From Lingula anatina (Eukaryota; Animalia; Brachiopoda), in NCBI GenBank assembly GCA_051362555.1, contig CM120649.1:12648001-12712000 (forward strand): a stretch of 64,000 nt of DNA, given 5' to 3'. How positions within the stretch are numbered: the stretch's first letter is position 1; each line of letters starts with the position of its first letter. Both the position numbers and the translations under genes were made by a program. Under the pieces are notes generated by a model. It saw only the letters and a program-made list of their open reading frames with translations, did not search any database and was not told the origin of the DNA. Positions 1-64,000 of the stretch are shown one piece after another.

Positions 1-96
1 TAACCTCAAAATGTTTCATGCGTGCGTGTGTTCTTGTGTAAAAGACATATTATCATACTGACCGCCTATTGCCTTACTCTTTTAAGGTATAAGCCG

Positions 97-1221
97 CTAC
101 TGTGCGGACTTGCATTGGCATGCCCCAATCATAAACTTTCTGACACGTTTGTTCAAAATTCCGTAAATAAAGGGATTGGTGACTGAACTAAGCATCAACA
201 GTTCGATTGATATGTTAAAAATAATATGAAAGGTCACTCTATTGTTTACAATGTAGCTATCAAGCGCCGACAGAAGCGTGTAAGGAATAAATAACAAAGT
301 AAACGTACCTACTATTATGGCAGTCATCTTTGCCACTTTGACTTGCATTTCATCTAATGAAACCATCAATTTGGATTCCTTGCCTTCAACTGTCAGCTCT
401 TCTCTTCGAAATTCTTCTCTCTCCTGTTTGGACTGGTTTTCTGTCTGCGCGGTGGAGGTACCTGGCATATTCATCTGAATGCTGTTCACTGGGGTGGGGC
501 TGGGTCTGGGGGCGTATTTCTTCATTTTCTGTCTTTGCTGCCGGACGCGTCGAAATATGGCGCAATAACACCCTAATGTTATCAGGAGGCAGATTGGCAG
601 GTGCGGCGTCACCAAGAATCGCATGTGTGTTGGATTGATTATATTACCCTTGCATTCTTTATCCGGGGACCAATCATTCCAGCCGAACAGAGGAGGGATG
701 GAAATGGCCACCCCGTACAGCCATGTAAAGACTATGGCCGAGATCAGTCTCTTTTTGGTAAATAGTGTCACGTACTGGATATGTCGACAGATCTTAAAGT
801 ATCTTTCAAATGCAATTAATGTTTGGTGAAAAAGTGATATAAGTATCAGTCCGGATCCAGTGGCAGTCTTAAACAGACAAAAATATTTTTCGGATGCGAG
901 GTGACGTAGCCCGGGTAAGTTGTCAACGAAATACACAGTGACAATGTGAATCGACATGGCAACGAGACCAGTGACTAAATCCGCAATTGAGAGACTCATC
1001 AAGATGTAGTTTGTTTGCTCTTGAAGTTCCTTAAACTTTGCAAATGCTGCAATGAAAATGCTGTTGCCAACAATCGTCGCAACGAACAGGCTGATTTCCA
1101 CTGCGATGAAAGGCAGGCATGATACCAGGCCCGTGCACGCTGAAGCCACCGTAGAAGTTTCGTTAAGCGTCATGTTGCCTTCCTCTGTCATAAAATCTTC
1201 TTCGATTGATTTGTTCAACAT
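97..1221 (-). CDS. Intronless rhodopsin-family (class A) GPCR, amine/adenosine-receptor-like orphan
   Basis: Seven hydrophobic segments with class-A motifs: GN (TM1), LSIADL (TM2), ERY (TM3), W in TM4, F..L..P (TM6), NPFIY (TM7), and C-terminal Cys (CQC). N-terminal NxT/S sites. The ORF-track start is TTG; the first ATG is at 1221, with alternative ATGs at 1191 and 1173. Confidence 0.92.
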   Translation of the reverse strand: MLNKSIEEDFMTEEGNMTLNETSTVASACTGLVSCLPFIAVEISLFVATIVGNSIFIAAFAKFKELQEQTNYILMSLSIADLVTGLVAMSIHIVTVYFVDNLPGLRHLASEKYFCLFKTATGSGLILISLFHQTLIAFERYFKICRHIQYVTLFTKKRLISAIVFTWLYGVAISIPPLFGWNDWSPDKECKGNIINPTHMRFLVTPHLPICLLITLGCYCAIFRRVRQQRQKMKKYAPRPSPTPVNSIQMNMPGTSTAQTENQSKQEREEFRREELTVEGKESKLMVSLDEMQVKVAKMTAIIVGTFTLLFIPYTLLSALDSYIVNNRVTFHIIFNISIELLMLSSVTNPFIYGILNKRVRKFMIGACQCKSAQ

Positions 1222-2939
1222 TTCGTATCTCTTCAACGCAACCAAAGTCAGCTGTGCTGTTTGATTTGATTACTAGCTAGAATCTAGATATTTGTTTCCC
1301 GTTTCATTTAGACAAATATATATATACCCCAAAAGGAACTACAATTATATAATATAGAAGGTAAAGAATATCATTGGTTGTTATGTCAATACGTCACATG
1401 TCAGAATCTGCACTGGGCGTTTTCTACAATAATCCGAAGGAAAAGAAGAATATTCTCGGTTGTTTTCAGTGACAAAAGATTGTTTGGCTTTCAGACAAAT
1501 TCCGTTACTTCTGTCTTTGTGCATGCAATGTTACTTGAGGTGAAATTCGTTTTAAAAAATAGAGGGTTGCGACTTTAGGAATTATGCTCCCTTTGCAGAA
1601 ATGTATTTGAACATCCTAAAATTCGCATCGATTAGATGACTACTTTTAAAGAGATGTAAAATTAAATGTAAGGAGCCCAACATTTCCCCATCCAAAAATT
1701 GATAATGAATTTTTCAAGTTTAGCTAAAACGACACAACTTGTGGTTTATTATACTGTGAAAATTTTCCTTATACCTACATGTACAGTATACCACATGTTC
1801 AACACAACACTTTTCTATTGCTTTCTAGCAAAACAAGCCACATAACCTACGTTATGTTGTAATTCTTTACACTCAATTGTAAATAATTCAATAATTCAAA
1901 TACCAACACGGTGTTAAGGGATGAAGTGGCTTGAATTTATGGACCAAGTGCTTAGTCATCGTATTAGATCTTCTTAAGTTATCTTTCGATCATTGTGACA
2001 GCCGAAAGGGACAGCGACTGGAAGGAAAATCTTTGTCACTTTTTAATTGACCACTTTTTTTCATCTTGTCATTTCATGATGGAATAAATACATCGGAAAT
2101 GATAAAAAAAAACAAACAAGCACCTGTTGATGCTTCACAAATGGTGAATAATAACTAAACTGCATTACAGAAAACAAGAAGTGGTAAAACTACCTTTTGG
2201 ACAAAATGATAATGAAAATTAATTTTGTGGACCTTTTAACGTCCACCAGTCTAGCATAGAGATTATATTACATTAATTACACAGATCAGGCGATAGATCA
2301 CATTCCTGTTTTCGACAAAATATTCAGTTAATGATATCTATTAAAGTATCTTGTCGAACAAGATACAGCAGCGGCGAGTGCTGAAGATAATCCCTCAGCC
2401 GCATACCTGGCAATGACGCGAGCATGTTGACAAGACAGTAGCTTCTTTAACTTTGCATTAAAATGGAAAATAACTCTAGGTATCTGAACAAGGTAAGGTA
2501 TTAAAATGTAAATGAAGAGAAGCATTTAAAAAACTACTCCAACTTCTCTCTGTAGTGTAACTTTTTTATTGGTTGTAATTTTACCATTTACCATGTGCTG
2601 TTTTATTATTCATTTAACTGTAAAATCCTTAAGGTTTAATCATTCGGTAGAAATGTGATTTAATATCATTTCAATAATAAATGGGCATGAAATCGGCGTT
2701 TGAAAGCATCTCTTAAACGCAACTTCTAGCCTTTGCTATAAATTCTCACTCGTGCAGCAACCATGCAAGCAAATAACCGTTATGAGCTATAAATACGATG
2801 CAATCAGAGCTGGAGGTGTGACGTTACTTGCTACATTTGATCTATGAACTGTCATACATCCAGTTTGCAGCGGAAGCACAGTATCTAGTTATAGAAGTTA
2901 TAATGGTGTACACATTGAAAGTGCGTAGTATCTCCGATA

Positions 2940-3126
2940 CAGGCCCGTAGCCAGCAATTTCAAAAGTGGGGTTCTTTTTTCTGAAAAAGTGGACCTTTTA
3001 CCATGAAACCTTCATGTACCTAGATAAAATTTTACCCAGAAGGGACCTTTTCCCAGCAAAAGGGTGCGTTCTTTCGAACCCCCCCCCCGACCCCCCCCCC
3101 ACCCCCCACCCCCGGCTACGGGCCTG
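2940..3126. mobile_element. MITE with CAGGCCCGTAGCC terminal inverted repeats
   Basis: caggcccgtagcc ... ggctacgggcctg; flanks cgata/caata form a near-perfect 5-bp TSD; internal C-runs. Confidence 0.75.
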
Positions 3127-3478
3127 CAATATATTACTAGTACACCACTTTTTACAATGAAAAAATAATTGTCTTAATCCATCCGCCAATAGATATCTAA
3201 TTAGGTAATAATATTGAGCTCTACATCACTGGAAGGAGCCTTAAAAGCTCCATATCTGCACGATTTCTTAGAAGCCAATGTACTGTACTAAGAAGTGGTA
3301 CATTTAAGGTGAGATAAGTTATTGATTATAACGACACATTTTTATCATACTGGCCGTGAGCCCATTCGTAAATATATTTTAAAAATTCAGCCTCCTTGTT
3401 CAAGTAGACTAACCTGTCGTCTGAATAATTTTTCTCTCGAATATGTTTTTCAAAACTTTTTAAACAATTCATAAGCAG

Positions 3479-3479
<1 letters not shown>

Positions 3480-3540
<61 letters not shown>
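3480..3540. repeat. (TA)n microsatellite
   Basis: About 30 TA units; a similar array lies at 15599-15655. Confidence 0.95.
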
Positions 3541-3545
<5 letters not shown>

Positions 3546-4650
3546 CATATACCGTAGGTTAGATACACTGATAAATATGTCGAAAGATAACACGTGCTCG
3601 GTCGGCACATTTCGTAAGAAAACGGCGAACCATTCGGAAACCCTCGGCTACTTCCGTGTGGGTCCATCCAGAATCTTCCTCTGATGGCTGAATGCCAGGT
3701 GAACATGATGCTGAGTCACTTCCGATTAGACGTTTGCCGTCCATGCACCTCTTCAGTATGATTGGGTAATTTGACAATTTTGTACGCCATCGCTCCCTCA
3801 ATGCAGGGTGCCAGGGATAGACATCCACAGGGTATACTTTGACAGTGGTCAGAATTGACTTGAGAAAAGAACAAGGCTTTCTTTCCAATTTTGACACAGG
3901 CAAGGCATTCAGTTCATTATCTCATTTATGATGTCAGTTATTATTGACCTACAGTGTATAGCTGGGCGATAGCAATAGTATCAGAGTGCGGTTGTAAGGT
4001 TTTTAACATGTAATTCATCAAGTCGTTTAAATAGGTTTCACCCATTCACAATTTAAATTTTTTATTAAAAGGATACAATATGTTGAAATAGGTTATCCAG
4101 TTTAGTCATGTGCTTAACAAGTATACCAAGTCAATCTGAACCGTCAATATATTCATTTACTTATTTATTTATTTGTTCTTATTTTTATTCGTTCGTTCCT
4201 TCGTTCGCTAATTTTTCCCCAAATAACGTATCTTTTGGATTCGTTCATTTATTCATATCAACACATATGTGCACTATGACCATTTTTATACCAAGTAAAT
4301 TTGCTTGTAAACACGATGAGGCAAGCATAAACTCCATACCCGATTGGAAATTTATATCGCTCTTGTGACATGCCAATTCAAATCAAATGTTACCCCAAAA
4401 CTACATATTACATGTACTTGGAAATTTTGATAGATCTTGTGACACGTCACTTCAAATCGAATGTTATCCTGAATCAAGTTACATATTATGTCTGATAAAA
4501 ACAGCGGTCGGTATGTTACTGATTGCCCCCGACAGACTTTCTTTATCTAATACAACTCTTAAGATAAACAGTAGATTTTGAGCTCTGGACTCTTCAAGTG
4601 TTTTCCAGTTTTAGATGTGAATTTTATCTACAGGGTAACTGCAACCAAAG

Positions 4651-6643
4651 ATGCCTCGTCAAAAGGACCACGTTGCGCGAATCAAACGCAACTTCACCTT
4701 TCTGATCGAAGACTTGGATCTTTCCTTCCTTCTGGACTATCTCTTTGAAAAAGACGTGTTTGAATTAGATGAGCTTGAACAGATTCGATCAAAAGCAGCG
4801 TCCAGGGATCAAAATAGGGCGTTTTTGGAGAGGTTAATGAAGAAAGATGCAGAAGCGTATGCCTGGTTCCGGGAAGGCCTCAGGAAAGGACAAGAATACA
4901 TAGGTCAACATTTGGACGCAGACAGACGACATAGTCATAGCCCTTGCGACAGTCTGGCGAGTACCGAAGCGTTCCATCATGCGGAACTTAACGGTAGAGT
5001 GACTCTTTCTTATCGGATGTATTGGTACTTCAAAGTGCCTTAAAGAAAATATACATTGCATCTATCAGATACTAAACTGCACATATGCTTCACATATGTT
5101 TAATTTTAAAGCTTTCTGCTGTTTGAAAACGTATAAAGAAGCTTTTCTAACAGCAGGCTAACTAGTCCGTGGATCAAATATGGCCGATCTACTTAAACGT
5201 TTGTGTAGTCGGGGAATCTATTCATTGTTTATTAGGGAATTTGACTTTTAAGTGGGTCGCCATATTTGATCTACGGACTAGTAAGTCCGCTGTTGTGAAT
5301 GCAGCCTTAGTATGGATAGATTCAAGCAACTCCGGCTCTAAAACATATAATCCGCCGTGGTGTAAAGGCTCACACCTTGTTGGTCCGAGCTCGATTCCCG
5401 GCGTCGGTATTCATGCCAGACTATTATATAAAATCTCCTTAGTGATTACTTAATAGTGTTTTGGTCAGCATTTAGGAAAGATATCAAGGACTTGCGATAG
5501 AAGGTTTCCTCCTTTCATTCAATTTGCAGTCGCGCTCATCGGCGATTCTAATGCCGGGAAAACAACCCTCCTTAAGGAAAGCTTAAACCGCACGGAGAAA
5601 AAGTCCTTCAAGTCGAGATATGGGTAAGTGATTCTTCTGCAATGGCTTTCGATGGAATAGGCCTATCTGAAGCCTTTTTCACATCCATCGATATATTTTA
5701 CCCGGCTGTTCCATTTTGAAAGGCCCTAACACGCAATTACGCAACATGGGGTTCGCTCTCACTCTCTTTCACATTATCTCCAAAAATACGCTGGTCTTAG
5801 GCAAGGAATTTAATTGGGCGTGATGACTAAGCGCCAGGGTTCCTTTTCGGTGACTAACTAAGAGCGCATTCAGAACAACTTGGTCCGCGGACTTACAGAT
5901 ACTCGGACTAAGTATGGCCGACTAACTTAAAGCGTTAACGTTACCATTATGATCCAGTTGGTGCAGGCTAGGGGCCTAACAATTAAACTTCGGCCCCAAG
6001 ATTTAATCCGTTTAATGACGCCTGTGGAGGCGGGGAGACCATCAGGGAACTAAGCAGCTTGCTTTAAGTGGGTCAGCCATATTAAGTCCGATGATCAGTT
6101 TGCGGATCATCTGTTCTGAACGCGCTCTAAGTTACGTAGTAGCAAGATCGTCAGCCTCTCAAAGCGGACATGTGTGACAAGAATGGTAGTCCTAGGAATG
6201 GAAGTCCGGGGTTCCATATGATAAGTACAGGTTAGGGTTAGTCGTTAGAGATTTGGGTTTAGTATATGGGACGTGTGCCACCTGTACAAAGTAGCTGGGA
6301 ACGTACTACGCTTTCTAGCGTACTACCATCCCCAGCTGTCACGCCGGTCCATTCAAGCACACCTCTCGATGTGCCAATGGGCCTAATTTTTCATATACTG
6401 GGTAGCAGTCTCCAATAGCTAGACCACTATGACAAACGATTATTCAATTAATCACATATGTGATAAGATATCAAGATATCGAATGATATGATGTGGCGAA
6501 ATGTCTGATAAAGAACGCATGCGAGAGATGATCGTGACTTTAGGGCCATATTTGTGGACACTGAGACAGCAAACTATTTATGTTCCAATGGACTGATTAG
6601 CTGAAAATCACTGTGTACGTGTGTGAGAGTGCGTGCGTGCATG

Positions 6644-6691
<48 letters not shown>

Positions 6692-8030
6692 AGACGTAAG
6701 TCTATCCCAGTGGTTTGTTTAGCCTCAAAGCCTCGTGTGTGAGCGCACATGAGCAGTGGCGGATTTCTGCAAAAAAATCACACCAATGGTCCTCTCTTGA
6801 AATAAAAATGTTGACTAGCTGAATCATAGTTTTAAACCGTGCTAAATGGCAACTTTCGCCCTCTAAAACACCTAAATTTAAGCAGGCCCTGAACCCCACG
6901 CCGAGAGGGGGGTTGGGTCCACTTGGCATCCGCGGACCCCCTTCAAATAATCCTGGATCCGCCCCTGGTGAGTGACTGTGTGTGTGCATGCGTGCGTGCG
7001 TGGGTGCATATGTGTGAACATAGACGATATGTTGTCAGTATAACGTAGATTTTTATACAGCTATATATATATTTACGTAACCAAGAAAATACTCTAAAGT
7101 GTAGCTTGCTTACATAGATAAGTAAATTAATCGAATAATTTAAAGAAAGTAATTGATGGTAAGAATAACAATAATTAGTCCATGAGCCAAAATGAAAAAA
7201 TGGTCTTACATGTATTTAAGGATTTGGCTGGGGGCTAGGCAAAGGTTTTATAATTGATTCTTGTAGTTTAGTACCTGAATTTTCCATTTCAAAAGAAAAG
7301 TGTCCGTTTGTACCGGAAACTCGCAAAATCCAAGATGGCCGCCAATATATTCATTTGTCATATGTACATACAAAAACTGATTTTTAAGTTCCTTTACAAT
7401 TAAATTTTATCAAAATTTGCACAAGTACTAAGGCATTCATTAATTTTTCAGTTATTTAATATTTTTCAATATGGCGACCAAATCCAAGATGGCGGCCATT
7501 TTTCTTGTTTTTTGATAAAAATTCAAATACCTAAATTTGAAATTTTTCATTTACTAAATATTTGGAATATTTTACGTTTTGGAAGATTTGAATTAGTTAA
7601 GTCTAATGTTGATGTCTGATTTCAATTTCTTTAGATATTGATCATTTCGTTTATATATTATTTTGATTATTTTGATACACATTATAAAATGCCAAAGTCA
7701 ATTTTAAAATAAGGCCTAAGGATTGAATCAACCATGATTTTAGACGTGATTTGGGTTTGACTTTAAATTTTTGAAATAATTCTAACATGAACAGTAACTA
7801 GTTAATAATTTTATCCAAGCACTCAAGCCCAATCCACACCACGCCCGACCACCAACTTGGACATCGTCCATATCCCCGTCAAATTTACTTCCGGAAAGAG
7901 GGTCGAGTTGAAGGTTTGGGATACTGTCGGAACAGAGAGATACCAGGCACTGAACACAGTGTAAGTTATAAGGTGTAAATAATCTCATTCAGTTTCATGC
8001 CCGCCGCTATGATGAGTGGTGTGTGTGTGT

Positions 8031-8061
<31 letters not shown>

Positions 8062-11000
8062 GGGGGGGGGGGAGGGGGTCAAAGGGTTATAAAGATACGC
8101 CTATACACACATGTCTATGGTGTATGTACCAGTGTATGTACATGTTTATGGTTCGATCATACTGTTACAGATTTATTAAAACGGTTTACGTCCGTAGAGC
8201 AATGTTAAGCCTCGGTCACAACCGGACGCACGGATTGGGTGTTGCGGAGGCCGTAGAGGTCGTAGAGGTAGAGGAAAGTCTGCCTTGCGAGTCGCAAGGG
8301 CCACATGAGATGTCCTTTCAAGCAGGGACGCTAATTGCACGGAGCAATGGCCGTGGAAATTGTACTCATTTCTTGAGTTTGTCTTGCTTCCTGTGTACGT
8401 GGCACACACTCACCACTTACGAAGGGAATGCGACGCACGGCGAAAGTAGTGCCCTTTTGCGTCAGTTTTGCTTCACACTTGCCTCACACGTTTGTGGTTA
8501 CATACTGACGGCGTGCGTCAGTTTTGCTTCCTGTTCTCCTCTTTTTTCTTCTTCCTCCTCCCTTTTTTTTTTTTTTTTTTTTTACTATGTAAGCTTCTTT
8601 TCTTGCCTTTTGGAAGCATATTAGAAACTAAATTGGATAAAAAAATTGAAAATTTTTTAAATTCTTGTACACGTTACACAGTTGACGTTCATTGTAAAGA
8701 CACGAGCGTGCGTCGTGAGCACGCCTTTTATACACCAGGCATGGGGGTGACGCACGTGCGACGCATTTCCGGTGTGCTCTCGACTTCTTTCGTTAGTTGT
8801 GAGGGCGTGCGCATTACTCAACACGCAAAGGGCACTTGTTCCTTTATTGCTTGCGACGTGCGTCTTGCACAACGCGCATCTGTCTTGCTAACTCCGTGTG
8901 AGGGGAGCAAGTTACGCTTGCGGCCTCGCTGTTCGCAGGCTATTCGTGGAATCTTTTGGACATGACCAACATCCTCCGTACGTGCTTACGGGCTGTCTGC
9001 GAACTCCAAATTTCGCAAGAAGGACTTGCGTGAGAAGTGAGATTCTGCGCAAAATTTGGACGCAAACAGCCCGTAAGAGCCCGTACGGCCGGTTGTGACC
9101 GAGGCTTTACACTGCATGTATAACGGTAGGGCCTATCATAAATTGAATGAAAGGTATAGCAATAAGGCAAATAAGTGAAAGGGATAATAACTCTTCGTAT
9201 GAGATCTACATTTCACAATAAAAACATTGTGAATAACTCATAGAAATATAATATATTCTGTTTTACCAGAAAAACAAAAAACGTCAGTTATAGCTATTAT
9301 TCTGACATCTGAGCTTGTCTTTAGACCACGTGACCTCCATTGATGGTTATATACTCTGTTATAATCTCTTAAGAGATTAAAACAAAAACACAAACTTTTT
9401 AACAAAAAAAAAGGGGATTAACTTTGAATGTAAAAATGGATTCATTAATCATTGGTAAGTATGGGAAAATTGTTGTTTACTCCAGGAGATTCATTTTTTG
9501 GCCATTACGAAGAGTTATTACCCCTTTAAGTGTAGAAACACTTTATCTGCTCAATAATTAACCAGGGTGATAGGCCTTTCGCAGGAGAAACACCTTATCT
9601 GCTCAATAATTACAAACCGCATGATTTGCAATTTTCCTTTCCACTGACAACGATGCGCATGCGCTGTTAACCCATTTCTGCTGGTCGTGGTTTCATACCT
9701 ATTTCCTGGGACACATGTGCGGTCACACACGTCTAGTGGAAATTGGTTACCCGCGCATGCGTGACACCAGAAACAGGCATGGAATATACCAGTAGGTCAG
9801 CACTTGCATGTCATTTTATGAAGCCGTATATACAAAATCTTACATGCAGACCTACTATAATAAGTGCTTAACTAATTGAAGAAAAGCTAAATAAAAAAAA
9901 GTAAAAAAAGGACATATTGAAAGAATGTTATATGCCTCAAAGCTTCATAGATAAATACACGTATGATCTTACATATGTTGATAATTATAAGACCGCATTC
10001 ACAACGAGTTGAGCCATGGCTCTACAAAGTCACGAACTAAATATGGCGGACGTACATGAAAGGAAAACCGCCTAATCTTTTAATAGTCTCTCCGCCTCTC
10101 ACACGCCTCCCCATGCGTCGTCCCTGCGGGGGTACAGTCATTAAAGCTCGGCTCCATTGGGACGACACATGGGGAGGCGTGTAAGAGGCGGAGAGACTAT
10201 TAAAAGATTAGGCGGTTTTCCTTCCATGTATGTCCGCCATATTTAGTTCGTGACTTTGTAGAGCCATGGCTCAACTCGTTGTGAATGCGGTCTAAGTCTA
10301 TAATACTATTTTTAGTGCATACAAAAAGTGCAGCGCCGCCATCTTTCTGTATGATATCACAGACAAGATGAGCTTCGACCATGTTCCAGAATGGATCCGA
10401 CAATTTCAGAACCTGAAAGTCGACGCGCCGATTGCGATCGTCGGAAATAAGCTCGATTTGGATCGTCAGTGTCAGAGGCGTGAAGCACAGGGATTGGCAC
10501 GCGCAACTTCAGGTAGGTCCTATATTTTCTCAACATTTTGTGAGTGTTTTTGTGATAAGGCAGTGGCGGATTTAGGGGGTGTCAAGGGGGTCCGGACCCC
10601 CCACCCTCTTCGATTTCTAAAAAAACCTGAAGCATTTTTCGGCCCGGTCATTCCTAAAATCCGACCCCACCCCTTCAAATAATCCTTGATCCGCCCCTGT
10701 TAAGGTACCTTCAATAATTTACCTTGGGAGAGAAAAGGCCAGATTATTTGGTAAAGATTATGATAACGAAATGTTTAACTGTTCTTGTTGTTCATTGGCT
10801 GAACAACACTTTTAAGAAAAAAGGATTTAAGTAAGACTAATGCAGTGGTTAATAATATAATGGAGTTTTAAAATGTCTTTTAAACTTTGGATAACATTTT
10901 GAAATATTTCTTATGCTTCAAGTGAAACAATTACCAGTAGCACAGCCACAAATGCATTACCAAGTCCATCGAAATAAGAAAGCCGGTCCAATCACTGTAC

Positions 11001-12005
11001 TTACCTTCCAACATTTGATATCAAAGTAGACTGAAACTGGGGCTGAAATGATAAATGTGAAGTCGATCTTTTTTTTTTTTTCAGATTTAGAGTTGACGCG
11101 ATCAGATGCGTTTTATGAACATTCCGTCGATGACAGCCTTACAAGAAAAATTTCGGTAGATGCTTTACATAGACTAGCAGGTAAGATTTCATAAAAATTG
11201 CTATGACGTCATCTAGGTATAAATAAATATAAATAACAGGCAACGAAATGTCGACTTTACGATATTGGTTAGGTGTGTTTCACAGAAATATATACTACCT
11301 GATTCCCCATCCATTTTATGCTTTTGGACGTTTGTGGTCGATTGAGATCGTTTATTAGAAAGACCGGATGAGTACTGCTTTTTATTTGTTTGAGGTTTTA
11401 ACAGCCCAATTTCAACGGAAATAAGTATAAATAATTATATACAATATCATGTAACCGAAATGCGATAAAAACTTTACTTCAAAGCTCTCCATATATACTA
11501 TATCGTTGTCTAACGCGCCTTGGCTGTCTTTAATGTATGTGAAATGACCTCGCGGGGCATGTCGTGGAATTCTGACCATGAATGTCGAAGTTGCCAAAGA
11601 TAAATCAAAAATAAATCAATAAATACATGAGTAAATAAATAAATAATTAAAAACAGTCGGTCCCGTATTCAATACAATTGTTTTGTTCCAGAAAAGCACA
11701 ATGCCATGTTTATGGAAGTCTCCGCCAAGACTCAGTTTCAGGTTGAGGAGATGTTTCGCATCGTTACTGACGGTAGGTATTTCAGCTGGGTAAATAGGTA
11801 GGAATGCAGTAGAGAAGATAATTATACGTTCACAATAATTACCTCTACCAAGAAAAGAAGATATGTTGTTTATCTGGTAACAAAGGATCCAAGGTGATGT
11901 GTTTTCGGCGTTGGTTTGTTAGTGAACATGATATTCTTAAAAGAAATTTTGATGAAATTTGCAAGATAGACATGTTATAATATATATATCCAAGGGGAAA
12001 ATAAC

Positions 12006-12046
<41 letters not shown>

Positions 12047-12305
12047 GTCTGTCACATTTGGTGGTCTTTTTTGTTTTATTTTTCTCCTAAAAATCACTAA
12101 TTTTATGCTGTACTGCAAATCTATCACATGCTCATTTGCCAAACTCGGAAATATTTCACATAGGTGAATTATAAAACAAATGCAGATCTGTAATTTTCAT
12201 ATTCCAGGAATTTTAGAACACCAGAGGAGGCAACAACTTGCAGGGATGGAATATGGTGTGGAAGTTGGCGTCACTCAGCCTCGGAAAAGAAAATGTTGCA
12301 GTTAG
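4651..12305 (+). CDS. CARD-domain / Rab-like small GTPase fusion protein (349 aa, 7 coding exons)
   Basis: Exons 4651-4993, 5530-5623, 7820-7960, 10316-10512, 11085-11180, 11692-11772 and 12208-12305. All introns are GT-AG with matching phases (1,2,2,1,1,1); total 1050 nt with no internal stop. Exon 1 is a CARD-like helical domain (RIKRNFTFLIEDLDLSFLLDYLFEKDVF...EQIRS...RAFLERLMKK..AYAWFREGL). GTPase motifs: VALIGDSNAGKT (G1), WDTVGTERY (G3), FLYDIT, GNKLD (G4), EVSAK (G5), C-terminus PRKRKCCS*. AATAAA at about 12398. Confidence 0.88.
5351..5408 (+). pseudogene. Degenerate tRNA-like fragment (possible SINE head or tRNA pseudogene) in intron 1 of the CARD-Rab gene
   Basis: tccgccgtggtgtaaagg...tcgattcccggcgtcgg resembles the 5' and 3' ends of the tRNA-Glu at 27919 (tccgacgtggtctagtgg...ttcgattcccggcgtcgg), but the anticodon arm is deleted. 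Confidence 0.45.
5862..6127. mobile_element. PIF/Harbinger-type MITE
   Basis: TIRs gagcgcattcagaac / gttctgaacgcgctc flanked by TAA on both sides (3-bp TSD). Confidence 0.75.
6165..6350. repeat. Dispersed repeat, with a related copy at about 12405-12570
   Basis: Shared blocks gtgaca..gaatg, ggg..ccatatgat, cacctgtacaaagta, ctacg..t.ctagcg.acta and tcac.cc.gt. Confidence 0.55.
6646..6689. repeat. (GA)n microsatellite
   Basis: Perfect GA run. Confidence 0.95.
6754..6967. mobile_element. CAG(T/G)GGCGGAT-family MITE
   Basis: cagtggcggatt ... gatccgcccctg; flanks atgag/gtgag. The same family occurs at 10561-10699, 45014-45181, 45898-46184 and 52212-52467. Confidence 0.8.
8208..9106. mobile_element. 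Non-autonomous PIF/Harbinger-like DNA transposon (~900 bp)
   Basis: TIRs agcctcggtcacaaccgg / ccggttgtgaccgaggct with a TTA TSD; CpG-rich subterminal cgtg/cacg repeats. Confidence 0.85.
9178..9526. mobile_element. TIR element (MITE), with a second copy at 41406-41774
   Basis: aaagggataataactcttcgta ... tacgaagagttattaccccttt; the internal sequence is collinear with 41406-41774. Confidence 0.75.
9991..10292. mobile_element. Near-perfect foldback MITE (PIF/Harbinger type)
   Basis: Arms of about 134 bp (gaccgcattcacaacgagttgagcc... / ...ggctcaactcgttgtgaatgcggtc) with only a few mismatches, a ~35-nt loop and a TAA TSD on both sides. Confidence 0.9.
10561..10699. mobile_element. CAG(T/G)GGCGGAT-family MITE
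   Basis: cagtggcggattt ... gatccgcccctg; flanks ataagg/ttaagg. Confidence 0.75.
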
Positions 12306-12943
12306 CCGCTGTAAACGGAAATGTTGTAGCCTCGACATCAACAGCATGTTTTCCTTGAAACAGGATTCCAATATTTGAGAACCGCTTTTTGATGGCAAAT
12401 AAACACAGGAGTGACAGGAATGATAATACTGGGAATGAATGTCGGGGATCCATATGATTCTACAATTTAGGACTAGTCGGGGTTAGTGTATTGGCACGAA
12501 GGTCACCTGTACAAAGTAATGGGCAGCGGACTACGGTTCCTAGCGGACTAACATTCCTTTCACACCAGTCTCCGTTCACCGGACATGACCCACGCCTGTT
12601 TCAACCTTGGCTGGGCACACTAGCCGGTACGCATTGGCTGGCGCTCCGTTGCTAACCATTTAATGTCTTGCTTATAGGCCTGCCGAAATGTACACCTAGC
12701 GGTGAGACAGAACAGAACTGTGCATTGTGAAGCAGCCGTGACCAAGTACCTTATAAATGTACCAAGAACAACAACTAAAACTAACTAGCAAGCTCTCAAA
12801 GCCACTAACAGCATAGGTAGAAAGCGATTTATTTTGAGTAACACCTTATATGCAGTTCAGCAATGTACACGTTCGCCAATCAGAATAAATTATACAACGA
12901 ATACTTTTACCTATAAGTTACCAATCAGAAGAAATCGAGTACG

Positions 12944-13310
12944 AACTTGCACACCGGTCTGTACTTTATTAATAGACTAGAGACATCTACCGGTAGCATT
13001 ATAAAGCAATTCCAACTACCACAGTACAACGTCACACCATGTGCTACACGTACAGTTACTCCAGTTCATGTATACAGGGCACGACGAGTTATGCCGTACA
13101 TAAAGGTGTATAACATTACAGGATGAGATGCAAACTTGCACACCGGCCTGTACTTTACTAATAGAGACATCTAGCGGTAGCATTATAAAGCAATCTCAAC
13201 TAACACAGCACTACGTGAGCCCATGTACTACCGTATTACACGTACAGTTACCCCAGTACATGTATACAGAGCACGACGAGTTATAGGCCTACCGTACATA
13301 AAGGTGTATT
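12944..13310. repeat. Direct tandem duplication, ~190-bp unit x2
   Basis: aacttgcacaccgg.ctgtacttta.taatag...ccgtacataaaggtgta starts at 12944 and again at 13133. Confidence 0.85.
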
Positions 13311-13918
13311 ACGTTTACGTGTATTGAGAAGATCAGCTCATGCTGATAATGACTATACTAGTTACCCTTGCCGAGAAATTACGAGAAGTTATGACTGTTA
13401 ATGATTTACATTTTATGTAAATATTCCAGTATGCATTTAGAGTTTATATTTATGTAATTGCTGAACGGTGTCCTTTGTCCATAAGATTTATACTACCCCA
13501 ATATGTACATGTATGTATGTATGTATGTACGTCCAAGGAATGGACAAAAAGTCAAATTCCTTTCAATTTCCCTAGAAATACAGTAAAATTTTAGAGGGAA
13601 TTTGATAATTATTTTCTTTGGTATCAATAAGGTTGTTAAGGTCAAATTAAGGCCAAAGCATCAAATTTAAGCTTGAGGACATAACACTATAACTCGATCT
13701 CCATCAAGTGACGGGATTTATTTCATTTTTGGTGTACAGATTACATTATAAGGTAGCCCTCTAAGGGGAATGAATTGTTTCATAAGTGACCTTGCGTTGT
13801 ATCTTCTAGGTCAAACCTGACTGTATAACTATCAAAGCAGAATACACGAAAGTGATATATTTAAAAAGTCGGAATTGCTATTCAAACAAATAAATAAATA
13901 AATACTCATATTATTATT

Positions 13919-13960
<42 letters not shown>

Positions 13961-14837
13961 TTCACAATCGGGTGTGCAATTTATCCCATGTCATAAAAAT
14001 TCGGTGTTGAGCATTACAAATATTGCATCAAAATTGTCAAAATTACCCATTTTGTGCACCATTATTTTCTCTTGTACTACGTCTGTCAGCTTTGTACGTT
14101 TGTCAGCTTTGCTGCCTAATTAATTGCACACGTGGTACTCTTTAAAGCCACGCTAGTTATGAATCAACACTGGTTTAAAGCACGAAGGTCCAAGTGAGAG
14201 AAGCATGATGGACAATAACCGAAGTTGAAGTGAAGCCAACATTATATTATTACTTTTATTATCTACAAGGTGACCATTCAATAATCAAGGCGAGCCGTCT
14301 CGCTACAGCTAAAGTATTTGGAATTTGCTAGTTAGAGATTGATGACATTATTACAAGTGTGACGATGGTATTGAGTCTATTGACTAATATGAAATTAATT
14401 GATACACGAGGTAAAAAAAAAAAACACAAAACCATCACTGTTCTTGCACAATCTTTATTTACAGCTTTTTAGTTCCCTTTGCCCCATTTCTCTTTCCACT
14501 TCTCTCAATCTCTCGCGGCGTTCTCTCTCCGTATTAATGTTACATGCTGCTATTTGTGCATCACACATTATGAAAACACAACAATAAATCTAACAAAACT
14601 CTCCCAGCTTTTTACTCATTTCATGAATATCAATTACCCACATTACATTATCTCCCAGGGATGATACACCTGTCCCTAGATATATTTTAAATTGAAATAT
14701 ACTTATAGATAACCTTTCTTAAACACTTAATTTTTTAGCTTTAAGCAAAGCATAGCTAAGTAAAATGATTTGATACTACAATAGACTAAAACTTAAAAAG
14801 AACACAAAGAAACATGAAAACAAAAATATGGCTTAAA

Positions 14838-15479
14838 GGAAGATACAATTCTAATGTTTGGAATTTTTAACTTTTGGGAAGTTGGATATTTGTGGATGAA
14901 TTCATTAACTGTTGTTTTGTTTATGCTTTAATGTGTTGCCCAAGAGTACAGATACTTTTTGTTGTTGGTTTTTCTTTCTTTTTTCTCCCCGTCATGCAAA
15001 TCTGTGACTCTCTTATTATGGCATCGACACATTTTTCCTTTACAGTTTAACACTTTTCTTTGTCATTGTAAATATAATAGGAACACTTTAGCCAATAGGG
15101 CCGGCCACTCCCTTTCAAGTAAACAGCATTCATCACATCATTAGGATTGGTGCATCATTGGTGGTGAAATATTTGTTTAACTTCATTAATGTTTTCACTG
15201 TAGCGCAACTTTTTGGATGACCGTTAGGAAAACAATTCTTTTTATATTGAAAAAAAAACCACGATCTCATAAAACTATACCATGAAATGTCATAAAAATA
15301 AGAAAATTTCCCTCAATGTTTATATCTTTAGTCTCATGTCATCGTTGTTTCGTAAGATAACATATAATCCTGCTATATAATAATTATCCAAGTAACATTA
15401 ATAACTGACAATATATATAATATATGAAAGAAGATGACAAAATAAATGATATACTAACCGAGTATGTACAGTATATATA

Positions 15480-15511
<32 letters not shown>

Positions 15512-15596
15512 GAGTATCCTGTCCTTGCAGGACGTTGACTACCACAATTCCCAATAATTCTTTCAGATAATCTCAAAATTGTTACACTGGACACAC

Positions 15597-15659
<63 letters not shown>

Positions 15660-16270
15660 TTGACAAAAAGCCGACACGTGGTTGTCCTCTGTTACGTATT
15701 AAATATGCATTATACTACTTAAAGTGTCATATATTTACCCGGTACAACCAATAATCGATTAATCTTTCCTTATAAAATTGACATTTCAGTCCAACATAAA
15801 AGTTAAAAGGACTTTATTTGTGAGAGTTCATGGTATCCTCCATTTCAATTATAAAATGAGAGTTCGGTTCCATACAATGTCAGACGATCCTTTCCATTCA
15901 GTGAAGGAATACGACTGTCACTTGCCACAGCGGAATGGGAAAATGTCTTTTCTGCGCCTTAAACGAAGATAGAATTCTAATTTTTGGAATTTTAACTTTG
16001 GGAAGTTTAGATCTTCGTGGATGAATTCCTTAACTGTTGTTCTGTTTATGCTTAAATACGTGGCCCAAGAGTACACATACTTTTTGTTGTTGATTTTTCT
16101 TTCTTTTTTCTCCCCGTTATGCAAATTTGTGACTCTCTTGTTATGGCACCGACGCATTTTTTCCTTTACAGTTTAACACTTTTCTTTGTCATTTTAAATA
16201 TAGTAGGAATGCACTTCGTGAGACCTAAGGGTCTGCCACTCACTGTCCAATAAACAACATTCACCACAAC
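14838..16270. repeat. Two ~300-bp direct repeats (14838-15140 and 15965-16270)
   Basis: Shared gtggatgaattc..taactgttgtt, cccaagagtaca, ttttttctccccgt.atgcaaat.tgtgactctctt and tttacagtttaacacttttctttgtcatt. Confidence 0.8.
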
Positions 16271-16619
16271 ATTGCTAACGAATGAATGAATATGACTGTC
16301 ACTTGCCATAGTGGAATGATAAAATGTCTTATCCACGTACGTTGGTGCACAGATGAATAACTGTTCAAATTTTCCTGTATATCCATGAGTGAACTGTGTT
16401 CAACTTCCAAGAATATATCCATTGCGAATGACTTGTGTAATTGAAGAATTGCTTGTTGATAAAAATTAATCTTAACTACGTATTCATATCTTAACGGTTA
16501 GCGACAAAGTTAAATACAAAAGTTACATGTGTCAGGCAAAGTTAAGCTCGCTATGTATTATTCATTCAGAAGATTTTGATTACAAAAATATATTTATGCT
16601 AGTAGCAAATAAATAAGTA

Positions 16620-16627
16620 AATAAATA

Positions 16628-16678
<51 letters not shown>
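16620..16678. repeat. (AAT)n microsatellite
   Basis: AAT run; similar arrays at 12007-12046 and 61395-61625. Confidence 0.9.
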
Positions 16679-17099
16679 TCAATCTGGCGTCCCAGCTGAG
16701 AAAATGGTATTACATGACGACATGGGCATCTTTTTCCACCTGAACACTAAATCCTGTGACATCCAAGAGTATAGATTTAATACTTAATATGGAATATCTT
16801 CTCATCATTGTTCCTTTTGAGTGCAGATTGAAACTTTTGGCTTTATTGATAAAAAAAGTATGCAATTGAATGATAAAAATATTCAGTTTTCTGTTGTGAG
16901 ATATTTTGGTTAACAATATCAAAGCTGACATAAGATGTCATCCAAAAGAAAAGAACACTTCCAGAAAACCATATCAACAGTTTGTTGTCAGTATTAACAT
17001 TAAGTAAAGATATTAGAGAAATGATAGCCTCCGGTCAGTGATATGCTACACATGTACAGTCAAAGAGCCCATAACAGTAAATCTGGAAAGGATTCAATA

Positions 17100-18050
17100 G
17101 CGTTTATGACCTCCAGTAGCTGCCTGCAGCGCCCTCACCCCGGATGGCATATCCTCTTACAGGTTTCCCAGAGTTTGGATGGGGATATCATTCGATAATA
17201 GTAGTTAATCACGATTTACCAGCTGATGATCATAGCTATTAATTCTGCGAGTGACTTTCGTCCACAGATTTTCAATTGGGTTCATATCTGAGGAGTCTGC
17301 AGGCCAGGAATGTTGCTGAACCCCTTGGGTTTGAAGAAAAGCAAACGCACGTGGTCCCATGCCCATTGCAGACGTCGCTGTATATCACTTGCCGTTAACA
17401 GTGTTTTTGTACTGATCTTCGTGCATATTAACCGGCTTGCAATTATCTCTTGTTCAGAAGGGACGTTGAAACGGGCGTTTGAATGGCATTCTGCCACTCT
17501 CTTCTGAGGACACTGGTTGTCTTTGTACGACCAACACGGCACAGTCTAAGGAGAAGGCGATCCTGTCTTCTTGTTGTGATACGAGGACGTCCTGGTCGAG
17601 GTCTTGGAGTAGGTGCAGCTGTTACAGCATTTCTTTGGAGGACTTCACTAACGGTTCCATGAGAAATGTTGAATTGCCTGGCAATGGTTTCCTGTTTTTG
17701 GCAATTTTTTTTGAGAACAAGAAATCCATAGTAAGTAGCATTGCTCAGCTGCGGAACCATATCTTCTCTAAGGCACCTGTCAAGTTTCAGAGCGATCCTT
17801 TGTATGTTTGTCGAAATACACTCCAAAGATACGCTTTTATAAAAGGGCAGAAATTGCCAAAAAATGACCCCCACTCACATTTCTGGCCATAGAACATGCA
17901 GCAGCATACATCAATTGCTTCGAGGTTGTGGTAATTAGGTGACACAAGGCTACACATGGAGTGACACCTTAGTTTCGGATTTAAAATAGTTAGAGTGAAA
18001 ATAGATATTTTTAGAAAATTAACTCGCCGAAAATAATATTCCATATTTAG
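17100..18050 (-). mobile_element. Decayed Tc1/mariner transposon (frameshifted, internally deleted transposase)
   Basis: HTH region QETIARQFNISHGTVSEVL..RPGRPRITTRRQDRLL, then RRLQWA..H, and the C-terminal WPADSSDMNPIENLW (Tc1 SPDLNPIENLW motif) in different frames. Most of the DDE core is missing. Confidence 0.88.
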
Positions 18051-18990
18051 TATTAACCCTATTTGTCTGTCTGCCGTGTAATTGTCACAGGATTTATATT
18101 TTAAAAAATCTTAAGACGTAACAAGGTAAGGCGATTTATCATATACCACCCGCAATGATCGACCTTTTACTGCTAATAAATAATAATAATAATAATAAAA
18201 ATAATGATAATAATAACAGCCTTATTTAAAGCCTGAAATCCGTAAAATGCACAGTAAATTTAACGTTATAAAATTTTAAAAGTTTATAGATAAGAATGAT
18301 ATATATGTATTGTTTCGCCTGCGGCTCGCCAATACACTCGTAATATTTCACGTACAGCTCGGCGACTCGTACTGTATCTATCATATATTGACTACAGATT
18401 TTGCTATCATATGTAATTTTTTTAATATGGACAAAGTCGTGAAGTAAGCAACTTTAAAATATGTGATCTCAGCTCATTCTTAAATGCTTCCTGTGATTCT
18501 ATTTGTCTAATCTTATTCCACTCCACCGGTGAAGTCATACAAAATGCTATGTCACCCTGTGTTTTTCAACCTGGCTTCAGGAGTTTTCAGTGAACGTTTG
18601 ACACCACACTTCAGGATTCTTTGAGGGTTGTGATGTTAATCAGATCAGTAATAGGTGATGAAACTAGATTATAAAACGTAATATGGGTAAAAACTTAAAA
18701 TTCAAATTAAATTGTAGCCCGAACATATTACCAGTGCTTTGAAATTGGACTAACGTGGCAAGCTCTAGGGTTTAACATCAAACACCATGCCTTAGTATTC
18801 TGAATACGCTGTAATCTTTTAATCTTATCGTCTGGACATCCTATAGTACAGCGTTTCAGTAATTCAGACTAGCATACAACAGCAGCATACAACAGGTGGT
18901 TTCTTATAGCACCAATATTTAGAATATTGATCAGACAAATCTTGGAATGTTGGAGGTCCATTGATAGTTAAAAAACCAATATATACTCCT

Positions 18991-19027
<37 letters not shown>

Positions 19028-22000
19028 TTTTTTTTTTACCAAAAAAAAGGGGAGAGGGGTTTAGGCACGCTAGTACCTAGATTTTAAGGTTAAGGCGGGA
19101 AGTCCGTGCAAGAAAATTCAATTTACCATTAATTCACCCGACAAGATCTTTTCAAGAAGAACGCACACTTGCCAGGGATTGGGAATTTCATTTTAGCTAT
19201 CTGTCAACCAAAAGGTGTCTTGAAATCCATTTGCAAATTTACTTGCATTTCCTGCAATTACGACGCTCAGCATTTCTGTCTGCTTTTTAACCGCCAAATC
19301 AACAATATCTGGCAATTTGATAAAAAAAACTTATTCAGTTGAACATATTTAAATTAATTTGATAAATTTTCATCGTAACGTACGATTGACAGTTTCCAGA
19401 TGCATATGCACAGCTGATATTGTTGGGAATTGGAACAAATTCGACGTTTCCATCAGTCAAGGTACGGCGCAAATATTTCAAATAATAACTTCAGAAAACA
19501 CAAAAATGAACTGCAACAATAATTAGTATTGCCTGAAATGTAATCTCATTCTCATAAGTTTTATTTGTCTGAACGCCATTTGGGTTCGTGACAGGTAAAT
19601 ATGAAGACCTAGCATGCTAAATACTGCTCATTTCTTCGAAAGCGAATGCCAATTGCCATACCCTGTAAAAGAAACAAAAATAGAAAACTCCTGTTACGAC
19701 GATATTATTATCATACAAGTAAGAAATGAAATGAACTGAAGATTTAGACCACATAGCAAAATCTTGATCCACTGCATTTCTAACCTGGAAGAATAAACTT
19801 AACTATTTTATTATCTTTATCAACGTTGCAGTTTTGTTCAAATCAACACTTTCTTTGTTCACAATTGTATTCCATTTTGATTTGTCAACCGTTGGCATCT
19901 CTTCAAACATTCCATCATTTGTCAGATTCTTAAGATCAACACAATTTTAAAATGTTAAAAAGGCAAATTTACTCTATGAACATATGAGACGCCAAACAAT
20001 AAATTGCGTTTACAATCGTTTAAAGTAGCAGGTACCGAAAATATTTAGACGTTATCATGCATGTACAGGGTATGTCCACCAAACAAAATCCACACACTGC
20101 TTCACGTATTGGTGGTTTATTAATATAGGTCCATAATAAGTCCACGTTATTTGCGATCAATACCTTCCTTTTACTTACGTGAACAATATACAGGTTCCGG
20201 TCTGTTCTGTTCGGCAATTTTTCATATTATCGTTGAACTTCTTCTGAGTCATTCTGGAAAAGACTTAACATACATGTTCTGAAAGAAATGTCAGTAACAG
20301 TGAACTTGAGAGCATTTTTTAGGATTTCCATAACAGAATATTAACTCTTCTGTTTTTGATACAAAACTAGAGGATATAAGAAAGGCGATACCGCCTTCGG
20401 ATATTGTTCCACCAGCTGGAAACAAAAAACGGACACCAATTCCAGTATCGTGCTTGACAATCTCTACAAAATGCAACAAACAAGAGGTCTCTAGCATTTA
20501 CGGTTCCAAAATTAGAGTTATCAGTTTCGGTATCTAATGGCTGCTTCTCCTGTCAAAATGCACTGATTGACCCCAACCCCAAAAATATAAGGAATCCCTA
20601 ACTGTAACCCTCACAATAATATGAGAGCTTAGGTCTGTGTACATTCTGAAAATTGGCACAAGCATTTTTGCAGAAAATTCCCATTTTAGAAAATTTTGGC
20701 CCGTTTGACCTTGAAATAAAAGTCAAAGGTCAAATCCATGGGCAAATTTGAAACCTCCAAATACGACTTTGGGTCAGAGTTCTACAGTAACCTTTCCCAT
20801 AATTCCTTCAGTTTGGGAGATATTTAACGTTTAATTTTCAGACTAGGGTGCATTCTAACGTATAGGTGACTTTTTTCCCGTGAAACGGAGCCGGCAAAGA
20901 CGTACGCAGGCGGTACTAATAAGATCGTTCGTTTTCTGAGACAGCTGAGTATTATTTAACTGTTGATAATAGAAAGAGTGCCCTGATTGTATTCTATCTA
21001 ATAAGAAATTGAATTTTCCACATTTGGCACGCCAACTGTGTCTATCTTATGACGTAAAGTCATCTAAGTTGCGTGTGTTCATTATTCTGGCAAATTCTAT
21101 TTAATTGTCACGCCCCTTACTCTGTCTTTTTCCCTGTAACTCTTATGTTATTTAATTTGATGTTTTCTTATGTCGCTTCGTTGAGGTTTGTTTTCGATTG
21201 CTTCCCAAGTGTTTTGGCTTTTAGGTCGATGGGATAACCCTTTCTCTACCCCTTTTAAGTCTTCTGCCATATGCGGCGTTCATTCTTTCATTTTACAGGC
21301 CACTATTTATGTGGCGAACATAGCAAAAAGCACAAAGCACAAACCATGCAGTCTCACAAAACACCTAAGCTCCAAACACTATATAAATATCAATAACCAT
21401 CATTATGCAAACAGGTACGAACACAGACCGTGGGATAAGGCGCTTACACCTACTCGATATAATTACAGTCTTGTAAGTTGCATGCAGTGGGCGACTCGTG
21501 TATCAACAACAAGGTATGTAATTGCCTTTTCCATGAATAGTACAGTCGAGTTTGTCTTTCAACAACAACTTAATTCTGCTTAATTGTTTTGCGTTGCAGG
21601 ATCATTTTGTTGTGTCTGTAATAAGTCAATCAAAAAAGATTATAGCTAGTGAGAAAATTACTAATTGGGTAGTGCTGTTTTTCTTAATAGTGCAGGGCAG
21701 CTTGACACTCTGTTCTCTGTGCCGTGATGAACCTTCGGAAACTATAAAAGTATATTTTTTTTTAACTGGGGCCCGAGCTCAAATTTATCTTCCAAGTTTG
21801 TATCATGCCAGTCAGGGCCATTTTTTAAAAAATCTTTTCCCATTTTCTTTCCTAGTCTAAGCTTCTTTCTTATATTTACCTGTTTTCTTTGCGAGTTAAA
21901 GTTAGTTAAATGTGAACACTGTTTCTGCTCAGCTTTATCTTTGAAATCATAGACCATGGAAGTACTTCTTCCAGTATGGTGTCAAGGGAGGTCATGTAGC

Positions 22001-22119
22001 CTTATTTTCGTCTTTTTTCCAAATATGAAAAAGGCTTAAGGGTATCCCTATTTCATGGCTGGTTTGTCATTGCAAAGTTTTTCTTTTCCTTTTTTTCTTA
22101 AAGTAAAGTATATATTGTT

Positions 22120-23121
22120 TTATGTCTGACAACAGCAGATTTTCTTCAATTCTTTTCTAAATAGAGACCCAAAGATGCCGTAGACAACAAAGTTTAATGA
22201 GGAGCTGATTGAATTGAACACCAAAACCCAGAATATAGCAACAGGAGACACACCGTGACCTATCTGCGGGAAAACATTTTTGATCTGCACTGCAACATGC
22301 AGTATAGTGTTAATCATCATTAATACTGCAATAATTATCACAATTTCCAACATTTCTCGGTGATGTTTTTTACGTTGTGCAACTTTAGCTGCATTGAGCG
22401 TGCTGGCGGGCAATATGGGATGTTGATAGAACAGTTTCTTGAAAGTCTTGACTGTGTAATACATAAACATCCCCACTGGCAGCAAAACAGTGACTTTGAT
22501 TTCTAAAACAATTCTGAATACAATCGAGTATATCTTCCAGTTTGGTCCCTGTTTTAGAATCATGGCTGGGCAGTGAGCTGCATCTTTGCACTCATCGATT
22601 TTCAAATGATCTATATCCGGCACCTTAAGAACATTGAATATTAGGAGCCCTGTGATCACCACAGATAGGGGGAACAGTTTTTCTTTTCTTGTCAGTGGTA
22701 TTTTGTTTTGTATATTGTAAAGTCTTTTGACAGAGCAGAAACGTTCTTGAGAGATGAGTGCAGCAATGTAGGTCTGTAATGTCATGAGGAAATAAACTGC
22801 AAACTGTAATCCACTTATGGTTATTAGCAATTTGGTATTTCTTACTTCCGCATAATAAAGGTAGATGGTTATAATGATAAATTGTAATGTGCGAAGAACT
22901 AGAAATAAATTGTCATTTATTGATAAACAAAAGAGAAGGTACGAAGTCTTGTTGTACTCGATGCTTTTGTAAAAAACAGCAAGCGCAAGAGAGTTCAGAG
23001 TTACTCCTACCACTGCACAGAGGAAAATTATGACATTTGCTATCCACAAATAATATTTGTACTCAGGGGCTATATCTAGCAGTTCGGTGCCGTTTGCCAA
23101 AGTTGCATTAAGTTCTGCCAT
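22120..23121 (-). CDS. Intronless class-A GPCR, FMRFamide-receptor/chemoreceptor-like
   Basis: 7 TM segments, N-terminal NAT/NGT glycosylation sites, LN (TM1), LSIND (TM2), ERF (TM3), LLP (TM5), NSISSSLNFVVY-x5-FR (TM7/H8) and a CCC palmitoylation cluster. First ATG at 23121; the ORF-track start is TTG. Confidence 0.88.
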   Translation of the reverse strand: MAELNATLANGTELLDIAPEYKYYLWIANVIIFLCAVVGVTLNSLALAVFYKSIEYNKTSYLLFCLSINDNLFLVLRTLQFIIITIYLYYAEVRNTKLLITISGLQFAVYFLMTLQTYIAALISQERFCSVKRLYNIQNKIPLTRKEKLFPLSVVITGLLIFNVLKVPDIDHLKIDECKDAAHCPAMILKQGPNWKIYSIVFRIVLEIKVTVLLPVGMFMYYTVKTFKKLFYQHPILPASTLNAAKVAQRKKHHREMLEIVIIIAVLMMINTILHVAVQIKNVFPQIGHGVSPVAIFWVLVFNSISSSLNFVVYGIFGSLFRKELKKICCCQT

Positions 23122-25394
23122 CTGTTCTGTCTCAGTTTGTCCTCTACACAATCTGAACAATTTTGTCGCTGTTCACCTGACTAGCACTTCATCAGAGATA
23201 AATTCATTCCTTATTCTTGAGGTATTTCTTGCCAACTCTTGCCAAATGTTCACTTTTACTCTGCTGTTCATAAGATGCTCCCTTCAGCTTCAAATAGCTT
23301 TTTAACTTTTTTTTATATATATGAATGTGATACGATATGCATATGATGATGCCTAAGTGTATTTGGTTAATACATATATATATAGCCACTGTACTTCACA
23401 TACTCTGTTTCTTTAAGTTTCTTTGTTTAATGTCATTGAACATAAAACTGGTCCACACCCATTATAAGTCTGGCTATAAGTCCGGTCTCGTCATGTCAAG
23501 TGTACCCAGTAGAAATTAACAGCTCTGCTTTGTCTCAACAATCTTTATTTCAGGACCAATAAAACCCAAACGTATAAAAAAATCTTTAAAATATGATTTT
23601 ATCTGTAAGTATTGTCTGGAACCCCACAAAATCCCTGCATATATAACTAATTAGGACAATATTTTTCAAACATTTGCCAATTTACATTTTTATTTTATGG
23701 TCAATTAGTTAAAGAAATTTCAATATAACTCTCACTGTGGTATAGCATAAATAAAATGGTCGTATATCAATCAACCTATGTTATTGTGTTTGTCAAGTTA
23801 TGCTATGAATTCGTTCTTAGATGGAGGAGGTATAAAAGAAAGACTAGCTTTCCCGATAACCTAAGGAGCGAACAGATGAATGAAAAGGGGGAATTACAGT
23901 GTCGACATACACTAAAAGGTTAATGATCGCACTGGCTTATACTAGCATAAAACGTTAATCAGTAAAAAAAACAACATTATTTTAAAAGAAGTATTGAAAT
24001 GACGAAGAAACCGAAAACTTAAGATGATCACTCACCAATTGCAATGCACACCTTCTCTGCAATTCAACATTCACCAGTTTCAGTATCTGACTAGGAATGC
24101 TCGTACAGCCATCGATATACTTTTGGTCAGGCATAGTTCTCACTTTATTATAACAACAACCACCCTATCACATGCCACGTATGCTCTCTACCATGGCCAC
24201 AGAATTGATTTTTCACTAGATATTTACAGGCATATCTCTAACTCATTGTTAACATTATTCTTTTCGTGCTAGACTATTGATACTGTAAGGTACTGAGTAA
24301 ATAATATCACTCAACTTTCCTCTTGTATATAGAGTTCACCACACAGATATCATACTGATTTGGGGAGATTGGAATGAAAAATGGATTTTCATTTTATATC
24401 TCTTGGCAGATAACCTGTTTTGTTAAATGCAGACACTGTATGTGTCTGTTAGTATACATTCTGATCACTGACTTTTACCCTTGGACTGCAAACCCATATT
24501 TTTGTTTTGCTTGGAATTTTATGAATGTTTTTTTTAAAGGTTAAATACAGTTTGTTTTAAAACCGATATAATGAGATAATATTGTCCAAAAGTTATTGAT
24601 TTTTGTGTTTTTATTTACGGACACAATATAGCGATCAGTCATGACTGTCGTTGCCGTCATTGCCGTGTATTTTTTTTCAGTGATAATTAATACATTAAGT
24701 GGAAAATAGGTAGAAACTTACAAGACTGACAAATGTTACTAAACTTTGCGCGCGCTGAATTCGAAGATCAGTTCGATATTCGATGTTATTCAATTTTTTG
24801 TTTCTTTTTTTCAGCATACATTGTGCTATAATATGCAATCCCTGATAACACAAAAAATGGAAAATGGTTTGACCTTTTTTGTAACTTAAGTGCCAAACTT
24901 TTTTTTATTTTACTTTAGATTTGCTGTGGGACATTTTATGTTAATAAGGCGGGTTCCTTTTAAAAATCAGTATCGATTTGTACTTTTAAGTTATTTTTGG
25001 CGTGTCTTGTTCTTTTTTTGTTTTTTTGTTTGTTTTTTTTTTTTTGTTTTGTTTTGTTTTTTTGGCATGTTTTTCGAATGAATGCAAATTTGTTTTATTT
25101 TGTTGAGCTGTCCGTGTGCAAAGTTGCCATTGTATTCACTTTTCAGCTATTACTCAATAATCATTTCTGGGAGTAGATAACAACTGTCATAATCATAGTA
25201 CCATTAACAGTTCCAATTTACCACAGACATTATCTAATACAAGCTGACAATAGTGTGGTTAGATGAGAAAATTAAGAAACCAAAAGTAGCCCTTTCTCCC
25301 CAGAAACGCTCATATGACGTCATCAGAAATGAGCATCCTTTTTTTTTAAGATAATCACTGTCCACGAACGTAATATTTATTATTATTATTATTA

Positions 25395-25735
25395 TTAGCC
25401 CCTTGAGCAAATCATAATTGTCTTGATCATTTTTACTCTCACTAGTTTAGGTATATGTCTTAGCCCAAGGACCTTCGGTTTCCTAGGGTATTTCATGTTT
25501 TGGAGACACAGGTTATGAGATATATGATATATTTTTAATGAGTGTGTAATAAGAGCTATAATCATTTCACTTTGGTTTGAGAGGAAAAACAGACGTCAGT
25601 GGAATCAGTTGACCTTTTACCGGCTGGCAACTCTAAACCATCTAACTCATTTAGATATGTCGAAGCCATAAGACTTATTGTAGCATTGATTGTTGTTGTT
25701 GTTAGCAAGATAACGTATAAATATATCGTAACAAC

Positions 25736-25776
<41 letters not shown>

Positions 25777-27000
25777 TCCTGGTGGAACGTCATTGTTAAC
25801 ATATCATTGCACTGAATAGTAAAACAAGATTAAGTAAATAAAAAGAATTGCTCTCACTCCACTTTTCATCCCCTCAAAAAAAAAAAAAATGTCTCTCGCA
25901 CGGGACAAATGTTTCTGTAATCATATTACTACAATAACATAAGCAAATTTAAAGAATTTTGCGGAATAAAGACCCCTGCAAGCCATGATATTTCTGTACA
26001 GAAATTCAAGACAACAAGCTGCAATTCTCGATATTTTATTGCTAACACGGTAGGGTTATGTTCGGTAATTAGTAGATAATGATCACGTTTTACATCGCAA
26101 GGTGGAATACCAAGTTACTTGTTACCGTCATTAGTTGGTGTATTGTATGTCGACTCAGTAATCGTATTTCTGCTCGTTAATTTCATTTGTTTTGGAGAGG
26201 AATATGGTATATTTTAATCAGTACGCAAAAATAAAGCTCTGCATATAGGCCTATCTCAACTTGGTTTTACCGGAAAACCAACGCTTCCTCCTAACGTCGA
26301 TGGAATCCCCTGACCTGTTGCTGGCTGTCAATCACTTTCAACCAGTCACTGTATGATAATTTCAGAGCCCAAATTTTACCAAAAGCACATTGTTTTACAA
26401 GAGTAAAGCCCTTTGAGCAAATCATGATTGTCTTCATTATTTTTATTTACTCTCACTGGTTTGGGTATGTCTTAATTAGCTCAAGGAAATTCGGCTTTGT
26501 CGTGTATTGCATGTTTTGGAGACACAGGTGATAAGAAATATGATATATTTTAATTAGTGCGCAAAAATAAGCTTTGCAGACATCGCACCTGGTTTTAACT
26601 GAAAACCAGCGCCTCCGAATCTGCTGACCTGTGGCTGGCTGTCAATCTCCAGCAACTCTCAGCCAATCAGTGCACTATATTTTCACAGCCCAAGTTTTAC
26701 CAATATCCTGTTGATTTACAAGAGTTAAGCCCCTTGAGCAAATCAAGATTGTCCTCTTTATTTTTATTTACTCTCACTGTTTTAGGTAGGTCTTAGCCCA
26801 ATTCGACATGTCGCTTTGTCGTGTATTTCATGTTTTGGAGACACAGGTGATAACAAATAGGATATGTTTAATCAGTGCGTAATAAGAGCTCTTCGCTCAT
26901 TGCACCTTAGGTTTAGATGAAAAAGAATGCCGAACGTCGGTGGAATCAGTTGACCTGTCGCTAGCTGCCAATCATCACTACAGTTGCAAGTCAGCCATTC
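25395..27000. repeat. Degenerate ~320-bp repeat array, at least 3 units
   Basis: agccc.ttgagcaaatca at 25397, 26407 and 26728; ttttggagacacaggt at about 25498, 26514 and 26833; tggaatc...tgacct recurs. Confidence 0.75.
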
Positions 27001-27047
27001 TCATTCCCTAGGTTTAACCAACAGCTGGCCCTTTTTCTTTTGTGTGT

Positions 27048-27078
<31 letters not shown>

Positions 27079-27398
27079 CGTTCGATGTTTTGATTGGACA
27101 GGAATCTTTAATAGTAGCAAAAATTTTGTTTTTTGTAAAATGTTTCAAAGGTCTTCATGAGTTAAAAAGATCGATCGCTATTGTGCTTTCCTTTCAAAAG
27201 AATGACGGATTAATTTTTGCCTTTCTTCTTGACATTTAGTTTTTTTCTTTTGTTATTGTTATTATTAAAACATCGTTACAAGATGTGAATGTTAGTGTTG
27301 CAGAGAAGACAGCCAACTCCTCTATTGTGTGACCTTGCTACAGATAGCAAGTTTCTTGACAAGGAAGATAATGACCCTGTCATCATTTTGGTTGGTTA

Positions 27399-27598
27399 AA
27401 CCCCCTTTACACTGGACAACGTCCTTTCTGCGTCTTTTGTGCGACCATGAAACTCGGGCCTCACTGTGGTCTTTAACGGGAGGAACAAAATGTATCATTG
27501 TATGCTCAGTGGTCAGCACGTTAAGTATTTTTTTTTTAATTCTCAAACAGGGCCGTACTACGGGACGCAGAAAGGACGACGTCAGGTGTAAAGGGGCT
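27399..27598. mobile_element. MITE family with CCCCTTTACACTGGAC TIRs, copy 1
   Basis: cccctttacactggac ... gtcaggtgtaaagggg; the internal sequence is shared with 28043-28271 and 29901-30111. Confidence 0.75.
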
Positions 27599-27918
27599 GC
27601 ACCTTTCATGGTGATATAAATAATTACAAGCATAAGCCGATCAAGATAAACGAAATAACACCTGTCAATCTTATATGTTTTACAATTAACATCCCATACA
27701 CAAACACACGCAACATAGGCCCCTACTATTGAAAATACTACTTCTAAAATGTGAAAATTCAATAAGTTGTATCGAAGATTGATGCATTTTGTAAAATAGA
27801 ATGCTCGTCCAGATTTAACAAATTACAATTAACTTGATATGAGCCTAGATAAACGAAATAACACCTGGCAGTCTTACCTGTTTCCACTTGGGCTAAAATT
27901 ACGCTTAAGCACGCAACA

Positions 27919-27990
27919 TCCGACGTGGTCTAGTGGCTAGGATATCTGGCTCTCACCCAGGTGGCCCGGGTTCGATTCCCGGCGTCGGAA
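27919..27990 (+). tRNA. tRNA-Glu (anticodon CTC)
   Basis: 72 nt. Acceptor stem TCCGACG/CGTCGGA plus discriminator A; A-box TGGTCTAGTGG; anticodon arm tctgg-CTCTCAC-ccagg; T-loop GGTTCGATTCCC; downstream oligo-T Pol III terminator. Confidence 0.95.
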
Positions 27991-28042
27991 GCTGTTCCTT
28001 TTTTTTCTTTCAAATTCATGCGTTGCATTTGTGGCTTTCTTA

Positions 28043-28271
28043 AGCCCCGTTTACACTGGACGACGTCCTTTCTGCGACTTTTGTGCGACCAAGAAAGTGG
28101 CATCGCTGTGGTCGTAGAAAGGAGGCACAAGCATCTGTTTGGTTGAAGAATGAATGCTCAATGATCAGCCACTTGTCGGCACATAAAATATAGTTTGTTT
28201 TTGTTTTTTTACTATCAAACGGGGTCGTATCACAAGACGCAGAAAGGACGCCGTCCAGTGTAAAGGGGGCT
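28043..28271. mobile_element. MITE family with CCCCTTTACACTGGAC TIRs, copy 2
   Basis: agccccgtttacactggacg ... cgtccagtgtaaagggggct with TTA flanks (Harbinger-like). Confidence 0.8.
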
Positions 28272-28994
28272 TTAGTTGTTTTCTAACCACTAATGTGCTG
28301 ACTCTGATGTTTCATGCCCTATTGTGTATGTGGTGGTGGACGGGAGGGGGGGGGAGGGGGGGGGTGCGGGATGTGAAGGGTTTTGGGTTTGGAGTTTTCA
28401 TCACCTCCCGCCTTCGACCTCCCACCCCTGCTGCATGTACAGGATGGAGGCAAAAATTAGAAAGTACATAACTGAGAAAAGATATTAATTGTTTACAGAA
28501 TATAAGAGTGTTTTAATATGTAGGCAAGATTCGTTATACGTTAATTATATATTTTAAAGTAGTCGATAGGACCCTATCTAAACGTTTCAAAACTAGTCTA
28601 TTTAATTACCCGTGGAAGACAGTACAAGACTAGAACTGTTCATTTACATGCTTCTTATTCATCTATCATGAATGAAAAACCAAACTGCCTGTCTCAAAGC
28701 TCAGTCGACATACATGTATATTACGGTTTAAGTGACTTGAGTACAATCAATGTTGCTATTAGTGCAACACTATCAGTTAACCGTTATCCAATGACACAAA
28801 AGAACAACATGTTTTTATCTGTTAAATGATTTGTCAATATAATCTCTTTATCAGTAAAATAATCAGAAAACCGTCATTGTGAAGAAACTAACAATCGATA
28901 ACCCGAGACAGATGGCAATTATTTGATAATTTCACCAGCGTTTACAGAGAGACATGTACATGTAGGTGCGTAAGGCAACTACTATTATTATTAT

Positions 28995-29150
28995 GCATTT
29001 TAAATCTTCCGTGTTATTTTACATTTTCTCCATTCCATAAGGGTTAATTATCAGCATTTCAAACCTTCCGTGTTATTTTACATTTTCTGCAATCTTTAAC
29101 AGCTATCAGCATTTCAAACCTCCCACGTTATTTTACATTTTCTCCATTAT
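28995..29150. repeat. ~50-60-bp tandem repeat x3
   Basis: gcattt.aaa.ct.cc..gttattttacattttct is repeated three times. Confidence 0.8.
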
Positions 29151-29673
29151 AAACTTGATTTATGTCGTTATCCTAAAGTATAATTTTCGTGTTAAAGGCT
29201 TCTTGTTTCGCGACAATGAAGATGTCCTGTTCATAACACGTAGAATAAATGTATCGTCACAAGTAGGCGTCCTCCTTCATCTGCTCATTTATTTATCAAA
29301 CTTTATTTAGTAAGGGTAAAAGCATGGTAAATATAAAATTCAATTTCCCCGTGGGCTTCATAAAACCGCTGCGTGCACTCTTTACTTCCAGTCCACTATC
29401 ACCCACAGTCTAAACCATCCCTTTTGACCTTGATCGAGGTCACTCCTATCTCAGATATGACAAGTTGTCCCGTGATGTCGTCTTATCAAAGCAGGTCGTC
29501 TCGACTAAAGGGCTCGGGCTGAACGTGTCCCCCTGTTCTCCTCACTTGTGACAACTCGGTAGAAGAGCTACCAGTGGACTCGAAAGAAACCTGCTGCGAA
29601 CGACGTTTGGTTTTTCTTGAAATATACTAGAGGACTATATTTGTCAACAGGGTCACTGTATCAAAGCAAAAAG

Positions 29674-30511
29674 ATGGAATCGAAGACGATAGCTGTTTTG
29701 GTCTTGTTGAGTTTGTGTGGTAAGTTTGTTTTCAATATTCAAATGCACAATGTTGAGGTCAAAACTACGTATTGAAGCTCTCTGGCATAATCCACTCCAT
29801 ATTCTACATCACATAATGCTATATTCGTTACGAACGCGTTTTCAAATGATGGCACTCTTGATCGACAGACGTGTAGACTATATGGGACATAATTGCTTAT
29901 ACCCCCTTTACACTGGACGGCGTCCTTTCTGCGACCATGAAATTTGGCATCGCTGTGGTCTTAATAAGGAGGCACGAGCATTAATTTTGTATCAGAATGA
30001 ATGCTCAATGATCGGCCAGTTGTCGGGACGTAAAGCATTATAATTTTTTAACTCTCAAATGGGGCCGTACTGCTGGACGCAGAAAGGACGCCGTCCAGTG
30101 TAAAGGGGGCTTTAATAATTGTGCGAAAGATTCAACATAACGTAATGCTGTCTACCACTTCCCCAGCCAGCCAGTTAGATTTGTTTCAGCGTGTACGCTA
30201 ATAATGGCGAAATACGTACAAATATGTGTATCAATAACGCTTTATAGCAGTTTCATTTCGAAGGACATCAGTCCACTCCTTCCCCAAAATTGTTGATAAA
30301 GTAATTTGTCATTTGCTGTAGTCCAATTACTTGGCGTGAGGATGTGAGCTGTAAGTAGCACGTAGGAGCTAAAACTGAAACTGTTTGTGTAAAAAAGAAG
30401 AACCACTGGTAAATATTTAAATAAAAAAGGACTATGGGACTAGGATTAGCATGAATGCTTGTTTTAGTGGTAGATAACTTTAATTTTTTTATTTTTTTCT
30501 TTTTCTTTCTT

Positions 30512-30560
<49 letters not shown>

Positions 30561-31201
30561 AGTTAAAAACAAATTCCAAATTCCTAGTAAATGACGTCCA
30601 AACGCGTTTAAGTGTTGGGCAAAGCTTGACATTTATTGTTTCTAAATGGTAGATAAATGGATTGTGCCCCAATTCCTCAAATTAAAACGTAAGTCTTATA
30701 TATGACAGGATACCCCTTTATACATGTACATGTTTACATGTCACTTCAGTAGAAGGCCAGTGAAACGTTGCAAACCCCTGCCTTTTGACTCCTCTATTCA
30801 TTTACCCAAGATATATTAAAAAAAACATCTGAAAAAGAGTCAACATGCACCTTGTTATCAATATTCAGAACACAACGTGCAGTGTCTTACTCTTAAACAA
30901 TGGAATCAACCGCAATACTTAATAACGTCTGACCCTACGTACACAGTTCTACTTAATAAAAACAGTAAATGAACGCGCTCGTTCATTATTCAATCAAATT
31001 ACTTTTTGATAAACCATCGTTACATTTTAATTCAACAACACCCCAGTTGTACTGATAATTTCGTTAGAATCAAACTGAAAAGAATTCCATTTTTAATCTT
31101 ATATCAACTGTCTTAAAACTTCTTTGGTGATTTTTTTCCTTTTTATGAAATAATGATCAATCCGAGAGTATCAATTATTAGAGTAGGAAGGGCATTTTAA
31201 G

Positions 31202-31246
<45 letters not shown>

Positions 31247-32204
31247 CCTCTTAAGCACCTGCTTCCTGTGCTTAATGGCTGAAATGGATAGAAAATGTTA
31301 GAGAAAGCGTGTGAGGGTGTGTGTGTGTGTGGGGGGGGGGGGGGTGGATAGAAGGAGGGTGCTCTTACAACTGGCCCCTAGACCTATGACAATAGTCTAA
31401 ACCTGATGACCCCGCTCAGCCCTCCCTTTTTGCATCAGTTTGCACAAGTTTGCACCGACCGGTATCACATACATGTTGAATGGGGGAAGGGGGGGGGGGG
31501 CAAGCCCATCCCCCTACCATCCTTCTCTTTCAAAACAATTTGACAGATATTTGCGTTCCCACATCTGATAAAAATAGGCCTACTGATCTTTGGACCGCAG
31601 GAGTGCTGTAAAATTACCCAAAATGCACCTCTATTTTCAAAAAAAAATATACATATATAAATATATCTTTGTCATTATTCCTAATCATGTACAAATAACC
31701 ACTCTGAATACATCCGTACCGTACCAGTAACCAAGGTAACCTCTTGCCCCTCCCCTCCCCCCTCATCCCCATTTATCAAAATCACGCAGTTTCCCTCAAA
31801 TTGCACAAACTTGTACCAACCGCTGCCGACACTGCTTTGCGATCAAAGTTCTTCACGGTTGATTAATGATTGACCATGGGTAGGGCGAAATATTACTGAA
31901 ATGTGTACATCGTACGCAATAAACTAAGTAAATGGGGACAGAATGGCCAGAAATGGGTCAACAATCAGATGATGGGTCGTTTCGAGTCCCAACCACATTG
32001 TAAGAGAGCCAACTAACTCCTATCTTTTACTTGGACGATTTAATGTTCAGATCGCATCCATCCAGGAGTGGGTGGGGGTCATATGAAAGAAAAGATTTTA
32101 CTCTTACAACAGTGCGGATATCACTCTCTTCTCCTTCCGCTCTCTCTCGTCTTTTTCTTTTCTCTCTCTCACACTTTCTGCTTCTTCCTTCCTTCCTCCC
32201 CCCT

Positions 32205-32295
<91 letters not shown>

Positions 32296-35054
32296 GAGTA
32301 AATTGGGTCGCAAACATTTAGCAAGCATGGTGTTTTATCACTGTGTAAAAGGCAGCGATCTAGGAAAGGATCGATATTAGTGAGTCACACTGAAGATATC
32401 AAACCTGTTCGTGCCTGATAAACATTCGAACCATCTAGATCGTAAGCCCATAAAAAGATTATCAAAGGGGAGAAAGTGGAGACCCCCCTTCTCGGCCCTG
32501 TGTTTGCCATTATCTGACCCACGTGTCAGCATCACACGTGACTTCATACGGAATGATATCACGTGGGAAAACTCGACCAACGCCACAATGAGATTATTTC
32601 ATACACTGAAGATTGTCTCTAAGCACAGCATAAATTTGATCAACTTGAGTGATTACCTACGAAAATGTAACATCTATCAGAAGTCGTTTTAGATGTTCGA
32701 GCTCGCTGCTGTTGTATATTGACTCCGACAGATTTTGTAACAGACAGCTACGTGTAGCTAGAACAGCTATTAGGGCCCCTAGTGGAACGAACTGAAGATC
32801 TGAATGTCCTGGTATACACTCACATAGTTAAAACCAAGTGGTAGGGAATGCCCCCCCCCCCCCCCCCCCGCACAAAAAATCTTTTTTTCCTTAAAAGGTT
32901 TAGAAATAAAGACACACAAAGTTAACACGTGTACAAAACGTTCCAAATTACTTTTTTATGAGCGACTCACCATTCTTTTTTGGCTTCATCTGAAAAAAAT
33001 TGGCATCACTCGTCATGAAAAGTAATTTTAACACATGTCGACTCTTTGTTTTATACATCTTTGTTATATTATAACTGTAGATTATTTTGTTTGTACTCTT
33101 TACCAGAGACCAAGAGAATGCAAAAATTCTTTTACGCTAGAAAAAAGCTAATTAACCAAAGGCAAAGCTGTGAATATCTGGTGAAAAATCAATCTGTGAC
33201 CCTGGTAGAGGATAATTTGTTTGTTTTTGTTATTTTACGTTCAATAACACAATAAACAGGAATAAACGCGTAGTTGTCCTAGTTAGGTTAATGAAAATCG
33301 GAAGACCATCACACCTAAAATTTTCTAAGACTTTTCAATTAATTAGACTGACCCAGGGGGTGATTCTAATCCCCTACTGTTTCCATTTTGTAACATTTCA
33401 TACGCTGTCCTCTTGACCTGAATAGATGCGCATTTTGTCAGTAGTACCTGATATTTTCCGTTCCATGATACAATCTTATTTTCTGCATTTAGGTGCTGTC
33501 ATGTGCCAAAACAACACCACCACAACGCAAGCACCAACAACGACCGTCATCATCACAACGGTGCCGACAACAACCGCCACAACACAACAAACAACAACAA
33601 CGTCAGCACAAACAACAACGACCGCACAGACAACGACGTCAGCACAAACAACAACGGCCGCACAAACAACAACGACCGCACAGACAACAACAACGTCAGC
33701 ACAAACAACAACGGCCGCACAGACAACGACAACAGCGGCAATAACAACCTCAAATACAACAGTGAATGGAACGACATCAGCAGCGGTGACGACGACAGCG
33801 ATGGCGTCAACGCAGGCACCAACAACGCAGCAACCCGACACTAAGTACGAGGTTATTGGGGAAAACGGCACGGTTTGCATCGTGGCCGAGATGCAGTTTG
33901 AGCTGGGCATTATGTATAATGTGACAACAGTACCAGATGAGGGAAATGCGGTAAATTACACAACTCATTTGTGTGTACAACTGGAGTATCTATTCGATGT
34001 GCACGAACTTGGCTGGATGGTGGTGGTGGTGGTGGGGGTGGGGTGTTGGGGGTTTGGGTTAAGTGAGAATATGCGGACAGCAGTGTCAGGACGCTATGTA
34101 TCACAGATAAGATGCAATTTTGAAATGAAAAATTCGATATATTTCGAAGCAGGTTTTTTTTTCTTTTTGAAAAACTAGGGCGTAGTTGAGGTACCAGTAG
34201 TATGTTATCGTAATTCAATCAACCTCTCTCTTATTAAAGGTAGAGGTGATGCTCTTGGAGGGGGGAGGGGGCACAATTGTTTTAATACTCAGATACAAAA
34301 TGCATGTTTTCGTTGGGTGGGAGGAATTTTAACCTGCGACGCATCCCCGTCTTACTTTCGATTTACTTCATCTTTGCTTTCTTCTCCAGCCTGCTCCAGA
34401 CCGTCTTTTGTTATTTTGTAATTTTTTAGTCACAAGCTCGGACAAATCCCCCTTAGTCACAAGAGAAAGTACTGGTTTAATTTGAAAAGCTACAGTATGA
34501 GAAAACTTAACAAAGAGTTTTGATCCCATCTCTTTCTTGTTTTTTGTTCCTTCTTGAATACGGGATAATCATAATTCTTAAAAACCGAACAATATGACTA
34601 TGATTTTTTTCAGCTTAATCTCCAAAAAATCACTGCAGCAAATATAACCGTCAATGGCTCCTGCAACGAAGGGGACACTACGCAGTATCTGTTGCTTGAA
34701 TTTAATGAGGGTATTAATGGGTCCTGGACATTAAACCTTACCTTTACAAACCAGGTAATTATGATAATGTTAATGTTTTATTATATGTCACCAACGAAAT
34801 ATTTTGATTTAGCTCGTTGGTGCAGTGGTGCAAGAAGAATCGCGGGAATTTCACTTCATGTATGACGAAAATAAACTTGTGAAAGGTTCCTTTTTATAAA
34901 TTAGTAAGTAAAAAAAATTAAAAAGACACGAAAAAGAAGTAAGAATAATGCACTATATGCATGATGCAATGCCCACATTTACCTTCAGAGATACCCCTCT
35001 CTATCACTGCCTCCCAGCACTTTCTCTCTCTTACACACGCACGAGGGACATGCA

Positions 35055-35104
<50 letters not shown>

Positions 35105-35439
35105 TACGCACGTATCTAAAGTAATGTTTCTTTTCAGGTTTCGTATGACGGTGTCACTGCTCAGGCTGCAACCTCCTACAAACTGGACAATATCGAACTA
35201 AGCTATGTGATAGATCCTTATTTTTTTAAAGATCCTGCAGTTGAAGACATAGGTGAGAAATCAAACATTTCCAGTTTTTTGTCTCTTCGCCTTAAAAGAA
35301 TGAAATATGTGTGATTACAGCTTTTTGAGAGTTCCATACCTTTTTTTCTCTCTTAAATAATGATAATTGAAAAATTTTGTTTGTATATATTTTTGGTAAT
35401 GTAATGTAATGCAGTGCAATGCAATATGTTGTATGTACC

Positions 35440-35486
<47 letters not shown>

Positions 35487-38400
35487 CTCGGTATGTATGT
35501 ATGCTATCATTTATCAATAAATAAATTTAATACTCTAATAGAATACATTCATTGATTATTATTTTTAATAATCGTTTCTTCATTAATCCATATACAATAT
35601 AATCAATAACGTAAGTTTATATATTTTTTTTTTTCAGACCAGAGACGCTCCGCAGAGTTCAAACCATCAGACAAGGAAGAAACCGCTGTCACCGTTAGCG
35701 CAGACCAATATTACACGTGTAGTGAAAATCTTACTCTTGGAGACACACACAGCACCTATATCACATTTATGCAACTAAAATTCCAAGCATTCCGAGACAC
35801 AAATGACACAGATTTTAAGGGAGGAGGTAATTATATATATATATGCATTTGGTAAATTATGAGAGGATGGTTCGATAGCTTTTAGTGGAAAAAAATGACG
35901 TGTTGGTGTTTCGATCTTGTCACATGATCTTGTTTCACCACCGTAGATGAAAACATCTGTGCGGCAATTGTTGTAACAAAGCCAGAAAGTGCAACATTTG
36001 AATTTCTTAATCATTCCTCAAATACTATATCAGTTGGTACTGCCTCACGCCCTGCGCGCCGCTACGTATGTACAGTAGCACTTTTACAAATTATTGGACG
36101 CATTATAGTTACGATAAAGCTCCCTATTGTCAAAATTTTCACTACTCACCAAATTAATAATTTTATTAAATATATCCGCATTTATTAAATTTTACTATTT
36201 ATATTTTATATATATTGTACAATCCAACCATATACATCATCATCATTATTATTACTGAACTCGGCTAGTGTAGACAGTTGTTCTTACCAAATACTGATGA
36301 AGAATCTGCGTTGGCACATTTATTTATTAAGTGTATTGTGTTCATAGCATTTTGAATCCAGCTGTATTGCTTGATTTCATGAAATGCTAGAGATATCACA
36401 CAGCAAAATTCAGATATTTATATTTCACAATCGTATGCAAATATCTCGACCAAAAATTCATTTCAAAATCGAGGTGGAGCAAAAATTTTTATAATTAAAA
36501 CCGTTTTCTGACGTAGTCAGCTTTCAGCTTGTACGGGGCCACTGTTTCCTAGTTTTACAGGATAACATTTTCAATATGGCCGTATTTGGTATTTACTTTC
36601 CAGGATTAAGTCCATACGACACCATTTCCAAACTTAAATAAATAGGCACGAACAACCAGCCACTCTGTTGCCATTGTAATTGCCAAATTGATAGTAGTGT
36701 TTTCCTTTGGTCATGTTTCCAGGTGTTTGTCCTAGCAACGCTATTTCCAAGCCTTATGTGATTTTCATTAGCAACGAGGCATTTTTATATTACTATGGTG
36801 ATTGCCATAGTTACATCAGTGTTCCCTATAATCATCTTTCCAGGTGTATGTCAAGACAACACCATCCCAATGTTCACACTATTTGCCTTAGAAACCAAGT
36901 ACTATGTCGCCATAGTGATTGCCACAGTGATAGCCGTGTTCCTTGTGGTCATTTTTGGTTCTTGTATTGTTAATCGTCATAGAAATGGGAGACAATTTGG
37001 ATATGAGACATTCTGAAATTGTACGTTTTATATATTGAAAACTGTCAGTGTCTAATCCCTGGAATCGTTTCACTGCGGGAAGGAGAATGTCAACTTGTAG
37101 TAAAAGAGAACCTGTAATATTGTAGATGATTTATCTGTATATAAAAGTGAAGTAGTGTTTAGATTGGCCATATTTGCTTTCTGTATTGGGAACAACTGTG
37201 TAGGCGTTTAATACTGGGTATTGTTGTTATTGTATAATTATAGATTACATGTGCTGAATGGAGTGTTCTTATAGGTCATGCTTATGTCATGTTTTTATAT
37301 TTGTTTATTTTCATTTTTTGTTATAAACCGTGGTAGCACGGTGTCCCTCCGGAACAACGAACAAAATGAGGCAATGCCAAACCACCTTTTCAATTCTGTG
37401 CTGTGAATATTAAAGAAAAAACCGTCCTTGTGTACGCCTATATTCTATATATTTTCTATGCCTGTGCCCCCCCCCCCCCCCCTCCAACCCCCCTCCTCCA
37501 TCCCGCGCCCCCATTAGCATATTGCTAATCCTGGATCAGTCAGTGCAGGGCAATGTGGAGTATATGAATAAAGTAGAAACAAGATTTTATATGTGGTTTG
37601 GTGAGATGCTGTTGGTTTTGGGTCGCTGCTGATCGGACTAAAGACTTACCGATTCCACATTAGATTGGAAGAGAAAAACACTACATGGAGCTGAATGTCC
37701 GCAAAGGGCCGCTTCCGTTTAACCCTTAGTGATATACTAGTAGGGGAGAGCGGGGTTGGTTGGAACAGTTTTCACCTTTTTTGCGATATCTCAGCAGTCA
37801 AAGCTTTGGGGACAAAAATAAAAAATCTGATAGGGGAAAATTATATGCCGCACTCATCTATGAAATAAAACATCAAGTAGGTCTTTTTATTTTAGAGTAA
37901 TAAATGCTCAAAGTTGCCTCCTAAAACGTTCCATCTCACCCCACCCGCGGGGTCAGTTGGAACAGGCAGTGGGGTGAGTTGGAACAAGAGGGCGAGTTGG
38001 AACGCTTGCATATAAATTCAAAGTATAATTCATTTTAAGAGTAGGATTATCTATATTTATTTCCCAACAAGTAAGTGTTACTTTGTATTCGTATCTCCAT
38101 AGTTTGTAAGCATTTTTTACGTTTACAATTTGCTTTCAAATAGTCTTTTCGATGTATAAACCATATCCAGTTACACTTCATTTCATAATGATAACAAAAG
38201 TGGTGTAGTTTAAGAGAAAAGAAATTGAACTCATATATCTCAACCTATTAACAACAGTATGTTAGACCTACAAATGAAAACTGTATCTCTTTCAACTCAA
38301 CAACTCAGAATCAAAATCGCAGTTCTGACATATACATGAACACTTGGTCAACCTTTGTACAGTCTTCATGTGACCACTTTAGACAAACAATGCATTTAAC

Positions 38401-41211
38401 CCATTTCTCTTTTGGTCGGCTGTTAATGAACGGCTCCCCACAAACCAGACATGGCCACTCTTCTTCTGACTCAGAATCGCTGGTCATCTTTGATATCCTT
38501 TTTCTTGATTTTCTCTATCGACTAGAAATCTTTAACTGTTTTTTATTTTTGTTGCGCTTGCCCTTTTTAATTTTGTTGGGCTTGGCCTGCATCGTTTTCT
38601 TCTTTTAATCTTTGGACTGCGACGGTGAGCCTTTGGAACCGGTCTAATTATTACTGGACTTGAGCTGTTTTGGGGTTTTCTTTAGTGCGCTTTAGTGTGC
38701 TGTAGCACCTCTTCCGGTGAGGGCAACTGAGATTTCAACTGAATCTTTGCCTAAGTTACGAGGTGAATGTTTGTCTTTTCTGGCGGATTTTGTACCCTCG
38801 TTCACTAAACATTAACAGCAACCCCCAATCCATTACACAAAGCATTTAAAACAATATCGGCAGAATTGGTGTTGTATAGTTTATCCATAACATAAGCTCT
38901 CAGCTAGAATATTTTCATTTTGCCGCGAAAAGCAGAGTAATAATCGACATTTCCTTCCACATCTAAAAGAAATTTATCGCAAAAAGCAACAGTGGGCATG
39001 CAGACCCCTATTCGACCAAACAGCTAGCAACTGCATTTAACAAGCAGTGACCATCCCCCCTTGTATCTTCTACACGCATGTACATTCCGACATCATGGAG
39101 ATGTTCTATCAGCTAGATTCCGTCTCCAGTTGGAGTTGTACTCGGTTACTACGTTACTACTCTCTTCAAAGTTGAAATTAAAATATTTAGAGAGGTTTAA
39201 AAAATGAAAAAACACCGTGCGGGGTGGGTTGGAACACCCCTGACAGTGTTCCAACTGGCCCCATGTCAAATGTCCCGACCAGCCCCCATGACGTCATGGC
39301 CTACTTATGACACTGTATTTCTTTAACACGTGGGAAGTGTTTAAAAAAAACAACATCTTTTTGAACATCAAGGTGATCCTTAACGCTATGCACAATTTCA
39401 GTGATATAACCCGCACGAAAACGCAGTAGATACTCCAGCGCAGTAGACTACTGCAATCATACTGCAAACATGCTTCAAATCTGCTTCGATGTGGGAGCTA
39501 ATTAGCATATTTGAAACATGCTTCTATCATGCTGCTAATCTACTGCATTAATGCTCCTCCTCTGTACAACCCTATGTAATTTTTGAAGTAGAATTGCAGT
39601 AGTCTATACTGCATTTCTACTGCAAATATGCTCCATACCACTACTGCGTAAATGCTTCTTTGCTACTTCGATACTACTGCATTTTCGTGCGGGAATCCTT
39701 ATACTTTAGTTTACAGCACGATGAATGTCAAAAATATGAAAACTTACTTCGAGTAGCGAAAATAAGTTTTTTTCGCATAAAACTTTTACTGCATTTTCGA
39801 AACTTCCACAAGTTTACCGGATGAATGACCATGCCCCGTGACATTTTTATGCTGAAGGAGCACATGATCGGTCTTGTGATTTAAGAAATAAAGCCAATGT
39901 TCCAACTTACCCGCGTTCCAACCCACCCCGCTCTCCCCTACTCACCAATCCCCCAGATATACTCTGGCTACCTCTGTGTATGAATCCCTAAGAGAAATAC
40001 TCTCGAATTTACCTTTGATCTAATCCACTAGCAACTAATTCATCTGTGCACCAATTAACCCCTGCCACCCCTACCCCCTCCATCTTTTTACTACTAACAA
40101 TTTACTAACCAATATTCCCCATTTCTGTTTTTGCAGAGGTAAAGTGCGACTCTTCTTCTACTGGTCCAAGTGGTCTGAAGGATTATGAAATAGCAATCAT
40201 AGTCATCGCATCCGTGCTGGCTGTTATCATTATTGTTACGGCTGTCGCCTGCTGCGCCCGTCGCAAAAGAAAAGATTATTCAAGCCTTTAAACTATTACA
40301 TGTGACTGAAAATGTACTGGTGTTGATAATTTAATAATCTTAATTTAAGAATCTTGTTTTCGACGCTTGAATAAGAATTTTTATTGTTTTTTTTTTTCGT
40401 GTGGATGTATTTTTTATAAATTCCCAGCTCACCTATATCCGGGGTTCTTCGAAGCACGCATCACTTTTACAAGTTAATGGATTTCAAGAAAGCATTTGAT
40501 TATGTGCATTGTAAAGTATTGTATCACAAACCCAAAAGAACAATCTACCAAAGTAATTATTAAAAGACAAAAATACTAATAGTATGATGAAATAACATTT
40601 TGAATCTTTCGTGAATGTGCATGTGCAATGTTCTCAAGTCATACTGACAAATCGGGCACTAACTGCATGGCTTGCTTAGACTGCATGGTAGAATGTATAT
40701 AACACGTGACAACATATTATCAACAGGTGGTTCTGCTTTCCAACAAAACCTGCATTCAGTATTCAAGATTGTAGGCCCTACAACTTTGAATATATACATG
40801 CAGTGAAAATGGATGAAGTTTTCCCCTAGTCACACAAAACTCCAGGCAACTCGCGGAACAGACTTACAACTTTCACCGAGAGAGGGACCAGTTTATTCAT
40901 CTATTTGCACTAGAGGTGGCAGCACCGTGTCAGGCATTCCCTGAGAAATTATATAACTTGAACTTATCATACAAACACGTACTGAAGGTGGCAGCACTGG
41001 AGGTGCCCAAGATAAGCTCCACCCTGCAAAACTGAATGACATGAATCCCACTTTCTTTGCAGAGGCTCAGTGTACGCCGAACTCTACAGGGGGGCTTACC
41101 AACGATCAGATTCTTGGAATTGCCCTGGGAGGCACCGCGGGGCTCATCGTTATAGTGTCAGTGCTCGCCTGTCTTATCAAGCCGCGGAGAAAGGGATACC
41201 AAGAAATGTGA
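29674..41211 (+). CDS. LAMP-family lysosome-associated membrane glycoprotein (signal peptide, Thr-rich mucin stalk, one LAMP domain, TM, YxxPhi tail) with three alternative terminal exons
   Basis: Common exons: 29674-29719 (signal peptide MESKTIAVLVLLSLCG), 33493-33950 (mucin plus GTVCIVAEM), 34614-34754 (VNGSC...WTLNLTF), 35138-35252 (YKLDNIELSY...FF) and 35638-35826 (YYTCS...LKFQAF...F). All introns are GT-AG with phases 1,0,0,1,1. Terminal exons A/B/C give 373/367/365 aa. Orthology to a specific vertebrate LAMP is not established. Confidence 0.9.
29901..30111. mobile_element. MITE family with CCCCTTTACACTGGAC TIRs, copy 3 (LAMP intron 1)
   Basis: ccccttta cactggacggcgtcctttctgcg ... cgcagaaaggacgccgtccagtgtaaagggg. 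Confidence 0.8.
32205..32293. repeat. (CT)n(CA)n compound microsatellite
   Basis: Read directly from the sequence. Confidence 0.95.
33585..33745 (+). repeat. Coding minisatellite (18/21-nt units encoding AQTTT(T)(S/A)) in the LAMP mucin stalk
   Basis: Repeated gcaca(a/g)acaac(a/g)ac units, all in frame. Confidence 0.85.
36595..36843 (+). pseudogene. Two decayed tandem copies of the 5' part of LAMP terminal exon A
   Basis: Units of about 120 bp, each opening with a tttccag|g acceptor and containing ca/ta-ct.tg..gccat.gt.attgcca...gtgtt...tcat similar to exon A. The copies are frameshifted or stopped and lack a YxxPhi tail. Confidence 0.65.
36844..37016 (+). CDS. LAMP alternative terminal exon A (tail NRHRNGRQFGYETF*)
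   Basis: ctttccag acceptor, phase 1. Translation: GVCQDNTIPMFTLFALETKYYVAIVIATVIAVFLVVIFGSCIVNRHRNGRQFGYETF*. AATAAA at 37567. Confidence 0.85.
37743..39938 (-). mobile_element. Decayed pogo/Tigger-like DNA transposon (~2.2 kb) between LAMP exons A and B
   Basis: TIRs GGGGAGAGCGGGG.TGG.TGGAAC / GTTCCAACCCACCCCGCTCTCCCC with a TA TSD. Minus-strand PHD-finger relic WPCLVCGEPF...WVKCIVCLKWSHEDC...(frameshift)CQNC at about 38310-38470. Confidence 0.85.
39410..39693. mobile_element. Nested non-autonomous element, CACTA/EnSpm-like (CCC...GGG ends)
   Basis: TIRs cccgcacgaaaa.gcagtag / ctactgcattttcgtgcggg, a 2-bp AA TSD, and internal tactgc/gcagta subrepeats. Confidence 0.7.
40137..40291 (+). CDS. 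LAMP alternative terminal exon B (tail ARRKRKDYSSL*)
   Basis: Two TACTAAC branch-point matches (about 40092 and 40103), a pyrimidine tract and a ttgcag acceptor, phase 1. Translation: EVKCDSSSTGPSGLKDYEIAIIVIASVLAVIIIVTAVACCARRKRKDYSSL*. Confidence 0.87.
40474..40530 (+). mobile_element. Tiny LINE reverse-transcriptase relic
   Basis: Translates to LMDFKKAFDYVHCKVLYHK, matching the DFxKAFD motif of non-LTR reverse transcriptases. Confidence 0.45.
41063..41211 (+). CDS. LAMP alternative terminal exon C (tail KPRRKGYQEM*)
   Basis: ctttctttgcag acceptor, phase 1. Translation: EAQCTPNSTGGLTNDQILGIALGGTAGLIVIVSVLACLIKPRRKGYQEM*. AATAAA at 42042. Confidence 0.88.
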
Positions 41212-41405
41212 TAAGTAGTGCGAACGGAATGACACTATAAACAAATGATAATTGGTTGGAAAGCGTTTGAGAACAAAACTATTATATCATATATAGACTT
41301 ATTTTTGTACAGGAATGATAATCATGTCATGTTTACAAATATTTCTTGACCACGAAGTCTTAATTTGTCGAATTGATGGGGATTAACTGGTACCAGTATT
41401 TGGTA

Positions 41406-41774
41406 AAAGGGATAACAACTCTTCGTATGGGATCCACATTTTACAATAAATACACTGTGAACAGCTCACAGAAATATAAGAAATTCTATTTTACTACCAA
41501 AACGGCAGTTATCGCAATTATTTTGGAATCTGTGCTTTGCATCGGATCTCGTGACCTCCGTAGATGGCTACCCTCTGTAAATATCTCTTAAGAAATAATT
41601 ATATTAAAAAATAATAATAATATTTATAATAATAAAAATAACTTTTTAGAAAAAAAGCGACTAACTTTGAATGGATTCATTAACCATTGGTAAGCAGCAG
41701 TACATAAACGGAAAATTGCCGTTCGCCCCAGGAAAAAACCTTTTTTGGCTAAAAAGAACAGTTGTTATCCCTTT
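41406..41774. mobile_element. TIR element (same family as 9178-9526) in the 3' UTR of LAMP exon C
   Basis: aaagggataacaact ... agttgttatcccttt. Confidence 0.75.
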
Positions 41775-43074
41775 GAATTTTAAGCTGGTCATACGTGTAT
41801 CAAATTATTACAAGATATTAGAATGAGTAGTATGTAACAGTATGATGTTACTGCTCGAATATAGTCTAATGATGTTTGTGTGCCAAACTGTTTGAAAGCT
41901 GTTTATCAACCTAGTCGTATACGTTGTTGTAATCCATCAAAGAAAAAGCCGTGAACTGTAGATACCAGCATTGTTAAAGTTATGTTGAATATGAAAATGG
42001 TTGCTTGTAGGCTTTGTTAGTTTTTACAGTGTAACTCGTGAAATAAAATGGTACATGTACATGTATAGGAAAAAACCTGACGCAATTTTCATTATCTCGT
42101 CATTAATGGGTTAACGCTTAGGTTGGCAAAGTGTTAATGATGCCAGGATCAGAAAAAAATCTTGAGGTTAAGATGTTGGCACAGTGCAATAAAAACCTCA
42201 ATATATGAGCGCAAGTTGTTTATGGAGACTATCAATAACTTAAATATTTTACTGCTTATTAATTCGAACCCCTCGAACTTAATGATTAGTCGCGAGTCAA
42301 TGAAACCAAAGGTATCTATAACCGTATTAAAATGCATTATTTCTGTTCTCGCCATTGTTGTAATATGCCTTGAGTTTTATTATGTCGTTTCAGGCTGATA
42401 ATTTTTCTTCGAAAATATTTAATTAATTAATTTCCCAAAATTTCACTCGCCCCGTTATTTTCGCTGCTTTCTACAACGGTACCCTCCAGTTTGGAAAAAA
42501 TGAACAGTGATTAAAGTGATATAAAACAGTTGAGCAAATATCACGCACAATGTTTACGTCTATGACGTTATTCAAATGTTCACTTTTTTTATGGATTAAT
42601 CCTTATCTAAATAAGTAATCTGCATACCTTAAATTTTGCACGTACACGTAGCTGTAGCGGTGATGTTATCTGTGTGTATACAACGAAAGATGCGATCTTC
42701 ATTTAACATGATATGAACCACAATCAAGTTATACTTGCTGAATGTTTGGCAGACGGTCGACGGGTCATAAATAAGCTCTGAGAAAATCAGGGCATGGGAC
42801 TTTGATAAACTATTTGCAATTGCAAGTGTAATATTGATTTTTTTTTCTTTTCTGAAATTATAATAATAATAATAATAAAACACTTCTTTAAAACCGCGCT
42901 ACACATGCGTCTCAGCGCTGTTTACATAAAAAAATTAAAAAAAAATAATAAAAACTTGTTACCCATAAAAATTATGGGTAACAACCCCACGTGCTATTAA
43001 GCAGGTGCAAACAATTAAAGTTGAACTATTTACCGTAGGACTCATCCCACTGAAACTTTCGGTCCGAGTAGATC

Positions 43075-43262
43075 GATCCCGATCCAACTTTGCGGGGACT
43101 CGCTGAATGCAATCAGTTTAATGGATTAACACACCTTCAACTGGCATTGAGTAGAATGCAGAAAAGCCGGCGATTATGCGCTTACGTTTTAAACACGAGG
43201 AAGTGTAATAATCTGTTTATCTGACCGCATTCAGCCAGAGTCCCCGCGGAGTTGGATTGATC
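43075..43262. repeat. Imperfect inverted repeat (probable MITE core)
   Basis: tccaactttgcggggactcgctgaatgc versus gcattcagccagagtccccgcggagttgga. Confidence 0.6.
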
Positions 43263-44842
43263 TTTGTAGACCATGGGATTCATTGGAAATGAGCTCTTAT
43301 TTTCATAATGAAACTCGTGATGAATGATTGACACCTTCCTTAAATACCTGGTGTCAGAATTACAAAATATCGTCTGCCCGAAAATTGGTCTAATGCAGTT
43401 CAAGATACCTCCATAGTTGTCCACGTAGATAAAAGAGGTACTAGTCTGAGGGATTAGCCATGCTTTCTTGATGTGAAATGCTACCAATTCTTATTTCATT
43501 TGAGGGGGGGCAAAGTATATAGAAACGTTTGGTCTTAATATTTTGACCGACTTTCGGGCTAAAATTTCACCGTGAAACAGGTCCACGGGGGTGCACTTGG
43601 GGCTGCATGGATCTAGGCCTGCAACTCTCTTATCCCATAGGTCTTATCTATCAGCCTCTCTCACAATGTAAATATTTTATCTTTATTTTCTTGTTAATCA
43701 TTTATCTGCTTTACAGTACAGAAGATAGTATATATACATGTAGGCCCCTAGTTTGTTCCGATGAACTCGTTGACATATTCTTACCGATAAGATTTGTGAA
43801 ATATTTGTCTGTTTTGTAATAAAATAACGTGTCAATTTATGTGGGTTTGTCTTGTGTTTGTATAGAAGGTGTTTGTCTGTGCAAGAACGAGCGAGTGTGT
43901 GTGGTGTGTGTGAGTCAGTAGAGGAGAGGGTGTCGAAGCCGTTGTTTTTGTTTACCTTTCTGCTAAATAACAGGAATTTAAACTAAAAATTATCATCATT
44001 ATTATTTATTTGAAACATATCGTAAGACTACGTCATAATATGTCAATATACAAACTGTGAATATCTTTGCACTTTTTTTCAATCCTTCTCCGTGATTTTT
44101 CTTTGGGCAATGTGTGTATGGGTGTGAGCACGTGCACGCGTGTGCTGCAGTTTTTTAAAACGTGTTATAGTCAGAGCACGGATGGACATTTATAACGGAG
44201 TCTGTTGTATTCCAACTCATTCTTTTGATGTCTTGCATTATGCCGTGAAACCCATGAAACGAGTGTTAATCATTAACATCCATTAACATGTTGTATGATT
44301 AATATTTAACAGAGCGTAGGCTTTCATCCGTGACAGCTGATGTCAGTTGATATTTAATTTGCTTGATGACACATATGTTTTATGACCTCGAAACTACTGC
44401 AATGACAATTTTATAATAGAGCATAATCCTAATTATTATTATTTTTGCTGTGTCTGACAGTTTCTGATTCTGAAATAAAACATTCTAAAATGTTTTGAGA
44501 TGCTTTCTCCGTATCGGATCGAGCAAACTAATTGACTGACTTGGGCTTAGCGAGCAGACTTAAGCTTGAAGGCATATAATGTTCGCTAGACTTATATATA
44601 GAAAAAGTAAAATAAAACATTTTCAAACCCTAAGAAATTCAGGCAATTTCCCCTTCAACAACTAAATATTCACTGTCCAAAACTATTAAGAAGAAAACGA
44701 AGCCCCGATTTTTACTTCAACATTTGTAACTTTTTAACCGTCAGTATTGAAATCGAGAAACTCCATCTCCATTACGAGAATGACGTTGATTTTGAACAGT
44801 GTTTTCTAGAGTGTTGAAACCTCTAGAAAATCCGTTAATTTC

Positions 44843-44973
44843 CGGGCTGCTGAATCAACTCGAATCCTGACAACTGCGGAGGCCATCAAGCAGAAGGAGG
44901 CGGAGGCATAAAAACGCCTGGATGCCATCAGTGCCGCCAAGAAGGCCAAGCAGGAGGCTTTCGAGGCCAGGCA
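44843..44973 (+). pseudogene. Orphan copy of exon 4 of the duplicated 207-aa gene, with a premature stop
   Basis: Near-identical to 48266-48396, but the CAG codon is TAA, and the flanking acceptor and donor are absent. Confidence 0.85.
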
Positions 44974-45013
44974 TAAGCTGTCAATTATTTTTCTAAACCC
45001 CCGTACTAGTAAT

Positions 45014-45181
45014 CAGGGGCGGATTTAGGCCGTCTTCAGGGTCTTCCGGAAGACTGTCAGATTTTCAAGTTTACATTGACGGGTATTTAATGTTTTCTGT
45101 CGGAAGACGGTCAAAAATGGAGGATGGATCAACATAGATAATTTGGAAGACTGTCAGAAAATATCTCTGGATCCGCCCCTG
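45014..45181. mobile_element. CAGGGGCGGAT-family MITE
   Basis: caggggcggattt ... ggatccgcccctg. Confidence 0.75.
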
Positions 45182-45897
45182 TAATAATGCCCTCATTTAC
45201 TAAAGTGATTTGTACTTAATGATGGGAAATGAAATTGAATCTCATATTTACTGGGTCCTATGTTTTGAAATGGAGATCACGGCGTTTCGACCTTATTACA
45301 AGGCCTTCTTCGGGTCAACTGTTGTCACCCGTGTCACAAGCTGACACGTCTGCGCGGGATGTCTCCCAGAGCCCTGTCTCACCCCATGTGGTAGTTGTTA
45401 TCTCAGACTCAAGCCACTGTGTTTGCGAAGGTTGGTAAGTTTAATTGGCTCTTTTGTCAATTTTCATGTTCACATTAAACAAAAATGTAAACAAGTATAT
45501 TTATAATACTGTTATTATAATTTAGAATTGCTGAAAAAAATTTTTTTAGCGACCAATACGTTGTGATGTCATGTATACTTTTTAACGATTATTTTCAAAA
45601 GTAAAAAAAAAGAAAGAAAGAAAAAACTATCGCGAAGATGCTACAAAATAATGAGCATCAAGCATCTCTGTAATGATAATTGTTGATTTATTTAAGAGGA
45701 CAGAGAGACAACTATTACAGTATACGAATGCTTCGTTATGTATATTGCTTGACATTTTATATAAAAAGCATTTTGAATTCCTGCATGAAGCAATGAATTT
45801 AAGATAAAAACAAAAGAAGTGCCATATATATGGTGAATAATTGCATGTAAGAAACGTCCTTATTTAGCTATGATGTCCTAAACTTAAAACCGATGGC

Positions 45898-46184
45898 CAG
45901 GGGCGGATCCAGGATTATTTGAAGGGGGGGGGGGGGGGGGTGCGACAGGCCTCGGATGCGTAGCCGACTATAGCTCCCTTGGTGTGGGGTTCGGGGCCTG
46001 CTCAAAGGCCCCCAAAAAATTTGGTGTTTTGGAGAGTAAACAGTGCCCTTTGGTACGGTTTAGAACTATTTAGATAGTCAAAATTGTCATTTCAAGAGGG
46101 GAATATTGGTGTGATACATTTTTCAGAAACCAAAGGGGGGGGGGGGGTCAGGACCCTTCTGACTCCCCCCTAAATCCGCCACTA
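45898..46184. mobile_element. CAGGGGCGGAT-family MITE (duplicated at 52212-52467)
   Basis: caggggcggatccagg ... aatccgccacta; the ATGGT 5-bp TSD is perfect in copy 2. Confidence 0.8.
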
Positions 46185-46703
46185 ATGGTTAAGGGTGTAC
46201 ATTTAAAAGTTGTACAGTGAATATATTAAATGAAATCTATAAGACCCACCGAAAAAAAAATGAATTAAAAATAATGATAGCAGGTTGTATTGTTTTTCGT
46301 TAAACATTTCAATCATTAAAATAAGACATAAACCAGTCCAATAGGCCAAAAGCATCTAATGCTTAATGATCTAACTAATATCTCTATATGTACATTAGGA
46401 GAGGGACTCTATGAGGGAGAGTGAAAACAAAAAATTTGCCCACTAATTTTGAGAAAAGTCAACTTTACCAAAATTTTGGCACTCACTTCAACTGAATATA
46501 ATTCATTTCAGAGAATTTCATTCATAAAATTAAATGGATATGAACGCTAGACGTCAGCATGGAACGTTATATCTTTACATATGTCACGTGTATTAAATTT
46601 TATTTTTATTTATAAATGTTTTATTATTCGATTGGGAAAAACTCAGTTCGCCATGCAAAAGAAAAAAAAACGGAAAAGGGCCAATCATATTCGTTATACA
46701 CTG

Positions 46704-46711
46704 TGACGTCA
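46704..46711. promoter_or_regulatory. Palindromic CRE (TGACGTCA) about 130 bp upstream of the ATG; also at 52985-52992
   Basis: Perfect TGACGTCA, plus nearby half-sites (tgacgt, acgtca). Confidence 0.35.
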
Positions 46712-46839
46712 TAGTAGAAAATCCCATCATGACGTGCGCTTTCTATAGAAACGTCAACAGTCAGTAGACAACGAAGTACTCTATTGTACGGACGTGTTCA
46801 AATTGTTTCCACAAAAATCTGTCCATATAAAAGCTAAAT

Positions 46840-47745
46840 ATGTCTTGTATTCCAGGTTTAGGGACTGCTATTAGCGGAGCAATGAGACGGGCGAGAGGGA
46901 GATTCTCCAACGCTGCCTCCTTCATTAGAAACAGAATAAGAAGATCCGCAAGAGTTGGGGTTCATCCCAACCTGGAACCTGTACCATTGCCTCCAGTACC
47001 CAAGGCTTTGGTAATTAATGTATCTCATTTTATTTGCTTATTTTTGTCAAGATTTGACCACTCTGCGTGCTGCTGTTAACTGGTGACTTTTGAAAATATA
47101 ATCTTACATATATCTACACGTTTTTCAGATTTTGCATTTTTCAATAGATTTGAAGACATGCAATGCACATAGACCTCCTTGCGGCAGATACGCGACGTCA
47201 TGTTAACGTCACGACGTCATATTGACGTAGTAATGACGCTGTGTGTTTGCGGGACTCCGCGCCTCTTTCTGCCTCAAAGTCTACACTTATTGCAATATAT
47301 CTACTCTGTTCTGGAAATTGCGCAACTTTCAATATTTGTTTCCAATACCAAAACTATTCAAATTCCTTTGGTTCTCATTGCCTCTTCTTTTGATGGATAG
47401 GAATTTTATGATACTCCATAACTAAAGAAGAATCATCTAATGAAAAAAATATTTTTGGAATCTTGAAAGTTTGAAATGAAACCTTCAGCCGACAGTGAAT
47501 AAAGAGGTCTGTTTCTAAATAATCATATATTTTGATAATCAACGGATTTAAGAGTTATATTATTTTATTTTCAGTTGCCAACCCTGGATATCGGGTTAAA
47601 AATCAAAATGAGGCAAGCCAAACTCAAGCCTGTAGAAGGCCACAGCGGCCAAGCAGGACAAGCGTGGGTCCTGCAGGGGGCTAGGCCCAAAACTGCTAGG
47701 CCAAAGTAAGTGGAATGTTGCCTTGTGTATTCTCTTTCTCTCTCT

Positions 47746-47796
<51 letters not shown>

Positions 47797-48665
47797 TTAT
47801 TAAGAATTATCCACCTTTTACATAAGTCAAATTTGTATCTTTTTTTCCCTAGGATCAGCCGCCCCAAAACAGCTGCCAAATCAAGGGAGGACCTGGAAAA
47901 TGAAGATGCACTCAATCGCCGCCAAGAGGCAATGCGCCAAAGGGCAGCAGAACTGAAAAAAAGATATGCGACTGCTTCCTCAGTAAGTGCCGTTTCAATT
48001 ATAGTATGGATTTTACTTTAAAGTTTGGCTTCACGCGAGGTGGTCAATTCAAATGCTAGAGTTTATAAAATTGATTAGAATTGAAATAAGAAGACCAAAT
48101 ATATGGTCTCAGATTATGCTAATTCCTCGTATGTATTCGTGAGCTTTCCTTATCTACTAAATGATGAACTTCTCAGTTTCTTGCAGTTTTTAGAAAAGAA
48201 AATAATATTAGTACATCAGGTCTTGATAACTTTTTTCTTAATTTCAGGCAGTAAAACGCCGCGCCTGGGCCGCTGAATCAACTAGAATCCTGACAACTGC
48301 GGAGGCCATCAAGCAGAAGGAGGCGGAGGCACAGAAACGCCTGGATGCCATCCGTGCCGCCAAGAAGGCCAAGCAGGAGGCTTTCGAGGCAAGGCGTGTC
48401 AAGGTAATGTTTGTTATTTTTCTCATTGTAAAAACGCTCGACTTTAATTCTAGATAAAACATGAGTATATACTTAACCAATTGATACTGATTGAACAATT
48501 ATTAAAGGTAAAACTGACAATGCATTTGTCCGTCTTTTTTAAATTCTTTCATTTCTTGTTTATTAATGGAGCCTTCTATTCTTATCAGTTCATTTGTTTA
48601 CTTTTCATTTTTTATAAATCTTATTTCAGGTCCTGAAGAAGAAGGCCGAAACAACAACACAGTAA
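46840..48665 (+). CDS. 207-aa basic/coiled-coil protein, weakly stathmin-domain-like, copy 1 (5 exons)
   Basis: Exons 46840-47010, 47575-47705, 47853-47982, 48248-48403 and 48630-48665; GT-AG introns with phases 0,2,0,0; 624 nt open. Contains RPKTA twice, GQAWVL, and a C-terminal charged helix LTTAEAIKQKEAEAQKRLDAIRAAKKAKQEAFEARR. Confidence 0.8.
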
Positions 48666-49127
48666 TAGGCCTGAAACGCACAAAGCAATTTATGCACAGA
48701 CACATTGTGTCTGAGCATCTTCCATGTCTCCCTTTTGTTTTGTATTATAAATTCATTTTTTTTCTTGGAGTAGATTTAGTTTTTAATCAAAATCATTATT
48801 TTTTGTTTGGCCAGGGTGGGGTGAGAAGGGTTCAAATATTTTTTTTTGTTTTGATTCACTAAATTGAGTTTTGTGTCACAGTCAGTTTTCATGTTTTCGT
48901 GTTCAATTCACCATGCTTTTTTTTTTTTTTTAATTTTATATTTTCTTTGCTTTTCTTTTTTTTTCTTTTGACTTGGGGGGGGGGGGTGGGTTAGGGTGGG
49001 AGTATGAGATTTGCAAAGTTGGATACGATCCTCTGGCACACTGTAAAAAGTTGTAAGATCGGTAGTCCCTGGCGTGGATGAAATATGCCCGTAAACTTGC
49101 CAACTAAATCTCTGATTTTTTTTTCTG

Positions 49128-49265
49128 GGGTTTTTATAGGGTAAAGGGTTTATTGGTGGGTTTTTAAAGGGTAAAGGGCTTTTTGGTGTTTTTTTTATAA
49201 AGGGTAAGGGGTTTTTGGTGTTTTTTTTTACAGGGTAAGGGATTTTTGGTGATTATTATGGGGTA
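49128..49265. repeat. ~28-30-bp G/T-rich minisatellite (copy at 55395-55535)
   Basis: agggtaa(a/g)gg..ttt.ggtg..ttttt repeated about 5 times. Confidence 0.8.
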
Positions 49266-52200
49266 AAATATTCAACAGTGGCTTTATAATCAATTTGTAC
49301 TTTTTTTCTTTCAAATTTTACAGCATTTTTTTAATTCGTTTTTTGGGTCTGAAAAGTACATGCATGGTTTTCATATTTTGAATTATAATTTAATTATTGA
49401 CAAGCTAAAACTAAAACAATATTTCCCTTTGGGATGGGAAAGGTTTTCACTTTCTTTCATGTGTCTGTATATTTGACAGCCCTGCTGTGTAATGCCACCA
49501 TGTCTCAGTGATCGTGAAAGTTACACCATCAGGGGAGAGACATGAGAAGTCATTGTTCCACCATCTTGTGACTATGGCTGTTGAAGTTTTAAGCATTCCA
49601 CTCATTAGCAATAGTTAAAATATCGTAAATTGACGATCGACATATTTGTTTCTTTACCACATGGTTTGTTTCAATTTTGAACAAGAGGTTATCATTTGTA
49701 ATTTTCATGTTTTCATAAGCATTTTGAATTTTAAATCAAAATCTATATTCCCTGAGGGTTTTGGATGTTTTATATTTCATATATGTGTCTGCATTTTTGA
49801 CAGCTTTGGTGTAAAATGCTACCATGTTTCAATGATCCTGAAAATTACACCATCAGGGGAGAGACAAGAGAAGTCATCATACCACCATCTTGCAATTATG
49901 GCTGTTGATGTTCTAAACATTCTGTGTCTCAGTAGCAACAGCCAAATAAGAGAAAAAATCTTTTTAGCACATAGCACAGCTACTAAAATTGTTTTCAACA
50001 AAAATTTCAATATTTAAATGCAAAATCAATGTCTACATCTTTGTTCTACTAATTCATCTATACCATTTAAGATATGTTCCATAGTTCCTCTATAAAAATG
50101 TCAAAGGCATAAAAATAATATGTAAAAAGAAAAGCTTATCGCAAATTTTATATCAAGCATCACTGCATTTGTGCAGATAAAACTTAAATAAATACCTACA
50201 TTAGTAACATTCTTTGTCCTTAGTGAAATACATCTGTTTTAATGCGTTATAAGTAATGATTTTGGTTTATATTTTATCTTTGTGTATAATTGTTATAACT
50301 ATTTTAATTATTTTGGTAAGAGAAGTTTTTTGAAGTTATTATTGTATCAGGGAAAATTATTATCATTGTGAATTTTTTTTATTCAGATTTTGTGTATCCT
50401 ATGTTTAATCTCCAAGAAAATAAAATGCTAACATTGTGAGTGATAAACATTCCCTTACTTTGGTTGTCTTTCAACTTCAAACCGTGTTAGGGTTTATATT
50501 TTTTTATTCTTGAGTGTATCTTAACAATTTTCAAGCTCTTTGTAATTAAAATAATTGTATGAACACGCGCGCACACACACACCGACAGAGAGAGAGAATT
50601 GGATACTAGTAAGGAGCATCTACTTGTGCTATTGTGCACTCGTAAAGTATGCTAAAAATGTAAACAAAGAATTGTACAAATCAAAGAGACATGACATTGA
50701 ACAAAATATAAGAAATGTCAAACATCTTTGCTCTAATTTTGATTTACTTCAGCTTAAATTTCATACAAATAATTACATAGATACATATGGCCTTATATAA
50801 TGAAATGTATAGTAGTTTGCATCTCAATGTTAATATCTCTTAAACAAAAGAACAGTTGTTGCATAGCACAAAATTAGAAGCAGTACACAAAGTTCTCCCG
50901 ATTACAATTATATTTTACCTTTGATCGGAGGAAGAAATAAATAATTCCAGTGAAGCACATGATCTGTATCAATAAAAACAGAGAAGTAAAATGCACTTAA
51001 TAATATATATCATCCTGGTATATAAATGATATTATTTAATCTCCATAATTTAAGCTGATCATCAAAAATACTGCCTTGATCTACGATGTTGAGAACACAG
51101 CAAGAACACAAAATTGTGAAGCATAAAAAATTTGAATTTCTAATTGAACCAAGGCCAAAGTACTTACTTGACTGTTAGAGAGAAATTACTTGATCTTCAT
51201 GATATATAAATTGCCAAGTTTGTCACTGACTGGGAGGGAAAAAATGAACATATCTTTAAATGAACTAAATTCCCCAACATCACTTTTGCTTAAATCACCT
51301 TCAACTGATTTAAGAAATCTGCCTTTGCAAAATCCTGTAAGAATTTTTACCAACAGAATCTCAAGGGCTGCATTTTTCCTTAGTCCTGATTTGACGAAGT
51401 ATTAATAAAATTGCAGTTAAAAAACATCGAAAGCCCTCAAACTAGCCAACTCCTATTTTCAATATCTTATTTATACAACTTAAAGTTTCAGCGTCAATAT
51501 ATAGATCTGCAGCAGATGGCAAAATGTCTAACACAGAGACAACATAGAAGTAACTTAATGCCCGTGTTTCCATTCAAGTTGGATCTACCTATCTTGGTAC
51601 AGCCTATCTCAGCATGTTGTCTGCTTATCAAAAAATCATGTAAGGTTGTTAAAAAATGTTATCCACTCCACCTACAACCTTCATAAGGCAAGAAACTAGA
51701 CTGGCTCCCTGCAATAAATCATACTAATCCGACCCATTTCAAGCTAGTTTAACTCATTATCTCAAGATACTGTGTTTGTGAAGGTTGGTAAGTTTAATTG
51801 GCTTTTTTGTCTATTTTCATATTCACATTAAACAAAAATGTAAACAAGTATATTTATAATACTGTTATTATACTTTAGAATTGCTGAAAAGTTGTGATGT
51901 CATGTATACTTTTTAACGACTACGACTACGACCCAAATTTAAATATTTTCAAAAGTAAAAAAGAAAAGAAAGAAAGAAAAAACTATCGCGAAGATGCTAC
52001 AAAATAATGAGCATCAAACATCTCTGTAATGATATATACGAACGCTTCGTTATTTATATTGTTTGACATTTTATATAAAAAGCATTTTGAATTCCTGCAT
52101 GAAGCAATGAATTTAAGATAAAAACAAAAGAAGTGCCATATAAATGGTAAATAATTGCATGTAAGAAACGTCCTTATTTAGCTATGATGTCCTAAACTTA

Positions 52201-53119
52201 AAATCGATGGTCAGGGGCGGATCCAGGATTATTTGAAGGGGGGGGGGGGTGCGACAGGCCTCGGATGCGTAGCCGACTATCGGTGCCTTGGTGTGGGTTC
52301 TTGGCCTGCTCAAAGGCCCCGAAATATTTTGGTGTTTTGGAGAGTAAACAGTGCCCTTTGGCACGGTTTAGAACTATTTAGATAGTCAAAATTGTCATTT
52401 CAAGAGGGGAATATTGGTGTGATACATTTTTCAGGACCCTTCTGACCCCCATCTTAATCCGCCACTAATGGTTAAGGGTGTACATTTAAAAGTTGCACAG
52501 TGAATATATTTAATGAAATCTATAAGACCCACCGAAAAAAATGAATTAAAAATAATGATAGCAGGTTGTATTGTTTTTCGTTAAACATTTCAATCATTAA
52601 AATAAGACATAAACCAGTCCAATAGGCCAAAAGCATCTAATGCTTAATGATCTTACTAATATCTCTATATGTACATTAGGAGAGGGACTCTATGAGGGAG
52701 AGTAAAAACAGAAAATATGCCCACTAATTTTGAGAAAAGTCAACTTTACCAAAATTTTGGCATTCATTTCAACTGAATATAATTCATTTCAAAGAATTTC
52801 ATTCATAAAATTAAATGGATATGAACGCTAGATGTCAGCATGGTATGTTATATCTTTACATATTTCACGTGTATTAAATTTTATTTTTATTTATAAATGT
52901 TTCATTAATCTGATTGGGAAAAACTCAGTTTGCCATGCAAAAGAAAAAAAGCGGAATAGGGCCAATCATATTCGTTATACACTGTGACGTCATAGTAGAA
53001 AAGCCCATCATGACGTGCGCTTTCTATAGAAACGTCAACAGTCAGTAGACAATGGAGTACTCTATTGTACGGACGTTTTTAATTGTTTCCACAAAAATCT
53101 GTCCATATCAAAGTCAAAA

Positions 53120-54936
53120 ATGTCTTGCATTCCAGGTTTAGGGAATGCTATTAGCAGCGCAATGAGACGGGCGAGAGGAAGGCTTTCAAATGCTGCCTCC
53201 TTTATTAGAAACAGAATAAGAAGATCCGCAAGAGTTGGGGTTCATCCCAACGTGGAACCAGTACCTATGCCGCCAGTACCCAAGGCTTTGGTAATTAATG
53301 TATCTCATTTTATTTGCTTATTTTTGTCAAGATTTGACCACTCTGCGTAATGCTGTTAACTGGTGACTTTTGAAAATATAATCTTACATATATCTACACG
53401 TTTTTCAGATTTTGCATTTTTCAATAGATTTGAAGACATGCAATGCACATAGACCTCCTTGCGGCAGATACGCGACGTCATTTTAACGTCACGACGTCAT
53501 ATTGACGTAGTAATGACGCTGTGTGTTTGCGGGACTCCGCGCCTCTTTCTGCCTCAAAGTCTTCACTTATCGCAATATATCTACCCTGTTCTGGAAATTG
53601 CGCAACTTTCAATATTTGTTTCCAATACCAAAACTATTCAAATTCCTTTGGTTCTCATTGCCTCTTCTTTTGATGGATAGGAATTTTATGATACTCCATA
53701 GATCTAACTAAAGAAGAATCATCTAATGAAAAAAATATTTTTGGAATCTTGAAAGTTTGAAATGAAACCTTCAGCCGACAGTGAATAAAGAGGTCTGTTT
53801 CTAAATAATCATATATTTTGATAATCAACGGATTTAAGAGTTATATTATTTTATTTTCAGTTGCCAACCCTGGATATCGGGTTAAAAATCAAAATGAGGC
53901 AAGCCAAACTCAAGCCTGTAGAAGGCCACAGCGGCCAAGCAGGACAAGCGTGGGTCCTGCAGGGGGCTAGGCCCAAAACTGCTAGGCCAAAGTAAGTGGA
54001 ATGTTGCCTTGTGTATTCTCTTTCTCTCTCTCCTTCTCTCTCTCTCTCTCCCTCTTCTCACACACACACACTTATTAAGAATTATCCACTTTTTACATAA
54101 GTCAAATTTGTATCTTTTTTCCCTAGGATCAGCCGCCCCAAAACAGCTGCCAAATCAAGGGAGGACCTGGAAAATGAAGATGCACTCAATCGCCGCCAAG
54201 AGGCAATGCGCCAAAGGGCAGCAGAACTGAAAAAAAGATATGCGACTGCTTCCTCAGTAAGTGCCGTTTCAATTATAGTATGAATTTTACTTTAAAGTTT
54301 GGCTTCACGCGAGGTGGTCAATTCAAATGCTAGAGTTTATAAAAGTGATTAGAATTGAAATAAGGAGACCAAATATATGGTCTCAGATTATGCTAATTCC
54401 TCGTATGTATTCGTGAACTTTCCTTATCTACTAAATGATGAACTTCTCAGTTTCTTGCAGTTTTTAGAAATAAAATAATATTAGTACATCAGGTCTTGAT
54501 AACTTTTTTCTTAATTTCAGGCAGTAAAACGCCGCGCCTGGGCCGCTGAATCAACTAGAATCCTGACAACTGCGGAGGCCATCAAGCAGAAGGAGGCGGA
54601 GGCACAGAAACGCCTGGATGCCATCCGTGCCGCCAAGAAGGCCAAGCAGGAGGCTTTCGAGGCAAGGCGTGTCAAGGTAATGTTTGTTATTTTTCTCATT
54701 GTAAAAAGCTCGACTTAATTCTAGATAAAACATGAGTATATACTTAACCAATTGATACTGATTGAACAATTATTAAAGGTAAAACTGACAATGCATTTGT
54801 CCGTCTTTTATAAATTCTTTCATTTCTTGTTTATTAATGGAGCCTTCTATTCTTATCAGTTCATTTGTTTACTTTTCATTTTTTATAAATCTTATTTCAG
54901 GTCCTGAAGAAGAAGGCCGAAACAACAACACAGTAA
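53120..54936 (+). CDS. 207-aa basic/coiled-coil protein, copy 2 (5 exons)
   Basis: Exons 53120-53290, 53861-53991, 54127-54256, 54521-54676 and 54901-54936; same phases as copy 1, with an intact frame. Confidence 0.8.
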
Positions 54937-57900
54937 TAGGCCTGAAACGCACAAAGCAATTTATGCACAGACACATTGTGTCTGAGCATCTTCCATGTCT
55001 CCCTTTTGTTTTGTATTATAAATTCATTTTTTTTCTTGGAGTAGATTTAGTTTTTAATCAAAATCATTATTTTTTGTTTGGCCAGGGTGGGGTGAGAAGG
55101 GTTCAAATATTTTTTTTTGTTTTGATTCACTAAATTGAGTTTTGTGTCACAGTCAGTTTTCATGTTTTCGTGTTCTATTCACCATGCTTTTTTTTTTTTA
55201 AATTTTTATATTTTCTTTGCTTTTCTTTTTTTTTCTTTTGACTTGGGGGGGGGGGGGGGTTAGGGTGGGAGTATGAGATTTGCAAAGTTGGATACGATCC
55301 TCTGGCACACTGTAAAAAGTTGTAAGATCGGTAGTCCCTGGCGTGGATGAAATATGCCCGTAAACTTGCCAACTAAATCTCTGATTTTTTCTCTGGGGTT
55401 TTTATAGGGTAAAGGGTTTATTGGTGGGTTTTTAAAGGGTAAAGGGCTTTTTGGTGTTTTTTTTTATAAAGGGTAAGGGGTTTTTGGTGTTTTTTTTTAT
55501 AGGGTAAGGGATTTTTGGTGATAATTATGGGGTAAAATATTCAACAGTGGATTAACAATCAATTTGTACTTTTTTTCTTTCAAATTTTACAGAATTTTTC
55601 TAGTTCGTTTTTTGGGTCTGAGAAGTACATGCATGGTTTTCATATTATAATTATAATTTAATTTTTGACAAGCTAAAACTAAAACAATATTTCCCTTTGG
55701 GATGGGAAAGGTTTTCACTTTCTTTCATGTGTCTGTATATTTGACAGCCCTGCTGTGTAATGCCACCATGTCTCAGTGATCGTGAAAGTTACACCATCAG
55801 GGGAGAGACATGAGAAGTCATTGTTCCACCATCTTGTGACTATGGCTGTTAAAGTTTTAAGCATTCCATTCATTAGCAATAGTTAAAATATTTTAAATTG
55901 ACGATCGACATATTTGTTTCTTTACCACATGGTTTGTTTCAATTTTGAACAAGAGGTTATCATTTGTAATTTTCATGTTTTCATAAGCAATTTGAAATTT
56001 AAATCAAAATCTATATTCCCTGAGGGTTTTGGATGTTTTATATTTCATATATGTGTCTGTATTTTTGACAGCTTTGGTGTATAATGCTATCAATGATCCT
56101 GAAAATTACACCATCAGGGGAGAGACAAGAGAAGTCATCATACCACCATCTTGCAATTATGGCTGTTGATGTTCTAAACATTCTGTCTCAGTAGCAACAG
56201 CCAAATAAGAGAAAAAAATCTTTTTAGCACATAGCACAGCTACTAAAATTGTTTTCAACAAAAATGTCAATATTTAAATGCAAAATCAATGTCTACATCT
56301 TTGTTCTACTAATTCATCTATACCATTTAAGATATGTTCCATAGTTCCTCTATAAAAATGTCAAAGGCATAAAAATAATATGTAAAAAGAAAAGCTTATC
56401 GCAAATTTTATATCAAGCATCACTGCATTTGTGCAGATAAAACTTAAATAAATACCTACATTAGTAACATTCTTTGTCCTTAGTGAAATACATCTGTTTT
56501 AATGCGTTATAAGTAATGATTTTGGTTTATATTTTATCTTTGTGTATAATTGTTATAACTATTTTAATTATTTTGGTAAGAGAAGTTTTTTGAAGTTATT
56601 ATTGTATCAGGGAAAATTATTATCATTGTGAATTTTTTTTATTCAGATTTTGTGTATCCTATGTTTAATCTCCAAGAAAATAAAATGCTAACATTGTGAG
56701 TGATAAACATTCCCTTACTTTGGTTGTCTTTCAACTTCAAACCGTGTTAGGGTTTATATTTTTTTATTCTTGAGTGTATCTTAACAATTTTCAAGCTCTT
56801 TGTAATTAAAATAATTGTATGAACACGCGCACACACATACCGACAGAGAGAGAGAATTGGATACTAGTAAGGAGCATCTACTTGTGCTATTGTGCACTCA
56901 TAAAGTATGCTAAAAATGTAAACAAAGAATTGTACAAAATTAAAGAGACATGACATTGAACAAAATATAAGAAATGTCAAACATATTTGCTCTAATTTTG
57001 ATTAATTTCAGCTTTAATTTCATACAAATAAATACATAGATACATATGGCCTTCTATAATGAAATGTATAGTAGTTTGCATCTCAATGTTAATATCTCTT
57101 AAACAAAAGAACAGTTGTTGCATAGCACAAAAGTAGAAGCAGTACACAAAGTTCTCCCGATTACAATTATATTTTACCTTTGATCGGAGGAAGAAATAAA
57201 TAATTCCAGTGAAGCACATGATCTGTATCAATAAAAACAGAGAAGTAAAATGCACTTAATAATATATATTATCCTGGTATATAAATGACATTATTTAATC
57301 TCCATAATTTATGCTGATCATCAAAAATACTGTCTTGATCTAAGATGCTGAAAACAAAGCAAGAACACAAAATTGTGAAGCATAAAATATTTGAATTTCT
57401 AACTGAACAAAGGCCAAAGTACTCACTTGACTGTTAGAGAGAAATTACTTGATCTTCATGATATATAAATTGCCAAGTTTGTCACTGACTGGGAGGGAAA
57501 AAAATTGAACATATCTTTAAATGAACTTAATTCCCCAACATCACTTTTGCTTAAATCACCTTCAACTGATTAAAGAAATCTGCCTTTGCAAAATCCTGTG
57601 AGAATTTTTACCAACAGAATCTCAAGGGCTGCATTTTTCCTTAGTCCTGATTTGACGAAGTATTAATAAAATTGCAGTTAAAAAAACATCGAAAGCCCTC
57701 AAACTATCCAGCTCCTATTTTCAATATCTTATTTATACAACTTAAAGTTTCAGCGTCAATATATAGATCTGCAGCAGATGGCAAAATGTCTAACACAGAG
57801 ACAACATAGAAGTAACTTAATGCCCGTGTTTCCATTCAAGTTGGATCTACCTATCTTGGTACAGCCCATCTCAGCATGTTGTCTGCTTATCAAAAAATCA

Positions 57901-58289
57901 TGTAAGGTTGTTAAAAAATGTTATCCACTCCACCTACAACCTTCATAAGGCAAGAAACTAGACTGGCTCCCTGCAATAAATCATAGTAATCGGACCAATT
58001 TCAAGCTAGGTTAACTCATTTTGGATGGAAACATGGCATAAGAGACTCAGAATCTTCAAAATAAAGCAGTACTCATATTAGCCTTTTAAATGTTACAGCC
58101 AAACTTGAGTACAGGAGTTGAGAGAGGCACACGGAAAAGCTCTTACTGGGCACACACTGCAGCTATATCTATTTTTACTGTTTTTTACTGTTTACACCCA
58201 AGAGATTGTGTATATCTGTAAACATCTATCAAATTTCCTTTATATATATATCACATTTTACAAACACCTTAGACTTTTCATAAAGGTGG

Positions 58290-60446
58290 CTATCTCAGTG
58301 ACCCCGAAGACACCAAAGATGTCGAGGATGACTGGCGTTTTATATGATTTGTGAATACTTTGATAGCACCAGTGAAGTCTGCAGAGAGAAAAACGTCACC
58401 GCACGCAGCATCTGCCCTCTTGAGGCTGCCATCTTTCTTCTGGTGATCACCAGGTGGAGTGTCTGTAGCTTCCTCAGTGGGGGGAAGTAGGAGAGATGGA
58501 TTAGGAGCAAATATGGCTGCCGTGACCACAGCGTTGTGAGCTGGAAAAAACAAAGTCAGTGATTTGAACATGCACTGAATCTGAATTCTAAAATCAAAAT
58601 GCCATTTTCTGGAGATGACTGAGATTCAAAAACAGTGATAATCAGCTCAGTCAGAATCTACGGAATATAGATGAGATATAGGTCCTCATTCCATGTACAG
58701 CAGAGTGTCTAGTACGGAACTCAATTTCCATTCTTTAGTGTTCAAAACCATTTATACCTTTAATTCCTTCCCAGAAGTCATTCCTGTCTCTTCTGGCGGA
58801 TGAAAACTTGTGGAATTCATGCTGGGTCTTCCAGATGTAGATGAACTGATCTTCAGAGCCACAAATAATGTGCTTTCCATTGTGACTGAAACAGAAATTG
58901 AGCCCTTATTTCATTGTCAAAATACAAGCAGTTTTTTTTTGAATGGACACAAAAGATTGTTTAAAATTTCCATGATTTTTAAAAATTTCTAGTTAATGAA
59001 ATTGACTAACAGGCTTGTAGCACCTGTAAAACTTCTTCAGCCAATAAATATGCCTCATTAGAAAAAAATCATGCTCTATCTGAACATCCAGTACAATTGC
59101 AATGGCAGATCCAAATGGGACACAGGAATCTTATGCACCCCCTTCCCCCCTCCCCAAAAATAGCTGAAAAACAAAACAAGACAAAAAACAAGAGACTTCT
59201 CCATCCCTGTTCCCTACATTTCATTTATCCTAAAAAAAAATCTTAATCTCCATTCCCCAATCCCCCCCCCCCCAGCCAAAATTTAGATCTGCCAATAAAA
59301 TATAATAATGTCTCGCCATACCTGAACCCAGCTTTGATTTGACTGCTCGTGTTGGCACATCCTTTGTATTTACATGTGAGCGTAAGATCGCGCAGGTCGT
59401 ACAGGCGTATGCGGGAGTCGTTGGAAGTGACCAGCACTTTATCCTCTCCCGGCATTGGCTCGATGCCACTGATTTTTCTTCCTCTCGCGTTACGACCGCG
59501 TGTTGAACGCACATGAATTAACGTGTAGTATTTCAATTGCTGAAATGAGAATTGGAAAACGTGAAACCTTGTAATCTGGTAGAATAAAAGGAACGCCGAA
59601 AATTGTTTGTATGAATCTTTAATGGGTATCACATGACATGTTTGAAACCAGGCTGCTTTACAAAAAGTTGTCTAGTCACTCTCATTAAATTTTGGAAATG
59701 GGAATTTGTGAATTTCACTCATAACAGTGAACATTTTAACCTTAATCCTTTAATTAAAAGTGGATTTACAAATCATAATTTTCTCGACAGTTTCTGACAG
59801 CCTGGGTATACCTTGGTGATTCAGTAAAAACTGCAGAAATTTCACTTTTCACATCATTTCTTTTTGCCACATTAAGGTCCACTCTCACGGTGTGCTTTTA
59901 ATAACTTACATCAGTACTATAAAATATGCATCTTCCGTCGTATGTCCCCACCACTGCAAACTTTCCATTTTGACAGAAATTGGCAGCAGTGATGAGCTTA
60001 GTGTGTCCGCTGACCTCATTCCACAAGGCGACCTTCTTGTCTGGGATGTTCCAGAGGCGCAATGTGCCGTCTAAAGAGCCACTGAGGAAATACCTGTCAT
60101 CCTGAGAAATAGAGAAAAAAGATGGTAATATTTCATTACTTTCAGTACTTTTTGATGAACTATATTACTATTGGTTTAATTATATGGTTTGATGAAAAAA
60201 ATTACTTATCATGACTTTTGTTTGATTTAATTCTAAGGGTTTTATTAAACCTAAGACCCCATCTCCTGTGACACTAACCTTGGGATGAAATACAATAGCT
60301 GTCACAAAGTCTATGTGCTGGAAGCAGCAGAGGCACTCCCTTCTGGAGATGTGCCAAAGTCTCACTGTCTTGTCCATGGATGAGGAGAGGATGAAGTAAT
60401 TCTGAAAATGATTAAAAAATTACATATATTGTGTGTGAATGTTTGT

Positions 60447-60484
<38 letters not shown>

Positions 60485-61394
60485 ACATGTGCATGCATGC
60501 TTCTGCGACAGAGAATTCTTTAATACTCAACTCATTATTTAAGAAGAACTGAAGCCGTGAATGGAGGGAAGTTACTGTGTAATTGTGTACACCAGATACC
60601 AAAAGTGTGTGTATATCTATTCAAAATCATTACTTCAACTACAGTACAGTCTAAACAATGCGTACTGTACAGTCTAAACAACACTTTATCACATCATAAA
60701 GTAAATAAATAAAATTTCCAAAGAAAAAGAAAAAAAAAAAAAAACAGGTCCAGCACCACCCACCTTGGACCAGGAGAGATCCAGAACATCCCCAGAGTGT
60801 CCTCTGTATGTACACAATGGCTTCTTCATGAATGGGGCGTCCTCTTCCTCCTCCTCCTCTTCTGTACCAGTAGCTCCAGATGCCTATGATGAAGGAAAAA
60901 CCACATTACAATAAATAATGTGACAACAAACAAATTTATTCAGGAATTTTAGGCCTCCAGCCCATAGTGCCCATATTAGAATGTTTATATAATTGTATTG
61001 CTAGTGCCCTTTACTATATTTTACAATCAACAAACTATTAGATATTTCTTTACACAAGCAGAACAGTGAACAGATGCATACTTTGAATATAAAATTCATT
61101 CATCAAGATATTCAAATTCCTCAAGAACCCCCAAGAAAACTAATAAAATGCTCGAAGTACTTCAAACAAACCCTCTTACACCAGAACATCAAACCAACTA
61201 CATTATTTTAACTAATTCTGTGACAGTAAAGCACTTTTAATGCATTCTCTGAACAATGTTGAAGTTTTTAGAGATTATTTGGTAAAAGTACACCTCACCC
61301 CTTGTTCTGTCTGTGCGTCTGCAGACTGTACGGAGTCCAGACTTTCCTGGGATGGGGCCGGAGACACCTTGGCTGAGAGTGGAAAATAGCATTG

Positions 61395-61431
<37 letters not shown>

Positions 61432-61571
61432 CAACAACAACAACAATAACAATTATAATGATAATAATAATAATAATGTGTGTTTGAGAGGAGTTTCATA
61501 CTATGTACACATTTTTTATTTTTACTTATTTCAATAGTCAGAATAATAATAATAATAATAATATTTTTACA

Positions 61572-61614
<43 letters not shown>

Positions 61615-63537
61615 TAACACCAACAACAACTGGTTACAACCATAAACAACCAATAAAGATATATGTATACTATTAATACCGTTTTTCATATGAGTATTAT
61701 ACTTGTGCTACCATTTTTATACAACGTACACCTTTCATCAAAATCAACCATGTCTGATAAACCTGCCTATTGGCACACAAAAACTTGAAACAGAGATGGA
61801 AAGTAATATCATTACTGATAAATCTTATATTAATATAAAGGCAACCACAATCTCAAATTCACTATCCAAATCTACCAAACTGATCTGCCTGACAAACTTA
61901 CATACAAACACACTTGATAGTGGCCGATTTAGTTATATAATAATATTTACAGCTGTTTCACATAGTACAACAGTAATTTACTTTTTCATTTAAAAGGTTT
62001 TCATTATAAAAGGTCTCTACTTTTAGTGTATTCATTTAGTAGCAGCCGACTTCAAAACAGCGAAACAAAACTGCAACAACAACAGCAACATGCCTTAAAA
62101 TCCATGCATGTTGTAACAGAATGGTGAATTACAGTTATCTTTATTTTGAATTAAATAATAAATTACAACAGATGATAACATGATCTAAAAAATATTAAAA
62201 GCAATTCTTTAAAAACTATTTGGTATATGTCTGTAAAACAAGCGGTGTAATTCAAATATGTCAAATCTCAAATAAAAAATCCATCCATGCAATGATGAAC
62301 ATTCAAAACACTAGTAAATTCAAGCAGCTTTTTCAGCAATTTTATCAGTATTTTTGCCTCAAATACAGCAAAATATGGAGAAAAACTCCACCAGGCCTCG
62401 GTAACTATGCACATACCTCTCATCCCATGGAGCAAGCTTGCACTTGCTAATACCAAAAATAGGAAACAAAATTAGTTAAAAACCTGAGGCTTGATTTTTC
62501 AAAGACCCTGACCTAAGCAGTGGAAAGTTTATTCACAGGTATCATTTTCTTGTTCATATAAGTCTACTGAGGGAAAATAAATAAAAATTCTCAACCGAAG
62601 CACCTGAATTACCACCAAACACCACTTTAGATAAATGTCAAAATTACATTATTTTTGAATTCCATTAAAATTTACCTTCACTGTATTTCTGTCTCATATC
62701 ATCAAAGTAGGGGAAGGAGTTCTTCAGGACCCAAACTCTCAGTATGTTGTCCTGCCCACCTGTGGCCTGCAAAGATCAAGGTCAAGGTTAAGTGAAGGTC
62801 AAGTATTATTGACTCAACTGACCAAGAAATGTTAACCCAGGAGGGGATACGCAATTCATAATTAAATTTGAAAGAGTAAATCAAAACCTCTCATGATGAT
62901 GAATCTGACATAGCAGGGGTTTCACAGAGGAGCAATGTAATTAGACTGAAATAGATTTATGATCCTGGTTAATAATGTAAACAACATGATACGACATCCA
63001 GAGGTCAAAAGCAGAGACTTGTACTTTCCCACAAATACCTTTTCCATTTATAGGTGTTAATTTTCCTATATGTCTCCCCTTTAATAGGTGCACATGTGCA
63101 TTAAAACAATAGCTTACCACAAGTCTTCCACAGTGCGAGAATTTCATAATCCAAACTGCTCCCTGAAATGGAACACATATCTATCATGTGTGACACTCTG
63201 CATGGTGATAGTTGGCAAGTATGGGAAATTTGCTGACAACAACATGGAAATATTCTTGCATTTCTTATTTTGTATCTAAACCGTTCTATTGTCCACCATA
63301 GCTATGCCAGGTCATTTGTGGTCATAGGCCACTAGTAAACTTTAATCACTTATGGACACTGTCCACTTGTTGATATGACAGATTAAGAGTTGATCAGATT
63401 TTTCCCTCAAAACAGGAACTCCAATGCCAGGTCAGAGTTACCAGATGTATACATACCACGTGTTCCCCACTCAGATCCTGACACATCTTTAGTTGAGCAA
63501 AGTCATATGGTCCCTTGTTGCTACCAGATGCCTTCAC
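58290..63537 (-). CDS. WDR44: WD repeat-containing protein 44 (Rab11-binding protein), 3' ten exons; the gene continues beyond the window end
   Basis: Exons in transcript order: 63457-63537, 63118-63162, 62676-62766, 61299-61372, 60764-60883, 60279-60401, 59910-60101, 59322-59539, 58758-58885 and 58290-58540, with consistent phases. Diagnostic peptides: [91 protein letters not shown] and RRDRNDFWEGIKAHNAVVTAAIFAP. Confidence 0.96.
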
Positions 63538-64000
63538 CTACAACATAAAAATGAACTTAAATAAATAATTATTTAAATAAACAAACAAACAAGATTATGT
63601 GCTATGAACTTTTTTTTTTATCTACTAGCCTTTAAGGCGAGCAGGGTCCAAAAGTGGGCCAGTGTTATACAACATTTGAGCTTTTTTTAACTAGTCTGGT
63701 GTCTCTTTGTGTGGGCCTTGGTCAACGAAGACAGACTCTTGTGAACTTAAAACTACGATGAGTTAAGTTACAGGAGAGTATGGCAATAAAGATAAACAAA
63801 ATGTTTTCAACGGAAACGAAAATGAAACCTATATCAAGCCTAGTCTAATAACTATATCAATAAATTGGTTTTTAAGGGAAATAAACAATAATTAAAACAC
63901 CCTAATTAAATACAGGAAAGTTTAGACAAGAAGTTTTTGAGTTCTGACAGGCAGTGTTTTTCCCTTTTCCTTCACACATGCACAATAAGGACTTTCCATT

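Follow-up and report, generated by a model that had tools for sequence, protein, structure and literature searches.

The DNA analysed here, referred to as the window, is a 64,000-nucleotide stretch of a Lingula anatina genome assembly. Its plus strand carries a gene made of five common coding exons followed by three candidate last exons, A, B and C, all separated by GT-AG introns (Table 1). When the exons are joined by script, the spliced frames are open and encode 373 (A), 367 (B) and 365 (C) residues. Each protein form begins with a hydrophobic leader, continues with a Thr-rich repeat and a four-Cys domain, and ends with a helix and a short tail. The signal peptide was judged by eye, and the junction between exons 1 and 2 lies outside the stretches compared with RNA. 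A preliminary description of this DNA had delimited the last common exon, with its phase-1 donor at 35826, and the three terminal exons; all four ranges proved exact. The layout it proposed, a mucin stretch joined to a single LAMP domain, is borne out by the Thr-rich repeat and the one four-Cys domain that follows it. It had also called the terminal exons mutually exclusive. In the terms of PMC8373072, that label strictly belongs to internal exons, and the three found here are alternative last exons.

Table 1. Exons of the Lingula LAMP-like gene and associated features (window coordinates)
Feature	Position	Strand	Description
Exon 1, coding part	29674..29719	+	Start codon and most of the signal-peptide-like hydrophobic stretch; phase 1 GT donor opens the frame of exon 2
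Exon 2	33493..33950	+	Thr-rich mucin repeat (~110 residues), then start of the LAMP domain with Cys144
Exon 3	34614..34754	+	LAMP domain, Cys185
Exon 4	35138..35252	+	LAMP domain
Exon 5 (last common exon)	35638..35826	+	Cys281; phase-1 GT donor
Decayed partial copy of tail A	36604..36722	+	Cys lost, stop after 11 codons; DNA local score 112 (random maximum 75)
Second decayed partial copy of tail A	36723..36843	+	Cys kept, frameshift before the helix; 72% over 54 nt; score 102
Tail exon A	36844..37016	+	Encodes the Cys, the helix and a cytosolic tail of 14 residues with GYETF at its end; hexamer at 37409 as candidate polyA signal
Decayed DNA transposon	37742..39938		Bounded by terminal inverted repeats and flanking TA; intronic, separating A from B
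Tail exon B	40137..40291	+	Cys, helix, 10-residue tail ending DYSSL; open frame; candidate hexamer at 40559
Tail exon C	41063..41211	+	Encodes the Cys, a helix containing two linked GxxxG motifs and a tail of 10 residues with GYQEM at its end; AATAAA at 41445

The window holds several further features. A tandem duplication at 45408-58020 (units of ~6.35 kb, 95% identity), which could be an assembly artefact, contains in each copy exon-like pieces of a small Lys/Ala/Arg-rich gene, a third fragment of which lies at 44844-44972. We also noted a CARD-domain exon (4639-5040), a Ras-family exon (10296-10679), a weak paired-box-like match that may be a transposase remnant (17446-17874) and a tRNA-Glu gene (27919-27990). 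An intronless receptor-like frame on the minus strand (22123-23172) appears seven-helical by eye and has no Pfam match at E 0.01. The transposon between A and B is presumably pogo-like with a PHD-finger-like remnant, as judged by eye; inside it, at about 39408-39693, lies another repeat that is heavily transcribed. On the minus strand at 58293-61400 a WD40 gene was recognized with Pfam; we take it to resemble WDR44, an identity for which a PDB search gave no confirmation. Human WDR44 lies about 2 Mb from LAMP2, and an old linkage between LAMP and WDR44 is possible. Human LAMP2 itself is placed at chrX 120.4 Mb in PMC8373072.

An intronless receptor (GPCR) gene on the minus strand at 100-1233, in a frame running to 1269, is 83% identical (310/375 columns) to a Lingula anatina protein. 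It has three matches in all, the second from Lingula at 31%; the third, a fish opsin, reaches 30% identity and spans 38% of the query. By this gene the host is probably a lingulid brachiopod and not a vertebrate, and the reading of the gene as an ordinary vertebrate LAMP2, which the preliminary description had kept in view, was rejected on the Lingula host and the single luminal domain. Populations named Lingula anatina are reported as diverged (PMC8146825). Judging from the sequence of this one gene, the window likely derives from a lineage distinct from the reference Lingula anatina.

Searches for LAMP similarity used single exons (38-62 residues) as queries. The 38 residues encoded by the end of exon 2 match positions 5-31 of PF01299, the sole Pfam family retrieved (E 0.012; 15.9 bits for a cut-off of 27.2), and the same residues recovered only two chains, both of LAMP1, from 177,635 PDB sequences (E 0.023 and 0.26). 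Exons 3, 4 and 5, short when taken singly, gave no LAMP match in profile and PDB searches. Single tails matched generic helix families only in Pfam, and a tail profile retrieved 17 generic helix matches and no LAMP from PDB. LAMP domains in general fold as a beta-prism. By eye, the contexts of Cys 144, 185, 281 and 319/320 match those of the second domain of human LAMP2, including G-S-C and Q-x-F. The 12 N-glycosylation sequons, the Thr-rich repeat, the one helix and the tail of 10-14 residues form the layout of a glycosylated type I membrane protein. These similarities make it very likely that the gene belongs to the LAMP family. Relatives were sought with exon 5 (0 of 7 candidates) and with an alignment of the three tails (0 of 3253), both of them short and weak queries. 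A HMMER library search with exon 5 returned two matches, both insect GYR-repeat proteins, which we rejected as summed repeat noise, and the ESM Atlas gave only matches below 0.9 for this exon.

CD68 (macrosialin) and LAMP3 (DC-LAMP) also combine a mucin stretch with a single four-Cys LAMP domain. The Lingula gene shares with them this layout and a restricted expression; unlike it, they are not known to have more than a single tail exon. Four Cys are reported for fish LAMP3 as well (PMC11026864). The mucin and single-domain layout of the Lingula gene may be independent of that of CD68 and LAMP3.

The three tail exons share a common set of features. Each encodes a Cys and then a stretch of 23-24 residues without charge, whose ends are placed to within 1-2 residues; 4-5 basic residues come next, and a Y-x-x-hydrophobic motif closes the frame just ahead of the stop. 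A further Cys marks the cytosolic end of each helix, and the Tyr stands 6 residues from the helix in B and C and 10 residues from it in A. The C-terminal signal of LAMPs is given as G-Y-X-X-hydrophobic in PMC2136218; this form is present in A and C. The content announced for the tails, namely Cys, helix, basic residues and YxxPhi, was thus recovered in all three; the residue before the Tyr is an Asp and not a Gly in B (D-Y-S-S-L). Each exon is preceded by an acceptor with a pyrimidine tract and AG; ranked by pyrimidine richness among 135 yAG sites, that of B comes first and those of A and C fall within the top 11.

To judge how often such a tail arises by chance, we scanned for a helix followed by a terminal YxxPhi and a stop. 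In the window, 4 matches fall on the plus strand and 3 on the minus; the rate in 60 simulated sequences was 0.63 per 64-kb strand. Tails A, B and C account for three of the four plus-strand matches and span no more than 5.4 kb; for a stretch of this size our own arithmetic predicts about 0.05, a figure that precedes the requirement for correct phase and Cys. The remaining plus-strand match, at 26217, was rejected as a tail because it is upstream of the gene and, by eye, has no Cys near an acceptor. Neither the motif scan nor the exon search found a fourth intact tail within the window. A second LAMP gene as owner of the extra tails was also rejected, since no other LAMP-like luminal exons are present within the window.

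Expression of the gene was examined in six of the nine species-labelled RNA runs (X1-X4, X6 and X7), about 6% of each being sampled, 25% for X7. The gene is covered on the sense strand in three of the six, X1, X2 and X3, all from study P1, and no coverage of it was found in X4, X6 and X7. In the expressing runs the common junctions are supported by 11, 9 and 16 reads (exons 2-3), 10, 17 and 9 reads (exons 3-4) and 8, 16 and 9 reads (exons 4-5). The junction from exon 5 to C is represented by 30, 47 and 27 reads in X3, X2 and X1, that is 104 in total, or by 15 and 29 reads at a stricter setting. It was aligned as 35822 to 41061 plus two letters, which corresponds to 35826 to 41063, the donors differing at two bases. 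Two reads join exon 5 to A; among the junctions listed they occur in X1 only and possibly stem from one molecule. The sense depth over A is 5.3, 11.9 and 7.3, compared with 1.4, 1.0 and 0.6 in the bin before, and it predicts far more junction reads than those listed. This coverage starts at the acceptor of A and falls near the hexamer at 37409, while that of C falls past the bin ending at 41428. For the polyA signals that had been assigned downstream of the tails, a drop in RNA depth is seen with C (after 41445) and A (after 37409). Hexamers by themselves are weak evidence: 27 AATAAA or ATTAAA occur between 35827 and 46000, of which 4 are in the 1-kb intron preceding A. C is thus the major form and A a minor form, and transcription is not confined to a single tail junction in these three runs.

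Of the junctions proposed in the preliminary description, those from exon 5 to C and to A were recovered; none to B is among those listed in the three expressing runs. The depth over B (0.15, 0.81 and 0.02) is comparable with that of the intron at 35853-36104. A sense depth of 2-6 was observed on both flanks of B (39885-40136 and 40641-41062), with almost none over 40137-40640. This pattern may reflect a long UTR of A, an unspliced last intron or a haplotype without B.

The relationships between the tails were then used to estimate how long they have been maintained. Pairwise identities are 16/58, 9/57 and 16/50 residues. At the DNA level, the likeness of the other tails to A gives scores of 70 and 63; some 500 random windows had a 99th percentile of 69 and did not exceed 75. 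As this likeness is within the random range, the duplications are either old or fast-diverging. In neutral simulations with 30% substitution, 2, 4 and 0 of 4000 copies retained the Cys, the helix and the terminal signal; at 5% substitution, about a quarter of the copies were still intact. The simulations thus imply long selection and are still compatible with a recent loss. In tail A, 3 of the 4 listed differences from the RNA donors are synonymous (p 0.04).

Two decayed partial copies of A stand head to tail immediately before it, and the end of the second supplies the acceptor of tail A (Table 1). They show that exon A has been duplicated locally and that unused copies decay. If spliced (36723-36973), the nearer copy would keep the fourth Cys and encode an 83-residue tail without a helix, possibly giving a secreted form; no junction to it is among those listed. 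On this basis A and B might be seen as side effects of a stretch prone to duplication, no role of theirs being under selection, and the coverage of A as unspliced or read-through RNA. The two dead copies adjoining A and the deficit of A junction reads relative to depth agree with such a view. We nevertheless hold it to be highly improbable, because all features have been kept over a long divergence, the changes in A are biased towards silent ones and coverage starts sharply at its acceptor.

A more substantial alternative concerns B. Only C, perhaps with A, would be used today, B being recently silenced or limited to some haplotypes, and the switch would be two-way or polymorphic. The absence of a listed junction and the dip in depth between covered flanks are as if the donors lacked B or carried a diverged version of it; other parts of the gene differ strongly between the donor allele and the window, and a quarter or so of the copies simulated at 5% change kept their features. 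On the other hand, B has the strongest acceptor of all candidates together with every coding feature, and the expressing runs belong to a single study sampled at about 6% of each run. We find this alternative rather unlikely and consider that B is likely used in other tissues or alleles.

Vertebrate LAMP2 offers the closest comparison. Its isoforms 2A, 2B and 2C are reported to derive from three versions of exon 9 (PMC10549195, PMC9221867, PMC8373072), and in the list of PMC8373072 only two other human genes have three 3' exons that can replace one another. The Lingula gene likewise ends in three alternative exons, all of which encode the final luminal Cys, a helix and a Tyr-based tail. The phase-1 intron is at the same place before the fourth Cys: the human alternative exons measure 137-140 nt, start in phase 1 and have the Cys as third whole codon, according to PMC8373072, an arrangement reproduced exactly in B and C and one codon shorter in A. 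The end motifs also echo the human set, GYETF being close to GYEQF, B ending in Leu, and C containing GYQ and G-x-A-L-G.

The two genes differ in several respects. The Lingula gene has one LAMP domain with four Cys and a mucin stretch, whereas LAMP2 is described as having two domains and eight Cys (PMC11026864). Its tails are 16-32% identical, compared with 22/45 residues for human 2A and 2B by eye. Pro-x-x-Val-Gly and Tyr-x-Ile-Gly are common to all three human exons and, by eye, absent from all three Lingula tails, which have a juxtamembrane Cys in place of Tyr-x-Ile-Gly. One Lingula tail is without the Gly and one is longer; the host is a protostome, and the gene is silent in 3 of the 6 runs. 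Ordered by nearest end motif, the exons follow each other as A-B-C in Lingula and as B-A-C in human.

These comparisons bear on the origin of the tails. The preliminary description had offered either an independent triplication or an older origin of tail switching, and had taken the LAMP2 triplication as vertebrate-specific. The latter view is that of two reviews, in which the origin of LAMP2 is put later than the second genome duplication of vertebrates and no counterpart in invertebrates is reported (PMC9221867, PMC10549195). It is weakened by one supplement row in PMC8373072: of the 236 human duplicated-exon swaps given there, 21 are dated to Bilateria, and the two LAMP2 events are placed at Vertebrata and, for one exon pair, at Chordata. 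A multi-tail LAMP gene could predate the protostome-deuterostome split and have been retained both here and in LAMP2. The dates of the human swaps, the shared phase and position of the intron before the fourth Cys and the echo of the end motifs would all fit such an ancestry. It is at odds with the different exon order and luminal layout, with the dating given by the reviews and with the duplication still ongoing locally. Moreover, the three tails of each species share their own diagnostic residues, which favours separate duplications in each lineage. We therefore regard an ancestral switch as improbable and favour, of the two origins, the independent triplication; on the residues compared, the likeness to LAMP2 is probably convergent.

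Parallel origin would be easy, because the last LAMP intron is located just before the fourth Cys and a copy of the last exon is thus a ready-made swap module. Recurrent tandem duplication of one exon in separate lineages is a reported pattern (PMC3342872), for which Dscam and ACOX1 provide examples, and no LAMP case was found in the accessible parts of these sources (PMC3342872, PMC8373072). No invertebrate LAMP with alternative tails was found in the literature searched, which mostly excludes subscription papers, and annotated isoforms that passed unremarked are possible. To judge from this literature, a LAMP2-like design with three tails is new for a protostome; in the RNA examined here, splicing to two of them was seen.

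We compared the tails with the features of LAMP2A. In PMC10549195, the receptor of chaperone-mediated autophagy is characterized by a GxxxG motif in the helix and a G-x6-G basic tail with a GYEQF-like end. The full set is present in no Lingula tail: C has the glycine zipper but is without the upstream Gly and ends GYQEM, and A ends GYETF but its helix is without GxxxG. A role in chaperone-mediated autophagy is thus not supported. In C. elegans, LMP-1 is reported as necessary for KFERQ-selective autophagy (PMC12404552); the LAMPs of this animal have different tails too, but on separate genes and not as alternative exons.

The RNA donors of P1 carry a strongly diverged allele of the luminal part. 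In the LAMP-domain exons (33837-35826) they differ from the window at no fewer than 43 positions in 559 nt, that is at least 8% of sites, and also show two replaced stretches at exon ends. The listed differences in these exons give pS 0.088 and pN 0.074, a ratio of 0.84, all lower bounds drawn from the best 40 of 275 and 40 of 137 rows. Cys 144, 185 and 281 are untouched by the allele changes listed. Among the rows listed, tail C has no coding difference and two in the nearby UTR. Some reads of X3, about 4 in 50, have yet another variant. These data agree with an allele that separated long ago, in a luminal domain that is either weakly constrained or diversifying; the divergence may also come from a converted paralogue or a sister lineage, and balancing or diversifying selection on the LAMP-domain exons is possible. 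A more ambitious reading would combine tails inherited from the bilaterian ancestor, a division of LAMP work among the tails of a protostome, a LAMP2A-like substrate-docking function for the GYETF tail and a luminal domain made hypervariable by balancing selection. We give this combination little credence.

Our preferred reading, which we hold to be reasonably probable, is that of a mucin-plus-LAMP gene in which exon 5 is spliced mostly to C, a little to A and likely to B elsewhere, and in which a three-way tail switch, likely produced in this lineage when the last exon was duplicated in tandem, is predicted to set the share of the protein between lysosome and surface. The choice of last exon would result from competition among the three acceptors, coupled to cleavage at the polyA site of each exon. 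The luminal part would be constant while linker, helix and tail are exchanged. The Gly before the Tyr has a role in LAMP routing. The ordinary lysosomal form would be C, which has a glycine zipper and places its Gly-Tyr signal at 6 residues from the helix; A, with its Tyr 10 residues out and a Phe end, would recycle via the surface and early endosomes; and B, without this Gly, would follow an indirect route via the surface. By analogy, LAMP1 with its Tyr motif shifted by minus one or plus five residues is reported to be trapped in a surface-endosome cycle (PMC2199866), and LAMP2 tails to set surface and lysosome levels, largely by the last residue (PMC2136218). The Lingula tails would thus likely tune the location of the protein between lysosome and surface.

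The marked divergence of the luminal allele suggests that this part of the protein might face ligands or pathogens. The locus also displays the steps by which such tails originate side by side: old copies that are intact, one copy in major use and two recent ones that have died. Two reviews regard chaperone-mediated autophagy as confined to vertebrates and give the three tails of LAMP2 as the reason (PMC9221867, PMC10549195). A protostome with this design would be an independent replicate, in which it may be asked whether tail switching serves mainly to tune location between lysosome and surface or extends to LAMP2A-like functions too.
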